From a virus: a DNA stretch of 64,000 nucleotides. The translations under genes were made by a program, and so were the position numbers. Below are positions 1-64,000 of the stretch, one piece after another. How positions within the stretch are numbered: position 1 is the stretch's first letter; each line of letters begins with the position of its first letter. The stretch is taken from positions 1-64,000 of the IMG/VR virus record IMGVR_UViG_3300030333_008051. The stretch is one strand, 5' to 3'. The notes under the pieces are model-generated. The model saw only the letters and a program-made list of their open reading frames with translations, did not search any database and was not told where the DNA came from.

Positions 1-231
1 GCACAACCAAGACTCTTGCTACACTTTACAAAGAATAAAATTTCTGGATTTAAAGAAAAACTTATTGTTGATCTAGATCCAGACACTGTAGCTCTCAAAC
101 CCAAGGGTGCAAAAGAAGCTTTGATTGAAGCAGAATCTTACAGGGATATGAAAGAAAAAGGTATAACGAAATTGCAAGGAACACAAGTAGTTCAGATTGA
201 GGCAACAGAATATGAAAGAGAATACGAATAA
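1..231 (+). CDS. C-terminal fragment of a probable DnaB-like replicative helicase (5'-truncated by the window)
   Basis: Frame is open from base 1 (AQPRLLLHFTKNKISGFKEKLIVDLDP). The hydrophobic strand-K-N-K-x2-G pattern resembles the H4/Arg-finger region at the end of phage DnaB/SF4 helicases. Only ~76 aa are visible. Confidence 0.45.
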   Translation, partial: AQPRLLLHFTKNKISGFKEKLIVDLDPDTVALKPKGAKEALIEAESYRDMKEKGITKLQGTQVVQIEATEYEREYE

Positions 232-631
232 TCCCTATGATGGTGAGCCAGTGGTAAAACCACTGGCCACCACAAGTAGGCACTTAAGGAAAAGTGGCCC
301 TGTAATTGCTCAAAAAATTCCCAAAAGATGGGGTTATGAATTAATATATGCAAATGATAAATATTGTTGTAAACTACTAGTGATAGAACCTGGCTGGGAA
401 ACATCTATGCATTTGCATTTAGAAAAAGAAGAAACACTGCTTGTTGTTGCTGGACAATTGCTTGTTAAGTATATAAAAGATAAGAAAGAACACACCTATA
501 CTGTAGGAGTTGATGAAGCTTTTACTATCGCACCAGGTTTTCCACATGCTCTTGTAGCTTTGGATAAACAAGTGAAATTGGTAGAAGCGTCAACACCTTC
601 GTTCGATACCGACTCAATAAGGATTTATTAA
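212..631 (+). CDS. Cupin-domain protein (mannose-6-phosphate isomerase-like, phage type)
   Basis: KRWGYE..CCKLLVI..SMHLH..KEETLLV and PGFPHAL cupin metal-binding motifs. ATG at 212 follows GAGG and is in frame with the 197 ORF. Confidence 0.8.
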   Translation: MKENTNNPYDGEPVVKPLATTSRHLRKSGPVIAQKIPKRWGYELIYANDKYCCKLLVIEPGWETSMHLHLEKEETLLVVAGQLLVKYIKDKKEHTYTVGVDEAFTIAPGFPHALVALDKQVKLVEASTPSFDTDSIRIY

Positions 632-1038
632 TGAAAGACGAAATGTTAGGAATTTACTGCGTACCGCACAAAAAATTCTACTACCTGGAAACAGGAAACT
701 TGTATGTACACAACCCAGTACCTAGACTCAGAAACACACTCCAACAGAGAGGTTTGATTGATTTTAATCAAACCACCTACATGAACACCAACGACTATAG
801 AATAGTTACGGTTAAGCAAGCCAAGCTTGAAGGTTGGGAAATGGAGCCAATATACATCAGCAAACATGTAAAATCCATGGTCTTGGGCAAAGAAATAGAA
901 TCTGAAAGTGAAGATTCAACTCCCAAAAGATCTTGGGGAAAGAAAACTGCAAAGCCAGAAGCAAAAAAGAAAAGAACTCCTAGAAAGAAAGCTGCTGTAA
1001 AAGAATCTAAAGCGCAGGAGCAACAAGAAATTGAATGA
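631..1038 (+). CDS. Hypothetical protein with Lys/Arg-rich C-terminal tail
   Basis: 135-aa ORF coupled to both neighbours (TAATG and ATGA overlaps); tail KRSWGKKTAKPEAKKKRTPRKKAAVK. Confidence 0.75.
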   Translation: MKDEMLGIYCVPHKKFYYLETGNLYVHNPVPRLRNTLQQRGLIDFNQTTYMNTNDYRIVTVKQAKLEGWEMEPIYISKHVKSMVLGKEIESESEDSTPKRSWGKKTAKPEAKKKRTPRKKAAVKESKAQEQQEIE

Positions 1039-1907
1039 GTGAGAAGGAAGAAGGATCGATAGCAAGGATGTTGAAGGAGCTAAAAAGCTTCTTCGCAATA
1101 CTATTCTTGTTGATCCTTACTTTCGGATCTGGTTTTTTATTGTCAGACTGCAGTGCTAAAGCTAAATATGCAGAGCTGCTTGATAGAAAGAACCATTCAG
1201 TAGAAGAACTAGAAGTAGCAAACAATAAAGTGAAAAGTTTATCTTCTGTCATATCTGATAAAACTGAAGAAGCAGAAAAACTTAAAGAGATAATCAGAGA
1301 CTATGAAAATAGACCAGCAGAAATCAGATATATTGTTAAGACAGAAACAATTCTCGTTGGAAACCAAGAAACTACCACAGAAATCCCGCCCAATCACTTA
1401 TTTAGATTTAACAACGGATTGCCAGTTTCTAGGTTTGCCACAACGGAAGAAGGATACTCGTTCAGTACGTTTGATGTAACTTTCGAAACAACAACTGTAA
1501 TATCTGAAGATCAAACTGCAATATCTCTGTCTGCTATATCTTCTTACGAACCAGATGTTCGCTATCCAATACCAGTATCAAGCGAAGTAGTAAGAGTTAG
1601 GGAGCATAAGATATTTGAACCGCATCTTTTGGTGGGTGCTACAGGTTCTTTTGACTTAGGCCCTGTAGGAGGTGACCTGAGCGCATCGCTTTACACTTCT
1701 CTTTTTCACATTACCGATAACATAGACTTAATATCTCCAAGAGTGTCATTTAACAATGAAAGCTTCAGGATAGGTATAGATGTTATCTCATACAATATAG
1801 GAGACCCACTACCCATAGCAACAGACCTATGGGTAGGTCTAGGAGTCTCTGGCAAAATAGGCAATCAAGGGCCAAGCATTGACCTAACTATAGGTAGTAA
1901 ATTTTGA
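1035..1907 (+). CDS. Membrane-anchored protein: N-terminal TM, coiled coil, beta-rich C-terminus ending in Phe
   Basis: Hydrophobic FFAILFLLILTFGSGFLL, heptad region at aa ~40-95, amphipathic beta strands ending SIDLTIGSKF. Confidence 0.7.
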   Translation: MSEKEEGSIARMLKELKSFFAILFLLILTFGSGFLLSDCSAKAKYAELLDRKNHSVEELEVANNKVKSLSSVISDKTEEAEKLKEIIRDYENRPAEIRYIVKTETILVGNQETTTEIPPNHLFRFNNGLPVSRFATTEEGYSFSTFDVTFETTTVISEDQTAISLSAISSYEPDVRYPIPVSSEVVRVREHKIFEPHLLVGATGSFDLGPVGGDLSASLYTSLFHITDNIDLISPRVSFNNESFRIGIDVISYNIGDPLPIATDLWVGLGVSGKIGNQGPSIDLTIGSKF

Positions 1908-2662
1908 ATGACTCATTTACTCTTGGGAAACAGATTACTGAAGATGAATTAAGAGCATACACAAAGTGCTCAAAGTTCTATTATTTTGGCGGCAAAACAG
2001 AACGTACTTTTGGACTTAAAGTCGTAAAAGATACAGTAGAAAGATTAACTATCAAGTCCATTAGAGGTCTACTCAAAGACCCTATGCTTGATGTACATGC
2101 TAGCCTTCTTACAAGTATGGCTCATCACGCTCAGCAAGAATCGCTAATTGAGCCTCAGATAGATAGATATTTGAGCGCTTCAATGCTGTGGCTTGAAGAA
2201 TTTTTTAATCTATTTGCATTTTCAACTTACATACCAGTATTCGGCCCAATAAAACCAATAATAAAAGTCAGTAATACTCCAGTGAAATTAGATATCTCTG
2301 GAATATACAGATCGACAAAAAATCAAACGATACATGCAGTATCGTTTTCACCTTACAAAACTAAGCATGCAATACTCAACGATCCAAGTATCATATTAAA
2401 AATGAAGCTACTCTCACCCTTTGTGAAAGAGCATTTCCCATCCAATAGACCAAAGATAAAACTACATGTATTCTATTATGGCAAATCTCATAACCTGGGC
2501 TATGTTAATATAAGCTCTAATAAAATTGATGAAAAAAGATATGAAATGATTGAGAACATTGTTGCAAGTATGGAGAAAGGACATCACTATCCAGTGATAC
2601 CGTGCTTGTATTCTTGTAAATATAAAAAGGTATGCTTACCGAACGGAGATGATAATGGCTGA
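1904..2662 (+). CDS. Cas4/RecB/AddB-like PD-(D/E)XK-fold protein with Fe-S cysteines, probably catalytically degenerate
   Basis: N-terminal YTKCSKFYYF plus C-terminal PCLYSCKYKKVC give the 1+3 Cys arrangement. The expected D..DxK motif reads ISGIY..HAVSFS. Confidence 0.6.
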   Translation: MNDSFTLGKQITEDELRAYTKCSKFYYFGGKTERTFGLKVVKDTVERLTIKSIRGLLKDPMLDVHASLLTSMAHHAQQESLIEPQIDRYLSASMLWLEEFFNLFAFSTYIPVFGPIKPIIKVSNTPVKLDISGIYRSTKNQTIHAVSFSPYKTKHAILNDPSIILKMKLLSPFVKEHFPSNRPKIKLHVFYYGKSHNLGYVNISSNKIDEKRYEMIENIVASMEKGHHYPVIPCLYSCKYKKVCLPNGDDNG

Positions 2663-2957
2663 TGCATTTGGTACCAAATTTATACTTGTTAACGATACAC
2701 AGCAAGTGCTGAATGAAAAGATATTTGGCGGTGGACCTTGGTTACACTTAGCTACTGTAGTGCGAGGATTTAAAGAATACATATGCTTTAAACATGTCCC
2801 AACCGATGCAGTTTATATCGAAGAAGTAGATCCTAAAGAACCTACATTGTTTAAAAAAATACAAGATGATCTAGAGTTTAACGATCTAAAAGACTTCTTG
2901 ATGTCTCATGGAGTTTTAAGTATCGGCATCAACAAGGAGTTCAAAGTTGCAAAATAA
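2649..2957 (+). CDS. Hypothetical protein
   Basis: 102-aa ORF with GGAG upstream, overlapping its neighbours in the operon. Confidence 0.7.
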   Translation: MIMADAFGTKFILVNDTQQVLNEKIFGGGPWLHLATVVRGFKEYICFKHVPTDAVYIEEVDPKEPTLFKKIQDDLEFNDLKDFLMSHGVLSIGINKEFKVAK

Positions 2958-3375
2958 AAGAAGCCAATGGAAAAATCAGTTCTTCGAAATAGAGTCAGCT
3001 TCCTCACTGCACAACAAGGTGAGAGAAATATTTATATCTGATAGCTTTTTTAAAAATTTAAAATGCTTTCAAGAAGTTCCTGTTGCAGCCTTGGTAGAAG
3101 GCTATAAGTATAGGAATCATAAAGTTGACTGGTACATAGATGAGCTGGAAACAATTCTAGAAATACACGGAAAACAACATTACGAAATGGCAAACTTTGG
3201 AAACCTTCCATACATGGAAGCTCTAGTTCAGCACAATAATATAAAATATAGAGACAACATGAAAAAGACAGCACTACTTAATGCTGGCTATGAGTACAGA
3301 GAAATAGATTACAAAACAACAAAAAAGCTTAATGCTGAATCAATTAAAGAAATCATATTAAATTCGGAGAGATGA
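2947..3375 (+). CDS. Vsr/DUF559-like endonuclease
   Basis: VDWYIDELETILEIHGKQHY and RDNMKK match the D..ExxGxxHY..RDxxK pattern. TTG start preceded by AAGGAG. Confidence 0.75.
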   Translation: MQNKRSQWKNQFFEIESASSLHNKVREIFISDSFFKNLKCFQEVPVAALVEGYKYRNHKVDWYIDELETILEIHGKQHYEMANFGNLPYMEALVQHNNIKYRDNMKKTALLNAGYEYREIDYKTTKKLNAESIKEIILNSER

Positions 3376-4004
3376 TGGACCAAGAAAAACAAATTGCTTT
3401 AGAAGAATTTATGCAAGGTGTGGAGAGTTGGTCACCTGCAGACGTACTATACTTTGGGCCATTGCGAAGAGCAGTGTCCTTGTATGGGCCAGTAACCAGA
3501 GAAACTGTCTTTCCTATAATAAGTCAAGTCCTCGAACTTGAACAAAGAGATCCAGGGAAGCCCATTAGGCTTCACATAAACACAGAGGGTGGAAGCTTGT
3601 CTGATGCGTTAGCACTCTACGACGCACTCAGGGGTGTATCTGGTCCCATTGTAACTGTTGCTACCGGCATGTGTGCTTCAGCTGGATTGCTACTGCTTTC
3701 TGCAGGAGATTTAAGATTAGCTACAAAGAACACATTGTTCTTTTATCACGAGCCGATACTTCCGTTAGATGAGATAATATCTAAAAAGCAACTTGACGAA
3801 ACGGTTAAAGCATACGACTTGTGTAAAATGACCTACGAAAGAATAATAAAGGAAAAAACCAATATGTCAGATGAGATTTGGAACAAAGAATTTGACGGCG
3901 AAACCTCAAAGTATTTTGATGTTTCAAAAGCTCTAGAATATAATTTCGTAGACGATATCGTTCAAGAAGCAGAAAAAGTTTTAAAAATAAAAGCACAGGA
4001 GTAA
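3372..4004 (+). CDS. clpP: ClpP-like (S14) protease
   Basis: IRLHINTEGGS, GMCASAG (catalytic Ser), FYHEP (catalytic His), ALEYNFVDDI. Confidence 0.85.
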   Translation: MMDQEKQIALEEFMQGVESWSPADVLYFGPLRRAVSLYGPVTRETVFPIISQVLELEQRDPGKPIRLHINTEGGSLSDALALYDALRGVSGPIVTVATGMCASAGLLLLSAGDLRLATKNTLFFYHEPILPLDEIISKKQLDETVKAYDLCKMTYERIIKEKTNMSDEIWNKEFDGETSKYFDVSKALEYNFVDDIVQEAEKVLKIKAQE

Positions 4005-4006
4005 TC

Positions 4007-4393
4007 ATGGCCTCTAGAGGAAAAGGCGCTAGAATCAAAGGAGCAAACTTTGAAAGACATCTAGCCAAATTAATAAGCGAACAAACAATTCTTTCTGCCA
4101 AGAGAGGGCTTGGTCAAACAAGAGGCGGTGGTGGCGAAATTTCAGACGTAGATATCCCCATACTACACATAGAAGCAAAGCGACACAAGCGTTGCAATAT
4201 TAAGGCAGCACTTGAACAGGCTATCACTGACGCAAGCGATAATGGTAAGATACCAGTAGCAATTACTAAAGATGATCGAAAGGAGATCTTGGTTACAATG
4301 AGATTTGACGATTGGATAGACTTTTTTAATTCCTACTTAGGAAATACAGATGTACAAGACATTACCAACGAACAGGAGACCTCTACCACTTAA
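4007..4393 (+). CDS. Holliday junction resolvase, Hjc-type PD-(D/E)XK
   Basis: KGANFERHLAK, SDV and HIEAKR motifs; AGGAG RBS. Confidence 0.8.
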   Translation: MASRGKGARIKGANFERHLAKLISEQTILSAKRGLGQTRGGGGEISDVDIPILHIEAKRHKRCNIKAALEQAITDASDNGKIPVAITKDDRKEILVTMRFDDWIDFFNSYLGNTDVQDITNEQETSTT

Positions 4394-5027
4394 GGTAGAG
4401 AGCTCTACATTTGCAAACACATGGAAGGCGTGTATTGTTGATAAACAATCAGACCTAACTTATGTGCTGTGCATGATGGAGCCAGTCTTCGTTCATTGGG
4501 AAAAATTGTTGAAAGCAAGAGATTTAAAAGAAGATATAAACTTCCTTACACTATGCCGTATGCTAGATCCAGATCCGTCTGTAGCATTAAGTAAAATTAA
4601 AAAGTGGGTAGTGTGGGCTGAAAGTTCTTCGAGCGTTAAAGAGGAGCTCATATACATATTTATCGAAAGAATGAGAAAGTTTAAATATAGCCCCTCTAGC
4701 GCCTCTGACAGAATGGTAGAGTATGTCGTTGCTAAAGATTTCAAAAGAGGCTTGCACCACCATGTGAGGGCGATTAATAGACTAAAAGCAAGGGACGCAC
4801 TATTCTATTCAGAGACCTTTGACGAAAATGATTTTGGAATTAATACTGTATTTCCAGACTTTTATGTGTTAAATATAATCAAGTCCAGCAAATGGAATTC
4901 TTACCTATTTCACTTGATATCGGAAGGATACCCTACGATAGAAAGGTCAGAATTAACAAAACTTCATAGAAGAAACTTATATAAAGAGGAAAAAAAATTA
5001 TGCCAACTAGCAAAGCAGAAGCCATAG
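4350..5027 (+). CDS. Possible divergent sigma70-family/HTH transcription factor
   Basis: EELIYIFIERMRKFKY..YVVAKDFKRGLHHHVR resembles sigma region 2. C-terminal LISEGYPTIERSELTKLHRRNLYKEEKK resembles a region 4 HTH. Similarity is weak. Confidence 0.4.
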   Translation: MYKTLPTNRRPLPLKVESSTFANTWKACIVDKQSDLTYVLCMMEPVFVHWEKLLKARDLKEDINFLTLCRMLDPDPSVALSKIKKWVVWAESSSSVKEELIYIFIERMRKFKYSPSSASDRMVEYVVAKDFKRGLHHHVRAINRLKARDALFYSETFDENDFGINTVFPDFYVLNIIKSSKWNSYLFHLISEGYPTIERSELTKLHRRNLYKEEKKLCQLAKQKP

Positions 5028-5497
5028 AGCAACTCAATGGCCCTAATAGCGTAAGCAATCAGCAAGCATTAGTTAAAAAGATTCTTGGCTCAGAATCAAA
5101 GAAGACCGTAAAGAGAGCAATACCTGGGGGTAAAACCCTAGTAGAAGACTTGTCAGATAAAGACTTAGCTCCTGCAGTCTATACATGGTTGAGACATTGC
5201 AGACATTTTACTTCAGCAATTCTTTCTTTTGCACAAGATCCATCTTCACTTAACATTTCAGAAAACAAAATAATAGATTTTGATTCAAGAGGCAGACTTG
5301 CTGAGTGGGAAACTCGTGGCAAAAAATGGCTTTCAGAACGTATAGCAGATATAATTATGCGAGATAACGTAGTGGCCGTAAGAATTGAAAAAGACGGCTT
5401 GTATTTAATGACTGATAAAGATGGCACTTTCTCTCCACAGAGTGAACAGTGGGAACCTTACATTCAGTTTTCACCATTTAGACCCCCAACATTCTGA
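5000..5497 (+). CDS. Hypothetical protein
   Basis: 165-aa ORF with GAGGA RBS, in operon. Confidence 0.75.
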   Translation: MPTSKAEAIEQLNGPNSVSNQQALVKKILGSESKKTVKRAIPGGKTLVEDLSDKDLAPAVYTWLRHCRHFTSAILSFAQDPSSLNISENKIIDFDSRGRLAEWETRGKKWLSERIADIIMRDNVVAVRIEKDGLYLMTDKDGTFSPQSEQWEPYIQFSPFRPPTF

Positions 5498-5504
5498 GGT
5501 AAAT

Positions 5505-5699
5505 ATGTCTATCCAATTAGAAATAAAATACTTTGAACTTGAGAAAGAACTTAAAGCAGTTAAAGCTGAGCTTAAAGCAGCACAAGACGAACTTGTTGCA
5601 TTGAGAACAGTAGCAGCCGCAGCTGCCAAGCCCAAGGCATCTTCTAAGGCATCTTCCAAGTCATCATCTTCTAAATCTAGTTCAAAGAAAAGTTCATGA
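5505..5699 (+). CDS. Small coiled-coil protein with Lys/Ser-rich tail (64 aa)
   Basis: ATG at 5505 after GAGGT; MSIQLEIKYFELEKELKAVKAELKAAQDEL..KPKASSKASSKSSSSKSSSKKSS. Confidence 0.75.
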   Translation: MSIQLEIKYFELEKELKAVKAELKAAQDELVALRTVAAAAAKPKASSKASSKSSSSKSSSKKSS

Positions 5700-5875
5700 G
5701 CAGAAGGCAAGAAGCTATAAGTAGCATCAAGGCCGAAATGCAATCAATTCTTTTAAAAAAGCTAGAGCTAGAAAACAGCCTATCTAAACTTCAAGAACAA
5801 ATACAGTTCTTAGAAAAAGAAGAGAAAGCATCAAGCTCTGAAAAAATAGAAGATCTCTTAACTTTTAGAGATTAA
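5696..5875 (+). CDS. Small coiled-coil protein (59 aa; below the ORF-track cutoff)
   Basis: ATGA overlap with the previous stop; translates MSRRQEAISSIKAEMQSILLKKLELENSLSKLQEQIQFLEKEEKASSSEKIEDLLTFRD and fills the gap in the operon. Confidence 0.7.
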   Translation: MSRRQEAISSIKAEMQSILLKKLELENSLSKLQEQIQFLEKEEKASSSEKIEDLLTFRD

Positions 5876-5881
5876 CTATGA

Positions 5882-6211
5882 ATGAAGTGGTTAAGTCAAA
5901 ATATACTTAGAAAAATTCTAAAGTCACTCGTAATATTGAATCTTTACGATGCAATATGCACTTTCGTATGGGTGACAAATGGATTAGCTGAAGAAGCTAA
6001 TCCTCTGATGGCAACATTGCTAGACTTAAGTCCACTCTACTTTATGCTTGCCAAGATGACTTTGGTCAATTTTGGAATATGGTTGATTTGGCAAAACCAA
6101 CAACATGTTTTTGCTAAGTTTGCTACTGTTCCTACATTTGCTTTATATGCTCTAGTAGCTTTAAAGCATACTGTTTACATTGGCATGTATATGCTTAATT
6201 TAATAAGCTAA
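5882..6211 (+). CDS. DUF5658-like small multi-pass membrane protein
   Basis: LNLYDAICT..GLAEEANPLM..FMLAK signature; 3-4 hydrophobic helices. Confidence 0.75.
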   Translation: MKWLSQNILRKILKSLVILNLYDAICTFVWVTNGLAEEANPLMATLLDLSPLYFMLAKMTLVNFGIWLIWQNQQHVFAKFATVPTFALYALVALKHTVYIGMYMLNLIS

Positions 6212-6410
6212 CTGCAGCTGCCATTATACCTAGTATACAAACTGACATAATGATGCAGAGCGAAACAGACGCAAGCATTGCACTTTTTAAATCAAGACCC
6301 CTCCAGTCAAGATAATTTCGTAATCTTTTGATACGACTTTCTTCTGGAGGGGTTTCTTTTTCTGGAAGAGGTTCTACAAGTCTTAAGTATGGTCGTTGAT
6401 TTTCAGACAC
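6195..6410 (-). CDS. Small protein with C-terminal TM helix
   Basis: GTG start with AGGAGAGG RBS; hydrophobic C-terminus AMLASVSLCIIMSVCILGIMAAAVSLL. Confidence 0.7.
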   Translation of the reverse strand: MSENQRPYLRLVEPLPEKETPPEESRIKRLRNYLDWRGLDLKSAMLASVSLCIIMSVCILGIMAAAVSLLN

Positions 6411-6425
6411 TACCTCTCCTAAAAG

Positions 6426-7013
6426 TTATAAAGCTCTTTCTATTAACTGCCTTATTGTTGACTCGTTGAAACCTCTTAAGCCAGACACTACTGTGTGTGA
6501 CCTGTCTAGCAAAATAAACGTAGGCCAACTCTGCACAGGATATCCGTGACGAATTCCACTTGAGGTCAACAAGTCCCTGCTGCCTTGCAGTATTGGAGAT
6601 GTAGTTATTCCGAATAGTTCAGCCCATCGCTGCTGCTCAGCCAATTCAACAGCTTCGTTTGTTTGGTCAACAACTAGTATCGTAACGTAGTGAAAATCTT
6701 CGTAGCTATCTTCGATTTGCTGCACACTCATTGCGGCCTGCTGACAAGGCCCACACCACATTGCAGAAAGATCTATCAGAACAACATCTCCAGCATGATC
6801 AGACAATCTCCAGAGCTCTCCGTCAGCATCAATTAGGGCAAAGTCACAAGCTTTCTGACCTATATCATGTCCGCAGTCTGTTTCTAAAAAGCCTGGAGTT
6901 ATTTCTACAACTTCCTCTTCTGCTTCATCTTGAGTCAGTGCTGCTGAATCAGTTTGTAGTTCTGCAGGACCACAACATGCAAACAAAAACATAAAAGTAA
7001 TTAAAGATCTCAT
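6426..7013 (-). CDS. TlpA/AhpC-like thioredoxin-fold lipoprotein
   Basis: Signal peptide ending LFAC; DFALID..LSDHAGDVVLIDLSAMWCGPCQ (CxxC); cis-Pro loop SWPTFILLD. Confidence 0.85.
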   Translation of the reverse strand: MRSLITFMFLFACCGPAELQTDSAALTQDEAEEEVVEITPGFLETDCGHDIGQKACDFALIDADGELWRLSDHAGDVVLIDLSAMWCGPCQQAAMSVQQIEDSYEDFHYVTILVVDQTNEAVELAEQQRWAELFGITTSPILQGSRDLLTSSGIRHGYPVQSWPTFILLDRSHTVVSGLRGFNESTIRQLIERAL

Positions 7014-8074
7014 TCAGCACCTCCCGTATCGCCCGTACTTCCTGTACCGTAAGGATCATCTGGGTCGTAGTGATAAGCAATATCTACATGGTCGTTCCCT
7101 GCTGGGATCACTGTAAAGTAAACAGTGTTATCTGAAGACTGGTAGTACCAATCCCAATTCAAAACGCCATTTATAAAAACCCTCATACTAGTTTCATCGG
7201 AGGGACGGTAACTAAGCTCGATGGACTCGTAGGGTTCAAGCCTGCTTGATGCGTCAGTTACTCCTGGAGCCCAATCTTCAGAGCAGATATCTACAACAAC
7301 TCCCCCAAAATAATTTGTTGCCTCCATATATCTATTGCCAATGTCCATTGGACTTACATAAGAATCACAAACAGAATCTACTGCTTCAACATTATTGATA
7401 CTAGCTAGAAAAGCTGAGCCTCCACGAAGGGATCTGTACCATGTTTTAAAATCGTTAATATCTGAGAAGTGATCATCGCTTTGCTCCTCTTCGTCAGATA
7501 CCATAACTATTAATAATGCTGCATCTGGGCGCAGCCAGGTTGATGCGTAAGGGTTGTTGTGAATATATTCGTAAGCAGCATCAAAGCCTTCTTCACGGCC
7601 TCCACGAGCCATGGCGCTATACATATCCATTGCATCAACAATGTCATCACCAGGGACTAAAGGAAACTGAGCTTCAGCAACAGCTTTTGAAGGATCATTA
7701 CTCATCATAGCTAAGCGCCATCCAGAATCTGGTAGAGCTTCAAGCATTGCTTCGATACCAGCCATCAATTCAGGATCATACCTATGCATTGATCCTGAAG
7801 TGTCAATAATCCAGAGGATATCGACACCATCTACACTTTGGGGCTGATCAAAAGAATCAACCCAAATCTCTCCATACTCAGTGTCGCCAGGTACTTCTAC
7901 TTCGACGTATACTGGTACCTCAACTTCCACCTCGACTTCAACTTCGACTTCTACCTCGACGTATTCAGTTTCACCGGGAACATCGACATATACAGTCTCA
8001 GTCCCACCTACAATGGCATAGTCGGTTACACAACCTGCAAGAGCCAGGCAGAGTACTGTAACAAATCTGAACAT
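7010..8074 (-). CDS. vWA (MIDAS)-domain lipoprotein with (Val-Glu)n stalk
   Basis: Lipobox LAGC; VDILWIIDTSGSM (DxSxS); LIVMVSDEEEQS; AGGAG RBS. Confidence 0.8.
   Translation of the reverse strand: MFRFVTVLCLALAGCVTDYAIVGGTETVYVDVPGETEYVEVEVEVEVEVEVEVPVYVEVEVPGDTEYGEIWVDSFDQPQSVDGVDILWIIDTSGSMHRYDPELMAGIEAMLEALPDSGWRLAMMSNDPSKAVAEAQFPLVPGDDIVDAMDMYSAMARGGREEGFDAAYEYIHNNPYASTWLRPDAALLIVMVSDEEEQSDDHFSDINDFKTWYRSLRGGSAFLASINNVEAVDSVCDSYVSPMDIGNRYMEATNYFGGVVVDICSEDWAPGVTDASSRLEPYESIELSYRPSDETSMRVFINGVLNWDWYYQSSDNTVYFTVIPAGNDHVDIAYHYDPDDPYGTGSTGDTGGAE
7872..7992 (-). repeat. (VE)7 dipeptide repeat flanked by duplicated VYVx..VPGxTEY motif
   Basis: Codons GTC GAG GTA GAA GTC GAA GTT GAA GTC GAG GTG GAA GTT GAG vary synonymously, so the repeat is maintained at the protein level. 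Confidence 0.85.
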
Positions 8075-8113
8075 AACAATCTCCTATGGCTAAGTACTAA
8101 AATAATAGTAACA

Positions 8114-8142
8114 ATATTAAGCCTATAAAAGAAAGTGCTCAA
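8114..8142 (-). promoter_or_regulatory. Putative sigma70-type promoter for the lipoprotein cassette
   Basis: Minus strand TTGAGC-N17-TAATAT, ~40 nt upstream of the ATG at 8074. Confidence 0.5.
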
Positions 8143-8207
8143 AGAAAAAACAATCTGTAAGATAACTGTTTCGCTAATTTTCGGCAAACATTATTTAATT
8201 TGGCGAA

Positions 8208-8237
8208 TTGATTTACAAGAAAAGCAATAAGTATACT
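8208..8237 (+). promoter_or_regulatory. Putative sigma70-type promoter, divergent from the previous one
   Basis: TTGATT-N18-TATACT followed by AGGAG and ATG at 8254. Confidence 0.5.
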
Positions 8238-8253
8238 GTTCTCAGGAGCTGCT

Positions 8254-8448
8254 ATGTTTAGTGATGATGTAAGAGGCCGTATTAAGATAAATAATTATGG
8301 ACTACCCACGAGTAGAAAGATAGTAGGAGTAGCTCAAGCACCTGCTATAACTATCACGCAGCTGCTAATTGTGATGATCTGGGGGAGGGATGTCCGATAC
8401 ACAGAAGGACTGGCGAATATTGGCGTACTTAAAGAACGCGACCGTTAA
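8254..8448 (+). CDS. Possible small protein (64 aa)
   Basis: Good AGGAG RBS and upstream promoter, but no recognisable motif and a 59-nt overlap with the next ORF. Confidence 0.35.
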   Translation: MFSDDVRGRIKINNYGLPTSRKIVGVAQAPAITITQLLIVMIWGRDVRYTEGLANIGVLKERDR

Positions 8449-8563
8449 GCTAGCTGAAAAAATTGAAGAAACTGATGACAGAGAAGAACTCATAGATAGC
8501 GTGATGAAGCTTAGGGAAGTGAAGAGAGTTGAACTTACTTACAAAGAGTTAACGAAAGAATAA
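8390..8563 (+). CDS. Small helical protein (57 aa; not in the ORF track)
   Basis: GGGGAGG then ATG; MSDTQKDWRILAYLKNATVKLAEKIEETDDREELIDSVMKLREVKRVELTYKELTKE. The stop abuts the convergent gene ending at 8564. Confidence 0.6.
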   Translation: MSDTQKDWRILAYLKNATVKLAEKIEETDDREELIDSVMKLREVKRVELTYKELTKE

Positions 8564-9169
8564 CTATCTACCTTTATTATAGTTTGCATTAGTAGTCCCC
8601 CAGTAGTGAACTCCATAACTATCTTTGCACTTTGGGCTGTTGAGGTCTACAAACTCATCTTGCCAAAACGGTATAAAACTTTCGTGACCAAGTATTTTTA
8701 CGGAAGGCTTATGCTCTTGTATCATGTTGGTTAAATATAGTGGACCAGTTTCTATCCATGCTGCCTCAGTTGGTTTTTCTGGTATCCCATCTATAAGTTT
8801 CTTTATGAAGGGCGAATTAGGTGCCACTCCAATAATTGCGTTAGCGATTAAATCGCTATGTCCATCATGCTTTACAACAAAGAGTTCCTCATCTATCTCC
8901 AAAAGATCATCTAGTCTTTTCAAAGCTGCTATATCAGCATCAAGATAAATACCGCCATAATCATAAAGCAGTTCATATCTTAATATATCTGATTTGCCAC
9001 ACCATCTAGGAGACAGGTTATATGCTTCTTGATTTCTTATTTCGTAATAAGTAGTAGTCCACAGTCTATACTCCCAGTCGGGATGTAACTCTTTCCAAGA
9101 GTTTAACCATTTCCATGGAGGCGGTTTTGGCCCTATCCAAATCTGATGAATTATTTTTGGGATACTCAT
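8564..9169 (-). CDS. GT32-family (DXD, Och1/SUR1-like) glycosyltransferase
   Basis: IPKIIHQIWIG, SDILRYELLYDYGGIYLDAD, TGPLYLT, GVHYWGTT. Start placed at MSIPK (9169). Confidence 0.9.
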   Translation of the reverse strand: MSIPKIIHQIWIGPKPPPWKWLNSWKELHPDWEYRLWTTTYYEIRNQEAYNLSPRWCGKSDILRYELLYDYGGIYLDADIAALKRLDDLLEIDEELFVVKHDGHSDLIANAIIGVAPNSPFIKKLIDGIPEKPTEAAWIETGPLYLTNMIQEHKPSVKILGHESFIPFWQDEFVDLNSPKCKDSYGVHYWGTTNANYNKGR

Positions 9170-9180
9170 AAATATTTCTC

Positions 9181-9867
9181 TCAAATAATTGGAAAGTCTC
9201 CACAACCTTCTAAATACATTATAGAGTCTGCCCTTAGTCTCTGTAGGTAAGACGTGGGGTTCTTAGCATAATCAGTGTTCCAGCTTCCCCACGAATGAAC
9301 ACCGTCTTTTCCAAGGTGATCTGTATAACACGTATACGTAGCATACATACTACTGCCTAGTATATCAATTGTGTGCCAATCCCAGTCTCTAAAAGAATTA
9401 TCTTCTAAGTACAGGCATATCTCCTCGACCATTTCCCTCGTGTACAGGTGGGAAATTCCTCCAGCATATTGCATGCGGTGGGCCTTCCCATCTTCAGTAA
9501 TCCGTTTTTTAGGAATGCTATAATTATGAGGGGCATACAGGGTAACTGGTTTATCCTTTGGACAATTCCTTAGTACATCAATGAATGATGGATCATGCAA
9601 AGCGTCTGAGTCTGTTATATATAAATACTTAAACTTAGTATTTAAAAAATCTTTGAACTGAAACTCTTTCATAGCGTCAATTCCCAAATTAACTTCCGAT
9701 CTATAGACAGGGCCAAACTCAGAAAGAAATTCAGAGCCATATTCAGTTGAGCAATCATCATAGATCTTAATAGAGGAGCTCTGCTTGTACTTCTTCAAGT
9801 TAGAAAGCGAGATATCTACAACTGCCTTTCGATTAAATGTAGCCACTGATATAAGAAGATCTTCCAT
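9181..9867 (-). CDS. GT2-like (GT-A fold) glycosyltransferase
   Basis: ISVATFNR, IYDDCS, NLG, YITDSD (DxD), DHLGKDG. Confidence 0.8.
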   Translation of the reverse strand: MEDLLISVATFNRKAVVDISLSNLKKYKQSSSIKIYDDCSTEYGSEFLSEFGPVYRSEVNLGIDAMKEFQFKDFLNTKFKYLYITDSDALHDPSFIDVLRNCPKDKPVTLYAPHNYSIPKKRITEDGKAHRMQYAGGISHLYTREMVEEICLYLEDNSFRDWDWHTIDILGSSMYATYTCYTDHLGKDGVHSWGSWNTDYAKNPTSYLQRLRADSIMYLEGCGDFPII

Positions 9868-9876
9868 TTCCCAAAC

Positions 9877-10776
9877 CTACTCGATAAACAAGCTTGACTG
9901 CTGATTTTTATGACTTTCGGCTATGACAGAATAGCCGACCTGATGCTGAACATAGTGCCTGTCTGTGCAATAAAAATTAAAGCCCGCTTCCTGCAGGACA
10001 TGGCCAATCTTAATATCCCATCCTGAGTAATCATTAATCCAGAGGTTATGAATATTTGCCCTCCACCATTTTAAAACATTTGTGTCAAAAATAACCGCTA
10101 GATTACCATAATAATCTTTGCCAGAAAACCCATATATTGGGTGACTAGCTTTATTATTTTCAGCTGGCCAGTAACAATCGCCACTTCCGTACATTGTCAC
10201 TATATCTACAACATGATAAGAATTGAATTGTCTTTCAACTTCTTTTATAGCTTTTGAAAACTGACTAGAGAACAAAACATCATCTTCTAAAAAAAGAATT
10301 CGCTCATTTCGATTCTCAATTATTTTTGGAAAAACACAAATCGCTTTATAATCGATAGTTTCTGAATAATCTCCATACTCAGAACTAGGGTAGTGCTTTT
10401 GTTTTATTTTTGAACACGGCTCCATCGAATCTATAAGTTGGTGATACTCTTCAGATTCTCCATCATAATAAACGATCGCAGGTAACAGTGAGTGTTTTGC
10501 ATTAGCGTTGTAGCTTTTTACAAACTCTCTAAAAGTCTCCATTCTTTTATCGCAAGTAACAATGAATGGGCGTATAGAAGTACTTTTTATAAAAGGCCAA
10601 TCTCTTTTAGTGTGTTCCATAGTTTTAGCTTTTTGCGGCTGAACGGGTTCGGTTTGATGGGAACGCTTGCTTGCAGAAACAGGTTTTTTATTCTTAGAGA
10701 AATTACTTCTATTATCCGATGAAACAGAATAACTTTTACCCTTCAACAGCTTTGAACTTCTTTTTCTTCTAGACAT
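9877..10776 (-). CDS. GT-A glycosyltransferase (GT25/GT54-like) with basic N-terminal extension
   Basis: VTCDKR, ILFLEDDVLFS, GWDIKI, YVQHQVGYS; first ~55 aa rich in Lys, Arg and Ser. Confidence 0.7.
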   Translation of the reverse strand: MSRRKRSSKLLKGKSYSVSSDNRSNFSKNKKPVSASKRSHQTEPVQPQKAKTMEHTKRDWPFIKSTSIRPFIVTCDKRMETFREFVKSYNANAKHSLLPAIVYYDGESEEYHQLIDSMEPCSKIKQKHYPSSEYGDYSETIDYKAICVFPKIIENRNERILFLEDDVLFSSQFSKAIKEVERQFNSYHVVDIVTMYGSGDCYWPAENNKASHPIYGFSGKDYYGNLAVIFDTNVLKWWRANIHNLWINDYSGWDIKIGHVLQEAGFNFYCTDRHYVQHQVGYSVIAESHKNQQSSLFIE

Positions 10777-10781
10777 TGTTT

Positions 10782-11006
10782 CTAACTAAGTGGTTCTTCC
10801 TCAATCGATGTAACTCTTGCTTCTAGAGCAGTAACGTTAGTATTCAAAGAATCAATCTGAGTTTGAATAACAACAAGTAGCTCGTGAATTTGATTTATAC
10901 TCGCTAATCTGCTGACAGCTTTTATTGTATCGTTTAATGTATCTTCCAATCTTGTAACGCGAGCTATAAGATTGTTGTATTTTGTTTCTGTAAATGACCA
11001 AGCCAT
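10782..11006 (-). CDS. Small coiled-coil protein
   Basis: Heptad repeats (RVTRLEDTLN..VTALEARVTSIEE); GGAG RBS. Confidence 0.75.
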   Translation of the reverse strand: MAWSFTETKYNNLIARVTRLEDTLNDTIKAVSRLASINQIHELLVVIQTQIDSLNTNVTALEARVTSIEEEPLS

Positions 11007-11016
11007 TTCAATTCTC

Positions 11017-11370
11017 CTAATTTAAAGCCATCTCTAACAACTGCAGCAGGGCTGCTGCTAAACCACCACCTACACCACCATATATAATCTTTTCAGTAAC
11101 AGTTATTCTAACACTTACAAGATCTTTTTCCAAATCAACAACTCTAGTTTCTAACTTTTTTATTTCTTGATTTGCAGCAGCAAGAGCTTGAGAATCTAAA
11201 GCTTGCTTCTCTCTGGTTGCGCTATATCTTTCTAATAGTAAATCTATTTTGCTGGACAATTGATCTAATGACTCATCAAGCTTTGTTTCAATAGCACTGA
11301 GTCTGTAAGACATTAAACTTAACTCCGACTTAAGAGCGGTAACTTCTTCTCGATCCAAATCTTCGGACAT
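11017..11370 (-). CDS. Coiled-coil protein with C-terminal TM (XhlA/holin-like architecture)
   Basis: Long heptad region followed by IIYGGVGGGLAAALLQLL. Start placed at MSEDLD (11370). Confidence 0.6.
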   Translation of the reverse strand: MSEDLDREEVTALKSELSLMSYRLSAIETKLDESLDQLSSKIDLLLERYSATREKQALDSQALAAANQEIKKLETRVVDLEKDLVSVRITVTEKIIYGGVGGGLAAALLQLLEMALN

Positions 11371-11374
11371 GAAA

Positions 11375-11791
11375 CTAACCTTTTGTACATTTGTCAATTT
11401 TGGAAATCATCGACTGAATTTTTGTAGTGTAAGTAGAAACCGTGCTATCTAGCTTCTTAATTTTTAAGATAAAATCTTCTAAATATTCCATGTTGTTTGC
11501 ATTGTAAGCTTTATCATCTACATAAACGTCTGCACTTGGTTTCCCGAAGTGTATTTCGTCGTAAACAAAGCCCCAATCTTCAAGCTGATTTAAAGTTAAT
11601 CTACCAATATTTTTTATACTGACACCAGGATTAGATCCTGCAGTTCCCATACCTCTAGCAGTATAGATTATAATGACGTGACCATCATCTTTCAAGCGCT
11701 GTAGCATTTCTTTTACACCTGGAAATGCACTAGCAGTCTTGTAAGGTTTACCAGTACATAAAGTATTGTCTAAATCAAAGCAAATTCTCAC
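11375..11791 (-). CDS. HAD-superfamily phosphatase, capsule-biosynthesis (EcbF/BcbF-like) type
   Basis: CFDLDNTL, IYTARGM, FGKPSADVYVDDKA; GTG start with AAGGAG. Confidence 0.85.
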   Translation of the reverse strand: MRICFDLDNTLCTGKPYKTASAFPGVKEMLQRLKDDGHVIIIYTARGMGTAGSNPGVSIKNIGRLTLNQLEDWGFVYDEIHFGKPSADVYVDDKAYNANNMEYLEDFILKIKKLDSTVSTYTTKIQSMISKIDKCTKG

Positions 11792-11859
11792 AACATCTCC
11801 TTTATCAATTGTCTACTGCAACTTTGCAGGTTTCGTTTTTATCCACTTCAAAGTTAAAT

Positions 11860-13863
11860 TCAAGAAACACCTATCGCCTTAAGTAACTTTATGGAAGATT
11901 TCACAAGAGAATGATTTTCTGAAATAAAGGTAGAAGCTTCCAAACTTTTACTTTTTAATAAATGCTTTTCTTTTTTAGCAAGAGTCAAAGTATAAGTTAA
12001 AAAATCTAAGTTTATTGACGCATGCATATCTTGCATAGAGTTCTTTGAAAGAAGAGTGTAGCCAACAGCATAGTTGCAAGGCAAACTCATTAACTCTCTA
12101 GCAGCTCCGAAAGAGCAACCTATTACTGGAATGCCCATCGACATTGCTTGCATTGGTAAATCCGCATACTCGCTGCCTTTGTTGGGATAGATCAAATAGT
12201 CTGTATTTTTAAACAAACTCATTAAGTTCGATTCCTCATAAGGCTTTATAATTACTGAAATATTTGAGGACTCAAAAATATCATCAGGCAAACTGACTTC
12301 CTCTGCCATAATTATCAATCTTACATCTGAAGAATCTCCAAATGCTTTTTTGAAAGCCGCTATTCCAGTTTCTAAATTTTCTCTTTCTTTAAGCCAAAGC
12401 TTGTCTTGCTTGAAAGAAACAAGAGAGACCATGGCGAATGTAACAATGTCAGTATTGTTAGGTTCACGATACTTCCATTTATTTACGTCTATACCAATAG
12501 GAACATATTCGATTGGAACTGTGACGCCTCCATCCTTGAAAGAATCAATACAAGCTTTAGATGAAACAATTAACTTATCATAAGTGTTGATTGACTCTAT
12601 CCAGCTTGCGGGAGGTTTTGTAGAGGGGTAGGACGAATGAATATATTTTGCTTTTGCATCAAAAAAAGATGCACCCTTTAAATTTTCTTCTCCAGGTTGT
12701 AAGCAGTTCAATATTATCTCTGCTTTGCCGCACCCAGGCGCAGCTAACTTATCCGCAATATTTGGAAGCTTACATAATTTTTCAAAATAAATTGTATTCT
12801 CATTAGAATACTCAATGGAAAGCTTAGCTTTGGAAGTCATCTTTCCAATAGCCTTTCCAAGAACCAGGCTTGCATCAATCTTATCCATACATGCAACGTT
12901 GTAAGGGCAAGGCCCATACCAACAACCTAAACATGAAAGCTCATCTGTCTTGACAGGAAGATGTCTCTTGTATGGCCCAACTCTAGCTTCGGGCGGAATT
13001 GATCCAAAAAGAACAACCGACTCTTTTTCTAAACAACCAGCAATATGCATTGGTCCAGAATCAGGACCAACATACACATGGCATTGCTGAATCAAAGCAG
13101 CCATCTGCCTCACGCTAGTGTCACGCATATCTAAGAAGCCATCCATACCTTCTAAGTAATCATGCCTATCAAAAACTATTAGCAATATTTGTGGATGTCT
13201 CTGTTTTATAAGCTCTACGAATTGTCTAGCTTTGTCTTTCTTCCATGAACGCATATCATCATTAGAAGAAGGAGCAAAACATACCACTGGCGATTTAAGA
13301 GACTTTCTATTTTTAACAATAATAGAACGCGCCCAAACATATTCTTCAAATTCTACTTCTAAGAATGGTAATTCATTTTCTAAAAAATTGATTCCCATGT
13401 GTCTTGCGAAGAGATCAATCCTATTTCTATTTGGCAATCCCTTTTTTTCGTAAGGCATGCACACTGAAGAAATGTCTATCACTTTATCATATTTACTTCT
13501 ATCAACATATCTAGCATCAATAATATGATCTATGAAAGGGGCAGTTTTTAATAGATGATAATAAGAATCATCCCACGTTCTATGCCTGTCAACAGCTACA
13601 GTTATTGTTAACTTAGGGTATTTCTTTTTTAAAGCACGTATGCCGGGGGTAATCATAAGAACATCCCCGATACCACCAAGCGACCTTATTATACAGATCG
13701 AACCTTCTGGCGAAGTAATCTGTGTCAAAAAAGGACTTGGTCTACTGAATATTCCTTCACGACTATTATTTGCAATCTCAATATCGCGCTGTTTTGCAAT
13801 AACTTTTCTTGATTGTGTTAATGATCGACTGCCAGTTCTGCGTCCCTTTCTCCTAAAACCCAC
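11860..13863 (-). CDS. Fused GT9 (heptosyltransferase-like) + GT4-like glycosyltransferase
   Basis: GGIGDVLMITPGIRALKKKYP, DSGPMHIA, CLGCW..CP...CM (GT9). C-terminal VPIGID..AFKKAF..YPNKGSEYADLPMQAMSMGIPVI (GT4-like). GTG start with AAGGAG. Confidence 0.85.
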   Translation of the reverse strand: MGFRRKGRRTGSRSLTQSRKVIAKQRDIEIANNSREGIFSRPSPFLTQITSPEGSICIIRSLGGIGDVLMITPGIRALKKKYPKLTITVAVDRHRTWDDSYYHLLKTAPFIDHIIDARYVDRSKYDKVIDISSVCMPYEKKGLPNRNRIDLFARHMGINFLENELPFLEVEFEEYVWARSIIVKNRKSLKSPVVCFAPSSNDDMRSWKKDKARQFVELIKQRHPQILLIVFDRHDYLEGMDGFLDMRDTSVRQMAALIQQCHVYVGPDSGPMHIAGCLEKESVVLFGSIPPEARVGPYKRHLPVKTDELSCLGCWYGPCPYNVACMDKIDASLVLGKAIGKMTSKAKLSIEYSNENTIYFEKLCKLPNIADKLAAPGCGKAEIILNCLQPGEENLKGASFFDAKAKYIHSSYPSTKPPASWIESINTYDKLIVSSKACIDSFKDGGVTVPIEYVPIGIDVNKWKYREPNNTDIVTFAMVSLVSFKQDKLWLKERENLETGIAAFKKAFGDSSDVRLIIMAEEVSLPDDIFESSNISVIIKPYEESNLMSLFKNTDYLIYPNKGSEYADLPMQAMSMGIPVIGCSFGAARELMSLPCNYAVGYTLLSKNSMQDMHASINLDFLTYTLTLAKKEKHLLKSKSLEASTFISENHSLVKSSIKLLKAIGVS

Positions 13864-13878
13864 TTGGGCGCTCCTTTA

Positions 13879-16800
13879 TTATGTGAAATCTATTCTCATT
13901 CCAAGGAATATGTGAGGAACTGCCAGCGCTGTACTAAAAATGTTGGGATCATTTGTATCACCAGGTTCCGGTTTAACCGGATTTAACCTGACCACCATCA
14001 AACCATCATCTGCAAGCGGCTTGTTAGCTGCAACGTCAAGTGACTTCCAATAGCTGTGTTCAGGTCTTGTTAACGTAAAGTACTCTTCAACTGTTCCAGT
14101 ATCAGTAGTTGTTGCAGTATTTCCAAATTTAATTACTGATACATAGTCGTAATCCGTAACTGGGCTCGGTGTTTTTTTCCGGTCCATCAACCAGTCTGAT
14201 CCTTCATACACATCCCCCATCATTGCTGCATAGTCACGCATGTTGCTACCATCCACAAGAGTTAAAGTTTTACCTTTGAGATCATCTGTATCGCCATCCC
14301 ACGAAGACTCTTTGGTTATACTTGTGTCAAACGGCAAAGTTACACAATACTTCGGATAGTTGTTAAAACCCTTAGCACCATCAGCATCGAATAGTGCACC
14401 ACCCGAATTACCATTAATATTAGCAATTAAATCTTTCCATAACTCTACACCCTGAGCCATACAGAAATAACCAGTTACCCACATTTTTGTTGGGTACTCC
14501 CACTTAGTGCCATTCCAAGTTCTCGGTATTGGAAATTTAGCATAAATTGGCTGACTCTTATCGGTCAACCATTCTCCATGGTAAAATAAAATTCCGTTGG
14601 TTGCGAGCCAATCTCCTCCAGATCCAACAGATGGTTCGCGGGCATATCGAATAACTGAGTTCTCAAAATGACCCGCACTTTCAGTAGAGTCTATGCGAGC
14701 GCCAGCCAATTCGGCGTAAGTGCCTGTGCTTGATTGTTTTACGTCTGGGTGAGTAAGATGCTGCACTTGGATTCCCGTCTCATTGCAAGAACGCTGATCC
14801 CATTCTGATGGCATCAGCCATACACTATCAAAACCAGTGTTTACCGATCCATCAGAACCAGTTGAAGCCCATGATTTTTTCCATTTATTAGTGCTTGAAT
14901 CCCAAGCAAGTACAGCTCCACCATCCGATCCAGCTGCAGGATAATCAGAACCAGTAGCAACATCTGCAAAATCATCAAGCGTAAGTGCGCTAGGATCAAA
15001 AGCAAATTCTACGTCATTAGTAGCTTGAGTTATATCTATTGCACCTGAATAACTACCAGTGCTTTTTAGTTCTCTAAACTGGTGTTGCTTGCTTGTGGTG
15101 TCGTAACTTTTATAAACTTCTGCACCGGTACCAACGTTTACAAAGTAAGAAGGATCGTACTCTTCGTCAGCACTATTCCATGTAAGGATAGCACCAGAGC
15201 CAGCACCTGGCCAAGTGTCATGCACGTCGGTAAGTTCTGTTGTCTTTGTAGCACCAGAGCCAGAGCCGCCACTAGCAGAAATCTTTATATCTCTTCCACC
15301 ACTACCAACCTCTTCTACAGTAACGTTGGTACCAGCAACAATTCTTCTGAATTGGTGCTGAAATCTACTTATTCCAGCAGTTGAGACGCCACCTTCATTT
15401 TCTTCCAATGTAGCGTAGAAGATATTTGCAGCTCCCCCACTACTGGAAGTGCCACCATTAAGATTAAAGCAAGTTGGTTTTACACCAGGGATGTATTTAC
15501 TTGCACCATTATTCCACCAAAGTAGCGACTTCCCAGCGTCTGCAGCAGTAGCATCTACATCCGAAAGGAATGTAGTGGGCATTGGGTTTACGTTCAATTT
15601 GATAATATCCCCGGTACCCAAGTCCGTGCCCTCCATGCCGATATAATCTCCAGCACGAATTTGCAGAATATCAGCAATTACGGCAGCAGTGAGTGTCGAA
15701 TCACCAGAGAAAGAAGAACCCACTGATCCGGCCTGGGTGGCCAATGTAATTGTCCTCCAAGCCTGGCCTGCTCCGCCACCGCCACCGCCACTGCCAGTGT
15801 TGGTCAGATCGTAGACAGTGCCAGAACTTGGGCATCTCCAGTGAATATGCGCTTCAGTACCACTATCTGTGGTAACGTTCTTAGAAAACAAAGAGCCTTG
15901 TTGTGCAGATGTCAGAGGATCTGACCCATCTGCTCTAGTACTAAGATTGATTGGAGAATGATGAGCGTTTACTGCGACTTCATTATTGCCAATTCTGCTT
16001 ACTGAGAAGTAAGCATCAGCATCAGCAGCTTGAGTAGGTTTGCCGACAGCAAGAAGTGGATAGTCGTATAACGACAGCCAGTTTGCAGCAGCAGGACTAA
16101 CTACGGACGGAGTTCCATCATATATGTGTATGCCTGCAGGAGTGTTTGCAGTTATATCTAAAACAATCTTTCCACCATCTTTTTCAGATCCTGAATCAGA
16201 TGAATCAAAGTCGTATGTTTCTTGAAGATTCTGAGCACCACCAGAACTTGAAGAACCACAGCAAAGTAAGTGCCAGATGTCTCCACCGCTAGGTTCTCTG
16301 TAATACAAATGCCCATCTATTTGTGCTTGACCATCTCTATCTTTTACTGCTTGAGTACCATCAGATACCCATAAAGCACCCTGTCTCTCTGTAAGGAATT
16401 CTGATAAACCAGCATTCGGGTGTGATGGTCCACCAGTATCTGGAGTAAACTGATTTATACTTCTCAGTATTAGAGGCATGTCTGAATAGCTTTCGTTTGC
16501 ATAATACTTGAAAGTACTTGGCCCAGCAGGCTCACCAGTAGACTGTAAGTCAGTTACTGCAGAACCATAAGTTCCCCCAATATCTTTAATATAGAGGAAG
16601 TGTTTTCCAGTACCCCAGAGAGTAGGATTGGCTCCTTTTTCTCCCAAGCTAGTTCCTTCAACTTCAAACACATTGACTTTAAGACCATATGTGCCAGTTG
16701 CACTATCGACAATTTCATTGGCCTCTTGAAAAACAATTTTTCCATCCATTGGCCAAGTATTTTTAGTTACAATTTTTCCACCGGTACCAGATGGTCCTCC

Positions 16801-17886
16801 AGCATCGTAAGCTAGCTGCAGTGTTTCTTCTGAACCTGGAGTGACAGTAGAACTAATCTTTATCGTATCCCCACCTGTAGTACTAGAGTCAGTAAATTCG
16901 AGGGATATTCCACTACCAGCCGACAAGATAAGATTGTCTATGCCAGCAGCCTTAACACCTGCTGCACCTCCAACACTACCTCCATCTGCCAGAGCATTAA
17001 TTCCGGTATAGAAAGTCATATGATGATCTATAGTTTTTAGACCTGTTGTAAGATCATCACCATCGTTAAGAACATGGTTTCCAGCTGAAGAAGTAGGTGC
17101 CGGTGTCTTTGTTGAATAAGCCGGGGTTTCATCTGTGCAGTCTGATTGACCTACATAGTTCTTTATACTTCCAAGAGCGTTAGCAAGGGTAGTACCACAG
17201 TATTCAATTCCTGTTGAAGGAATGAGTATGTCGTAAACAAATTTAGAAACAAGAATTTCGAAAGTTAAGGTCGGGTATTCGCCTGGAAAGCAACCATCAA
17301 GACCTAATGATGGAGCTCCAGCTATTACTTGTTTAAATATTTCATGTATATGTCTTGCGAGAGGATATGTTAGGTTAGGGTCACCATCGCAGTCCCATAT
17401 GTAACACTCACCAAATAAATCTTTTTTCGCTTGCTCAAGGTTAAGCTCTATGCATTCAATTAGCCCTTTGATAGAAGTGTCGTCGTATACTTCATGCTCA
17501 TGATCTTTTTCAGCAGCGATAGCAGCTATTTTTGCAGCCAAGCACAGAATGGAACCAGTAATAGAGTGTGGCTGACCTCTTGTGAAATCCCACAAGCACT
17601 CCATACTATCTTCAGTAGCCCAAAGCTCAGTTGTAATAGTCCAACCACTTAAACCACCTTTTTCTGCATCCAGAACATCGTACTCGTGCTCGGGTGCAGA
17701 CCGTAAGGTCTTCATGATAGGAAATACAAACTTATTCCAATTTCTTACATTGATAGCTGCATCAATTTTTGCAGCTCGAACAAAAGCTCTCATCTCTTCA
17801 GGAGATTGAGCGTTAACTATAGAGCCAGTGCTCTGAACTATTGTTGTAAAAATATTTTTGAAATATTCGCTTTTTGATAAAGCCAT
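13879..17886 (-). CDS. Tail fibre-like protein (1335 aa)
   Basis: Gly/Ser/Thr-rich with repeated fibre motifs: LQxxYD..GGKIV x2, QGxL..HxxxRxPSxG x2, HQFR x2, and xxDV..G..LxW..(Y/W) x3. Confidence 0.7.
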   Translation of the reverse strand: MALSKSEYFKNIFTTIVQSTGSIVNAQSPEEMRAFVRAAKIDAAINVRNWNKFVFPIMKTLRSAPEHEYDVLDAEKGGLSGWTITTELWATEDSMECLWDFTRGQPHSITGSILCLAAKIAAIAAEKDHEHEVYDDTSIKGLIECIELNLEQAKKDLFGECYIWDCDGDPNLTYPLARHIHEIFKQVIAGAPSLGLDGCFPGEYPTLTFEILVSKFVYDILIPSTGIEYCGTTLANALGSIKNYVGQSDCTDETPAYSTKTPAPTSSAGNHVLNDGDDLTTGLKTIDHHMTFYTGINALADGGSVGGAAGVKAAGIDNLILSAGSGISLEFTDSSTTGGDTIKISSTVTPGSEETLQLAYDAGGPSGTGGKIVTKNTWPMDGKIVFQEANEIVDSATGTYGLKVNVFEVEGTSLGEKGANPTLWGTGKHFLYIKDIGGTYGSAVTDLQSTGEPAGPSTFKYYANESYSDMPLILRSINQFTPDTGGPSHPNAGLSEFLTERQGALWVSDGTQAVKDRDGQAQIDGHLYYREPSGGDIWHLLCCGSSSSGGAQNLQETYDFDSSDSGSEKDGGKIVLDITANTPAGIHIYDGTPSVVSPAAANWLSLYDYPLLAVGKPTQAADADAYFSVSRIGNNEVAVNAHHSPINLSTRADGSDPLTSAQQGSLFSKNVTTDSGTEAHIHWRCPSSGTVYDLTNTGSGGGGGGAGQAWRTITLATQAGSVGSSFSGDSTLTAAVIADILQIRAGDYIGMEGTDLGTGDIIKLNVNPMPTTFLSDVDATAADAGKSLLWWNNGASKYIPGVKPTCFNLNGGTSSSGGAANIFYATLEENEGGVSTAGISRFQHQFRRIVAGTNVTVEEVGSGGRDIKISASGGSGSGATKTTELTDVHDTWPGAGSGAILTWNSADEEYDPSYFVNVGTGAEVYKSYDTTSKQHQFRELKSTGSYSGAIDITQATNDVEFAFDPSALTLDDFADVATGSDYPAAGSDGGAVLAWDSSTNKWKKSWASTGSDGSVNTGFDSVWLMPSEWDQRSCNETGIQVQHLTHPDVKQSSTGTYAELAGARIDSTESAGHFENSVIRYAREPSVGSGGDWLATNGILFYHGEWLTDKSQPIYAKFPIPRTWNGTKWEYPTKMWVTGYFCMAQGVELWKDLIANINGNSGGALFDADGAKGFNNYPKYCVTLPFDTSITKESSWDGDTDDLKGKTLTLVDGSNMRDYAAMMGDVYEGSDWLMDRKKTPSPVTDYDYVSVIKFGNTATTTDTGTVEEYFTLTRPEHSYWKSLDVAANKPLADDGLMVVRLNPVKPEPGDTNDPNIFSTALAVPHIFLGMRIDFT

Positions 17887-19907
17887 TAGACCACCCTTAT
17901 TTGAAAGCTATTTATATGAGGTGTAGTCGTACTGTCGTTACTACGAAGTATAGCTTTTACATACATAGTATTCACCTCGTCCATCCTGAGCATATATTTA
18001 ACATTAAACAGCTCGCTTTGCCAAGACGAATCTGAAGGAGTCGTCTTAACTTTAAAATACAAATTACCATAATAATCTTCTATAGTATAGATACTTAGAT
18101 CTTCATCAAACTCAACATGGTTGAAACGTTCTGGAGTAACGTATCTTAATAACGAACCAAAGTATCTGCCAATACCATTATATACTTTATCGCCACTAAA
18201 TTCATCAGGGTAGTCGTATCCTTCTACTATAAGTTTGTGATTATATGGATAAAGAGGATCTTTTTCACGCAAATCGTCAGCATCCATTACATTCTTTTCT
18301 ACATCATACCAATTTGTGTGGCTGGTAGAAAACTTGTGGTAACCTTTTGGCAGAGATATTTGTCCACTGACAAGTTTGCCATTTATGTAGGCGCTATTTG
18401 TTCCAAGATTGATTACTCTGCCTTCGATATTATCGATATGTATGGTCGTATTATATTGTTGGTTGCCAGCGTCATAGAACCAACCACTGTTTACACCATA
18501 AAGAGAAATATTTCCTTGAGGAAGATTTCTTTCGACATAAGTATTTCTTAGAACAAATTTATCTGACCAAGCACTACTAATATACATATTACATAATGCT
18601 TCTTTAGAGTATTCTAGATCAACTCCAACTGGAGGAGTGCTAACAAGCTTATCGATATTTATACCTTCATCAATATAGCTTAAGCTTTGTATTGGATTTG
18701 TTGTATGAAACTGAACTATCTGAAATGAATCACCAGTGTAGGAAGCAGGAATCCAATTTATATTATCTTTGCTTAGAAAGAAAGAAACACTGGTTTTGTC
18801 AGGAAGTATGCAACATGTACCAGTTTCCATAGTCGCTAAAGAAAAATTAACTGGTTCGTTAAATTCGTCATAGACTTCATATGGGCCGCAATAAAGAGTG
18901 GAGGTTGAATTTCTTGAGAACTTATCTGATGTGATCTCAAGATGATCTATGCTAAATATGTAGGCATTTTTTCCACCAGAAACTGATATGTCATCTGCTG
19001 CTGTTTTCGTTAACATGATCTGTATCTTTTTTACACCTTCCAAGCCAAGGGAAACAGAGTTTATTCCAGAGTTGAAAACTTGTTCGCTGCTATCGGCTAT
19101 AGCATATGTTTGACCATCTATAGAATACAGAACCGTCCAAGAGCTACGACCGTTATTGTCGATAGCATTTCCAGTCAATCTTACTTCACCTATATACCTT
19201 CCTTCATCTTCGTCAAAATCAGCTTCAATAACAAGAGATACTCTTCCACTCTTATAGCTGGTGTATACGTAATATTCCCAAATAGTTCCATCTGCTTTCT
19301 TTATAGACTCGATACTTGAGTTTGGTCTTGCGCTGATAAAGCCCCTGTCTGCACTTGCGTAGAATTCTAGATTGGTTGCATCTATTGCTGGTACGTTCAT
19401 GTTATCGCGGCCTAAAGTTACATATCCTGGCTCAACCGAAGCTGTTGTGTTTTCCTGGTCAACAAAATTGTGAGTATCAAAAGTTTCTTCAATTCCATAA
19501 AGAAAAATATCCGCACCGCTATTTAACAAAATCAAATTGTTTAATCTACTCTCTATGCCTTTTACTAATCTATTGCACCTGTTTGCAGTTGCAGAGTAGC
19601 CTCTAAAAGAATCATCCATCAACTCAATTAAGTCAACTATTCGCTCCTCTACAACACTTAAGTCATCTTTTATAGCTCTTCTGTTTGTATTCTCTATGCT
19701 TGCTGAAGAATTTTGAATAAACCCTGGTGTTTTTAAATCTACAGCAGAAAATCCAACTTCATCTAAATTTTTATACTTCTTTCTATATTCTCTTTCCAGC
19801 TCAAAGATAGCGGCTCTAGACGGAGATCTTTTATGCTGCTTTATATAATCTTCGATAACTCTTCTTTTCAGAGCTGCTTCGTATGGTTCTTTGTTATGGT
19901 GAGGCAT
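17886..19907 (-). CDS. Virion structural protein (baseplate periphery; paralog 1)
   Basis: N-terminal helical region followed by beta-sandwich domains; YSIDG Asp-box-like motif; C-terminal TPHINSFQIRV; lies in the tail module. Confidence 0.6.
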   Translation of the reverse strand: MPHHNKEPYEAALKRRVIEDYIKQHKRSPSRAAIFELEREYRKKYKNLDEVGFSAVDLKTPGFIQNSSASIENTNRRAIKDDLSVVEERIVDLIELMDDSFRGYSATANRCNRLVKGIESRLNNLILLNSGADIFLYGIEETFDTHNFVDQENTTASVEPGYVTLGRDNMNVPAIDATNLEFYASADRGFISARPNSSIESIKKADGTIWEYYVYTSYKSGRVSLVIEADFDEDEGRYIGEVRLTGNAIDNNGRSSWTVLYSIDGQTYAIADSSEQVFNSGINSVSLGLEGVKKIQIMLTKTAADDISVSGGKNAYIFSIDHLEITSDKFSRNSTSTLYCGPYEVYDEFNEPVNFSLATMETGTCCILPDKTSVSFFLSKDNINWIPASYTGDSFQIVQFHTTNPIQSLSYIDEGINIDKLVSTPPVGVDLEYSKEALCNMYISSAWSDKFVLRNTYVERNLPQGNISLYGVNSGWFYDAGNQQYNTTIHIDNIEGRVINLGTNSAYINGKLVSGQISLPKGYHKFSTSHTNWYDVEKNVMDADDLREKDPLYPYNHKLIVEGYDYPDEFSGDKVYNGIGRYFGSLLRYVTPERFNHVEFDEDLSIYTIEDYYGNLYFKVKTTPSDSSWQSELFNVKYMLRMDEVNTMYVKAILRSNDSTTTPHINSFQIRVV

Positions 19908-22900
19908 TATTGAAACCTAAAGGAAACGTTGTAAATAATTGGAGAGAAGTATTCTTCCATGTCTTTTAATGGAACAAAATCGTCTGGCACTGCATAGTAA
20001 ACTTTTACTCGTTTATTTATCCTATTCCTGATATTTTCTGTATTTATACTAACGGAGTTGCTCCCCGCACTGTATTTGAATGAATCTACAGCCTTTATTA
20101 TATCATATTCTGCTTTATATCTTGCTACCTTAAACTTGACGATTGGAGCGGGAAGTGCGGGGCTCGTTTTGTCTCCATCGAGAGACCACTCTCCCTTCAC
20201 TATTTGTCGTGAAGCAAATATTATGCCTCTTTTGTAATCTATAGATATCAGATTCTCAGAATCAAAACTTGGATCTGCATAACTGTAAGTGTAACTTATT
20301 CCACCCTTAAGAGTTCCTACAGATAAGGGGTCTGCAACTCGGACGCACACTAAGCCGTCTGGACCAATAGTATAGTCTCCAATACCAAAAGAAAACGTCA
20401 TTGCGCCATCATCATCTCCAATCAAATTTGCAAAAACTTCTTCATCGGCAAAAGATACTCCAAGACCTTTATACCAAGCTGAACCAGCAGCTAGCTTAAA
20501 TCTAACCAAACCAGTATCACCTGTAGAAGTCATTTCAACAGTAGCTTCATTCTCCATATGTATTAAACCGAGGAACTCGGTCTTGCCATCAATATATTGT
20601 GTTTCGTATGGTGCTGGAGCTTCTGGCTCGTTGCCAAGAAAATCGGGTCCAACTCTAACACTTCCCTTAACAATATAATCATATGGCAGATCTAGTGCGA
20701 AATCCTTCAAATGAAAGATTGGTGTTTTAAATGTTGTTTCGCCAGATTTTAAATCTAAGATTAACTTCGGTGTGTAATCGCCAGGTTTTTTAACTTCAAA
20801 TTCAATATCTTCTGCTACTATTTTGTCAGGATCAATTATTATACCTTTTAAATCTAAATCTTCTGCCCAAATTTTATAGTCTTCGTCTTTGTGCACAGTA
20901 GTATCGTAAGACTTATATTGAATTTTTACTAATGGTATTGATGGAACAGAGTCAGCCGTCGACAGTGGCTTATCAATGTAAAGCTTCCCGTTAACATAGT
21001 CAATGTAATACCATACTTCACCCGATGGAGAACCACCAAGGCGAACTTGTTTTAAATAAGTTCGTTTAAATACGGGATAGCCTGAACCTTCTTCTCTTGT
21101 TACTATGAATTGTTCACTATTCCCAATTATATTTTTTCTTTTTAAATTGAATATTGTCGAAGACGAATTGAGAATTTCACTGGTTTGTTTTTCACTTGAA
21201 GATAAACCAGTCAACCTAATTCTTTTTTTATCTGGATCAAAACTGTCAGAGAAAGCAGCATAAAAGCCATCACTTCTTTGTTCAAACTCAAGTTGCTGCG
21301 AAGGAAATTTCCACGAAATTTCTCCATGCTGTTTATGTACCTGTAGTGCTATTTGAGTCCAGTTGTCATTAATCATCCATGCACGGTCCTCAGTACCACT
21401 ACCTATTTTAAGTTCTTCAAAAGAAATTGTTGCACCTGATATTTCACCATATGGAATCTCAACTCTATTTTCATAAACAGTCATATCATTCGGATCTAGC
21501 TCATACCCTTCCGAATCAAGTTCTATTGGAAGTGGTAAAACAAAACCTTCGCCAGGAACTTGACCAGAAGGAGCCCGCCCTATACGTACTGCTTCTCTTG
21601 GATCATCTGTGCGCCTACAAACCCTTGGCTGAAAAACACCTACAGCTTTGTTGTAAGGCTTGTCCCTTAACGTAATTAAGGCAGGGGAAATTGCTGGAGA
21701 TACTGTTCTTGAAAAAACCTTTATAAGAGTCGAAACATCTTCGTCTGTGTAAGAAGAAGTATTTTTAAATGCACTATCATTTCTTTCCACATAAAGTCTC
21801 CATAAACCAGTTCCCGGAACTCCATCCAAGCTAATAGTATTTGGAGTTGTTGTGTCTTCAAAACCAAATACGTCTAAATTCCAAGATTCTCCATTGTCAG
21901 CAGAAAAATCTAAGAATGCATCATACAGTTTATTTTTTCTAGGAAAAATACTTGATGAAGATTCTGCAGCGTACAAGCCTGCAGGTAAACTGTAATAAGA
22001 ACTACTTATTCCGCCGTTACCCTTAAACTTTTGCCTAGAAATAATTATCGACTTTACTCCAATTGGATATCTTTTTCTTGTAATTGGTCTGCTATCAACA
22101 GATTGCATCTCTGCCCTATAGTAATTTTCCTGCTTGAACTTAATAGTTACATTCGTGCAAGTGACTGGTAAAAACGACATTTGCCAAAAAATATCATTAC
22201 CTATTGTTTTTATAACAAAATCATCTGGCTTAATAGTGTTGCCTACTAGCTCTTTTATTGAAACTGTTTTACTTCCAGACGTTGCAAAAATAATATCATC
22301 TATTTGGTAGTTTAGACCGGCACCCAAATTAACTGCCCTGATTGTTAACATATTGACAATTTCTGCTGAAGAAAAATCTAAAGTAAGAGACATTTCTGCT
22401 GGACCAGAATCTAACCTTTCGTATTCAAACCAAGTTTCTGGATTGCCATCAAACATATATTCTGGCTTTATATTATTTGTAGTAACATCTGTATCAGAAT
22501 TGCCGATATAACCATTTCCAGAAGTAATTCTTATATTTCTCGGCCTAACCTGAGTTGTAGTTTCTACCGGTAGGGTCAATATACCTTGAGAAACATCTGC
22601 ATTCAGTATAGTAGCCCCACTGTATGTTGAGTTAATATTATCAAGATTTAAAAACTTTTCAGCAATAACCCACTTTGCTTTTTCTCTATCCCACAAATCT
22701 AGAGCGGCTTTCTTTTGCCTAACTCTTTTGAGGCTTCCAGTAAGCTCCATCAATATCTTAACTTTTGTATTAAAGTTTCTTATGTACATTTCTGAAAGCT
22801 TTGTAAGCCTAGTTACACACATGTCAGTTTTGTATTTAGCAGAAGTTCTTGCTTCCCCGAACTGATCGCTATTCGGGTGAGATAATGCTGATACTTCAGG

Positions 22901-23077
22901 CAGGCCCAGTTCATTATTCAAAAGCTTTTCAAAATACTTTACTGCTTGAGATTCAATAATAATCTTGTCTTCAATAGTATTTGCGGCTTTCCATCTGGAA
23001 ATAAATTTATTAAGTATAGTTAGAAGAGCACTTATTTCAGCTTCATGCTTTCTGTCTGCTATCGTATTAATTGACAT
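19907..23077 (-). CDS. Virion structural protein (baseplate periphery; paralog 2)
   Basis: Discoidin-like YMFDGNPETWFEYE, SADNGESW, repeated IDYxxGxL/I strands; C-terminal FSPIIYNVSFRF. Confidence 0.6.
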   Translation of the reverse strand: MSINTIADRKHEAEISALLTILNKFISRWKAANTIEDKIIIESQAVKYFEKLLNNELGLPEVSALSHPNSDQFGEARTSAKYKTDMCVTRLTKLSEMYIRNFNTKVKILMELTGSLKRVRQKKAALDLWDREKAKWVIAEKFLNLDNINSTYSGATILNADVSQGILTLPVETTTQVRPRNIRITSGNGYIGNSDTDVTTNNIKPEYMFDGNPETWFEYERLDSGPAEMSLTLDFSSAEIVNMLTIRAVNLGAGLNYQIDDIIFATSGSKTVSIKELVGNTIKPDDFVIKTIGNDIFWQMSFLPVTCTNVTIKFKQENYYRAEMQSVDSRPITRKRYPIGVKSIIISRQKFKGNGGISSSYYSLPAGLYAAESSSSIFPRKNKLYDAFLDFSADNGESWNLDVFGFEDTTTPNTISLDGVPGTGLWRLYVERNDSAFKNTSSYTDEDVSTLIKVFSRTVSPAISPALITLRDKPYNKAVGVFQPRVCRRTDDPREAVRIGRAPSGQVPGEGFVLPLPIELDSEGYELDPNDMTVYENRVEIPYGEISGATISFEELKIGSGTEDRAWMINDNWTQIALQVHKQHGEISWKFPSQQLEFEQRSDGFYAAFSDSFDPDKKRIRLTGLSSSEKQTSEILNSSSTIFNLKRKNIIGNSEQFIVTREEGSGYPVFKRTYLKQVRLGGSPSGEVWYYIDYVNGKLYIDKPLSTADSVPSIPLVKIQYKSYDTTVHKDEDYKIWAEDLDLKGIIIDPDKIVAEDIEFEVKKPGDYTPKLILDLKSGETTFKTPIFHLKDFALDLPYDYIVKGSVRVGPDFLGNEPEAPAPYETQYIDGKTEFLGLIHMENEATVEMTSTGDTGLVRFKLAAGSAWYKGLGVSFADEEVFANLIGDDDGAMTFSFGIGDYTIGPDGLVCVRVADPLSVGTLKGGISYTYSYADPSFDSENLISIDYKRGIIFASRQIVKGEWSLDGDKTSPALPAPIVKFKVARYKAEYDIIKAVDSFKYSAGSNSVSINTENIRNRINKRVKVYYAVPDDFVPLKDMEEYFSPIIYNVSFRFQ

Positions 23078-26000
23078 TTAAGGATTCTCCAGAGAAATAG
23101 GTGCTAAGAGAATCTTCTGTTATTTTAGCGCTTGCATTATTTACTATATCTCTGTTTTGCACAGCTAAAGAAAATTCTGTAGTAACGGAAGTTGTATACG
23201 GATGAGCAGAGTTCATCCTATTGATAAGTATTGGTTGTAAAGTTCCGGTAGTGTGTTTAAGTTTTTCGTCAAACACAACTCTTCCGTTTCTTAAATAAAC
23301 TTGTTTGCAAGGACTTAGGTACTGATTTCTTTTGACGAAATATTTTGTCCAATAAACTTTGGAACGATCATAGTCAATTAATCTTATATAGAAACGCCCT
23401 GCTCCAGCCTTTCGATAAAAATCAGAAGTAAGCTCGCCGGGGTGTGGCCAATCAGAATGCCAAGTTGATCCATCATCCATTGAAATTTCGTAATCTTCAC
23501 CTATAGTTAGTAAGGCATTATTTTTATAAACTTCTAATAAATCTTCTCTTCCAACCCAAAAGCAAAGTTCTGTTGGCTTTACCATTACAAGGTCTTTCGA
23601 AGTCTCACTTCCATCAAACAAAATATAAAAAATATAATCAGTTTCAACTGCAGAAACTACAAAGGCAACACCATCTAGATCTTCCCTTCCTGGCATATCT
23701 AAAGTAATTATATCGCCAGCCGTGAGTCCGTGGGGCTCATCTGTACCTATTTTAATATAGGTATTCCAAACTGCGCAATGCTCTTCTTCAACAGGCTCTG
23801 GATCTTTTGGTGGTGGATCTTTTGGTGCCCCTGCTGCAGGGGCTTTACCTTTTGAATGACCAGTTTCGTAGCCAGTTTTTATATAGTTGTCTATTGGAAA
23901 CGACTCACCCTCCTTGGTAGCTGTTCCTAACTCATTTATTATTTTCCCAGTTGTTAATGCCGGTATAAGATTGACTTTATAGTCACCTGTATTTGTTTTG
24001 TTTTTATTTCTGCGTGCAAGCTTTATTGTTGGCCAAGCTCTTCTATTTGGATCGTAAACTAACTCTGCACTTCTATTCTTTTCGTTCCATTTGTAACCAT
24101 AGTTAGCTTTTATATACAAATTTCTCATTTCATTAAAAAGCGATAAGAGATCTATTATATCCATTGAAGATTTAGTTATATCAGCATCAGCCGCTAATAG
24201 TATTTTTCTTTTGATAGAATTTATACTGTTGCTTAGGGTTAATTGGCCTTCCGCTTTCTTAGGCATTCGTATTCTACGAGAAACTCTTGGATTCATATCC
24301 ATTATTGTAATTTCAAATTCAAAAATTTCTGTAGCAACTTTTGTCGGTTTTTTCGAAGTGTTAATTCTATTGATTGCAACCCAATTGCGGTTTGTTCTTC
24401 TATCGTTTCCGTATTCAGAAGAATAAAGTTTTCTTGCTTCTGCATATGCAGTAGTTCTATTGCCCCCACCAAAAACAGTTCCACCAATTCCCATGTAAAG
24501 AATTGGGTCTCTTTTTATTGCAGCTATATTTGCAGCAGTCATCGTGCTGTATATTCGTTTTCCAAAAAACTCTTCTATTGTCGCATCACTTACGGTATAT
24601 TTCATCTGGACATCAATTTTACCAGTTTGAACAATTGAACTAACCGAGTTAAATGATTTCAATAATTCAAGGTCTATACTTCTTCCAGAAATAGTGCCGG
24701 CAGTAATATCTACACCAATAGTTAAATCTGATTGAGCTGCTTTGTATGCAGCTTGAGGCGTATTCGCACTATACTCGTTGTTATATCTTGCAACCCATTC
24801 AGCTCTACTTTCTAACGCTTCTTGATCTAACACAGCTGTTGCATTGTCGACCGAAGATTCGTTGCTTCTATTTATGTCTGTACTGACGGAAGTTACAACA
24901 TCTACACTTACGTCTCCAGTTGTTCCAAATTGATTTTGAAAATTTACTGTTTCGCTAGAATTTTTAGCTTTCGTTATAGCAAGTGCACTGCCGGCAGCAA
25001 CCTTATCATAGCTTCCTGCGGCTTTTATATGGTCAAGGCCGACAAGAAGCGAAACCCATTCGTCACAAATTTGTACTACGTCAAAATTGCTTATACAGAG
25101 CTGTTGGTGCCCCCAAGTTAGATCTGGAAACAATTTATATCTACAGATTTTCGATACTGGCGAAAGATATTCTAGTTGAATTAAGCCCGTATCCAAAACT
25201 GGAACAATATCATCCATCCTTCTGTTTCCGTTCTTATCAAAAAGACGAACACCAACATACGCTTCCTGCAAGACATTTCCTTCTGGAAGAACCATATCTT
25301 CGCTATAGGTTCCAAAATTTACAGTAGGGACAATGGATTCGTTATTTTTACTTACTTCCATTCCTACTGGAGAGGAAACAATTGTACTCTGACCTCTAAA
25401 GAAGCCTTTGTTTTCGTAAGCTGATAAACCAACTTGTATTTCTCTTAATGAGAAATCGTAAGTTCTTCCTTTAACAACCCTGTTGTTATCTGGAAGCTTT
25501 GTAACAAAACCTTTAGAGTCTAAAATGCGATTTATAGAGCTTGCTCTTTTATCTCCAATATTAACTTCAGTTTTTGCAACATGTGCAAATTGTTCAAATT
25601 GAATAATGATGTATTTTGTGAAAACTGGTTCAAACAAAACTACTATTTCTGTTTGATTATCTATCGGTAAAGCATTCAGAGCTACTTCTTCACCTGCTTC
25701 ATTTAAATATCTGATTTCTTTTATTGTTATAGTAGAGTCACCAAGCGGGTGGATTTTCAATGTGTTTACATGCATTACGTTTGCAAGCTCAACCTGCATA
25801 GTTAACGTAGAGGTGCAGCTCCATGGATAAGTATCAAAAGATGTTTTGGGCCTATACTTTCTGCTAGAGCTATCAAACTCTTGTCTAACAACTGCATATT
25901 TAAAGACTTTATTTTTTCTGAAAACGTTTCTTGGATTACTAGTAACAAAAGGCTCTATACTATCGCCAGCATCAGAGCCTTCATCTATAACAACTGCATC

Positions 26001-26561
26001 AACTATTGGTGCTTTCACATATTCTTTTATAGGGTTGATGGCTCCTGCGGAAGGAATCACATCCATCATATATCTTTCTTGAAATGCAAAGCCGGTTTTA
26101 AAATCGGCCAACCAGCTTTTGTCAGTATAGCTGACTTGCGAATCAGTAGGCTTGCTAAATGTATTTAGGTGAACTTTAGAATAGTTTCCCAATAGCTCAA
26201 TTTCTTTCTCTTCAACTTCTGCATCAAGTGTAACCAGCTCCCTTTGCATCTCGTGCAAAGTTGCAAAAGCATCCTTAACATCTGCCCTGATAACTTGCGT
26301 AAGTCTACCAGCTTGCAAGTTCATCATGGAGACAAAAAACTTAAATTCTTTTAGAAAAGCAATTTCTATATTTGAAGAAATTGGTTTTCCTGACTGGTGT
26401 ATTCTAGGTCTTAAATCATCTGTTCTTTTAAGAAGGTTGAGCGCTCTCTGTTGTACTTCTTCGTCGCTTAAGACAACGTGTGGCTCGTCGCGCACTCTGC
26501 GTTTCGCAGCCTTAAGAAACAATCCATGATATGATATTATGTCTTTAAATTTAGGTATCAT
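23067..26561 (-). CDS. Virion structural protein (baseplate periphery; paralog 3) with large internal insertion
   Basis: N-terminal coiled coil, PHGLTAGDIITL beta domain, SMDDGSTW Asp-box; lies in the tail module. Confidence 0.6.
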   Translation of the reverse strand: MIPKFKDIISYHGLFLKAAKRRVRDEPHVVLSDEEVQQRALNLLKRTDDLRPRIHQSGKPISSNIEIAFLKEFKFFVSMMNLQAGRLTQVIRADVKDAFATLHEMQRELVTLDAEVEEKEIELLGNYSKVHLNTFSKPTDSQVSYTDKSWLADFKTGFAFQERYMMDVIPSAGAINPIKEYVKAPIVDAVVIDEGSDAGDSIEPFVTSNPRNVFRKNKVFKYAVVRQEFDSSSRKYRPKTSFDTYPWSCTSTLTMQVELANVMHVNTLKIHPLGDSTITIKEIRYLNEAGEEVALNALPIDNQTEIVVLFEPVFTKYIIIQFEQFAHVAKTEVNIGDKRASSINRILDSKGFVTKLPDNNRVVKGRTYDFSLREIQVGLSAYENKGFFRGQSTIVSSPVGMEVSKNNESIVPTVNFGTYSEDMVLPEGNVLQEAYVGVRLFDKNGNRRMDDIVPVLDTGLIQLEYLSPVSKICRYKLFPDLTWGHQQLCISNFDVVQICDEWVSLLVGLDHIKAAGSYDKVAAGSALAITKAKNSSETVNFQNQFGTTGDVSVDVVTSVSTDINRSNESSVDNATAVLDQEALESRAEWVARYNNEYSANTPQAAYKAAQSDLTIGVDITAGTISGRSIDLELLKSFNSVSSIVQTGKIDVQMKYTVSDATIEEFFGKRIYSTMTAANIAAIKRDPILYMGIGGTVFGGGNRTTAYAEARKLYSSEYGNDRRTNRNWVAINRINTSKKPTKVATEIFEFEITIMDMNPRVSRRIRMPKKAEGQLTLSNSINSIKRKILLAADADITKSSMDIIDLLSLFNEMRNLYIKANYGYKWNEKNRSAELVYDPNRRAWPTIKLARRNKNKTNTGDYKVNLIPALTTGKIINELGTATKEGESFPIDNYIKTGYETGHSKGKAPAAGAPKDPPPKDPEPVEEEHCAVWNTYIKIGTDEPHGLTAGDIITLDMPGREDLDGVAFVVSAVETDYIFYILFDGSETSKDLVMVKPTELCFWVGREDLLEVYKNNALLTIGEDYEISMDDGSTWHSDWPHPGELTSDFYRKAGAGRFYIRLIDYDRSKVYWTKYFVKRNQYLSPCKQVYLRNGRVVFDEKLKHTTGTLQPILINRMNSAHPYTTSVTTEFSLAVQNRDIVNNASAKITEDSLSTYFSGESLNVN

Positions 26562-26562
26562 T

Positions 26563-27018
26563 CTATTCTACTGATATGTTAACGAACATTCTTCTAGCAA
26601 CTTCTGTGCTGGGGACTTGCATTTTTGCAGTAAAAGTAAGATTTGCTCCTGCGGTAAGACCACCTAGTGGAATCTTACTACGTTTTGTGGCACCAACACC
26701 TCGCCTGACTCTTGTTCCTGTAGCAGCACCCGGAGGATAAATCCAAAGCCCACCATCTACACTTGATCTGTGGCTTTGACTACCCCAAGTTAACAAGTCT
26801 TGATAATCTATGTGTGGTGAATAATCTGCAGGATTATCTACATCACCTTGGTGTGCAGCTATAGATATCCAAGCACCTAAATTGCTGATATCGCTTTCCC
26901 CGTAATTGGTTACAACTATTTTTACTTCACCATCTACAATAGTGGTAGCAACAACCTCAACAGCCTTGTATACGTCAGGTATAGTTGAGGTGCTAATTTT
27001 AATATCGTCAAGAGCCAT
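26563..27018 (-). CDS. Small beta-sandwich virion protein
   Basis: 151-aa beta-rich ORF coupled to its neighbours. Confidence 0.6.
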   Translation of the reverse strand: MALDDIKISTSTIPDVYKAVEVVATTIVDGEVKIVVTNYGESDISNLGAWISIAAHQGDVDNPADYSPHIDYQDLLTWGSQSHRSSVDGGLWIYPPGAATGTRVRRGVGATKRSKIPLGGLTAGANLTFTAKMQVPSTEVARRMFVNISVE

Positions 27019-29162
27019 TATCTCACCATGATTGCTAACATGTTGCCATGTGGTAGGAGGACGCCATCCTTCACTATTCTTAATGAATAGTAGTAAATTT
27101 TATTTGATGTAAGTCCTGCGTCAGTATATTTTACAGTTGCTTCTGGTGGATTTTCAATCTTATCGATGAATGTCCACTCGTCCACCTGGTTTTCTCTTCT
27201 ATACAAGTTGTAAGTTAAGTTTGGGCCTTCCCATGTCATGCTAAGTGTTACTGTATTTTCAGCATCAGACTGGCCAGTTAGCTGAGCTTTTTCATAAACC
27301 CAGTCAATCACAGAATGAACACCTTGATTAGTGTAAGCCTTCAACATTCTTTCAGCTTTACCTTTTGTTAATACACCACCATAATCTTCAAGAAGAGTTA
27401 CTGGCGCGTTTATAACAATTACTGAATTTTCAGGAACTTCTTGGCCTTGCTTACCATAACCTAAATGCGACTGGAGAACTTTTGGATTTGCCCTTATTGC
27501 ATCTTCAAAATAATCTTCACTAACTACTGCACCTGGTCTTCTCACATCAATGATAAGAGAATCTTCTTCTTCAGCAACATCAAGAACTACCACTTCTGCA
27601 AGTATGTAATAATGGTAATCGTTATAGTATGGTACACAATAATCGTGTAGAAACGTTCCAGTTTCTACAGCAGAATTGTATTTCTTTCCAATAATTGAAA
27701 ATGGATTTGGACTTCCGTCATCATTTAAGGGTTGAAGATTTGGATGATCTCTTCCAAGATTTTGAGAAGTCTCAACTATAATTCCAGCTCTATCAACCTT
27801 TATGTAATGTACTGCCTTATCGTTGCTATTTGCATCTGGATGCATATAAAATACATACATATGATCTAGCACATCTTTTCTTTGAATTGGATTGAAATCT
27901 ATTGAATTGTATTGCAAATCATGGCTTTCGTAAAAGTAGCTAGCATAGTAAGTGTCTTGTGGATCAAGCTCAACATTTAGCAAAACAAATCCGTTTTGAT
28001 TATCCCATGAAGTTATTTTATCAGCTTCGTAAAAAACGTTATCTGCGTTTACAACAACATTTTCTATCGAAGATGGCAACTCTTCCACTTTGAATGCTCT
28101 TTTTCCGTCTAAAGATCCATCAGTTGTATATGCCGTTTTCAATATACCATTCTCATCATAGACGTATATAGTTATGTGTTTACCAGATGGTGAATCGATA
28201 GCAGTGTTTGGTCTAGTAGTTACAAGGGTATTTCTATTTACATACAGCATCCTTCTGTATGGAGCATAAACATATGGCTTTGCTGGAGCAAACGGTTGCA
28301 AATCATATTCAGGTAAATAATATCTACGTAACTCTCCGTTCACTATTGCGGTTATATCACCGTCTGTAAAACCAATATTCCAAGCAGTATCAGGATCTCT
28401 TGCAGGAGGGTGTAGGGTAGTTATCATTGACATTGCAAGCGGCTTTACATACCATGTGCCAGCCTCGTTAAAATAAAAAGTATAACCACTTGAATTTTTT
28501 TCTCTCGTGTAGATGGGATACTCTGTAGTAAGAGTACCAGCATCTGGTCCAGTTAAAATAATATCTTCCCAATCAGCTTCTTTTGCTGCTGGAGTAGGAT
28601 TTAGCAATACGTGACTAGTCTCACCATCTTCATTGGAGGAAACCACGAAATGTAGCCTAAAAGCCCCGGTGTCTGGATTAAAATAATTCTGGAAATTGGT
28701 ATATATTACATCTCCGTCAATATCTATTTTGTAACCAGTCTCAACATCTGTTTTATTTCCACCACTAGATACTTCGATATGAGCTTCAATTGTACGCTCT
28801 GGCAACTTATGTTTAAAAAACAAAGGCTTTATTTTACCCGAAGGATCAACTATTGTTTCTCTAGTAAGTGCAATCTTCTTGTACTTACTACTATAAGAAG
28901 CTGCAACAACTTCAGTCCATGATACATCATCTGCATTAAATTCAAAATCATTATCAGGAATTGTGTAAGTCTTATCTACTATCTGAATATTTTTCCAAGA
29001 GTCTATTGGCTCTGATTCGTAGTAGGCAATTGGAATACTACTGTCAGCAATAACCTCAGTATAAATAAACTTCTCTATATACTTTTGCACATGCGCAGAT
29101 ATAGGCAATATCTGCGTTTGCTTTGGTCCGTGAGAAATTAACTCTAAGGTTACTGAGGGCAC
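27018..29162 (-). CDS. Virion protein with C-terminal FN3-like domain
   Basis: VTLSMTW..YNLYRR..YTDAGLTSNKIYYYSLR is an FN3 pattern; GTG start with GGAG. Confidence 0.7.
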   Translation of the reverse strand: MPSVTLELISHGPKQTQILPISAHVQKYIEKFIYTEVIADSSIPIAYYESEPIDSWKNIQIVDKTYTIPDNDFEFNADDVSWTEVVAASYSSKYKKIALTRETIVDPSGKIKPLFFKHKLPERTIEAHIEVSSGGNKTDVETGYKIDIDGDVIYTNFQNYFNPDTGAFRLHFVVSSNEDGETSHVLLNPTPAAKEADWEDIILTGPDAGTLTTEYPIYTREKNSSGYTFYFNEAGTWYVKPLAMSMITTLHPPARDPDTAWNIGFTDGDITAIVNGELRRYYLPEYDLQPFAPAKPYVYAPYRRMLYVNRNTLVTTRPNTAIDSPSGKHITIYVYDENGILKTAYTTDGSLDGKRAFKVEELPSSIENVVVNADNVFYEADKITSWDNQNGFVLLNVELDPQDTYYASYFYESHDLQYNSIDFNPIQRKDVLDHMYVFYMHPDANSNDKAVHYIKVDRAGIIVETSQNLGRDHPNLQPLNDDGSPNPFSIIGKKYNSAVETGTFLHDYCVPYYNDYHYYILAEVVVLDVAEEEDSLIIDVRRPGAVVSEDYFEDAIRANPKVLQSHLGYGKQGQEVPENSVIVINAPVTLLEDYGGVLTKGKAERMLKAYTNQGVHSVIDWVYEKAQLTGQSDAENTVTLSMTWEGPNLTYNLYRRENQVDEWTFIDKIENPPEATVKYTDAGLTSNKIYYYSLRIVKDGVLLPHGNMLAIMVR

Positions 29163-29170
29163 AACTACTC

Positions 29171-32100
29171 CTATTTAACGCCAACGGCGACTAGAGCTTG
29201 ATGCCACTCTGAGCCATCATCCATTACTGCCTTGCGAGGCTTACTCAGAATTGTGCCAATTGCACTTTTGTAATCATCAAAAGATATTTCTGCTGGATCT
29301 ACAGCCGTAACCCATGTATGCTCAGCGGGAATTATCAAATCTCCCATTTTTGCTGGTCCCTTAATAGCTGTTTGAATTTGACCAATAAACGATACGCATT
29401 CGTAGGGTCTCAAAGCGATGTTATCCAATGCATTACCAGCAACCGCCATACTTCTTGTAACAAGCATCGCTCTTCCGGGACCATATTTCCAAAAACGAGC
29501 ACCATTATAATCGTTTTCCTCATCGCTTCTTACCCACACTAAAGTTCCTTCTGGCAAACCAATTGGTTTTCGCTTACTAGACTGTATATTTATATTTTCT
29601 TTAAACTTCTCTTCATCTACATCCCAAAGTGGATTGTCGGAACAATCCGCCCATTCTTCGGGATCTCCAGCAAGCATAAATTCGCCAAAGTCACTACCAC
29701 CAGTAACAAAAACAACAGCACCATTGAAAGGTCGTTCTTGGAGGTTACCTGAAGGATTATAAAAATAACCACCAGCTGAAGCAAATCCAGCTTCAGTCCA
29801 CCACCCACCAACTTCGTCTGTTCTAGGGAAGCAAGTAAAACTTCCAAGACCTCCGCCATGAGACCCCCCTTCAGTCAGCAGTCCACCAGGAATATCATCA
29901 TCGGTGTCGATGTTTTCCGTTTTACCTTCGTCACACTGGAATTGCAAAAAAGTAGCTTGGTCGTAACCTAATGAATTTGCCCCTCTGTACTCATAGTGCA
30001 ATATAAGCACCCCGCCAGTATTCGAACTGTACTCATCTTTTATTGCATTATTTATGTGTGCAACGTAGCCAGCTGACTTTGGTGCAGTAGCGCTAAAAAC
30101 AGTATCTACGTAAAAGTTCGCTTCCGCTTCAGTTCCCACTCGAAGGCCACTATTATTTTTGGATGTGCCGGTCCACCAGGCTTCGCTCTTGATTATAAAG
30201 TTGTTGCCAGCTTCAGTTCCTTCAAAGCCTCTTAGTAATCCTCGGATATCTGCAGCCGGGCCTTCTTCCCTTTGCTGCAGCGTAATTCCAGACGCATTAC
30301 CTTTAATGTGAACGTGGTCAGTTGCAATAATCTCTACATCCATGCCTGCTTCGATATTTACATTATGTCCTGCTTCAGTGTAGCAAGTCTTTGCAGCTTT
30401 TACGTGAGCGTGTTCTGCAGTCGCCTGCATATAAGCGTTACCCGTATCAGATATTAGCCAAGCGTTGTTGGTTCGGGAACGTGCTAGGAATCGAGCTGAT
30501 GCATCAATATTTATTTGACCACTTGTAGTTCCCATTTTAATATCTTTTTCACTACCCAAACACAAGGTGGGAACTTGCCCATCTGAAGTAAGCGCACCGT
30601 CGACGGCGATGGTCGGGTACACGCTGCTCGGGCCAGCGAATCTTTTACCTCCAGCATCTATAGTTACATTTCCTGAACCATGAATATTTACACATCCAGC
30701 CGAATCAACTGCGCCAGTCTGGAATCCTCTTTTACTCTTAATTTTAAGAGAACCATTATCTTGCCATATAGCTGGAGCAGCTTGGTGAAAATCGGTCCCC
30801 ATTGTGCCTGGTTTCCCACCGAAGACAATTCCATAGCTATAATCTCTAGCTGTATTATCTGGTGTAGTCTGCAAAATGGTGCCTGGGGTGCCCACTCCAG
30901 TACTTAAGTTAGTTCTACCTAAAACAAGAGTTCCTCTCATGGCGTTTTTGTCATTCTGGTCGCTTTCATCATCAACGTAGCCATCTCTGTGGAGGTATTG
31001 AGGCATCCAGTTTCCCGGGTGTAGCGATTTAACGTAAGGACCTTTGTCATCAGTGGTTGGAGATCCGATAATACCACCACCACCTTGCTCATATATTCCA
31101 ATAATATCTTTTATGTGGATTTGTGGCTCACCGTATCTGCCGTCATGCCTGTGGTGGTTCGCTTTCCATCTTAAGTCTCTGATCGCTCCAGTAATTGTTG
31201 CTCCGATTGTAATAATTGAAAAAGAGCTTGCGGTATCAAGAGTTACATTCTTTACTTGAATTGTATTTGGAGTATTGTAAATATAAACTGCGTCATTATG
31301 AATCTTTCCAGTAGAATTATCCCTTATGTAAAGGAAGCCTTCAGGTATGGTTTCTCCAGTAGTGAAATTGTCCTGAAGCACTTTTGGCAGATACAGTTGC
31401 TTGTTGTAGTTTACATCTTTAGCATCTAGCGCCACTGTAACTGATTCTTCATCGAAAACACCTTCGCTTGATTTTCCGTAAGTAGCAGTTGGTAGCGTCA
31501 CTATATAGGAATCGCCAAACAAAGTTGCAGTACATCCTGCACCGCCATTAAAAATTTGATTTGGATCTGGTATTACATTGAAGGTTGAGCCTTGTACTCC
31601 CGAACCTGTTCCCCAACTAACGGGTTTTGTCGTGTAGTTGATATAAACGGTAGCACCAGCAGGAACGGGAGTCCAAACAGTAAGACGACCTTCAGTATCT
31701 ATGCACCAGTCACCATGACTTTTAACATTCTCATGATTGAGTTCTTGATTGAGAAAATAGATCGCCCCAGAACCAGTGAAATTTACATATGGCCATATGA
31801 TGTTATCTGGTCGATATTTGGTATGAAATTCTCTTTTAGGAAACAATGCAGTATCTAATTGTTCGCCAGCAATTGTTGCGACATAGACGCTACTTCCGGG
31901 AACAGCGGCAGGTTCTGGACCAAAGTTTGATAATATATCTGGATTCAGATTGCTTGCTGGACCAATCAATCTGGCAACATTTGGTATGTCAAGAAAAGCT
32001 CCGTTAGCAGCATCGCCAGAATCAGCACCATTTAAAGCTCCTGCATCTGTAAGATCTCTTCCCATTGGAAGAGTTAACTTGGTAGGATCTGCATCACTGT

Positions 32101-32260
32101 AGGGCCAAGATTCGCCCCAGATATCACCTACCGCCTTTTCTAACTCTGATGCTGCTCTTTCAAGTTGTACCCCTATTGCATTAAACTTGTCAGCTGTTGG
32201 CTGTTCTCCAGCAACAAACTCGGGTACAACGCTGACTCCAGCTTTTTTCTTATCTGCCAT
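29171..32260 (-). CDS. Tail fibre/spike with beta-helix repeats and C-terminal autochaperone-like domain
   Basis: HRHDG metal motif; ~8-aa repeats (..YTEAGHNVNIEAGMDVEIIA..); C-terminal SDFGEFM..VSFIGQI...IKGP.KMGDLII..IGTIL resembles Peptidase_G2-type chaperones. Confidence 0.7.
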   Translation of the reverse strand: MADKKKAGVSVVPEFVAGEQPTADKFNAIGVQLERAASELEKAVGDIWGESWPYSDADPTKLTLPMGRDLTDAGALNGADSGDAANGAFLDIPNVARLIGPASNLNPDILSNFGPEPAAVPGSSVYVATIAGEQLDTALFPKREFHTKYRPDNIIWPYVNFTGSGAIYFLNQELNHENVKSHGDWCIDTEGRLTVWTPVPAGATVYINYTTKPVSWGTGSGVQGSTFNVIPDPNQIFNGGAGCTATLFGDSYIVTLPTATYGKSSEGVFDEESVTVALDAKDVNYNKQLYLPKVLQDNFTTGETIPEGFLYIRDNSTGKIHNDAVYIYNTPNTIQVKNVTLDTASSFSIITIGATITGAIRDLRWKANHHRHDGRYGEPQIHIKDIIGIYEQGGGGIIGSPTTDDKGPYVKSLHPGNWMPQYLHRDGYVDDESDQNDKNAMRGTLVLGRTNLSTGVGTPGTILQTTPDNTARDYSYGIVFGGKPGTMGTDFHQAAPAIWQDNGSLKIKSKRGFQTGAVDSAGCVNIHGSGNVTIDAGGKRFAGPSSVYPTIAVDGALTSDGQVPTLCLGSEKDIKMGTTSGQINIDASARFLARSRTNNAWLISDTGNAYMQATAEHAHVKAAKTCYTEAGHNVNIEAGMDVEIIATDHVHIKGNASGITLQQREEGPAADIRGLLRGFEGTEAGNNFIIKSEAWWTGTSKNNSGLRVGTEAEANFYVDTVFSATAPKSAGYVAHINNAIKDEYSSNTGGVLILHYEYRGANSLGYDQATFLQFQCDEGKTENIDTDDDIPGGLLTEGGSHGGGLGSFTCFPRTDEVGGWWTEAGFASAGGYFYNPSGNLQERPFNGAVVFVTGGSDFGEFMLAGDPEEWADCSDNPLWDVDEEKFKENINIQSSKRKPIGLPEGTLVWVRSDEENDYNGARFWKYGPGRAMLVTRSMAVAGNALDNIALRPYECVSFIGQIQTAIKGPAKMGDLIIPAEHTWVTAVDPAEISFDDYKSAIGTILSKPRKAVMDDGSEWHQALVAVGVK

Positions 32261-32262
32261 TT

Positions 32263-34914
32263 TTAATATCCTCTACTAGTTGGCGTAACGAAGAGATTGT
32301 AAGAGTTCACTCCGCTTGCTTTTGGATTTATAGTTATAAAATTTGCTCCTTCAATACCGGTTGCATAATTGAAATCTTCTGTAATGAAAGTAAAACCGTA
32401 CGGAATTGGCAATGCAGGATTGCTTTTATCAACTCCGTTGAGGTAAGCGGGTAAATCCAATCTTATTCTTATTGTGTTTGAAGTAATTATTCTACCAGAG
32501 ACAGGATCTCTTGCATAGGCATGAAATCTAACCATGTCTGGTATAACTGCAATATAGCCACCTAAATTACTATCCTGATCATATGGTCCGGGAATTGGCA
32601 AATGCCTTCCATTAAAAGTCATTGAAGTATTTTGTACATTGTCTGGTCTTAACGGAAAGTAGGCGCCCATAGATAAATCGTTCGGGTTTGGAACGTCTTC
32701 TCTCCATTCATAGAGTACTACCCTAACTCCATCAAGAAATGTTCCGTTCCACTCTTTAGCTTCTCGCTCATAAATCCAGGCATGAGATAATGCAGTAGCA
32801 CCCTCGATACCTGGTATGCTCTTTGTTAAAACTATTTTTGCGCCATCATTGTAACCGTCTGAGTAATAGCGTGGAATAACTTCTGCTATCTCTCTTCTGT
32901 ATTTTATAGTCGAACCACCGGAAGTTACTAAAATATCTACGTATCCTCCTTCGTAACTATCAACTGGTCTATCAAGGAACCCTTCAATATCAAAAGAAGA
33001 AAATCCAAGAAAAGTTCCGTCGTCAAAACTAGTTATCATCTGTCCACTTCCAGGAATACACTTAACCTTGTTTCCTGAACTTCCAACGATTGGGTCGTGC
33101 TTAAGCACCTGAAAGACAGTTACATCTTCTGGATAGACGCCTGGCGGTCTTTCTTCAAAAGTCATAACAGTGTCAGCTCCAGAGTGGCTGACACTCTTTA
33201 TTCTTGTTGATACAGATTCCCAGTCATATGGAGAGTTATAAATTGCACATATTTGTCCTGCACTGTTAGTTAGCTCAGTATAGCTAGACATAGTTCCATT
33301 CAGCGCACCAACGTCTCCAGGATCTAAGACTATAGTTGTTTCTATGTCTTCTACTGGATTTCCATAAGAGTCATAAACAGTTGCGCACAACTGTGCGAAA
33401 TCTGTGCCGTAATACACGGGACCATGCAGATTTCCACCAAGCAAATCTGCAGAAGTCTCCAGGATGATATGGTCTACATGTGTTTCTACTGGTGATATCT
33501 GTATAATTTTGTTTGAAGTAGCATTCCTGACTGGCTTAACATCTAGCCATTTGGATTTGTTTGCAGTTCTGTACTCGTGATCTGTGGTTTCATATTGTAC
33601 TCTTGGTACCGCAGTATATTTTAGATAAAAATTAATTGAGTCAGGATAAGATTTGCCATGCTTATTGTCTTTGATAGTTGAATAAGCTGAATGTGATTCG
33701 GGTATAGTTCCACCATAACCCCTTACGCAATCATAAAATGAATTCATTCCCCTGTAATAGTAAAGGATTTTTTCACTACCAATAGTTATGATACCCTGCT
33801 CTGGATAGCTACTGGAAGTATAGAAGTCAGGCAAGAATGGAATTTCTGTATCGCTTGCAGAAATATCAGATTTCAAAACAAGGTCTGGGGATTGATAACC
33901 ACCAATATTTATAATTCCAAGATCAGTATCAACGGTATAGTGCGGATCGTCTGGTCCTGAGAAATCAAGATTCTCAACTCTTGTTAAAACTTGATAGTTG
34001 TTGTGAACATCAACTGCTATAACTTCTAGTGAATCGCTAACGATTGGAAAATACTTAGTAAAGCAACTTCTTCCAGAACTGTTACCTGGCCCACAATCTT
34101 CGTATGTTCCCTTAACAACATCTTCTGTTATTGAGATCCCGTTGTGATCTCCAACTTTTATTTGATAATCTCCATTAATTCTTAAAATATTTAGATCATC
34201 TTCTACTTCTTCTATAAGAAACTCTTGCTTTCTTTCCGCTATATTATCCCATATAATTTTTCCATCTTCTCCAACAGTTGACAACCTAGTGTTAGTAGCT
34301 TCGTCTATTTTGCCAGTAAAGTTTTGCACAAACTCAAAATTATACTTTGGTCTCTTAACAAGCTCACTGTCTCTCTCGAACAAAACGACACTAACTGTAT
34401 CTTCTACGCAGTCTTTTCTTAATGAAAGTTTATGACATCCACCTTCGTTGAGCAATGGGTCGATTTTTGTTGCAAAAGAAAAGTCTGAATACAATCTAAC
34501 TTGATCCCAGAAAATGGCATAATTCCCTGTCTTGACCACAGGGGTCCAAGTTAAATGATTGCCTCTTCTAATCTTAACTAAGTGAGAATAGTCTAGACCA
34601 TTGACATAACCGGACTGCCACCACTTTTGGATTACGCCTTCTTTTAGACCATGCTTGTGACCACCCAAATATGTGTCGTACAAAGTTTCAGTTCTTTGTC
34701 TATTTTCCAGTACTCTTCTGTCCCAGAAGAATCCGCCCATAGCATAGTCTGGACTGTAAACACCTGTTAACGGAACTATTTCGTAAATGTTCGATACTAC
34801 ATTCTCTACAGTTAGTACGTCTACGGTTTCTTTTTTCGATATAAATTCTGATGGACTGCTAGAAAGACCACCAGTGACTAAGAAGCCAGAACCTAAACCA
34901 CCTGTGATAATCAT
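32263..34914 (-). CDS. Virion protein with bacterial Ig-like (Big_1) domain
   Basis: LCATVYDSYGNPVEDI..TNSAGQICAIY is Big_1-like; GIITIGSEKILY..CVRGYGGT...H is a common phage structural motif. Confidence 0.65.
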   Translation of the reverse strand: MIITGGLGSGFLVTGGLSSSPSEFISKKETVDVLTVENVVSNIYEIVPLTGVYSPDYAMGGFFWDRRVLENRQRTETLYDTYLGGHKHGLKEGVIQKWWQSGYVNGLDYSHLVKIRRGNHLTWTPVVKTGNYAIFWDQVRLYSDFSFATKIDPLLNEGGCHKLSLRKDCVEDTVSVVLFERDSELVKRPKYNFEFVQNFTGKIDEATNTRLSTVGEDGKIIWDNIAERKQEFLIEEVEDDLNILRINGDYQIKVGDHNGISITEDVVKGTYEDCGPGNSSGRSCFTKYFPIVSDSLEVIAVDVHNNYQVLTRVENLDFSGPDDPHYTVDTDLGIINIGGYQSPDLVLKSDISASDTEIPFLPDFYTSSSYPEQGIITIGSEKILYYYRGMNSFYDCVRGYGGTIPESHSAYSTIKDNKHGKSYPDSINFYLKYTAVPRVQYETTDHEYRTANKSKWLDVKPVRNATSNKIIQISPVETHVDHIILETSADLLGGNLHGPVYYGTDFAQLCATVYDSYGNPVEDIETTIVLDPGDVGALNGTMSSYTELTNSAGQICAIYNSPYDWESVSTRIKSVSHSGADTVMTFEERPPGVYPEDVTVFQVLKHDPIVGSSGNKVKCIPGSGQMITSFDDGTFLGFSSFDIEGFLDRPVDSYEGGYVDILVTSGGSTIKYRREIAEVIPRYYSDGYNDGAKIVLTKSIPGIEGATALSHAWIYEREAKEWNGTFLDGVRVVLYEWREDVPNPNDLSMGAYFPLRPDNVQNTSMTFNGRHLPIPGPYDQDSNLGGYIAVIPDMVRFHAYARDPVSGRIITSNTIRIRLDLPAYLNGVDKSNPALPIPYGFTFITEDFNYATGIEGANFITINPKASGVNSYNLFVTPTSRGY

Positions 34915-34956
34915 GTATTACCTCTTTAACAACTAAAACTCTACACAGAGCACTAC

Positions 34957-37900
34957 TTATGAACTAGGGACTCTAGAAAATGGTGCAGTATCTGTGCGCT
35001 TTCCTGCCTTATCAAACAAATCGAACTCTGCTATTTTTGTGACTTTATCACTCTTGTAAAGAGTGAGCTTCTTATTAGAAATCTCCCACTTTCCGGTTTC
35101 AACTTCTTTTAGTAAATCTACTGTATCTTTGATAGAAGTGGTCGTCGTGGTAAGACTGTCTAGAGATGATTGGATGGCAACAAGTTTTGCAGTATCAGTT
35201 CCTGCGGCAGAGTTTATCGACTGAGTCCAGCCGTGAATCTCCCCTATCTTCGCAGCATTAGAGTGCTGCGATCTATCGTTATTGCTGATATGCAGATGAG
35301 TATATCTTTCGTTGTTATTTAAGGTGGCACCACCAGTGAAAGCTGCGGGTATAGTTATATCTCCGCCAGCAACATTTGTAGTAATACTGGTATTTCCTGC
35401 AGTGCCATGATTATACATACTTAAAGCAAGAGCTCCGGTTGAAGAGTTTGGCGTACATATGATTAAACTTCCATGTCCGTTTGTAGTGTTTTCGATTGCT
35501 CCTTGAAGAGCATCTCGAATTTCTGTTACAGCGTCAAGGGCAGCATTGCTGGCATCATATAAAGCTACGCCGACATTACTGCCGACAAGTGAACCGTTTA
35601 CATCTTTTCCAGTTGTGAAATTGTCTACAGTTAGTCTGCTGTTTATAAGAGTAGTTGAGTTGGTTTTATTGCCTGCAGTACCGGCCGTACCTTGCACAAG
35701 TTTTACAATCGGGTTGCTTCCGCTTGTGTCCAATGTGGCAGCAATAGTTCCATTGTGACCATTTGCGTGCACAATTGCTTTTCTTATTTCTTCTGCAATT
35801 GTATCTTTTGTAGTAAGGCCTTTGGTACCAATAACAATATTTCCATTATCCAATGTTCCTGTCGGATCGACACCACCGCTAAAATTAGCTTTTGTAAGGT
35901 GCAAGTGATTAACACCACTAATAGCAATACTTTTATCTCCCGCAGTACCACCTACAGCTTGTGTAAGATCTAGTCTCAAAGGAGAGGTTCCAGCATCGAC
36001 TGCAGCAATTGTTGCGTTATGCCCAGTTGAACCTACAAGCGCAGCCTTGAACTGCGCTCTTAAATCAGATGCTGTAGTAATCCCGTGAATACCTACAAGT
36101 ACATAAGTATTTAAAACTTTTCCAGTGGCATATTTTCCACCTGAAAAACTTTCGTCAAGTTCAGTTTTTAGCCCGTCATCCATTCCGTTTGTATGGGTGA
36201 TACTTGTGTCTCCATCCGCACCAGTTGTAGCTTGGGTTAATTTTACTTGCCAATTTTCATTGTCGGACTCGGTAAATGCAGATGGGGCAGCTGAAGTAAA
36301 TGTGCCTGTAGAGCTTATAGTGGTCTTGCCGGCATCATTGTATTCGCTTTGCCTAATTACAAATGCGTTGGCATTTTGTTGCGTAACAACAAAAGTACTT
36401 CCATGCCCAACTGTAGAGTTGATTGCATTTTTTAAAGTAGTTATTTGATCGCCAGTTGTTGAACGCCTAGCTATGTAAACTCTATTTTCGACAGATTCAG
36501 AAAACGCAGTTCCAAGTGTTGCCCAGCCCCAATTTCCAGTTTTTGTAATACTTGTGCTTCCTGCAGCGCCTGGCTGACTCTGAAACATCAATACATTATT
36601 AGATGCATCAGTTTCAAAACGAATTGTTCCGTTATGCCCAGCTGAACCTAGAATACCAACTTCCATCATGTCGCCCATCATGCCAACTGTATTTGCTTTA
36701 TGTATAGCTATGTTTCCATTTGGCAAAGCAGCACCATTTGCTGCTCCACCAGTAAAAGTTGCAGGTGGATTGACACTTGTAGAATTCTCAAAATTTCCGG
36801 ACGTTGTGATTGTAGTATTGCCTGCAGAACCAAAATCTTGAGTAAGAACTACTTGTCCACCTGAAGGGTTGGAAGCAGTAATTGTTGAGCTATTAGTATC
36901 TAGCGCATTTACTGCTTCTACTAAAGATAAAGCTTGAGAAGCAGCAGCTGGTTGTATTCTAAACTTGTGATACTCACCGTTAGCAAAATTTGCTACAGAT
37001 CCACCATTTACTGCACTTGAAAAAGTATTATTTATAGTAACTACTGTATTACCTCTTGGACCATTGAAATCTTGAACAAAAGTTAATGTAGGTAAAGTTT
37101 CGTTATTGTTGTATACAGTTGTAGAAACCTTGTCGGCGCCATTAATGGTTGCTTGCAAGTTTTGAGAAGCTAGTAATGCGCTGCTACCCTTGTTGAACTC
37201 TACGCCACCACCAGTAAAATTATTTACAGTAGTATTTGCAAGGCCTGACGTGATAGTTGTGTTACCGGCCATGCCAGATACAACCTGTGTTAAAGTCAGT
37301 CCACCATTACCATCGTGAGCAACAGTTATTTTGCCGCCGTGGTTATTTGTGTGCTCTATTGCAGCCTTTAATGTATTACCAGATACGGTAGGCCCATTGT
37401 TTGCATCAAACGTGCCGGCAGATGAATTCTCTGATGTTTTTGCAGAATAAGTTTTTGAAGTACCGTCAGTTGATATTATTGTTATTGTTTCGTTAATGTT
37501 GGGGTTGCCAGTAAAAGTAATAGTTGCTTCTGATTTGATATCGTTGCCATTTGTTCCGTTAGTTTTGGCTATAAATGTCTCTTTCTCACCAGCCAGCGAT
37601 TCAATCACAATCTCTGCATTGTGAGTAAAAGCAGAATCTAGCTTAAACTTTGTGAACGCTCCTCCTGAACCATTTGGAGCTAAGCTGGAAGTTGCTATAT
37701 AATCTGTGCGTGGACTGAAGCCATTTACAAAAGCAACTGGTGCAGTCATATTCGCAATGTTATGAGTTATTGGTGTGTTGCCATAATTTGCAACAGCTCC
37801 TGTAGCTGCTTGAGTCAAGCTTAGCACGCCAGACCCATTGTCTGAAACCGTAATTCTTGATGCAGTGTGTCCATTGGCGTGGTCTATTGCGTTCTTTAGA

Positions 37901-39372
37901 CTAGTAGCCGTTAGCGCAGCACTAACGGCAGCTGAAAACTCACCGTTAGCTATTGTTGCACCACTTGCTGCAGTGTATGTTTTCTTTGTTCCGTCAGAAG
38001 AAATAAGTGTAATTTTTTCACCTACTGTTGCACTTCCTGTAAAGGTCAAAGTGGCACCGCCGTAAGTCTCACCATAATCACCCTCGGTGCTGATAAGGCT
38101 GATTACAGATCCTTCTAAAGCACTTCCACTAAAAGTAAATTCTGCCGAAGCATTTCCACCAATTTCGTAAGTCTTTGTAGTTCCAGCAGTATCTGTAAGC
38201 TGTACAGTGTCTCCAACTACAGGTAAGTCTGTAATTTGGAATTCTGTTTTTGCTCCCGAAAATCCTAAAAAGCCTTGGTGAGTTTGAGAAAAATAATTGC
38301 TGGGGTCTGCAACTACCATTGCGGAAGCTGTTTCAGATAGTACTTGGTAGGTTTTGCTTACATTGCTACTGTTAACTAATGTAAGCTCAGAGTCTGCATC
38401 GGGAATTCCAGATAAATTGAAGCTAGCAAGAGCTCTTGTGGTCGTGGCTGAGGTAATTTTGTCACCATGGCCTGCGGTAATTGCAGCCTTCATATTAGCC
38501 GCTATCTGTTTATTGGTTAAACCACTGTAGGGAACTACGTAATTACTTCCTTTCAAGTCTCCAGCACTGTAACTACTGCCATAAACCATTTCGTAAGTTT
38601 TCGCTGTATTGTCAGTGCTAGTTAAAGTAAAAGTTTCTCCTGCATTAAAATTGTTAGCTAATACTCTTATGTTTGCTGTGGATGCTGAAGCTGTAGCTGC
38701 AGTTGCATTAGAGAACTTGTAGTTCTTCGCGGTACCAGCGGTATCAGTAAGAGTTACATAGCCGTCATTGAACGCAGCAATATCATTTGCTGATGAAACC
38801 GGAAAAGCAATATTGCCACCAGATCCTTCTGCTACTGGCGCGAAAGATTCTTTAAAGACATAAGTTTTTGAAGTGTTGGCTGCGTCAACCAATGTAACTG
38901 TTCCAGCTTCCAAAAGATTTAATGTAACAACCTTTAGAGTTAAATCGCTTACTGCTTTTTGTGCAGTCATCGCTATTGTGTCTGAGAACTGGTAAGTCTT
39001 AGTTGTGGTAGCATTACCATCTGTATCGTTTGGTGCAACAATGGCTATTGTTTCATTGTTCAGATTGGCAGAAGTGGTAGTGTTGACCGTAAGGGTAGCA
39101 GTAGCTCTATTTCCCCAGTCAATCAAACCTACTATATCTTCGCCCGAATGCATCCCAGAGACATTAGTTTTTATTGAGTTCCAGTCAATGCTAGATTTGT
39201 AAAGACCTAACCCAATTTCAGTTATGGCTCCATAACTATGAGGTATTGCGACCTCACTATCTACCCCTTGAAATAGCTTCCAGATGCCTGACAAGCCAGT
39301 TTGTGCTACTCCTTGGACGTTATTTACTACGTAACTGTAGGTAACTACATTACTATAGTCGAGTGTTGACAT
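34957..39372 (-). CDS. Virion surface protein with ten nested copies of a sheath/flagellin-insertion-like domain
   Basis: Ten N-halves (AxxTxxF..GxTITLxSxDGTxKTY) and ten C-halves (LKxAI..GH..I..LxLTQ..GxxGNT.I..FTGG); short C-terminal domain ETGKWEI..FDLFD..FSRVP. Confidence 0.75.
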   Translation of the reverse strand: MSTLDYSNVVTYSYVVNNVQGVAQTGLSGIWKLFQGVDSEVAIPHSYGAITEIGLGLYKSSIDWNSIKTNVSGMHSGEDIVGLIDWGNRATATLTVNTTTSANLNNETIAIVAPNDTDGNATTTKTYQFSDTIAMTAQKAVSDLTLKVVTLNLLEAGTVTLVDAANTSKTYVFKESFAPVAEGSGGNIAFPVSSANDIAAFNDGYVTLTDTAGTAKNYKFSNATAATASASTANIRVLANNFNAGETFTLTSTDNTAKTYEMVYGSSYSAGDLKGSNYVVPYSGLTNKQIAANMKAAITAGHGDKITSATTTRALASFNLSGIPDADSELTLVNSSNVSKTYQVLSETASAMVVADPSNYFSQTHQGFLGFSGAKTEFQITDLPVVGDTVQLTDTAGTTKTYEIGGNASAEFTFSGSALEGSVISLISTEGDYGETYGGATLTFTGSATVGEKITLISSDGTKKTYTAASGATIANGEFSAAVSAALTATSLKNAIDHANGHTASRITVSDNGSGVLSLTQAATGAVANYGNTPITHNIANMTAPVAFVNGFSPRTDYIATSSLAPNGSGGAFTKFKLDSAFTHNAEIVIESLAGEKETFIAKTNGTNGNDIKSEATITFTGNPNINETITIISTDGTSKTYSAKTSENSSAGTFDANNGPTVSGNTLKAAIEHTNNHGGKITVAHDGNGGLTLTQVVSGMAGNTTITSGLANTTVNNFTGGGVEFNKGSSALLASQNLQATINGADKVSTTVYNNNETLPTLTFVQDFNGPRGNTVVTINNTFSSAVNGGSVANFANGEYHKFRIQPAAASQALSLVEAVNALDTNSSTITASNPSGGQVVLTQDFGSAGNTTITTSGNFENSTSVNPPATFTGGAANGAALPNGNIAIHKANTVGMMGDMMEVGILGSAGHNGTIRFETDASNNVLMFQSQPGAAGSTSITKTGNWGWATLGTAFSESVENRVYIARRSTTGDQITTLKNAINSTVGHGSTFVVTQQNANAFVIRQSEYNDAGKTTISSTGTFTSAAPSAFTESDNENWQVKLTQATTGADGDTSITHTNGMDDGLKTELDESFSGGKYATGKVLNTYVLVGIHGITTASDLRAQFKAALVGSTGHNATIAAVDAGTSPLRLDLTQAVGGTAGDKSIAISGVNHLHLTKANFSGGVDPTGTLDNGNIVIGTKGLTTKDTIAEEIRKAIVHANGHNGTIAATLDTSGSNPIVKLVQGTAGTAGNKTNSTTLINSRLTVDNFTTGKDVNGSLVGSNVGVALYDASNAALDAVTEIRDALQGAIENTTNGHGSLIICTPNSSTGALALSMYNHGTAGNTSITTNVAGGDITIPAAFTGGATLNNNERYTHLHISNNDRSQHSNAAKIGEIHGWTQSINSAAGTDTAKLVAIQSSLDSLTTTTTSIKDTVDLLKEVETGKWEISNKKLTLYKSDKVTKIAEFDLFDKAGKRTDTAPFSRVPSS

Positions 39373-39386
39373 GTTTTCTCCGCACT

Positions 39387-40271
39387 TTATTTACCCCATT
39401 GCAATGGATTTTCTTCCAGGATAATATTAGCTATCTTAGCACCATAAGGATTCAGAAGCAATCTCTCCCAGACCCCATTATCGTTCAGCAACAGGTCTTT
39501 AGTAAATTGGTCAGTCGAACTGTCGTTGACCTCAAATACCTTAACCGGTTGCCAATAAAAAATAAAGGGGAATCTGCTATATTCGGCATGAATTGAACCC
39601 CCACCAGTATTGTGGGAGTAAATGTAGCCAAAGTCATAGTCTATATAGTAATCTCCATCTTGCAACATTAAATCTAAACTAGCCACCTCGTTTCTATAAA
39701 CTATTGAATTAGATAACATAACTTTTCTTAAATTTTCTAGATCTAACTTATTTAATCTAGAAGATGTAAGTGGCTGAAGAGGTAGAACTCTGTCAGTGTT
39801 ACTTATCTTTAAATTAAACGATTTTAAATAATCGTCGAAAAGCTTAGACTTCGTTACCGTCAAGAAAGTTAAAGTCGAAAGCTGAGAATAAACATCTCTT
39901 AAAAAATACTGCTTATCTCTTAAAGAGAGATTACAAGTAAGTACTGGTTCGTTTGCACCATAGTTCCAGTCATCCCAAACTTTTAAGAAAGATGCATCAA
40001 TTTCTATTCTTGGATCTTTTGCAACAGGTCTGCCATCTGCATCTACAACAAGTTCTGCTATCATTACTTCTTTATCAAAAACACCAACTTTTCTTTGCGG
40101 TGTAGTAATGATTGAATCTTTTTTTGGATTGGGAGGGTTTCTAATGTGAAGCAACAGTCTTCTTCTGTAGTCTTCTGCACCCTCTCCCGGAAGTCGAGTT
40201 AGCCCTATATCTATACCAACTTCATCAATAGAACTTGGAAAGCTATAGCCCTCCTGTGTGTACTTAGGCAT
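39387..40271 (-). CDS. Baseplate wedge-associated protein
   Basis: SIDEVGIDIGLTRLPGEGAEDYRRRLL matches the LDxxG..R..GE.D..YRxR motif of baseplate I-like proteins; YIDYDFGYI. Confidence 0.6.
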   Translation of the reverse strand: MPKYTQEGYSFPSSIDEVGIDIGLTRLPGEGAEDYRRRLLLHIRNPPNPKKDSIITTPQRKVGVFDKEVMIAELVVDADGRPVAKDPRIEIDASFLKVWDDWNYGANEPVLTCNLSLRDKQYFLRDVYSQLSTLTFLTVTKSKLFDDYLKSFNLKISNTDRVLPLQPLTSSRLNKLDLENLRKVMLSNSIVYRNEVASLDLMLQDGDYYIDYDFGYIYSHNTGGGSIHAEYSRFPFIFYWQPVKVFEVNDSSTDQFTKDLLLNDNGVWERLLLNPYGAKIANIILEENPLQWGK

Positions 40272-41895
40272 AATTAATCTCTACGTCATCATAGAGCTCT
40301 CTAAAGAGAAGCTTTTGCTGATTAAAATCAGCTAAATAAATATCTTTATTTAAAGAATACCTATAATAGGATTTACCTACACTAATGCACAAGTAATTTT
40401 CTTTATCAAAGAAAATACCGTCCGCAGTATCCAGGCCAGAATCAAAATCTTTTACTGCCTTGAGACTTTCACACATGACTCCAGTCTTACTTACCATTGC
40501 TACTTTATCTAAACCAAGGAATGTAGCTTCGCAATAAAAGTCCCATTGACCAAGCTGATCAAAAGTATTGTAGAATCTAAAATCTTCCCAAGATTCTTCT
40601 GGAGGTTTACCGGGCAACATAGTACCTGGAAAAGAAGCATATGCCGCAGCCCAGGTCATCGTTGTAGGCTGCAAGTATTCTTCTACACCATCTGGCTTAA
40701 CTCGCTTAATCGCTACTTTTTGAACAGGAAGTACTAAAGCTCTAAACCAGGTCCACAAAGGTATTTTCTCATCTAAAACAACTCTATCTTTTATTGATAA
40801 AATATCAATATATGTGTCTTCGCTTGGTGGAGTTCCTCTATTAACAAATGGGCTCAACCCCATTTCATATACGTGTATTTTTCCATTAGTATCTAATACA
40901 TAGCCTCTTGTATCTACAGGGCTTACAGACATCCCGATAGCTTTGAACGTTGCTCCAGTAGAGTCTAGTAGTCGTTGATTAGCCATCTCTTCTTCTACGG
41001 TATCCTCCAAATCTAAAACTTCTTCTCTTCTGTAAGATGCTCCTGAACGATATCTAATTATTTTTGATTTTAAATGAGCTATATCGCTATTGTTTTCTAA
41101 ATAAAGAGCTAATGGTCCACTTAAATCTGATATTACCCCTGTATCGAACTTATGTATGATTCGACCAGTATCTACCGCACCATGCTCTTTTGTTGTAAGA
41201 GTGATTTTGATTTTACCATCAAAGCCACACCACTGAACATCAGTCAACTTTCTAAACAGATTCATGGGGGTGTAATACCCATCATCGTTTATATTTATAT
41301 ATTCTTTTACCTGATTGTTATCTTCGTCTAAACCAGTCAGATAAATATAATGAATTCCATAGAATGGATTGTCGACATCCCTGTCAGTTCCTTCTTTCTG
41401 ATAAATAGTACTATCGTACACTTGCACAAGAAGTCTTTCTGGAGTACCTGCTTTATCAGTATCTATGCTGTTGTAAACAGTTGGGCTTGAGCTTTCCCAG
41501 ATCGTCCAATTATCAACCACAACTTTCTGCTTATTGGTAACTCTATCAGGTACGGAGAAAAAGAAATCAGCTATACTTGCAGCTCTTGCGACTGTGTAGG
41601 TAGTTCCAGATATGTTTCCAGAAACTGTTGGATAAACAATAGTGCTTACCCAGCCGTCTTCGTTGGTTCTTGTCATGTAGTCTGATTCTTGTAAAAAGAT
41701 TTCTTGCAGAGTTAAAAAACTTATATCTTCTGCTAAAACTTTTAACATTTCAGAAGTTTTTACTATTTCTTTTGTTGCAATTTCACTAAAGCCGCCAAGC
41801 GCACTCATGAATCTATTGCCATAAGAAGAAGGATCTTTTCTCATCTTTGCCCACAAGGGAAAAGTATTTAACAATCTTTGCTCAAAGAACCCCAT
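40264..41895 (-). CDS. Baseplate-associated structural protein
   Basis: 543-aa ORF directly downstream of baseplate J; N-terminal LLNTFPLWAK..PSSYGNRFM. Confidence 0.55.
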   Translation of the reverse strand: MGFFEQRLLNTFPLWAKMRKDPSSYGNRFMSALGGFSEIATKEIVKTSEMLKVLAEDISFLTLQEIFLQESDYMTRTNEDGWVSTIVYPTVSGNISGTTYTVARAASIADFFFSVPDRVTNKQKVVVDNWTIWESSSPTVYNSIDTDKAGTPERLLVQVYDSTIYQKEGTDRDVDNPFYGIHYIYLTGLDEDNNQVKEYININDDGYYTPMNLFRKLTDVQWCGFDGKIKITLTTKEHGAVDTGRIIHKFDTGVISDLSGPLALYLENNSDIAHLKSKIIRYRSGASYRREEVLDLEDTVEEEMANQRLLDSTGATFKAIGMSVSPVDTRGYVLDTNGKIHVYEMGLSPFVNRGTPPSEDTYIDILSIKDRVVLDEKIPLWTWFRALVLPVQKVAIKRVKPDGVEEYLQPTTMTWAAAYASFPGTMLPGKPPEESWEDFRFYNTFDQLGQWDFYCEATFLGLDKVAMVSKTGVMCESLKAVKDFDSGLDTADGIFFDKENYLCISVGKSYYRYSLNKDIYLADFNQQKLLFRELYDDVEINYA

Positions 41896-41904
41896 TGCAA
41901 AACC

Positions 41905-43176
41905 CTATATCAATGCATCTATTTTTTGGAATCTTACCGTTAAGCTACCTAATGCTCCAAATTCATATCTTTCTAGGCGGTAGTTAAGACTATCAAGTGT
42001 TGTTCTTTCAGAAGCAACCCTAACTCCACTGTAATCTTTTCTTATGTAGACGTTGTTAAAAAGCTCATCGCTTGATCCCCTGTCGACAACTTTTGAACTA
42101 ATTTCTTTATTTCTTGCTATCATTTTTCTAATAGCTTCTAAAGATATGGATTTTATTGGTGCACGAGTTCTTCTTGAAAAGTATCTATCCATTACTCGTT
42201 TTACAGCTCTTTTTATAGAATTTTGTTCCGTAGCTGACAGTGTCGTCTGAGTGTAAAGTACCAAGTCAAAATCAAACCTTACCTTAACTCCTGGAGATGC
42301 AAGTATTTTTACACCAGCAGTCTGTATTGCATTTATTTTTTCTTGAACTTTTCTAACAAGCGCTTGAGATGATTCGTTATCTTGACCAAAAACAAAAACT
42401 GCACATGTACCTATTCCAAAGAAATTAGGCTCTAGTCTCATATCGAGAACTCCTGGCACTGTAAGAGCTCTAAGAAGCAAGGAGTCTTCTGTTGCTCCAG
42501 CAAGAGCGCCATAGTGGCTGGATATTCTGAAACGCAGATTATCATCGCTTTCTATGTTCTGGCCGTTTATAATAGAGTAATCATTTTTGCATTTTAGTGG
42601 TGCGCCAGCTACAAAGTCTGTATACCCTGTAAAGTTGTGGGCAACTAAAACATTCTCTGCAACATTTTGCGCTGTGCCCGGAGTGGTTGCTTTTATTCCA
42701 CAATAGTATGAAGATGCTGATGCTGGCAGAGTGTAGGTTTGAACAGTTACGTATTTGATGTCTGTTGCTGACTGGCTAACTCTTCCTGGAGTTAGTGCGC
42801 TGCCTGGAGAAATTACAGTTCCCGCAGGTATAACAATATCTGCTCCACCATTTATATCTCCAAAAGTCGTTGAACAATAAAAAAAGAAATTCATCTCATT
42901 TTTCTTGCTGTCTGCATAGGTTGGTGACAACCTTCTTACCCCTCTGTTTTCACCAAGTGATTCTAAAGCTTTGCCAGTGGCACTAGATATTTGTAAACTG
43001 TCAATAGCTCTAGTTGCTCTTTGCGACATTAATGACTGTTCTGTAGCAATTGCGTCAACCATACTTTTGGCTGCGCCATCTTTTGCCCAGTGAGTAATTC
43101 CTGATCTTTGCTGAAGCTGATCTTTGACTTCCTTCGAAAGACTTCGAACAGTTTTCATTGTTGGTTTTATAGCCAT
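41905..43176 (-). CDS. Baseplate J-like wedge protein
   Basis: SSATGKALESLGENRGVRR, VIPAGTVI, GQNIESDDNLRFRI, ALTVPGV. Confidence 0.9.
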   Translation of the reverse strand: MAIKPTMKTVRSLSKEVKDQLQQRSGITHWAKDGAAKSMVDAIATEQSLMSQRATRAIDSLQISSATGKALESLGENRGVRRLSPTYADSKKNEMNFFFYCSTTFGDINGGADIVIPAGTVISPGSALTPGRVSQSATDIKYVTVQTYTLPASASSYYCGIKATTPGTAQNVAENVLVAHNFTGYTDFVAGAPLKCKNDYSIINGQNIESDDNLRFRISSHYGALAGATEDSLLLRALTVPGVLDMRLEPNFFGIGTCAVFVFGQDNESSQALVRKVQEKINAIQTAGVKILASPGVKVRFDFDLVLYTQTTLSATEQNSIKRAVKRVMDRYFSRRTRAPIKSISLEAIRKMIARNKEISSKVVDRGSSDELFNNVYIRKDYSGVRVASERTTLDSLNYRLERYEFGALGSLTVRFQKIDALI

Positions 43177-43185
43177 TTGAATCTC

Positions 43186-43614
43186 CTAAACAAGCCTTGG
43201 TATCATTTTGTTTTCTCTTAAATCATACTGCATATTTATAAATACTGGTTCTCCAGACATAGCTATAGTTGCGTAAACTAATACAAGAACTTTGTTCTTT
43301 GCAATTGGAACTACTTCAACTTTCAAACTGCTTCCAGAAATTGCACCCTCGTCCATTAGTGTGGAGACTACCTTTGCTTTGATTAATGCACCTGTTTGTC
43401 TATTGTTTGGCAATCCAGCGAAATGGCTCAAACTTGCACCAATGTCAGGATGTAGTACCCAGTCACCAAGTGAGCTTTGCAGACGCTTCATTATTGTTTG
43501 TCTAGCAACACGCCCCCCTTCATGGTTGGCTCTTTTAATATCTCCATTGGGACCAAGGGAGAAATCTCCATCTTGTGACCAGTGAAAATCAACACTGTTT
43601 CTGGTAATAATCAC
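43186..43614 (-). CDS. gp25/GPW-like baseplate wedge (sheath initiator) protein
   Basis: DGDFSLGPNGDI, QTIMKRLQS..GDWVLHPDIGASL..FAG; sits immediately upstream of baseplate J. Confidence 0.8.
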   Translation of the reverse strand: MIITRNSVDFHWSQDGDFSLGPNGDIKRANHEGGRVARQTIMKRLQSSLGDWVLHPDIGASLSHFAGLPNNRQTGALIKAKVVSTLMDEGAISGSSLKVEVVPIAKNKVLVLVYATIAMSGEPVFINMQYDLRENKMIPRLV

Positions 43615-43616
43615 AA

Positions 43617-43988
43617 CTAGCCTCTAGAGGATTTAGCTATTGCACCCAAGGCAACAACTGCTGCTGAAGCAGCAACAACTGGCCCAAGCATTGGCAACAA
43701 ATCCATAAATGGTGGTAAGAAAATTCTTTGGGGAAAGCTTGCTATCGAAGGCAACATAGACATTGGCCATGGACATGTTATTTGCCCAGGATGATTTATT
43801 ACGTCTTGCTCCAAGCAAATCTTACCACCGCCAAGAGAAGCTGAAGTGTTCCCACTTTCTTTATCGCCGCAGATTGTTAAGTGCCCGCCAAGACCTCCTG
43901 GCTCTCCTGTGTTTATACAGGCACTTCCTTGTTCATTGAGAATGATTCTGGCCCTTCTTGGCCCAAGGGTTGTATTTTTTGTACTCAT
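43617..43988 (-). CDS. Hypothetical baseplate-region protein with hydrophobic C-terminus
   Basis: AAGGAG RBS; short Gly-rich beta strands then LLPMLGPVVAASAAVVALGAIA. Confidence 0.6.
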   Translation of the reverse strand: MSTKNTTLGPRRARIILNEQGSACINTGEPGGLGGHLTICGDKESGNTSASLGGGKICLEQDVINHPGQITCPWPMSMLPSIASFPQRIFLPPFMDLLPMLGPVVAASAAVVALGAIAKSSRG

Positions 43989-44006
43989 GCTAATCTCCTT
44001 GTAGCT

Positions 44007-44570
44007 TTATGCGTTTTTTAAAGTCGCTATCCAATTCATTATAGGTCCGCAGCCTGGGTGCTCTGGACCCATTGGCCCACAAACTCCAGCAATACTGGTA
44101 GGAAGATTCGTATCTACTTCGCTTACTATTGGTTCGGTAGTTAACCCGTTGCAATACTCTGTACCACGCGAACCAATAAATTCTCCTCTACCAGCGTTTA
44201 GTTGATGCGGTTCCGGACCTTCTGCAAAAACTTGAAAAAGTTTATCTTCAAAAGCATCGGGAGTACTGCCTACTTTCCAGACATCCTCCTCGCTTTTGTA
44301 AACTCTAGAGTCTGCTGGAACACGTATCTCTGTTTCAGTGCCTGGAATTTTCGCCCTTATATAGAAAAGTGGGCGAGTATCACAATCGTCTCCAAATGGT
44401 TTTGCTTCACCTTGACCAAACCCTTTAATCCCATCTATTCCAGTGCACAAGTAAGGTCCAAAACACTTTGTATATGTTTGTTCACTGTAAGTAGACCTTT
44501 TGATTTCGGAATGTGACTGATCAGTTCTTACTGAACTGACTTGGTTGGTTCTAGTTTTTGAAGTAGACAT
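44007..44570 (-). CDS. Hypothetical baseplate-region protein (spike-gene position)
   Basis: Start MSTSK at 44570 overlaps the upstream stop (TAATG); located between the hub-like gene and the wedge genes. Confidence 0.6.
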   Translation of the reverse strand: MSTSKTRTNQVSSVRTDQSHSEIKRSTYSEQTYTKCFGPYLCTGIDGIKGFGQGEAKPFGDDCDTRPLFYIRAKIPGTETEIRVPADSRVYKSEEDVWKVGSTPDAFEDKLFQVFAEGPEPHQLNAGRGEFIGSRGTEYCNGLTTEPIVSEVDTNLPTSIAGVCGPMGPEHPGCGPIMNWIATLKNA

Positions 44571-47500
44571 TATAGATTTTCCTTTGACCAATCGAACATA
44601 GTTACTCCATGGTGTATGTAGCGATCAACAAAACCACTTCTGTTACCATGTATTTTATCATATGCTGCCCAACTATGAGCTTTATATACTTGCCATTCAT
44701 CAACAAGCCTAGTCATACCATTCATAGTATCTTCTGCAGCGTTTGTAACGTTGCCAAGTATACTGTTGAATAGTTCTGCTGGGCTCTTAAGCGTTAAGCC
44801 GCTAACAATAGGTCGATTTCCTTTTATCAATGGTACTACATTCACTGTCTCTTCTTCCATACATTTCGCAAAAAGTATTGGCATTCCAATAAGCCAAGCA
44901 GCAGAAGATCCTATTGCACCAGATCTCTGTGTCATTCCACTGATTCCTGCTTGACCTGCAACTATTGCTACTACACTTTGTATTAGCGGGCTATAGTGAG
45001 ACAGATTGAAGTTTCTAATTGGGTGACGCGCAGCGCCAAGAAGTCTTGGAACGTTCATCAACAATCTTCCGCTACCAGCAGCCAAAGCTGCTGTACCAAA
45101 AATTCCGCTTAATATACCGTAAGTTGCACTAAGACGATTACTGTTTGCAGACCTTACAATATCTCTTCCATCTTCGACCAAACCGTTGTCTTCCAAAACT
45201 TCTATAAAATCTTCAAGAGGATTTTCTTGTCCAAATCTTGTAGAATATTTTTTCATAAAAAAGTCAACCATGCGCGAGTCTGCTTCTGGAGAAAAGAACA
45301 TGTCTGTATTTCCAAAGAAATCTGCTCCTTTTCCATTTTCTTCAACTGACTTGACGGCCATTGCAAATAATTTTATTCCCTCAAGTATTGGCCAAGTTGA
45401 AATTTCGTTTGCCATTACTACTGCATTTGGTTTTATCTCAGTTAAGAAACCAGTTTCATGACTAAACATATGTACGACAGATTCAACTTCTACTGGTCCA
45501 TACATATCGTTGTAGTCATCCATAAGTATACAGACATCCCAAGGTCTTATCCTTGGGTTGCCTAAGATCATTATTTCACCCTTATACATTTCTCTCAAAC
45601 CGTACATAAGCGCAGATTGTCCATATCTTAGTGCCATTGATTGGCCTTTGCAATTTGGATAATTAACTACTGCAGTGTTGAGCATATTGTCTGGTATTTG
45701 AGAACTAGCTTTCATAAACTGAGTTTTTATTGGCGACACACCAGCTGAAGTTTCACGAGGTCTTCCGTCTTTCTCATTCCAATCGATATATTGAACATTG
45801 ACTGCATTGACTACGCTAGATTCACTTGTCATGATTCCGTTTTGAACTATGTCTTGATCAGAAGTAATCATGTGCCACCTTCTGAATGGAACAAATCTGT
45901 TTTCCATACCAGTAACAAATTCTTGCATCATTCTGTTTTGAAAATGATCCGTCCACATAGTTTGGGCTTTTGTCTCTGTGTCGCCGGCCAGGTGTTCCCA
46001 ACGTTCGTATGCTTCGGCGGAAGGGCTGGGAAGAGTTGGGTTTAGTGCTTGTGCGGCCAAGAGAGCAGTGTCATACCATTCTTGAATAATATCGCGAGGA
46101 TAAAGCTCTTCTGCTTGTTTGCGTAAAGTATTGTAGTTATTTCCAGGGTCATTTAGATATCTGTGGATCTTATTCATTCTTTGTACAAAATTAGTATCTC
46201 CTGGTCTTGCCCAGTACCTTTGGGAAGGAACTCCGAAGAACATAGTGTTTCTAAATTTTGTTCCATACGGTCTAACCCCATAGATCCATCCTGGGTGTCT
46301 ATGTGACATTTCCTGGAAGGTTTGCCAAATCGTTTGTGCTCTCAATTTATATCTGCAAGCTCCAGGTCTTACTCTTTTCTCAAGAATGTGTGCGTCAGGT
46401 ATATCAGACCACGCATCAAACCACTCAGACATTTTAGTGTAAGTTATTCCAACATAATTGTTTAGTATGCTGTCGAACATTGCTCTTACTGGCATTTCAA
46501 CATTTCTTTCCCAAAAACTTTTCTTATCATACCAACCTAAAGTCATATAGCTTGCAGGATTTGGAGGAAAAAGATTGTCATCTGCGGGAGTCATTTTTAG
46601 TGTTGCTTTAACTTTTGCTACAGACTGTCTGTATTTGTTTATATAGTTATCTTGAGCCCACCTAGTAATATTCGTTAATAAAAGATCTGCACCCTTTGCA
46701 GCAATCCACAACGGCACCGCAGCTCTAACCAAGTTGGCTGGACCTTTAATAAAGAGATTACCAAATGTAGCTTTACCAACCATCCATGCTAAAGGTGCTA
46801 CAGATGATCTTCCTGCCCAACCTTTTAGCGATTGTGCTGCAGCACCCATTGGCCACCAAGCAAACCTTTGCACCGCTGCCCTTGTTTGAAGTTCGTACAC
46901 TTCTCTTGCTATATTTTGTCTTGCAAGTAGTCGAGCGTTTCCCGTGCTATTCGCTGCTGTTCTTGCAGCTTGAGTTATTCTAGCTGCAGCAGCCGCTGCA
47001 GCTTCCGATCCTCTAATGCCGCTGATTCTGTCTATAAGTTGTTTAGCTGCTGTCGCTGCACGACCAGCAGTACCATTGAAACCTGGTTTTAACACTTCTG
47101 CTAATTCATCAGCACTGGCGACAAGATCATCAATTGATGAACCCCAACGAGTTCCAAGCCTCATTGCAGGCCCGCCACTTCTTACCGCACTACCCCAACC
47201 AGGCCCTCCAGAGCGCACATTTTTAATTATGCTGCCTAAGATTCTGAAAGGGGTCATAAGAGCATAACCTACTATGTTTTCTCCTGGAGATAAAGGATTG
47301 TTATAGCTCAACCAACTAAAAACTCTGCTTCGCTGACTAGCTTGTTGCACATAAGTGACGGTTGGACGAGCAGTTTGAACCATTGCGCCTGGAAAGGTCT
47401 CAGTTGCTTGCATTGGGCCAATTAAAGGTTGGCCCCCACCTGCAACTCGACCACCTGATCCTCGAGCAACCAATCTGGCACCACCTGCTCTAACTGCCAA

Positions 47501-50500
47501 CATTCCAGCAATCAGTGTACCAGTAGCTAATGCTATAGATAATACTGGGTGGTTTGATATCCAACTTGTTAGAGAGTTTGAAATTGGATTGTTTCCTACA
47601 AAACCCTCCCTTGAATATGGATAGAAATCTAAGTCTGCACTTTTATCTTCACCTATCTGCCTAAGTCTGCCATACTCCCATCTTCCAAAATGATGCAATT
47701 CTGGTTGCGTCATCATTGCACCTAAAAGTTGGTGAGTACTGTAGTAAGTTTGATTATCCCAATCTACACTTCTGTCTGTTCCGCCAACACCCTTGATTTT
47801 TTGTGTAAGTTCGGTACCAAATGATTGTACTGTTATCTCAACTAAATCACCATTTTTATTCCATGCAATATCTGTCGCTCTTCCGTTTAGAAGTACACTC
47901 AGCATATTCGGATCATTGCTGTAACCAACCCTAAGTTGAACATTCATACCTGGTCTTAATACAAGAGCTGTAAACGGCTGGTCATTTGCAGCCACTTCGC
48001 TATTATCTGCTCTAGTTGCTATGTTCGGATTATCCTCTGCGATACGCTCAGCTTCTTTTTCATTAAAATAATCAAGATCTACGATTGAGTTTCTTCTAGT
48101 TCCATCGAGCGTTCCATTTACATTTTGCAGAACTATAGTAGCAGTATCTCCAGGATCTTTTCTCGTTGCATAGAAAGTAAATTCTTTTACAGCGTTATAG
48201 CTGTAAAAATCATCCATATTAAGAAATCTTGACTCATGCTCATCTTCTTCTACGAAGAATAGTTTGAAAGTTGGATAAGCCCTTTTCATCGACATCTTGT
48301 TTGAAATAATATCTGAAGAAGAATTTCTTGCTAAATTTTGCAAATTAGCAGGATCGTAAAACTGCTCATATTCAGCAATAGTATTTATTCTACTTTCTGC
48401 TAAGTCTCTACTTATTTTGCTCGCAGTATCTTTGTTTATAACGTTACCAAGATAAGCTTCTCTTGACCCCATCATCGCTTCGAAACCTCTCATCTTTTGA
48501 GCTAGTTCTCCATAAGTGTGCTTGTCGACAGAAGTTTGACTTATGTATTGGGGATTACCATCAGTGCTGCTGATAGGAATAACTGAGGTCTTTGCAGCAA
48601 CTATTTCTTCATCTGTAGCGTAGGTGTTTACATCTTCGTCTGGACGCTCCACAGCTGAAAGAAGTCCAACTTCGGTAGAGTTGTATATTCCCGTATGTCT
48701 TTCATCTGCATTGTCTATTAAAGTTTGTAATGATTCTTGTCTTTTTGACCTGTAAGAGCTTAGTTCGTCTGTTCTGGGAAGTCCGCTAGAGTTAAGTCCA
48801 AATAAAGAACCATGGAAGGGGTTGCCAGTGGGACCGGTATCTACCCATGCAGAAGTATTGTCTGAACCAACAGGCTTTCCGTAAACCCTTGCTGTACCAG
48901 GATTATCGTAAGGGTTACCTTCAGGTCCAGGAGCGGCACCGGGTACTGCCCATTCATAATGAACATCTGCTTTCATCAAGTCAACTTGATCACTACCCTC
49001 TGGGTGAGAAACTATTCTTGAAAGCCTGGGAGTAAGATCTGCTGAAGCAGAATAGACACTAAGTCCTGCATCAGATTTTGGCTCAAGACCATTTTTCTGT
49101 GTACGTTTGTGAAAACGGTATGCAGCTTCAACAGCAATTCTGCTTTGATTATAAACTTCTTCTTCTATTGCCCCTCTTACGCCAAGACCAGCATCTTCAT
49201 AAGCGTTCCACATATAAAAGTCTGGAGTTACAGAATATGCAAAACGACTGTCGTAATACGGATGTTTAGGAAGATCTAGATCTGGATAACATTCTGCACC
49301 AACATATTCATTTACTAATCCTTGTTCGGGCAACTCTGTGTCTGCAAAGCCAATTGCGGCCATCAGTGCAGGACTACCAATTATACGGTCTGCAAATTCA
49401 GTTAAAATTCTTTTTAACTGAGCAAGTTTTTGTCTTTCTTGATCTAGGTTTGTCAAATTGTCAAGACCTGGATCTGGAGACTGATTCATAGTCATTTGCC
49501 AAGCAAACTCTCCCTTTTCGGGAGTGCCTCCCACAACATTGTGCTGCATGAACGCCCAGGGACTTTCTCCGATTATCCCTGGTGTAGTACCTGGAGCTGT
49601 AGGTTCAAATACTCTGCCGCGGGCTTTATCAGTTGCTGTCTTTAATTGCAAGAAGGGGTCAACAGCAACCTGAGTTCCTCCTGCTAAAAGCCCCATATTT
49701 TGACCTCTGCCAAATTGAGTAACTAGTTGTCGACCAACACCTTGCTGAGTATATGCTGCGAGTTGTTGTGCGCTCATCCCTTTAGTTGTACCCGCCATCA
49801 ACATTGATCGTGTTCTTGCTAATGCAGCTGCACCAAGTGCTGCCTCCCCTGCTGGTCCATCAAAAGGTATCGCAGCAGCAGCAGCCGTTCCCGCCCATAG
49901 CAAGCCAACAAGAATCCAACCAGTAGCACCAGCCGTCATTGCTCCTTGCCTAAAAGAGTAAAGCCACCCAGACATGGTAGGTGAGTTCATTAAGTACTCT
50001 GGACTAAAAAACCAATCGTTAAAAATATTGACTTGATCTCGAACACCAAAGTATCGATTACCACCCAAGACTTCATCAACGAAACTATGAGTAAGAGCTT
50101 CAGCTATGGAGGGTACTAGATCCCCTATAACTTCCATCTTTAGTCCCTTGTTGAAAGGTATTACGCTTTGTGCGTAAATCCTACCTAAGCCCTGTACAGC
50201 ATTATCAAATCTTTGCTGAGCTTCTCGAACTTCACTATCTGTGCTGTTGAACATTTCTCCAGTAAAATTGCCTGCAGCAATATCGGTAGGCATGTTTGTG
50301 CCCCAGGCTTCCCAAACATCTGCAAATGGTTCTAGAAAGTTTTGCCTTTCTTCGCTAAGCGTCATCATGGCGTTTCCTTCAATCCATTGCAAATCTTGAT
50401 TTTTAAGTTTTGACTCTATGTTGAAGCCCCAGTTGACTGTTCCGTATATCCCGTCAATATCTGCAGGAGTCAATCCTTCAGTGGCAGCTGCAAGCTCTTC

Positions 50501-53500
50501 ATAGCTGTCATAACCTTCTCCAGTTGCAGCTAGTTCTCTAAAATAATACATCAGCCAACTAATATAGCCCGACCACATGCAACCCTTAGTTGCTTCTTCT
50601 GGTAGATCGTAAAGCTCTTTTGCAATATCTCCATTTTCTAAACCATTCTGGAGTTCACTTTCTGCAAGTATTAATCTTCCGGTTCTCAAAATATTATTAA
50701 GAGTCATCCAGAGTTCTTTTAAAGCACTTACCTGTTCTTCTCCACTACCTTCTTTTGCAGTTACTGAACCAAGATCTGTTTGATGCACATCATAATAGTC
50801 TGTAGAATTGATGACATACTTATCTGTTAAAGTAGCAACGTTGCCAGAAGTTACAGATCTATTATTTTGGTTGTACCATGTCTCAATTTCATCTGCTGTA
50901 GGTATTGCTCCCTCGCTTGGAATTCCTCCAGGAAAGCTGGAAGCATTTTTTTGAAAATATTCAATGTCATTTTGAGTAAGTTCAGGAATCGAAGGCAAAC
51001 CACCGCCAGCACCACCTTCTCTACGATCATGTATTTCTCCAAAAAGAAGACCAAAATCTCCTGATTCTCGCAAAGCATCAGTTACAGAGTTGTTACCAAT
51101 TAGCCACCAGTCGCTAGATCCGGTTCTGTCTTCATTCATCTTAACTGCTTCGTACATACCATAGTCGGTTTGGACGGGAATTGTAGAGCCACCACCTGGT
51201 GACGGTAGATGTAAATTGAATGCCATTCCCGAAGTATCATCTAGAATATAATTTGCTGTTTTCTTTTCGGCTCCAATCTGACTATTTTGGTAAGCAATTT
51301 CTGATGTAGGGGATAGCTCTGTCTGACTTCCTCCAGATCCACTGGATATCTTTCCAGAAGCTTCCATAGCTTCCCAAAAGTAACCGTAACCTTGCTCTGT
51401 TCTGATATATTGAAAGTCTGATTGTTGGGCTCTTCCAGAGCCTGTAACATAATGTTCTATTGGCCATTCTGTAGTTAAAAACTCTTGACGCCTTAGGGCG
51501 TCATGATCCATGATAGTGAGATTTTCTATTTCCTTAATATCGGAAACATTGGCAAAATGTGCTGCTGTTAAATTTTGTTCTGCAAGGTAGTTTGCTATTT
51601 CTTTTGGATCAGAAATAGTTCTAGTCAGTTCTGCCATTAGCAATGAGGCAAGACCATCTTCAGATAGGTCTAACGACCAAATCTTATTCAAAACTCTTGA
51701 TCTTAATTCATCCCTATCGCTTGGCTGTTCTGAAATAACAGTTAGTACTTCTGTATCATAGGGATTAGTTTCTGAAAGTTCCATTACGAAAGAAGACATG
51801 CCAGCAGTACCTTCAACAGTGTTTTGCTGAGTACGATGGATTACTGTTCTTTTCTTTAAGAATTCTTGATCATTGTCCTCTGGTAAAAAGAAATCCGGAT
51901 CTTTGTAGCTGCCTAAAAGTCTTGTTATGAAATGGTCTGTTGCAACACAATGTCCATCTGGAATTGGTCGATAAACTCTGGCATTTTTCTGGAGGTTTGA
52001 TCTCATATACTCAAGCAATGCACCTTCTTCTGATAAGTTGTCATTGTTTTCGCTATCCGCACTGGTAACAAACTCTAATACATAGCTAGGCTCCATTGAA
52101 CCGAGATGCTGATGCGTTGGGAACTCTTGCCCAATTAGAGGTATGCTAGCTACAATATGATTTATTGAACCTACAATATTGCTTACAACTAAATTGTCTG
52201 GGGATTTTATATTCAGTATGCTGCTTCTTGAATCATAGCTTGAATCTGCCCTACCCTCATACATTGCTTGAGTTATCGGCATTGAAAAATCTGGTTGCAT
52301 AGTTGGCCAGAAGTTTGAGTTTTCACTTATAAAAGTGTATGCAACTGTTCTTTTAAGAACGTTGCTTACATCTTGGTTATCCTCATATTCTACCCAGCCT
52401 GCCTGTATGAATGATTCGTATTCTCTTCTAATTTTTTCTTGCTCTTCGGGAGGAATTTCTAAATCTGAGGCCCATCCTTCATCACCTTCGTCAGGAATCG
52501 TACTTGAACCAGTAGAATCCTCATCTATAGGACTTTCTTTATAATCGTTGATCCCAAACCAATCACCATCATTATCTGATGTATTTATACCCTGTAAAAT
52601 GTCTTGGATTTCTATGTCTATTTCCTCAAGAGTTCGAGCATCCCCTGAAGCATCAGAAATTGTTGCTGCTTCACTTCTTGTAGCGGTAAAAGATATTAAT
52701 GGATCTATTTTTGTACCAGCACGGGTTGTTTCACAATGCAGATGGTTGCCGCCAGAATAGCCAGTATTTCCTACATAACCAATCAAATCACCTCTACGTA
52801 CTTGAATAGCATCAGCCATCCCAGTTGCATGATACTGAACTGTACAACCTCGAGTTCCATGAGTCCCGTTGTATGTAGCCAATCGATTGCCATTTACAAC
52901 TTCTTCTACTTTATTTAAATGAGAGTATGTGATTTCCCAAGAAGCTCCTGGTTGAATTTCACCATATTCATCTAGCACAGCTAAACCAGTAACCTCGAGA
53001 GTAAGCTGCAAACCATAGCCGTTACCACGGCCAAAAGGCACTTCAGAAAAATCACTAAATTTTTCACCAGTTGTTGTATTGACCATATAATCAGGCTGTC
53101 TTGCTGACATCCTGTTTGCAGTAGAAGTTTGGCTAACCCACAGAATTCCATCTTCTGCAGCATAGATTGGTGTATTTTTTGGAGCAGCAACATCAATCCC
53201 ATTGTGAGGTCTAGTTTTACCATTATAAGTTCTCATTCCAAAACCGGAATTTATTTCATATCCTGGTATTGGTGCATAAAAGAAATAATCAGTAACTCCT
53301 AAATACTCTCCTTCGAGTTCTGAAGTTGTGGGAAGTCTACCCCAGTCGGCATCTCGTGGGGAAGTGTTGCGTCTAGAGTATTCGCTAAATTCGCTAACGT
53401 AAGTCCAACTACTGTCATGGCCATGTTCCGGCTCATACTCTGAGCCACTACCAGCTTGTCTTGCACCAACTATATCTTCTAGCCCTCGAGACCGAACTCT

Positions 53501-54736
53501 AAGAGCTTCCATGCGTTCTCTTACAGCTTCTTGTTGCTGCTTCTGCATAGCTTGAACAATGTCAAATCTTACATCGAGAGCTGTAAACTCATGCCAATAG
53601 AAAGTTATTTTCTTTGTTTGGGCATAGCATGCATCTGCTATTTGAGCTACTAAAGCTCTTGATGTTGTTGGTCCGTGAAGTGCATCTACTATGAAATGAG
53701 CGCCTGCTCTTGGAGCTATACTTGTTGAAGTTTCACTAACTGGAGCCCCTTGAGTAAAACGATCAATACCGTGCCCTTCCATTTCCGCCTCACTTGGCTC
53801 TGTAGGCGAGGGGTAATAACCTGTGGTGTATCTGGCCCAATCACCTGGATCCATCATATCTGCTATATCTACACCAAAACATTCGTAGAGATTCTTTTGT
53901 TGCAAGTAGTTGCAATACCTTTTGTAAATATTTGAGTACTGAGGCAAGACTGGGGTAGCTTTTCTCATCACCCACGGGTCTCTTGGCAATAAGTCAAAAA
54001 CTTCACCCGCATGAGTAAAAAGCATACTATTTATACTTCTTCCTCCAGTTATATCTTGTGGCTTGCTGTAAGAATCAAAGCTATCAATTGCGCCATAATC
54101 TGTATTGCCAGCATTATCTAAAGGTCCAGAGCCTGGTCGACGTTCGCTATCTCCAAACGAAGTTATAGTAGGTTGTCTTAATAACTCTTTTCCAAAAGTA
54201 TCAATGGTTCGCCTTACATAACTATTCCCATCTGAACTATAAAAGGGAATTGTTTGCCACTCATCTCGATACATCCAGTTTAAAGCATAAGGTTTATAGT
54301 TAAACCACCTGAGATCCAGATCTATCATGAATGTTCCTGGACTACCTTTGAAGTTCTGAACGGTAAGGTTGGTCATTGTAAATGCCATGTTCTGATACAA
54401 AGGCCAATCTGGACATATTGAATCTCTTAAATATCTACTTTCTACATAGCAAAAAGGTGAATGCCTCAGTTGACAAATAAGCCTATGCATATGAAGGAAT
54501 AAATCTGGTGTAAAGACCAGTCTAACCGAGACTTGAACAATGCCGTGCCCACTAGGAACTTTTGTAGAAACTTTGGTACGCAAAGTTTTCCACTGCCACA
54601 TCATATCTTCTTTTCGAACAGATATGTTTGTTGGAGGAATGATAAGATCTATATCGTTGATTTGAAAAATTATTTTCGAAGGATCTTCTTCTGCAGTAAG
54701 CAATCCTTTATCTACAACACCACCTGCGGATCTCAT
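44570..54736 (-). CDS. Giant (3388 aa) tail-tip/baseplate hub protein with M23 metallopeptidase domain
   Basis: M23 motifs HNGID (H511/D515), YSHL, RRGDLIGYVGNTGYSGGNHLH (H665/H667). Hub-like segments VQLRVGYSNDP..L..LLNG and YKGEIMILGNPRIRPWD. Confidence 0.85.
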   Translation of the reverse strand: MRSAGGVVDKGLLTAEEDPSKIIFQINDIDLIIPPTNISVRKEDMMWQWKTLRTKVSTKVPSGHGIVQVSVRLVFTPDLFLHMHRLICQLRHSPFCYVESRYLRDSICPDWPLYQNMAFTMTNLTVQNFKGSPGTFMIDLDLRWFNYKPYALNWMYRDEWQTIPFYSSDGNSYVRRTIDTFGKELLRQPTITSFGDSERRPGSGPLDNAGNTDYGAIDSFDSYSKPQDITGGRSINSMLFTHAGEVFDLLPRDPWVMRKATPVLPQYSNIYKRYCNYLQQKNLYECFGVDIADMMDPGDWARYTTGYYPSPTEPSEAEMEGHGIDRFTQGAPVSETSTSIAPRAGAHFIVDALHGPTTSRALVAQIADACYAQTKKITFYWHEFTALDVRFDIVQAMQKQQQEAVRERMEALRVRSRGLEDIVGARQAGSGSEYEPEHGHDSSWTYVSEFSEYSRRNTSPRDADWGRLPTTSELEGEYLGVTDYFFYAPIPGYEINSGFGMRTYNGKTRPHNGIDVAAPKNTPIYAAEDGILWVSQTSTANRMSARQPDYMVNTTTGEKFSDFSEVPFGRGNGYGLQLTLEVTGLAVLDEYGEIQPGASWEITYSHLNKVEEVVNGNRLATYNGTHGTRGCTVQYHATGMADAIQVRRGDLIGYVGNTGYSGGNHLHCETTRAGTKIDPLISFTATRSEAATISDASGDARTLEEIDIEIQDILQGINTSDNDGDWFGINDYKESPIDEDSTGSSTIPDEGDEGWASDLEIPPEEQEKIRREYESFIQAGWVEYEDNQDVSNVLKRTVAYTFISENSNFWPTMQPDFSMPITQAMYEGRADSSYDSRSSILNIKSPDNLVVSNIVGSINHIVASIPLIGQEFPTHQHLGSMEPSYVLEFVTSADSENNDNLSEEGALLEYMRSNLQKNARVYRPIPDGHCVATDHFITRLLGSYKDPDFFLPEDNDQEFLKKRTVIHRTQQNTVEGTAGMSSFVMELSETNPYDTEVLTVISEQPSDRDELRSRVLNKIWSLDLSEDGLASLLMAELTRTISDPKEIANYLAEQNLTAAHFANVSDIKEIENLTIMDHDALRRQEFLTTEWPIEHYVTGSGRAQQSDFQYIRTEQGYGYFWEAMEASGKISSGSGGSQTELSPTSEIAYQNSQIGAEKKTANYILDDTSGMAFNLHLPSPGGGSTIPVQTDYGMYEAVKMNEDRTGSSDWWLIGNNSVTDALRESGDFGLLFGEIHDRREGGAGGGLPSIPELTQNDIEYFQKNASSFPGGIPSEGAIPTADEIETWYNQNNRSVTSGNVATLTDKYVINSTDYYDVHQTDLGSVTAKEGSGEEQVSALKELWMTLNNILRTGRLILAESELQNGLENGDIAKELYDLPEEATKGCMWSGYISWLMYYFRELAATGEGYDSYEELAAATEGLTPADIDGIYGTVNWGFNIESKLKNQDLQWIEGNAMMTLSEERQNFLEPFADVWEAWGTNMPTDIAAGNFTGEMFNSTDSEVREAQQRFDNAVQGLGRIYAQSVIPFNKGLKMEVIGDLVPSIAEALTHSFVDEVLGGNRYFGVRDQVNIFNDWFFSPEYLMNSPTMSGWLYSFRQGAMTAGATGWILVGLLWAGTAAAAAIPFDGPAGEAALGAAALARTRSMLMAGTTKGMSAQQLAAYTQQGVGRQLVTQFGRGQNMGLLAGGTQVAVDPFLQLKTATDKARGRVFEPTAPGTTPGIIGESPWAFMQHNVVGGTPEKGEFAWQMTMNQSPDPGLDNLTNLDQERQKLAQLKRILTEFADRIIGSPALMAAIGFADTELPEQGLVNEYVGAECYPDLDLPKHPYYDSRFAYSVTPDFYMWNAYEDAGLGVRGAIEEEVYNQSRIAVEAAYRFHKRTQKNGLEPKSDAGLSVYSASADLTPRLSRIVSHPEGSDQVDLMKADVHYEWAVPGAAPGPEGNPYDNPGTARVYGKPVGSDNTSAWVDTGPTGNPFHGSLFGLNSSGLPRTDELSSYRSKRQESLQTLIDNADERHTGIYNSTEVGLLSAVERPDEDVNTYATDEEIVAAKTSVIPISSTDGNPQYISQTSVDKHTYGELAQKMRGFEAMMGSREAYLGNVINKDTASKISRDLAESRINTIAEYEQFYDPANLQNLARNSSSDIISNKMSMKRAYPTFKLFFVEEDEHESRFLNMDDFYSYNAVKEFTFYATRKDPGDTATIVLQNVNGTLDGTRRNSIVDLDYFNEKEAERIAEDNPNIATRADNSEVAANDQPFTALVLRPGMNVQLRVGYSNDPNMLSVLLNGRATDIAWNKNGDLVEITVQSFGTELTQKIKGVGGTDRSVDWDNQTYYSTHQLLGAMMTQPELHHFGRWEYGRLRQIGEDKSADLDFYPYSREGFVGNNPISNSLTSWISNHPVLSIALATGTLIAGMLAVRAGGARLVARGSGGRVAGGGQPLIGPMQATETFPGAMVQTARPTVTYVQQASQRSRVFSWLSYNNPLSPGENIVGYALMTPFRILGSIIKNVRSGGPGWGSAVRSGGPAMRLGTRWGSSIDDLVASADELAEVLKPGFNGTAGRAATAAKQLIDRISGIRGSEAAAAAAARITQAARTAANSTGNARLLARQNIAREVYELQTRAAVQRFAWWPMGAAAQSLKGWAGRSSVAPLAWMVGKATFGNLFIKGPANLVRAAVPLWIAAKGADLLLTNITRWAQDNYINKYRQSVAKVKATLKMTPADDNLFPPNPASYMTLGWYDKKSFWERNVEMPVRAMFDSILNNYVGITYTKMSEWFDAWSDIPDAHILEKRVRPGACRYKLRAQTIWQTFQEMSHRHPGWIYGVRPYGTKFRNTMFFGVPSQRYWARPGDTNFVQRMNKIHRYLNDPGNNYNTLRKQAEELYPRDIIQEWYDTALLAAQALNPTLPSPSAEAYERWEHLAGDTETKAQTMWTDHFQNRMMQEFVTGMENRFVPFRRWHMITSDQDIVQNGIMTSESSVVNAVNVQYIDWNEKDGRPRETSAGVSPIKTQFMKASSQIPDNMLNTAVVNYPNCKGQSMALRYGQSALMYGLREMYKGEIMILGNPRIRPWDVCILMDDYNDMYGPVEVESVVHMFSHETGFLTEIKPNAVVMANEISTWPILEGIKLFAMAVKSVEENGKGADFFGNTDMFFSPEADSRMVDFFMKKYSTRFGQENPLEDFIEVLEDNGLVEDGRDIVRSANSNRLSATYGILSGIFGTAALAAGSGRLLMNVPRLLGAARHPIRNFNLSHYSPLIQSVVAIVAGQAGISGMTQRSGAIGSSAAWLIGMPILFAKCMEEETVNVVPLIKGNRPIVSGLTLKSPAELFNSILGNVTNAAEDTMNGMTRLVDEWQVYKAHSWAAYDKIHGNRSGFVDRYIHHGVTMFDWSKENL

Positions 54737-54739
54737 TGT

Positions 54740-57700
54740 TTATTCTCCCGAAACTCTATCAATATACTGTTTAGTAATAGGTCTTCTTGTATCATTTATT
54801 ATGATACTTCCATTGCTGCCAGTTCTGCTAAGAACACCCATTATATCATACATCGAGTTTCTGTTTACAATTTCGCCTCTCATCATATACGCATTATCTT
54901 TAGAAACTCTAGCTGTACCAATATTTATAGGTCTATTCATCATTTCCGATTCTCTGCCTACTGGCAAACTGTCTGGCGGGATGTGTCTGTCTGTTGCAGT
55001 CCCAGACATTATTGAAGCTTGTACTCTAGCATCGGAAAATTCTCCGGGCTGAATCAATGGTGTTGGAGAATAACCGCTATCACCCAACAATGCACCAAGG
55101 CCCAAACTAGCAGCAGCGCCTAAAGCTAGCGGGCCAACCATTTTTGTTGAACTGAACGCATTACTTGCTTTTTGAATCATTTGGCTACCTTTGTGAAGGT
55201 GGCTACTTAACTTGCTCAAAGAAGTTTGTTCACCTTGCAAGAATGCACCTTGCACTGCTCCAGCTTCATAAACTGCAGAGTTCCATAGTCGTAATTTTTG
55301 CCCCGTATCCATTTGCGCCAAAGAGCTCAATCTTCTTACAGTTTTAGTTCCCTCTATTCCTATGTCTTTTGCAGTAACAGCTGCCGTTCTCATCACGTCA
55401 AACGATCCTTGCAAATCAAGCCTCATTCCACTTAGCGATGCGCCTATCTTTCTTCTAGTGGCTGCATCAGCAATTCCGCTAACATCTACTCCGTGGATTG
55501 TTGTTGCACCTTTTGCCAATTCAGTTCCACCAAAAACATAACTTTTGATAAAAGTCTCTAATGGTTCTGCTTTTTGACCAGCAGAAGAAATAAATGTTTT
55601 TAACGCTTCTTCACCAGCACGAGTTATTTCAATTCCTCTGGGAAGCTTCTTAGCTTTGATACCAACTTCTTCAACTGCTGTTAGCAATGCTAATGCTTGC
55701 TGGTGCATAGCAATCTTTTCGGCACCGGCAGTAGTATTAACTATGCCAATTCGAAGTTGATCCAATGCAACGTCGAATCGACCTACATCTTTTGCAATGC
55801 GTTCTTTGATTGCATCTTCGTATACGAATCTTGCAGCAGAAAGTCCTTCGCCTGTCGAAAGCATTTTTCCTAAATTCTTGATACCTTGCTTTGACTCTTC
55901 TACCATAATTCTGGTTTGAGTTCTGTGAATTAAATCTTGCTCTATTACTTGCTCAGACATTTGGTGGAAAGATTTTCTCATTTTTCTTCCAGGGAACATA
56001 AGCTGATACAAATCACCATCGAAGTCACCAATCATACCCGCAGCCATACTTAAATCTAATCTTCTTGCAGCTCCCAGTTGTCCATAATGAACACCAACCT
56101 CCATAGATGGGAAGAGTAGGCGCCCACCACCTTCTCCAGAAGAATAACTAGTTATATTTTCTGCCATACTTGTGAAGAATCTACTTATGCTTCTTCTGTT
56201 TCCTTTTTGATCTAAGTTTGCAATGTCCGCAAAGCTTGATATTTTTCTTTTAGTATGTTTTTGCAAATCTTCTAAAGCTTGAACACCTTCTGCAGTGCGA
56301 GCAAAAGCTTTAAAAGTCGCATCATCTGAACCGTAACCAACTTCGGCTGCATGCCTGAATATTGCTGCTGGAGCAATATGCCCAGGACCAAGTTGCGGGT
56401 GTCTCATTGCAAGAGCATCTGAGCCTAAGAAACCTGCAGTTCCCCCTTCCATTCCTATAAAGAATCTTCTAAATATTTCTCCAGCATCTTTTGCTGCAGC
56501 AGCTCTTGGGCTTGGAGCATCTGGGGAGATTGCTTGTATAGATGCTTTTTCCCCAGAGATAAATTCATTCATAGCCGAAAGAAAAGTTTCAGTTTCTGCG
56601 AAAGCAGCTCTTCCTTTTACGTGAGAAACAGCGCCCCTGGCTCTTGCCAATTGTTCTGCATTATATTCCCAAGACGCAACAGCTTGACTTCCTATAGTTT
56701 TGTTGACACCAGATCTGTAATCTTGAAGTAAAGCCTTACCTTCTTCGCTTACTTCTACTCCTGACAACATGCCAGTTGTCATTCCTCCCAGAGAAATTGA
56801 TTGACCAACTGCCATAGCAGAACCTCTGAGCTTTCCTCTTAATAAATTCTTAAAACCTGTAGCCCATATTTCGGCCATATCGTTTTTAAAACTACCTACA
56901 GCTTGCTGTGCTTTAGCACCTGCCTCCGCAGACATTGCACCAGTTTGACTGACCAATGCAATGTCATTTGCAAACCTAGTTACCCGCCTAATATATTCTG
57001 CTTCTATTTTTATGTTGCCTTCTCTGCCGGGTATCTCTGTGCCTTTCATTAAATCTATCACGTCTCCGCCAGCAACAAAGAATCCCCCACCGTGCCCAAA
57101 CGCATTTTGCGCTGCTATTCTAGTTGATGATCCGGAAGGGCCAAAATCCAACATGAAACCACCACCACCCTTAAACCTGTCTTGCCTTAAAAAGGCTTTC
57201 ATAGATTCTTCAGTATCGCCATGCTTTATAAATTCGTCATAAGCTACTTTTTCTAGTTTTTCATATCTTGATTGCTCAAGCAACTTGGTGTTTCCAGCTA
57301 TAGAACTAGTCATGCGAGTTAAACCTTCCATGACTTTTAGCTCTCTGTCAGTTCCAGCTTTTCTAGCAATTACACTTGTCATAAAATCTGAGACAGTGTC
57401 GGTTGGAAGACCCATCATGTTTTGGAGTCTGTGTTGTAAGAATTGATAAGTTCTTGGCTCCATGGAAGCCAAGTTTCTTCTATACTCTGCAGATTGAGGC
57501 CCTGGAGTCAGAGTGGTCAAACCCAATGCAAGACCTTGTCTTGATGCTGCCATTATTCGGCTAGCTTGTCCCTTACCGAATTCTCCTTCAAGTATGCCAG
57601 CGAATGCATCTTCACCTTCTTTGCCGAGACCACTCATGCTTTTCCAAGCACCAGCAAATACCATACCTATAAGTTCGTCTGGAATTGCTTTACCAGATTT

Positions 57701-60130
57701 TGCAAGAGCTCTAGCAGTGCCACGAGTTGACTCTTCTATAAAGAGTCTTTGCCTTGTCATAGCATCAGCTTCAAAAAAGTTCGTACTTTTTAGACCTTTT
57801 TCAATATTCAAATTTATTGTATCTCTTAGCTTTCTCGGGTCAGCTCCTGCAATTAAGCTTGCACCCCCTATCATCTGGTTAGCTAAAAATGCTGGTGCTT
57901 TCTTTAACATTGAACCCTCTGTAAGCATCAAATTAGATTGACCGATATTTGCTTGTGCAAGAAGTTGCGTAGCAGAGCGATTGCCTATACGCATATTTCC
58001 AAAACGATTCATAACATTTTCGTTTATTCCTTTCACAGTACCTTTAAAGAGCATTCCAAAAACTTTTGCATGTGGAGACTCGACAGTGTATGAGCCAGAA
58101 AAATGCAATAATTGTTTTCCTGCCGCATCAGTTACTTCTGATAATCCAATATCCAAAGACTTCATTCCTGCCCATCTTTGCACACCTATTTCAGCCATAT
58201 TCTCGCCAAAGCCAAGCAGCCCAACGCCACCTTTCTTTCCACCAAATGCAGCAAAAAATTCATCTACAGAGCCAATTGTCTTACCCTTGTTGATTCCAGT
58301 TAAAATAGTAGTTGATTGACCGCCTCCAATTTGTAACCTCATGCCTCTTTGTCTGCGTTCTACTAACTCATTCAACAATTGAGTAGACATTTTCTTATGT
58401 CCAAAAACAGTTGGATCCACGACAGTCTTTGTGAACTCATTAGCAACTAAGGGTCCAGCTCCTCTTGAGCCCATGTAGGCTTCGCCTTCCCCAAGTCCAA
58501 ATCTGGCCACATCCCCTACGTCAAGAACAACAGCTTTCTGCATACCGCCACTAACAACGCCATCTGCAAATTCCAGATTTTGTCCAAACTGTTGAACAAC
58601 ATTTCCAACGCCAAAAGTTGAGCCAACTGGATTTAGGGGATTGTTTACAAACATACCCTTCCTTCCCAATATTTGTTTTTCACGAGCAACTACTGGCAAA
58701 AGTGTCCTGTCCATTACACCACCTATTGGCCTAACTGCAGATAGAGAGCCACCCTGCCCCAAGCTTAAAGAAAAATATGCACTATCATTTGCAAGAAGAT
58801 TCACCATTGGATCTCCTGAAGCATCAAGGAGACCCTTAGAGCCAGCTGCTAAAGCAGCTCTCATTGTTCTTTGCTCATTCATAGTTAAGTTTTGCGCATT
58901 AGTAAACATTATCTGCGCATTATTTAGTGCTAGATTTGATTGCATATGTGCGCCCATAACGCCACCAACTCTTTCTGCTCTAGACATTTGTGTACTTAAA
59001 TCTGTTAGCGCACTATGGAAGTGTTTCGGCTTTATATTGGCAGCTCCATGTTTTGCTGATAAAGTCTCAAAAGTTCTTAATCCAGCTTCAACAGCATCAA
59101 AGAAAACACCCTTGCTGCCCTTTCTCATCTCTTCTGCTATCATAGCTTGAGTGAGCGGCTTATTTAATCTTATTGTTTTTTCAGCAACACCTGCAGCATC
59201 AGCAAAAATTTGTGGGGTTACGTAGGTGGTCGTTCCTTGACCACCTCTGAAAACTCCAATCTTACCCAACCCTTTAGTTCCTCCCTGGACAGCATCAGCC
59301 ATTTGTAGCGGCACGCTTATAAAGCCAGTACCAGCCAAACCCCTGTTCGCTTGTTGAGCGTTTCTGAAAACTCTAGCATAAATACCCTGTCCCGTAGCTT
59401 CCTGAAGACTGTATAGTCGAATCCTACTATCTGCACCCTCACCTATTGCTGCTCTCAGTCGGTTTAGCCCTGATTTTGTTGCATCATTTAAATCGTTGTA
59501 AGATATGGGGTTGTAGTTCGGACTCAACCCTTTTAAATTTATATTTGGTGGACCCGACAATACGTTTGAGTAAGTATCTAATTGTTGAAAAAGTCTACTT
59601 GCTTGCCTCTTGGTATCATCGCTTCCTGTTTCCAGAATAGTATTCATTATGTTGCTTACAAGTTTTTCTTCTTCTTCAATAGCTCCAGCTATTTCTTTAT
59701 CCATCAATTCAAGCAATTGTTCTTTGACAGTACCTTTCAACGATGCTTCTGTAGCGTCTGAAGAATCTAGCAATTCGAGAGTTGCCCCTATCACTTGCTT
59801 TCTTGTTTCAGCACTTTCTTGAAGCATTCTTCTAATTTCACCACCACTAATTAAACTTTCACGAAGCTGCTCAGCTCTTTTCTGTGTTGCGCGAAGTTGA
59901 GTTTCTTGTAATCTTCTTAAGTTGTTGCCAACCTGTACGTTGGCTCCACGTATTCCAGTATTTAAATTAGACATAGATAGCGACTGGTTAGACATTATGC
60001 GATTAATACCTATACCAGCACCAACAATCATGGGTGCAATTCCTATAGCTTTACCAACCAAAGAAGTTGCTATTCCAGCATCTTTGGTTACCTTATTTTT
60101 TAGATCGTTAGGGTCATCGTAAAAAGGCAT
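54740..60130 (-). CDS. Candidate single-chain two-barrel (virion) DNA-dependent RNA polymerase, 1796 aa
   Basis: Ordered motifs GEGEAY (~548), KVFGMLFKG (K689/K696), FKNLLRGKLRGS (~1093), MRHPQL (R1243), GDFDGD (D1369-D1373; nt 56012-56026). Confidence 0.7.
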   Translation of the reverse strand: MPFYDDPNDLKNKVTKDAGIATSLVGKAIGIAPMIVGAGIGINRIMSNQSLSMSNLNTGIRGANVQVGNNLRRLQETQLRATQKRAEQLRESLISGGEIRRMLQESAETRKQVIGATLELLDSSDATEASLKGTVKEQLLELMDKEIAGAIEEEEKLVSNIMNTILETGSDDTKRQASRLFQQLDTYSNVLSGPPNINLKGLSPNYNPISYNDLNDATKSGLNRLRAAIGEGADSRIRLYSLQEATGQGIYARVFRNAQQANRGLAGTGFISVPLQMADAVQGGTKGLGKIGVFRGGQGTTTYVTPQIFADAAGVAEKTIRLNKPLTQAMIAEEMRKGSKGVFFDAVEAGLRTFETLSAKHGAANIKPKHFHSALTDLSTQMSRAERVGGVMGAHMQSNLALNNAQIMFTNAQNLTMNEQRTMRAALAAGSKGLLDASGDPMVNLLANDSAYFSLSLGQGGSLSAVRPIGGVMDRTLLPVVAREKQILGRKGMFVNNPLNPVGSTFGVGNVVQQFGQNLEFADGVVSGGMQKAVVLDVGDVARFGLGEGEAYMGSRGAGPLVANEFTKTVVDPTVFGHKKMSTQLLNELVERRQRGMRLQIGGGQSTTILTGINKGKTIGSVDEFFAAFGGKKGGVGLLGFGENMAEIGVQRWAGMKSLDIGLSEVTDAAGKQLLHFSGSYTVESPHAKVFGMLFKGTVKGINENVMNRFGNMRIGNRSATQLLAQANIGQSNLMLTEGSMLKKAPAFLANQMIGGASLIAGADPRKLRDTINLNIEKGLKSTNFFEADAMTRQRLFIEESTRGTARALAKSGKAIPDELIGMVFAGAWKSMSGLGKEGEDAFAGILEGEFGKGQASRIMAASRQGLALGLTTLTPGPQSAEYRRNLASMEPRTYQFLQHRLQNMMGLPTDTVSDFMTSVIARKAGTDRELKVMEGLTRMTSSIAGNTKLLEQSRYEKLEKVAYDEFIKHGDTEESMKAFLRQDRFKGGGGFMLDFGPSGSSTRIAAQNAFGHGGGFFVAGGDVIDLMKGTEIPGREGNIKIEAEYIRRVTRFANDIALVSQTGAMSAEAGAKAQQAVGSFKNDMAEIWATGFKNLLRGKLRGSAMAVGQSISLGGMTTGMLSGVEVSEEGKALLQDYRSGVNKTIGSQAVASWEYNAEQLARARGAVSHVKGRAAFAETETFLSAMNEFISGEKASIQAISPDAPSPRAAAAKDAGEIFRRFFIGMEGGTAGFLGSDALAMRHPQLGPGHIAPAAIFRHAAEVGYGSDDATFKAFARTAEGVQALEDLQKHTKRKISSFADIANLDQKGNRRSISRFFTSMAENITSYSSGEGGGRLLFPSMEVGVHYGQLGAARRLDLSMAAGMIGDFDGDLYQLMFPGRKMRKSFHQMSEQVIEQDLIHRTQTRIMVEESKQGIKNLGKMLSTGEGLSAARFVYEDAIKERIAKDVGRFDVALDQLRIGIVNTTAGAEKIAMHQQALALLTAVEEVGIKAKKLPRGIEITRAGEEALKTFISSAGQKAEPLETFIKSYVFGGTELAKGATTIHGVDVSGIADAATRRKIGASLSGMRLDLQGSFDVMRTAAVTAKDIGIEGTKTVRRLSSLAQMDTGQKLRLWNSAVYEAGAVQGAFLQGEQTSLSKLSSHLHKGSQMIQKASNAFSSTKMVGPLALGAAASLGLGALLGDSGYSPTPLIQPGEFSDARVQASIMSGTATDRHIPPDSLPVGRESEMMNRPINIGTARVSKDNAYMMRGEIVNRNSMYDIMGVLSRTGSNGSIIINDTRRPITKQYIDRVSGE

Positions 60131-60131
60131 A

Positions 60132-63100
60132 CTAGTCTCCTCTTAAAACACTAAGTATTCCACTCGTTATCTCTTCATTTCTATCATCATTCATATAAAA
60201 ACTTCCATGACCTCTAGAGTAAAAACTATTATAACTGTGAGCACTTGATTGATTTGGACTTCTTACTTGAAAAGCATTTCTTCCCGCACTGTACAATTGG
60301 CCAGCAACACTGAATGGATCAGGACCTGGAACATCGTGCAAAAATTGTTCTGAGTCTTGCAGATAATTCTTTCTTGCAAGCTGTCTTCTTTGAGAATGCC
60401 AATAGCCATACTCGTGAAGATCTTTTCCAAGAGAATCAATATACCTTAACTCAACATCATCTATGTTAACATCTTCACGCCACCCAATCCAATCTTCACT
60501 TGGCATTGGATTGTTATAGTTATACTCTTGTAAGTTATGGAATTGTCTATTTAAATGCTGTTCTGAAACCGAGGCTATAGAGCCGGTATAAAGTGTTGGA
60601 TCGCCTTGATCTAATCTACTCCAAATCGTTTGGTATAAGTGCGCTTGATCAGAAGGGATCATTTGTAAAATCCGTTCACGCTCACCTTCGGAAGCCATAC
60701 TAAAAGCATCGAAAAACTTTTTCTCTGATTCGGGTAACGTCATATATATAGACATTGCGCTAGATTGAGGATTTACGCCGTATCTAGTTCTATTAGCTCT
60801 TGCCAAATGCATTCTTTTAGCTTTATTATCACCTCTGGCTTGTGCTTGTGTTGCTAACATCATTTGTTTTTGAAATTCTAATTTATCAAAATATTCTTGT
60901 TGCGCATCAGCCTCTACTCTCCAACCGGGTTTACCTTCGTAACCTAAGAAATTTGCAGCACTAGAGAAAGCAGGTCTAAACCAATCTCTTACTGGCTTAT
61001 CCCAGAAGGCAAACTGACTACCATAAAGTCGTTTATATTCATAATCTTCTATAGGGTCTCTATCAGACATGAGCTTCTGTACTGGTCTGAATCCGCCAGG
61101 AATCATATACTCTACAGGTGCAACTGCTTTTCTAACAAACCTTTGAGCTCTTTGTTGAGCGTCCTGGGTGACGTTTGAAATAAAAGGAAGCTCTAATGCA
61201 TTTGGATGAACTCTGTCATAATCTGGAGTCATTCTTTCATTGTAAAGTCTATCTGTTGCATCCATTAAGGCGTTTTCTGATTCAGTAGTTATGCCTTCCA
61301 TTCTTCTTCTGTACATGGTCTGGCGCAATCTTCTGAATTCTTTAGATTGTGCGGCTACATCTGCTAAGATAGCGTACTTATAGATGTCTGGATATTCTTC
61401 CATTGACATCCCTTTCAATACTGGATTTATCGCTTCATAGCCTGCTCCAGGTAAACGTAGGTGGCCGGCTTCTATGTTTCTGTAAGGATCTCCATATTTA
61501 AATCTGTCTGGCAACCAATGAGGCATTCTGTTCGTTAGAGGGTTGTACTCTTCTATTTCAGTACGCTTTCTTGGAAGAAAGCGTCTAACTGCCTCTGTCA
61601 TGAAAAATCCACCACCTAAATTCATATCCCAAAACGCTTCTCCTGGATCAGTAATAGATCCAGCGCTAGCCATAACTGGTCTTTGAGTTCCAAAATTTTC
61701 TAAACCAGTTAGAGATTTCTGGACCATATTCTTTGCCCAACCAGTCAGACCTTCAAGCTCTCTAAATTGATATTGCATTTCTCCAGCTACATAGCCGGCA
61801 CTAAAAGGTGAATACGGAACTCCTGGAGTTCTTCCTCCGAGACCAATCTCTGGACCGTTAACTTCTGGTTTATGCAAAAACTCTATTGTTCCATCAGGTC
61901 CAGGTCGCATATACTCGCTTGTATGCATAAGCTTTGGCGGCTTAACTACCCTACCTATAGTAGCTGCTAATAACCTGCCTACCACTGGAACATCTTCGAA
62001 TGCGGCACCCGTTATAGGGTAGGGTCGACTGTAATAGTTTGACTCTTCTAAATAGTAAGTAAAGTTCTTAAGAAAGAATTTTCTAATAGGAGATATTTCA
62101 TCTTCATTCGGTCCCCATGCTGCTTTTTGTCTGGATCTTGTCATCATGGCGACGTAAGCGTGGGGCCTGTGATACTTGATGTCAGCACCTTCAAAAGGCG
62201 TACCCCCACCTTCCCACCATCTACCTCTTTTTACTTCGACTGATTTTTTACCACTGTAGATAGCAGACAGCTCTGCTGGACCTTCCATGCTGCCAAATAA
62301 TGCTCCAGTAAGCAGCTGGTGCAACCCGAAGGCGCCAGCAAATATAGTACCTACCCTTCCAAGTCTATTTTTAAATCCATGTCTTTGAAAAGCTCCTGTT
62401 TCTCCAAGCAGTGCCTCCCCAGTTAAACTTGCCCCAAATAAAGCATGCGTAAATTTAGCTCTAAAGCCTGAAACGCCTTTAGCTACCCTGTTCGCAAAAG
62501 TAGCTGGTTTTTCAGCATAAGAGCGTCCAATTTCATCTAGTTTTTCTGCTAAGGCTTTGTTTACTATATTGTCGTTTTGCCAACGCTCTCCTTGTTTCTT
62601 GACGGATGCTTCAAAAGCAAAATGCAACTCTCTCAGCATATCGTCTGCGTATGGCATTCCACCTTGTTTAAGAGCCTCATTGTACAAATGGCCATACAAC
62701 CTAGTTCTTTTCATTCTGGTTCTAAGGTCTGCAGGCTCACTAATCCCAAGAGTATCTTTTACAAACCCCCTGTCAAAACGAGGCTTTCCGTCCTTATCAG
62801 TTAGGAAGGTCTTGAGGGGACCTTCATCTTCAACCTTTCCACTAAACATTAAATCGAACAGAACTTCGCCTTGAGTGGTGCTTAAAGATTTTGGCAGCTG
62901 GTTGAATTGAGCGTTTATCATTGATTGCCCAAGACCGATTGATTGCCTTCCTTCTTTTGTCATCCTTCTGAAAACCATACCAGGCAGTCCGCCACGAGTA
63001 ATGAAGTCTGGCATAGTGGCAATACTTAGAGCTACACCTGCAAGGGCACCTGTTTTCCAATCGCTAATTCCTGGAAGCAAACCCTCTAGGGTTTGCCTGT

Positions 63101-64000
63101 AGTAGTTCATTCCAGTTACAGCACCTATACCAGCCATCGCTACGTGGGCTTTTGTGGCAGTTGTGGCTACTCCTGGAATGATCCCTTCATCAAAGCCGGG
63201 CAGAACCATCTGACCAAAAAAAGAAGCAACACCAACGGCAAATGCACTTCTTGGTGAACCAGATTTCTTAACTTTATTAAAAAGGTAGGCTGCTCCAGCT
63301 GATACTCCACCAGCTACAAGCATGTCTCCAGGCAACCCGAAGTTTCTACGAGCCCAGTCTGCTTGCTGAACGCCCATGTACAATGCACCGATTTGTGCCG
63401 CTTTACCTCCATACCTAAAGAACATATCTAGGGGTTTGCCGGATTGCACTTGCATCCGGAAACCCGTTTTATCTGCAAGAGTTTTAGAAAGATTATCTAG
63501 GAATGGTATTTCTTCTATGAGCCTGTTAAATCGCTCCATTCCAAAAGCAGCAGGTACGCCAGCATAAGCGACTGCAAGCCTTTTAGCACTCATCGTGCTA
63601 GTTGCTTCTAATGGGATCGGGGCAAATCCGGCTCTATGTTTAAACTCTCCACCTTGCTTATCAAATACTGCAAAAACTCCATCAGCTTTTGTTCTTGCAG
63701 CAACACCCCACTGTTCAGTCAATCCAAGCGATTGCATTACAGAATAAAAAGCGGTATTGACACTCTTGTGTTTTGACAGTCTTGCTTGTGCTGTTGAGTC
63801 TTTTATTATTTGGGCTTCGTATGGAGCTGTTTCAAAAAGCGCTACCTTGTTGGATAAGGTTTTCCACTCACCACCAGGGGCGGCATCTCCAAGCTTAGGT
63901 TCTACTCTTCTTCCTAGTAGTTTTCCAGTACTCTTGCCAGCTACGTCTTGTTCGTACCTGAGCTCAATGCCCGCTCCATCTAGGCCAACCCCTAGAGATT
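60132..64000 (-). CDS. Tape-measure-like / ejected protein, 5'-truncated by the window (>1280 aa)
   Basis: Frame is open from the window end through 63737. Helical, Gly/Ala-rich with several TM-like segments; motifs VKRGRWWEGGGTPFEG and GDPY..IEAGHLRLPGAGYE; located upstream of the hub gene. Confidence 0.6.
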   Translation of the reverse strand, partial: SLGVGLDGAGIELRYEQDVAGKSTGKLLGRRVEPKLGDAAPGGEWKTLSNKVALFETAPYEAQIIKDSTAQARLSKHKSVNTAFYSVMQSLGLTEQWGVAARTKADGVFAVFDKQGGEFKHRAGFAPIPLEATSTMSAKRLAVAYAGVPAAFGMERFNRLIEEIPFLDNLSKTLADKTGFRMQVQSGKPLDMFFRYGGKAAQIGALYMGVQQADWARRNFGLPGDMLVAGGVSAGAAYLFNKVKKSGSPRSAFAVGVASFFGQMVLPGFDEGIIPGVATTATKAHVAMAGIGAVTGMNYYRQTLEGLLPGISDWKTGALAGVALSIATMPDFITRGGLPGMVFRRMTKEGRQSIGLGQSMINAQFNQLPKSLSTTQGEVLFDLMFSGKVEDEGPLKTFLTDKDGKPRFDRGFVKDTLGISEPADLRTRMKRTRLYGHLYNEALKQGGMPYADDMLRELHFAFEASVKKQGERWQNDNIVNKALAEKLDEIGRSYAEKPATFANRVAKGVSGFRAKFTHALFGASLTGEALLGETGAFQRHGFKNRLGRVGTIFAGAFGLHQLLTGALFGSMEGPAELSAIYSGKKSVEVKRGRWWEGGGTPFEGADIKYHRPHAYVAMMTRSRQKAAWGPNEDEISPIRKFFLKNFTYYLEESNYYSRPYPITGAAFEDVPVVGRLLAATIGRVVKPPKLMHTSEYMRPGPDGTIEFLHKPEVNGPEIGLGGRTPGVPYSPFSAGYVAGEMQYQFRELEGLTGWAKNMVQKSLTGLENFGTQRPVMASAGSITDPGEAFWDMNLGGGFFMTEAVRRFLPRKRTEIEEYNPLTNRMPHWLPDRFKYGDPYRNIEAGHLRLPGAGYEAINPVLKGMSMEEYPDIYKYAILADVAAQSKEFRRLRQTMYRRRMEGITTESENALMDATDRLYNERMTPDYDRVHPNALELPFISNVTQDAQQRAQRFVRKAVAPVEYMIPGGFRPVQKLMSDRDPIEDYEYKRLYGSQFAFWDKPVRDWFRPAFSSAANFLGYEGKPGWRVEADAQQEYFDKLEFQKQMMLATQAQARGDNKAKRMHLARANRTRYGVNPQSSAMSIYMTLPESEKKFFDAFSMASEGERERILQMIPSDQAHLYQTIWSRLDQGDPTLYTGSIASVSEQHLNRQFHNLQEYNYNNPMPSEDWIGWREDVNIDDVELRYIDSLGKDLHEYGYWHSQRRQLARKNYLQDSEQFLHDVPGPDPFSVAGQLYSAGRNAFQVRSPNQSSAHSYNSFYSRGHGSFYMNDDRNEEITSGILSVLRGD

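What the first reader, a model, noticed from the sequence alone, without database searches (positions are those of the whole stretch)
35329..39108. 'Russian-doll' protein: ten homologous domains recursively nested inside each other
Seen: in the 1471-aa protein only two copies of the ~110-aa domain are contiguous (D8, aa ~439-551; D10, aa ~612-722). The other eight are split. N-halves ending in a KTY-like strand open at aa ~89 (D1), 138 (D2), 182 (D3), 228 (D4, which runs through AAITAGHGDKIT to ~310), 312 (D5), 372 (D6), 406 (D7) and 570 (D9). C-halves (helix LKxAI, GH, LxLTQ, GxxGNT, FTGG) then close in reverse order at ~723-799 (D9), 800-876 (D7), 877-960 (D6), 961-1036 (D5), 1037-1079 (D4), 1080-1167 (D3), 1168-1255 (D2) and 1256-1348 (D1). 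The bookkeeping balances. The closer at 1037 lacks exactly the helix-GH part that D4 already supplied, and D7's missing KTY strand (RTDY, ~555) appears right after D8, so D7 carries two inserts and the tree is branched. The whole stack appears to interrupt a small host domain (..VGLIDWG | ATLNNNERY..). Inference: the gene grew by repeated insertion of a domain into loops of its own copies. That gives an up-and-back stalk about nine domains deep with both termini at the base, likely a long and mechanically robust virion appendage. Nested insertion is known from tail sheaths and flagellins, but I know of no case of this depth made from one repeated domain.
Basis: partly seen in the sequence, partly recalled or inferred. 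Interest (0 to 1): 0.88.

Follow-up and report, generated by a model that had tools for sequence, protein, structure and literature searches.

The report
Nine-deep self-nested domain, phage baseplate protein
A 1471-residue protein in the tail-baseplate gene block of an uncultured marine phage is built from ten copies of one ~110-residue surface domain, eight of them split open and carrying the others inside, nine levels deep; that is deeper than the six levels published for any protein, but the three-dimensional stack itself has not yet been modelled with confidence.

Summary
The ORF at window 34957-39372 (-) encodes 1471 aa. A profile built only from contiguous copies of the domain in 102 other proteins finds 18 pieces in it, against 0.08 in shuffles. 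There are eight first parts, two whole copies (D8, D10) and eight closing parts, in bracket order and nine deep, with a fork at D7. The strongest internal proof is D4. Its first piece covers profile positions 3-74, and the closer, fourth from the end, starts at position 75. Relatives repeat the grammar (NC, NCNC, NNCC, NNNCCC, and trees using two insertion loops); none has an N-only or C-only array.

The whole copy D10 folds at pLDDT ~98. It matches the external D3 domain of myophage tail sheaths (Z 10.6), and also nozzle and flagellin/FliD outer domains. So this is a known portable plug-in fold, here inserted into itself.

Direct structural support is thin. AlphaFold on 1118 residues failed (pLDDT 33). 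The split D9 halves stayed at low confidence. A two-chain test of the D7 halves gave weak support (0.53 against 0.01 for the best control).

The stalk shape and the function are inferred. This scan has already noted self-nested phage proteins on other DNA, and the published precedent is the RNA polymerase Si3 insertion (six levels). I class it as a new variant of a known kind.

The parts
34957..39372 (-). Whole ORF, 1471 aa (P0001), third gene downstream of a Baseplate_J gene
39109..39372 (-). Head, aa 1-88; 76% identical to the only orthologue P0002 (the stack is ~50%)
38962..39108 (-). D1 first part (strands 1-3), aa 89-137
   Evidence: profile 3-43
38830..38961 (-). D2 first part, aa 138-181
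38692..38829 (-). D3 first part, aa 182-227
38440..38691 (-). D4 long first part, aa 228-311: strands 1-4, helix, GH motif and strand 5; broken at the second insertion loop
   Evidence: (profile 3-74)
38260..38439 (-). D5 first part, aa 312-371 (with a 25-aa extra stretch after the KTY strand)
38158..38259 (-). D6 first part, aa 372-405
38059..38157 (-). D7 first part, aa 406-438; host of two inserts (the fork)
37720..38058 (-). D8, contiguous whole copy, aa 439-551
   Evidence: profile 5-111, 104 bits
37666..37719 (-). 18-aa linker between the two inserts of D7 (contains RTDYIAT), role open
   Evidence: sequence only
37540..37665 (-). D9 first part, aa 570-611 (most diverged copy)
37207..37539 (-). 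D10, contiguous whole copy, innermost, aa 612-722; AlphaFold pLDDT ~98; sheath-D3-like fold
36976..37206 (-). D9 closing part, aa 723-799
36745..36975 (-). D7 closing part, aa 800-876
36493..36744 (-). D6 closing part, aa 877-960
36265..36492 (-). D5 closing part, aa 961-1036
36136..36264 (-). D4 short closing part, aa 1037-1079: only strands 6-8, exactly what the long first part lacks
   Evidence: profile 75-100; 39-77 of the C-half model
35872..36135 (-). D3 closing part, aa 1080-1167
35608..35871 (-). D2 closing part, aa 1168-1255
35329..35607 (-). D1 closing part, aa 1256-1348
34960..35328 (-). Tail, aa 1349-1471; 72% identical to P0002; no family or solved relative found

Best explanation
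The protein is a recursively self-nested multidomain protein. One ~110-residue domain is present ten times. Its fold is a beta-sandwich with one helix after strand 3, the fold of the external D3 domain of myophage tail sheaths.

Eight copies are discontinuous. The chain makes strands 1-3 of D1, leaves through a loop, makes strands 1-3 of D2, and so on inward. After the two whole copies D8 and D10 it returns, completing D9, D7, D6, D5, D4, D3, D2 and D1 in that order. The tree is D1(D2(D3(D4(D5(D6(D7(D8, D9(D10))))))))). That is nine domain levels inside a head and a tail that lie 1260 residues apart in sequence.

Two loops accept inserts: the loop after strand 3 (used nine times) and the strand 5/6 hairpin (used by D4). 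By strand parity both loops lie on the face opposite the domain's own termini. Each level should therefore add one domain's length, giving an out-and-back rod with a small fork at the tip. This geometry is inferred.

The gene lies in the baseplate/fibre block. The most likely role is a peripheral baseplate or fibre-like appendage that displays ten copies of a plug-in surface domain, perhaps for weak adhesion or for reach. The function is inferred and not shown.
For: - **Independent profile.** A profile from 102 other proteins' contiguous domains hits P0001 18 times, against 0.08 in shuffles. First-part, whole and last-part profile ranges fall in bracket order.
- **Complementary break.** D4 covers profile 3-74. 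Its closer starts at profile 75 and sits fourth from the end, as reverse-order pairing predicts. Parallel pairing would put it fourth from the start.
- **Grammar in relatives.** Of 182 proteins with tokens, 102 are single NC. Others are NCNC, NNCC, NNNCCC and NNCCNC. A ~2300-aa family uses both insertion loops, with complementary profile ranges in nested order. 31 of 74 multi-token proteins parse, against 9.3 after shuffling tokens; most failures carry surplus C tokens (weak 33-aa N-halves probably missed). No N-only or C-only array appears apart from three single-token proteins and one 236-aa 'CCC' member.
- **One domain, not two.** D10 folds at pLDDT ~98 as one compact unit. It aligns over both halves (model 42-150) to sheath D3 of A-1(L) with Z 10.6, 2.1 A, 92 residues, and to phiTE, Milano and Mu sheaths, T7-type nozzles and FliD/flagellin. 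PhiTE D3 is described as a seven-stranded sandwich with a helix between strands 3 and 4 (PMC11972413).
- **Half-domain co-folding test.** D7's two parts, 361 residues apart, gave ipSAE 0.53 against a best control of 0.01, rated 'weak support'. The mark was reached by 58 of 80 solved complexes and 2 of 110 mismatched pairs, but at 0.60 or under by only 7 of the 80 and by both mismatches that passed. The runs agree in at least 92% of contacts and partner pLDDT is at least 70 (my own alignments were used).
- **Mirrored similarity.** Similarities among first parts mirror those among their assigned last parts: Mantel r 0.59, reached by 5 of 20000 permutations, against 0.38 for parallel pairing.
- **Conserved layout.** The orthologue P0002 (51% identity) keeps the same layout.
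- **Context.** A Baseplate_J gene lies three genes upstream.
Against: - No confident 3-D model of any split copy exists. AlphaFold on aa 138-1255 gave pLDDT 32.6.
- In the aa 570-799 model, the D9 halves reached only 45-74 and D9's helix was not predicted. No coordinates were available, so no contact map could be read.
- The complex score is only 'weak support', and homologous halves might score so from likeness alone.
- The Mantel result is partly carried by D8/D10 and by neighbour effects.
- 43 of 74 multi-token relatives do not parse strictly.
- Virion membership, oligomeric state and rod geometry are untested.
- No PHROG or Pfam family names the protein.
Confidence: 0.8

Rival explanations
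1. There are two independent tandem arrays. The ~35-residue N-type units are autonomous three-stranded mini-domains strung in a row, followed by a separate row of ~80-residue C-type domains. The equal counts are a coincidence.
For: The order N...N C...C is also what two tandem arrays would give. AlphaFold gave no confident pairing for the split copies.
Against: The contiguous unit is one compact sandwich whose structural matches span both halves. Counts balance here (10 and 10) and in NNCC and NNNCCC relatives, and no complete protein has only one type. D4's break at profile 74/75 with the closer at the mirror position has no reason under this model. The D7 halves are predicted to co-fold, 0.53 against 0.01 for the best control, rated weak support.
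Confidence: 0.06
2. The pairing is the same, but it occurs between chains. In an antiparallel dimer or higher oligomer the first parts of one chain are completed by the closing parts of another (3-D domain swapping). This would give a rod about twice as long instead of a hairpin.
For: An antiparallel arrangement brings N_i of one chain opposite C_i of the other, so the sequence evidence cannot tell it from the hairpin. The two-chain prediction shows that the halves can be modelled as separate chains. Fibre-like phage proteins are usually oligomers.
Against: The short loops at the tip (D7-D8, D9-D10) and the contiguous innermost copies fit a closed hairpin. Published nested domains (Si3, sheaths, flagellins) are intramolecular (PMC13114784, PMC9230969). 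I have no positive evidence for swapping.
Confidence: 0.08
3. The middle of the protein is a decayed or largely disordered Thr/Ser/Asn/Gly-rich spacer. The repeats are relics and no longer fold.
For: The composition is biased (T 14%, A 11%, G 10%, S 10%, N 9%). AlphaFold confidence for the whole stack is very low. D7 and D9 have lost the GH motif.
Against: All twenty pieces keep the hydrophobic strand patterns. Eight of ten copies keep GH and nine of ten keep the Q of LTLTQ. The orthologue at 51% identity keeps every unit without frame damage. The low pLDDT is explained by a two-row alignment, since D10 rose from ~30-45 to ~98 once a 70-row alignment was supplied.
Confidence: 0.04

Closest known systems
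Si3 insertion of cyanobacterial RNA polymerase beta' (RpoC2): recursively inserted hybrid-motif (SBHM/HABAS) domains
   Same: One small domain type is inserted into loops of its own copies, in the pattern A1-B1-C-B2-A2. It has bifurcating nodes and forms an elongated arm. It is described as a six-level recursive insertion with eight domains (PMC13114784; also PMC10895346, PMC11515920).
   Different: Si3 has a different fold (an all-beta hybrid motif, against a sandwich with a helix here) and a different host (the trigger loop of an enzyme, against a phage baseplate-block protein). It has six levels against nine here. Si3 is seen in cryo-EM, whereas this stack is inferred from sequence.
External D3 domain (class I) of type-2 myophage tail sheath proteins (phiTE, Milano, A-1(L); also Mu)
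   Same: The fold is the same: a seven-stranded sandwich with a helix after strand 3 (PMC11972413). D10 aligns with Z 9.6-10.6, 2.1-3.0 A over 89-102 residues. Both are surface-exposed inserted modules whose termini are adjacent. One relative of the present family (P0005) is itself a sheath protein carrying one copy.
   Different: There is no sequence-level match to any solved chain. Sheath D3 is a single insert in a different host domain and is not inserted into itself.
Multidomain sheaths, flagellin D2/D3 and FliD D2/D3: out-and-back chains with nested outer domains
   Same: Some outer domains are formed from an outgoing and a returning stretch of chain, with both termini at the base (PMC9230969). 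D10 matches FliD and flagellin outer domains at Z 6-8.4.
   Different: Those nests are about two to five levels deep. As I recall they are built from unlike domains; I did not check this in the papers read. Here one family is nested nine times.
Portable 'plug-in' decoration domains of phage virion proteins
   Same: The same sequence family sits as a single or double insert in T7-type nozzle proteins (PF25675), tail tubular protein (PF17212), sheath (PF17482) and a ConA-like lectin protein. About 306 clusters carry it.
   Different: In those proteins it is a passenger in a foreign host. Here it is both host and passenger, repeatedly.

Membership tests
Sheath-D3-like external domain fold (class I) | Seven-stranded beta-sandwich with one alpha-helix between strands 3 and 4 (PMC11972413) | tested here: met
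   The AlphaFold model of D10 has pLDDT ~98, with element order E E E (short E) H E E E E. VIA-align gives Z 10.6, rmsd 2.1 A, 92 residues aligned to A-1(L) sheath residues 91-184, and Z 9.9 to phiTE residues 86-178.
Sheath-D3-like external domain fold (class I) | Sequence homology to a solved D3 domain | tested here: inconclusive
   A profile of D8 and D10 against PDB sequences gave no match below E 0.28. Identity in the structural alignments is 13-21%.
Recursive domain insertion architecture (as defined for Si3: A1-B1-C-B2-A2) | Pieces of each interrupted domain flank the complete inserted domain, in strictly nested order | tested here: met
   The external-profile coordinates and the grammar parse give depth 9. 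D4's pieces are complementary (profile 3-74 and 75-100).
Recursive domain insertion architecture (as defined for Si3: A1-B1-C-B2-A2) | The two pieces of an interrupted domain form one folded unit in three dimensions | tested here: inconclusive
   The D9 halves reach pLDDT 45-74 in the model of aa 570-799. The 1118-residue model failed. The D7 halves gave ipSAE 0.53 against a best control of 0.01, 'weak support'.
Phage tail fibre / peripheral baseplate protein | Gene lies in the baseplate-fibre block of a contractile-tail phage | tested here: met
   Baseplate_J (PF04865, E 8e-21; phrog_6) lies three genes upstream on the same strand. An M23-peptidase giant protein lies further upstream, and a run of large ORFs follows.
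Phage tail fibre / peripheral baseplate protein | Homology to a characterised fibre or baseplate family, or presence in virions | tested here: not met
   No PHROG or Pfam family matches. There is no tblastn hit in 50,697 phage records. The head and tail have relatives only in P0002/P0178. Virion presence is not testable here.

The most novel reading that the evidence does not exclude
This is the deepest homotypic domain nest yet documented for the sheath-D3 plug-in fold: nine levels, or ten with the head/tail host. It shows that a phage can build a rod of tunable length from a single chain by repeatedly inserting one domain into two loops on its own distal face. On this reading, recursive insertion rather than tandem repetition or coiled coils is a general, unrecognised way in which phage appendages grow.
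Probability: 0.5. Interest if true: 0.8.

Novelty: new variant of a known kind. Interest (0 to 1): 0.68.

Why it matters
Domain insertion is normally one level deep, and a 2026 survey of 2.7 million domains presents six levels (Si3) as its example of hierarchical nesting (PMC13114784). A nine-level nest of a single domain family offers more than a record.

- Relatives at depths 1, 2 and 3, with two defined insertion loops, give a natural series for asking how proteins grow by insertion. They also bear on how such chains fold, since the outermost domain cannot close until about 1100 residues have been made.
- The same series can be used to ask what mechanical properties an out-and-back rod has.
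- For phage biology, it adds a third way of making long appendages, beside trimeric beta-helices and coiled coils.
- It extends the known promiscuity of the sheath-D3-like plug-in domain to self-insertion.

Tried and rejected
- **AlphaFold on aa 138-1255** with a two-row alignment gave pLDDT 32.6 and was uninformative.
- **AlphaFold on aa 570-799** with 70 rows gave a confident D10, but the D9 halves were at low confidence. No coordinates or contact map were available to me.
- **Complex prediction on the D7 halves** gave weak support only: 0.53 against a best control of 0.01.
- **D2 as the test pair** was planned, but MAFFT misaligned the first 19 residues of D2C, D3C, D1C, D6C and D5C onto N-half strands. 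I used D7, which aligned cleanly.
- **Plain self-BLAST** returned only the identity hit; sliding windows worked.
- **Insert-less or different-depth orthologues.** None turned up among shorter or similar-length proteins when searching with the tail; only P0002 and a fragment of the protein itself were found.
- **Other sequence searches.** IMG/VR with the whole protein found nothing. IMG/VR with a D8/D10 profile found six loci, which I did not use. tblastn against GenBank phages found nothing.
- **Tail region.** The ESM Atlas and PDB sequence searches found nothing.
- **Literature.** Word searches for nested insertion in phages found nothing specific.
- **Other copies in the genome.** The domain occurs in no other ORF of the 108-kb record.


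Full report
**What is there.** The finding lies in one ORF, window 34957-39372 on the minus strand. It encodes 1471 aa (P0001).

The window belongs to an IMG/VR virus record of 108 kb, estimated 73% complete. Relatives of the protein come from marine viral-fraction metagenomes.

Three genes upstream on the same strand is a Baseplate_J / baseplate wedge gene. Further upstream is a 3388-aa protein with an M23 peptidase domain. Downstream follow eight more large ORFs without family matches, and then a glycosyltransferase-like gene. The gene therefore sits in the baseplate/fibre block of a contractile-tail phage. The protein itself matches no Pfam or PHROG family and no GenBank phage.

**Is the repeat pattern real?** Yes.
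- Sliding 50-aa windows compared with the whole protein show two classes of similarity. Stretches in aa ~87-440 and 570-650 match only the first third of the two contiguous copies. Stretches in aa 723-1348 match only their last two thirds.
- To avoid circularity I built a 112-position profile only from contiguous copies of the domain in 102 other proteins. It hits P0001 18 times at independent E<0.01, against a mean of 0.08 and a maximum of 1 in 100 shuffles of aa 89-1348. This control matters because the protein is rich in Thr, Ala, Gly, Ser and Asn.
- The profile ranges give seven pieces covering only the first part (positions ~2-43) and one long first piece. They also give two whole copies (aa 439-550 and 613-722), seven pieces covering only the last part (~37-112) and one short last piece.

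**Nested, or two tandem arrays?** Several observations favour nesting.
1. The long first piece (D4, aa 230-308) covers profile positions 3-74. The short closing piece (aa 1036-1061) starts at position 75. It is the fourth closing piece from the end, just as D4 is the fourth opener from the start. Parallel pairing would have put it fourth from the start. Independent arrays give no reason for such complementarity.
2. A representative search with a D8+D10 profile finds 306 clusters at E≤0.001. Among 173 of these proteins first tokenised (182 in the later parse), 102 carry a single contiguous copy and 16 carry NCNC. Others carry NNCC (P0033, P0038, P0078, P0133), NNNCCC (P0041), NNCCNC or NCNNCC. 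None has an N-only or C-only array apart from three single-token proteins and one 236-aa 'CCC' member.
3. A ~2300-aa family (P0021, P0022, P0027) uses both insertion loops in one tree. Its partial pieces have complementary profile ranges in the nested positions, for example 10-35 … 4-33 … 33-77 … 32-77.
4. With a stack grammar, P0001 reads NNNNaNNNNCNNCCCCCbCCC. It parses completely, with depth 9 and a fork at D7. The grammar rules are: N opens, C closes, 'a' is the first part of C, and 'b' closes a domain already holding 'a'. 31 of 74 multi-token relatives parse, against 9.3 after shuffling tokens. Most failures carry surplus C tokens, most simply because the 33-residue N-half is missed when diverged.
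5. Similarities among N-halves mirror those among their assigned C-halves. Mantel r is 0.59, reached by 5 of 20000 permutations, against 0.38 for parallel pairing. This is supportive only, because D8/D10 and neighbour effects contribute.
6. The orthologue P0002 (1484 aa, 51% identity) keeps the same order of units.

**What is the domain?** With a 70-row alignment, AlphaFold folds aa 570-799 at mean pLDDT 77. The contiguous D10 (model residues ~40-157) is at ~98. Its elements are three strands, a short strand, a 14-residue helix and four strands.

VIA-align places it on the external domain of type-2 tail sheaths:
- A-1(L) 8kee_A residues 91-184: Z 10.6, 2.1 A, 92 residues.
- phiTE 9cba residues 86-178: Z 9.9.
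- Milano and Mu sheaths: Z 8.8-9.6.

It also aligns to residues ~146-247 of T7-type nozzle proteins (Z 8-9), and to FliD and flagellin outer domains (Z 6-8.4). The phiTE paper describes this 'D3' as a seven-stranded sandwich with a helix between strands 3 and 4. It is absent from many sheaths, sits on the surface and sometimes contacts fibres (PMC11972413).

There is no sequence-level match to any solved chain. Members of the present sequence family are themselves inserted in nozzle, tail-tubular and sheath proteins. It is therefore a portable plug-in domain. What is unusual in this gene is that host and passenger are the same domain, nine times over.

**Direct structural tests of the nest.** These were weak.
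- AlphaFold on aa 138-1255 with only the orthologue as alignment failed, with pLDDT 32.6.
- In the smaller model the two D9 halves that flank D10 reached only pLDDT 45-74 and D9's helix was not formed.
- A two-chain prediction of D7's closing part (aa 800-876) with D7's first part (aa 406-438), each with a 60-row alignment, gave ipSAE 0.53 against 0.01 for the best of three controls. The tool rates this 'weak support'.
- For calibration, the mark was reached by 58 of 80 solved complexes and 2 of 110 mismatched pairs. At 0.60 or under, however, it was reached by only 7 of the 80 and by both mismatches that passed. The runs agree in at least 92% of contacts and partner pLDDT is at least 70.
- The two chains are homologous to the two parts of a domain that folds confidently, so my prior was high. 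The pass may equally reflect that likeness.

**Geometry and function (inferred).** In D10 strands 1-3 are joined by short turns, so the chain leaves strand 3 at the end of the sandwich opposite its N-terminus. By the same parity the strand 5/6 hairpin, the second insertion site, also lies on that far face. Inserted copies should then stack end to end. This would make an out-and-back rod of nine domains with D8 and D9/D10 forking at the tip, and with the head (aa 1-88) and tail (aa 1349-1471) together at the base.

Head and tail are more conserved than the stack (76% and 72% identity to P0002, against ~50%). That fits an anchoring role. Whether they form one domain is untested, and I found no insert-less homologue.

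Near-invariant residues across the family (Tyr of KTY, Gly-His, Gln of LTLTQ) are kept in most copies. Eight of ten copies keep GH. This could mark a ligand site or merely the core.

My best reading is a peripheral baseplate or fibre-like appendage that multiplies a surface plug-in domain along a single-chain rod. I put about 0.8 on the nested architecture and about 0.4-0.5 on the rod-shaped virion appendage. An intermolecular, domain-swapped version of the same pairing cannot be excluded from sequence.

**Comparison with what is known.**
- Recursive insertion of one domain type is published for the Si3 arm of cyanobacterial RNA polymerase. It is described as a six-level recursive architecture with eight domains, the deep-nesting example in a survey of 2.7 million domains (PMC13114784; also PMC10895346, PMC11515920).
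- Sheath proteins with up to five or more added domains include domains formed from an outgoing and a returning stretch of chain (PMC9230969).
- The present case uses a different fold from Si3 and goes to nine levels of the repeated domain, ten with the host. I found no paper describing it.
- This scan's own earlier notes already record self-nested phage proteins on other DNA, mostly small beta-barrels, 4 to 12 levels deep. They also record the sheath-D3-like plug-in domain spread over virion proteins, once inside a copy of itself. I did not test those notes. They agree with the kind of thing seen here.
- I therefore class this as a new variant of a known kind.

**Limits.** The 150 listed representatives are half of the family. 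The grammar parse depends on detection thresholds for a 33-residue half-domain.

Noticed in passing
window 11860-34914 (-): Directly downstream of the nested gene lie eight further ORFs (883, 1029, 714, 151, 1164, 1056, 673 and 1335 aa), seven of them large. The seven large ones have no PHROG match, and the three I scanned against Pfam (883, 1029 and 714 aa) have no Pfam match either. They are followed by a 667-aa ORF with a glycosyltransferase-like match (phrog_2170). This is an unusually long run of unannotatable presumed fibre or baseplate genes.
   Followed up: partly
window 44570-54736 (-): A 3388-aa ORF carries an M23 peptidase domain at aa ~642-692 and an endolysin-type PHROG match at aa ~2920-3108. 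It lies upstream of the Baseplate_J gene and is probably a giant hub or tape-measure-like protein with lytic domains.
   Followed up: partly
P0021, P0022, P0027, P0004, P0139, P0028 (proteins of ~2260-2360 aa from other metagenomes): This family carries three separate nests of the same domain in its first ~1300 residues: NNCC, then NNNCC…, then a tree that uses both insertion loops. It is the best natural comparison set for how the nests grow.
   Followed up: partly
P0001 aa 1349-1471 (window 34960-35328, -): The C-terminal tail has a heptad-like stretch (…AKLVAIQSSLDSL…IKDTVDLLKEVE…) followed by a small strand-rich end (KWEISNKKLTLYK…FDLFDK…). No family, Atlas or PDB relative was found. It may be the oligomerisation or anchoring part.
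   Followed up: partly
family-wide (alignment A3): The near-invariant residues of the plug-in domain are Tyr (KTY), Phe (strand 4), Leu and Ile of the helix, Gly-His after the helix, Gln of LTLTQ, Gly of GNT and Phe of FTGG. A conserved His and Gln on a decoration domain might mark a binding site.
   Followed up: no

Follow-up and report, generated by a model that had tools for sequence, protein, structure and literature searches.

The protein P0001, encoded on the minus strand at positions 54740..60130 of the window (the whole 64,000-nt stretch of DNA analysed here, from the viral record IMGVR_UViG_3300030333_008051), is very probably a single-chain RNA polymerase (RNAP) core of the cellular type, in which a beta half is predicted to be joined to a beta-prime half. 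By computation, we established the fold, the catalytic-type residues and how well these are conserved, together with the synteny of the gene. The original prediction, of a two-barrel RNAP in a single chain that is strongly diverged and hidden from annotation, agrees with the predicted structure, the invariant motifs and the lack of any annotation match, and the claim of an RNAP core is supported because it passed the tests named beforehand as able to refute it, namely the structure and the conservation of the DFDGD and RxP motifs. We further consider it likely that P0001 is a DNA-dependent enzyme which forms the middle member of a trio of tail genes, is packaged in the virion, and is ejected to transcribe the genes that enter the cell first.

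The assignment of the whole gene is based on the list of open reading frames, its translation and family membership; the 1796-aa product contains 11.7% Gly, 10.7% Ala and no Cys, and all features described here lie on the minus strand. The open reading frame and every motif string quoted in the original prediction were recovered at the expected residues, with GEGEAY starting at residue 547, HAKVFGMLFKGT at 687, GFKNLLRGKLRGS at 1092, MRHPQL at 1242 and MIGDFDGD at 1366. The corresponding reference motifs of E. coli rpoB/rpoC are GDK...NKG (1063-1074), NLLGKR (341), NRAPTLH (424) and NADFDGD (458). The lysine-pair motif (aa 687-698, with K689 and K696; 58037..58072) resembles GDK...NKG of beta and falls on two short strands in both structural models, with a K-to-K spacing of 7 residues compared with 8 in E. 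coli beta. The start of the predicted catalytic barrel (aa 1092-1104, with G1099, K1100 and G1103; 56819..56857) resembles NLLGKR of beta-prime, and the RxP motif (aa 1242-1247, with R1243 and P1245; 56390..56407), where strand 738-745 of model 1 ends, resembles NRAPTLH. The putative metal-binding DFDGD (aa 1369-1373; 56012..56026) is placed by the same model on a loop that leads from helix 863-866 to strand 875-879. Judging from the order of the motifs and the strands of the models, K689 and K696 appear to correspond to K1065 and K1073 of beta, and R1243 to R425 of beta-prime. The ~90-aa insert proposed between RxP and DFDGD holds, since the R-to-D spacing is 126 aa, compared with 35 aa in E. 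coli beta-prime. Between these two motifs a helical insertion within the catalytic barrel is predicted (aa ~1271-1329; 56144..56320; helices at model residues 772-830), and it is at this same point that relatives of 2650-3265 aa carry their extra 850-1400 residues. The chance of an exact DFDGD, calculated from the composition of P0001, is ~6e-4, and at the level of sequence the RNAP-like motifs exceed chance.

P0001 belongs to a large unannotated protein family, which at 50% identity falls into 171 clusters, 130 of them with E<=1e-30. Conservation was counted over the 121-140 family representatives covering each column. D1369, D1371 and D1373 are each kept in 134/134, the G1372 column holds 98 G and 31 A, and P1245 and R1243 are found in 130 and 129 of 130 representatives, respectively. 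K689 is present in all 121 sequences and F691 in 119 of them, and the K696 position is basic throughout (116 K and 5 R out of 121). The Asp residues of DFDGD and the RxP motif are essentially invariant down to ~17% identity, in accordance with the conservation among homologs on which the proposal hinged. The suggested likeness of GEGEAY to the E-D pair of beta is unsupported: G549 is kept in 100/101 representatives, though E548 in 57/101, and because of this poor conservation no equivalent of the E-D pair is assigned. The pattern of conservation bears on the possibility that P0001 is a structural tail or ejection protein derived from an RNAP ancestor, incapable of polymerisation, with the fold serving as a scaffold or the motifs being coincidental. 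Such a protein would be at home in a tail module, its protein-language-model neighbours in the ESM Atlas include tape-measure clusters (score 0.85, a lead only), and its closest look-alike among the predicted viral proteins of BFVD is annotated 'Minor tail protein'. However, the Asp triad, the R and P of RxP and the barrel lysines are invariant in >120 representatives despite ~17-25% identity, which indicates an active site under selection rather than a scaffold, and the low chance of an exact DFDGD argues against coincidence; we therefore regard a purely structural role as very improbable.

As anticipated, automated annotation misses this gene. No Pfam family matches P0001 at E<=1, including the two by which Pfam defines the large subunits (RNA_pol_Rpb1_2, PF00623, and RNA_pol_Rpb2_6, PF00562), and there is no match among PHROGs, tape-measure families included. 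Searches of PDB sequences, with P0001 in phmmer and with the family profile in hmmsearch, gave no match, and in hhalign the family profile showed no relation to P23-45 gp96 (probability 0.7%) or to E. coli beta-prime and beta, for which single-sequence templates make weak tests. When 50,697 phage records were searched by tblastn, neither P0001 nor a 2656-aa relative had a match, and Pfam recognised no domains, tape-measure or peptidase domains among them, in three long relatives. As no sequence-level link to any RNAP was found, the homology to RNAPs rests on predicted structures. In the 108-kb record as a whole, PF00623 and PF00562 have no match (control genomes matched 14/14), and the T7-like PF00940 matched neither the record nor the control genomes and is uninformative. 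The phage has not been cultured and comes from marine metagenomes, and the protein family recurs in marine and seawater metagenomes. The record is ~73% complete, so that the remainder could encode further polymerases.

Two regions were modelled with AlphaFold, aa 500-1620 (model 1, 1121 residues; pLDDT 88.7, pTM 0.88) and aa 190-900 (pLDDT 89.9, pTM 0.88). Both models match two-barrel RNAPs almost exclusively, and the order in which beta and beta-prime, the two largest RNAP subunits, are matched is the one expected from the original prediction. Among the matches listed, re-examination of the Foldseek candidates assigned 49/50 to RNAP beta-prime (model residues 447-1115) or Rpb2/beta (model residues 1-384). 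The Foldseek search with the 1121-residue model gave nothing at E<=1e-3; RNAP beta rows had probabilities of 0.6-0.9, compared with which rows for ABC transporters were rejected as low-probability noise. According to the models, a beta-like half (aa ~215-890; 57461..59488), made up of a lobe-like N-terminal part and a beta-type double-psi barrel with K689 and K696, would be joined to a beta-prime-like half (aa ~946-1620; 55271..57295), in which clamp-like helices precede the catalytic double-psi barrel and long helices follow it, and this second half matches beta-prime/Rpb1 in the structure comparison. The two barrels, beta-type followed by beta-prime-type, are thus predicted within one core. 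The second half would bear the G1099-K1100 strand, R1243-x-P1245 and the Mg-binding D1369-x-D1371-x-D1373, a DxDxD loop preceding a strand; the basic residues are provided by the two lysines of the beta-type barrel and the RxP arginine. Beyond the catalytic barrel, where two-barrel RNAPs have the bridge helix and trigger loop, the long helices (aa ~1392-1495) carry the near-invariant E1443, G1450, E1488, K1492 and K1494. The structural alignments span residues ~40-1300 of beta chains and ~22-1340 of beta-prime chains, continuing in the latter past the catalytic barrel.

The core would be flanked by a hydrophobic segment and a helical region on the N-terminal side, and by a second hydrophobic segment and a ~110-aa tail on the C-terminal side. 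Hydrophobic segments had been proposed at both termini, and the strings are present from residues 30 and 1666. The N-terminal segment (aa 24-42; 60005..60061) is Gly/Ala-rich, with a Kyte-Doolittle window value of 1.82 and a position that is kept in the family consensus, while the C-terminal one (aa 1664-1682; 55085..55141) has a value of 1.78 and the family consensus GPxAxG...G. The latter is followed by a conserved C-terminal domain (aa ~1685-1796; 54743..55078), whose family consensus runs from GYSPxPL to an INDTRRPIT-like end and includes the near-invariant D1780 and P1784. P0001 does not resemble a tape-measure protein, as it matches no such family and aa 190-1620 are modelled as globular RNAP modules. 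The sole remaining stretch that could be helical is aa ~60-190.

The structure comparison is also relevant to whether the main activity of this catalytic core could be something other than DNA-templated transcription, such as RNA-templated synthesis, replication priming or PolD-like DNA synthesis. QDE-1 and plant RDR2, which are eukaryotic RNA-silencing polymerases and mainly RNA-templated, top the list for the whole model, but probably only because their single chains span both halves. Their match is limited to the core, whereas the lobe and clamp regions of P0001 are closer to beta/beta-prime, and each half taken alone matches the subunits of DNA-dependent RNAPs over nearly their full length, lobe and clamp included. 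No PolD chain is found among the matches listed. An activity of this other kind seems to us quite improbable.

The location of the gene in a contractile tail module is as originally described, with sheath, gp25-like and gp6-like baseplate genes present. For the flanking genes, on the other hand, the proposed identities of 'tape measure' and 'hub' are not supported. The upstream partner (60132..64000, minus strand, identified from the junction sequence) encodes ~1426 aa and extends to genome position 64412; in the 1201-aa part scanned, it has no Pfam or PHROG match. Over 1271 aa it shares 41% identity with the gene at the same position in a related locus (L004); it contains no Cys and has a hydrophobic segment near its N-terminus similar to that of the RNAP. 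The downstream partner (44570..54736, minus strand, identified from Pfam, PHROG and the junction sequence) encodes a 3388-aa protein with several hydrophobic helices, which matches Peptidase_M23 of Pfam (3.4e-12), phrog_20474 (1.5e-51) and giant-'endolysin' PHROGs, and which is homologous to the L004 gene at the same position (29-32% identity). The upstream gene stops 1 base from the RNAP start, with the AGAGGAG ribosome-binding site inside it, and the downstream gene starts 3 bases past the RNAP stop. The gene order of sheath, tube-like genes, ~1400 aa, RNAP-like and ~3000 aa, all on one strand, is found in L001, L002 and L004, in each of which the three giant genes overlap or abut; L003 keeps the trio, with the third gene truncated by the contig end at 2458 aa. 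The trio (~1400 aa, RNAP, and ~3000-3400 aa with M23) is thus shared by four loci spanning 26-52% identity. A BLASTP comparison among the three giant proteins revealed no shared domains. In contractile-tailed phages, the slot occupied by the trio normally holds the tape-measure gene. Delivery of P0001 with the virion is suggested by this placement of the trio, by the conserved neighbours and by the terminal hydrophobic segments.

P0001 could instead be an active two-barrel RNAP which is not packaged but is made late and works in the producing cell, on late or very late genes, so that its place in the tail operon would reflect timing. The predicted fold and catalytic residues fit this too, and P23-45 also encodes a non-virion two-barrel RNAP, gp64 (PMC10770324). 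Yet the gene is locked in the tape-measure slot, abutting or overlapping the genes for membrane segments and M23, in all four loci, and its hydrophobic segments are conserved at both ends. A polymerase for late genes must moreover be made before them, and the early region holds a separate candidate for a non-virion RNAP. Purely intracellular service is unlikely on these grounds.

For a packaged enzyme, we infer RNA synthesis, packaging, ejection and early-gene targets as follows. The RNAP would be produced together with the tail proteins, and the trio would be built into the virion, either within the lumen of the tail or as cargo of the head, and expelled on infection. The peptidase and the membrane segments would open the envelope, after which the RNAP would transcribe the genes that enter first, with no need for the host enzyme. 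A folded enzyme of ~200 kDa would need to unfold or to adopt an elongated shape for passage through the tail tube, which counts against this scheme. The genes entering first may include that for a second, smaller RNAP-like protein, a 971-aa product of the early region (L007:16562-19474) which may be a gp64/QDE-1-like RNAP. A more far-reaching version, which we put forward tentatively and hold to be somewhat doubtful, is that in a widespread marine contractile-tailed lineage the tape measure has been replaced by a three-protein ejection machine with a beta/beta-prime-fused RNAP that is delivered through the contractile tail, giving two phage polymerases and a host-independent start as in P23-45, but evolved separately from a multisubunit-type ancestor. 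In this version the fused RNAP would transcribe the first-entering region, where hairpin, T-run and AATGG elements lie (genome positions 94.2-97.9 kb) and which would include the gene of the second RNAP. In the distant relative G002, the examined part lacks an exact copy of the TTTTTAATGG element.

To our knowledge, the only tail-associated two-barrel virion RNAP described is gp96 of the Thermus siphovirus P23-45, in 2024, and the only other single-chain two-barrel virion RNAP known is that of crAss-like phages. The 171-cluster family, in turn, occupies tail modules without being annotated. Where the context was examined, the phages are contractile-tailed, and members of this tail-module RNAP family exist as stand-alone genes; we found no description of such a family in the literature. 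If P0001 is active and ejected, a wider range of phages would start infection independently of the host RNAP, and labels such as "minor tail protein" and "tape measure" on genes of this kind would be wrong. It would also raise the question of how so large an enzyme exits a contractile tail, and offer a compact single-chain relative of cellular RNAPs for structural and evolutionary work.

Both precedents invoked in the original prediction, P23-45 gp96 (PMC10770324) and gp66 of the crAss-like phage phi14:2, are real, and gp96 is the nearest precedent in print. The tape-measure protein gp96 includes a virion RNAP that is active and contains DFDGD (Chaban et al. 2024, PMC10770324; PDB 8H2M/8H2N). 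The paper describes it as a flat, clamp-less enzyme of the QDE-1/phage single-subunit clade, and its type also occurs in P74-26, G20c and TSP4. Like gp96, P0001 is an otherwise unrecognisable, DFDGD-bearing predicted two-barrel RNAP that a long-tailed phage encodes in its tape-measure slot, with hydrophobic membrane segments and a metallopeptidase alongside, and the possible gp64-like RNAP of the early region extends the likeness to P23-45. Unlike gp96, which forms the N-terminus of one 5002-aa protein, P0001 is a separate gene between two giant ones, with stops at the 1- and 3-base junctions and M23 in the next gene. The tail is contractile here (sheath, gp25/gp6-like) and siphovirus-type in P23-45, and among the structural matches listed gp96 does not rank first; the modelled halves of P0001 resemble multisubunit beta/beta-prime over almost their whole length. 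Chaban et al. describe 23 RNAP families (PMC10770324), and the motif strings of the P0001 family are absent from the text files of that supplement.

Cellulophaga phage phi14:2 gp66 (PDB 6VR4) is a crAss-like virion RNAP of ~2000 aa in a single chain (Drobysheva et al., bioRxiv 10.1101/2020.03.07.982082). Like the virion-packaged gp66, P0001 is a large single-chain two-barrel RNAP candidate invisible to standard annotation, and the DFDxD of gp66 (1361-1365) has nearly the same residue number as DFDGD of P0001. The two share no sequence similarity, the gene for P0001 belongs to a contractile tail module, and 6VR4 is not among the matches listed in the structure comparison, which does not exclude kinship. 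The crAss-like phages with gp66 are short-tailed and carry it as head cargo.

The multisubunit RNAPs compared were bacterial rpoB/rpoC, archaeal/eukaryotic Rpb2/Rpb1, poxvirus Rpo132/Rpo147 and the split subunits of the jumbo phages phiKZ/AR9. P0001 appears to share with them the order and fold of the halves, the lysine pair of the first barrel, and the GK strand, RxP and DFDGD of the second. It differs in being one chain with ~1400 core residues, compared with two subunits totalling ~2750, in the 91-aa insertion in the catalytic barrel (850-1400 aa in some relatives), in its membrane-like termini, and in the lack of a Pfam RNA_pol_Rpb1/Rpb2 match and of evident alpha, omega and sigma partners. 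As modelled, the family looks more like a fused beta/beta-prime in its architecture than like the QDE-1-like phage enzymes.

The RNAP-like protein (P0001, 1796 aa) is encoded on the minus strand at 54740–60130, as obtained by ORF calling and translation, and its composition includes 11.7% Gly, 10.7% Ala and no Cys. All motif strings quoted in the original prediction were found at the residues assigned to them, the E. coli reference motifs being taken directly from the rpoB and rpoC sequences. The hydrophobic termini it described are also present (aa 24–42 and 1664–1682), as is the insert of about 90 residues, the spacing between R1243 and D1369 being 126 residues versus 35 in E. coli beta-prime. 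No match to P0001 was found in Pfam, PHROGs or PDB sequences, nor for its family profile in PDB sequences, and the protein falls outside the Pfam definitions of Rpb1/Rpb2. hhalign detected no match to gp96 (the tape-measure-fused virion RNAP of Thermus phage P23-45) or to either E. coli subunit, beta or beta-prime, and a tblastn search of 50,697 phage records returned zero matches.

A word-indexed search with P0001 retrieved ten relatives, with a lowest BLASTP identity of 23% (19% in the A1 alignment). The family profile, covering aa 500–1620 and built from the window and four IMG/VR loci, matched 171 clusters (50% identity) at E ≤ 1e-3, 130 of them at E ≤ 1e-30, and most clusters have lengths of 1650–2050 aa. 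When P0001 was aligned with 47 full-length relatives (identity down to 17%), G549, K689, G907, R1243, P1245, D1369, D1371, D1373, G1450 and K1494 were invariant. Amongst all retrieved family representatives, the predicted conservation was borne out for the Asp triad of DFDGD (D1369, D1371 and D1373, 134/134 each) and for RxP (R1243 in 129/130, P1245 in 130/130); K689 is kept in 121/121, position 696 is K in 116 and R in 5, and R893 is found in 124/125. Based on these residue counts, four of the five motifs originally proposed are under strong selection, while GEGEAY is not, except for its glycine: E548 is kept in only 57 of 101 representatives. In relatives of 2650–3265 aa (P0072, P0075, P0078, P0087, P0131 and P0135), the profile match splits at ~770–815, i.e. 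between RxP and DFDGD, where their extra 850–1400 residues are placed; no Pfam domain was found in these insertions. The short helical insert of P0001 marks a site in the catalytic barrel which is tolerant of very large insertions.

The AlphaFold model of aa 500–1620 (model 1) has a pLDDT of 88.7 and a pTM of 0.88. A Foldseek search of its 1121 residues against the PDB gave nothing at E ≤ 1e-3, and the high-probability rows were RNAP beta-type chains only; all but one of the 86 residues of a designed minimal double-psi barrel align to model positions 604–881. In the re-examined candidates, RNAP chains account for 49 of the 50 matches listed, among which model positions 447–1115 align with beta-prime residues ~22–1340, and positions 1–384 with Rpb2 residues ~780–1102. 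For the model of aa 190–900 (model 2), the 50 matches listed are all RNAP beta/Rpb2 chains (best E 7.7e-5). The resemblance to two-barrel RNAP chains expected from the original prediction is thus seen in both models. A strand follows the DFDGD loop, RxP lies at the end of a strand, the G1099-K1100 motif opens the barrel, and K689 and K696 are on two short neighbouring strands. Because of these structure matches and the placement of the motifs, P0001 is best read as a predicted beta-like half (aa ~215–890) joined to a beta-prime-like half (aa ~946–1620). P0001 shows the superfamily features of two predicted double-psi barrels, a DxDxD loop and conserved basic residues in both barrels; it can be likened to a two-barrel RNAP and is most likely a Mg-dependent, DNA-templated RNA polymerase.

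The source IMG/VR record comprises 107,994 bp (estimated completeness 73%), and its DNA recurs across several studies, in marine and seawater metagenomes. Along the strand of the P0001 gene come first the genes for terminase, portal and major capsid protein, then sheath and tube-like genes, five small genes, a ~1426-aa ORF, the P0001 gene, a 3388-aa ORF, and finally gp25-like and gp6-like baseplate genes. The three giant genes are tightly packed: the upstream stop is one base from the P0001 ATG, an AGAGGAG ribosome-binding site sits within the upstream gene, and the 3388-aa gene starts three bases past the P0001 stop. Three IMG/VR loci with P0001 relatives (L001, L002 and L004) share the order sheath, phrog_9206-type genes, phrog_33096, two small genes and then abutting or overlapping giant genes (~1400 aa, RNAP-like, ~3000–3300 aa); L003 keeps the trio, with a third gene of 2458 aa as far as the contig end. 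Sequence comparison shows both neighbours to be truly homologous from locus to locus: the upstream partners are 41% identical over 1271 aa, and the downstream partner shares 29–32% identity with the same-position gene in L004. Between phages, the upstream partner is more conserved than the RNAP-like gene (26% identity). No separate tape-measure family was detected in this genomic context, and the trio therefore fills the tape-measure slot. The upstream partner (minus strand, 60132–64000, continuing to genome position 64412) has no family match, contains no Cys and carries an N-terminal Gly/Ala-rich hydrophobic segment; judged from its own composition (5.3% Pro, 5.5% Phe, 4.3% Tyr), it looks more globular than ruler-like. 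The downstream partner (minus strand, 44570–54736) has a Pfam Peptidase_M23 match at aa ~642–692, matches giant "endolysin" PHROGs strongly over aa ~2920–3108, and contains six or seven hydrophobic helices. Adjoining the terminase, a 1133-aa protein (minus strand, L007:6695–10096, genome ~88.7–92.1 kb) contains an SNase (staphylococcal nuclease) domain at aa 841–949.

Outside the window, the early region encodes a 971-aa protein without family match (plus strand, genome 98562–101474, L007:16562–19474). It carries WRQP, GDNDGD and QTSVDQQKKD blocks (the third with the pattern QxxVDxQKxD), which are invariant in 9 homologs, including one of 23% identity located at the left end (1.85–4.7 kb) of a 161-kb relative that is complete and bears terminal repeats. 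Alignment by hhalign to gp64, the non-virion RNAP of P23-45 (PMC10770324), aligns all three blocks (155 columns, 28% identical), but the statistics are weak, with an E-value of 0.0055 and a probability of 6.7%. Its ESM Atlas neighbours score 0.96, with 206–210 of 256 features in common. PF05183, the QDE-1-type polymerase (RdRP) family, occurs in 15–70% of the members of the neighbour clusters. The 971-aa protein is probably a second two-barrel RNAP and a candidate non-virion one. Just upstream of its gene, seven GC-rich hairpins lie within 3.8 kb (plus strand, genome 94195–97947, L007:12194–15955), each with a T-run after the stem followed by a conserved AATGG. In a second set of six (L008:5689–11821), a conserved CTGAC-like loop is followed by a T-run and GGAGGT. 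The stems vary through compensating changes; the hairpins resemble terminators and may serve to control a phage polymerase.

The fold, the catalytic-type residues and the conserved gene order of P0001 are shown by computation. As for its activity, packaging, exit route and targets, we infer that it would be built into the virion together with its two partner proteins and expelled at infection, whereupon it would transcribe the first genes. Among the BFVD look-alikes of model 1 at a Foldseek probability of 1.00 are a protein annotated "minor tail protein" in Siphoviridae sp. ctnpt50 and two uncharacterised proteins from the Acinetobacter jumbo phage vB_AbaM_ME3, with lower-scoring look-alikes in the Microcystis phages Ma-LMM01 and MaMV-DC. 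Judging from models, related hidden polymerases may exist in cultured phages. The proposed virion delivery is modelled on two proven virion RNAPs, P23-45 gp96 (PMC10770324) and gp66 of the crAss-like phage phi14:2 (bioRxiv 10.1101/2020.03.07.982082). Membership of P0001 in the gp66 family is unsupported by any test run here. A fusion of the gp96 type was rejected, as the P0001 gene is separate and has no sequence link to gp96: in P23-45 the RNAP is fused into the tape-measure protein, whereas P0001 is encoded by a stand-alone gene of a contractile tail module.
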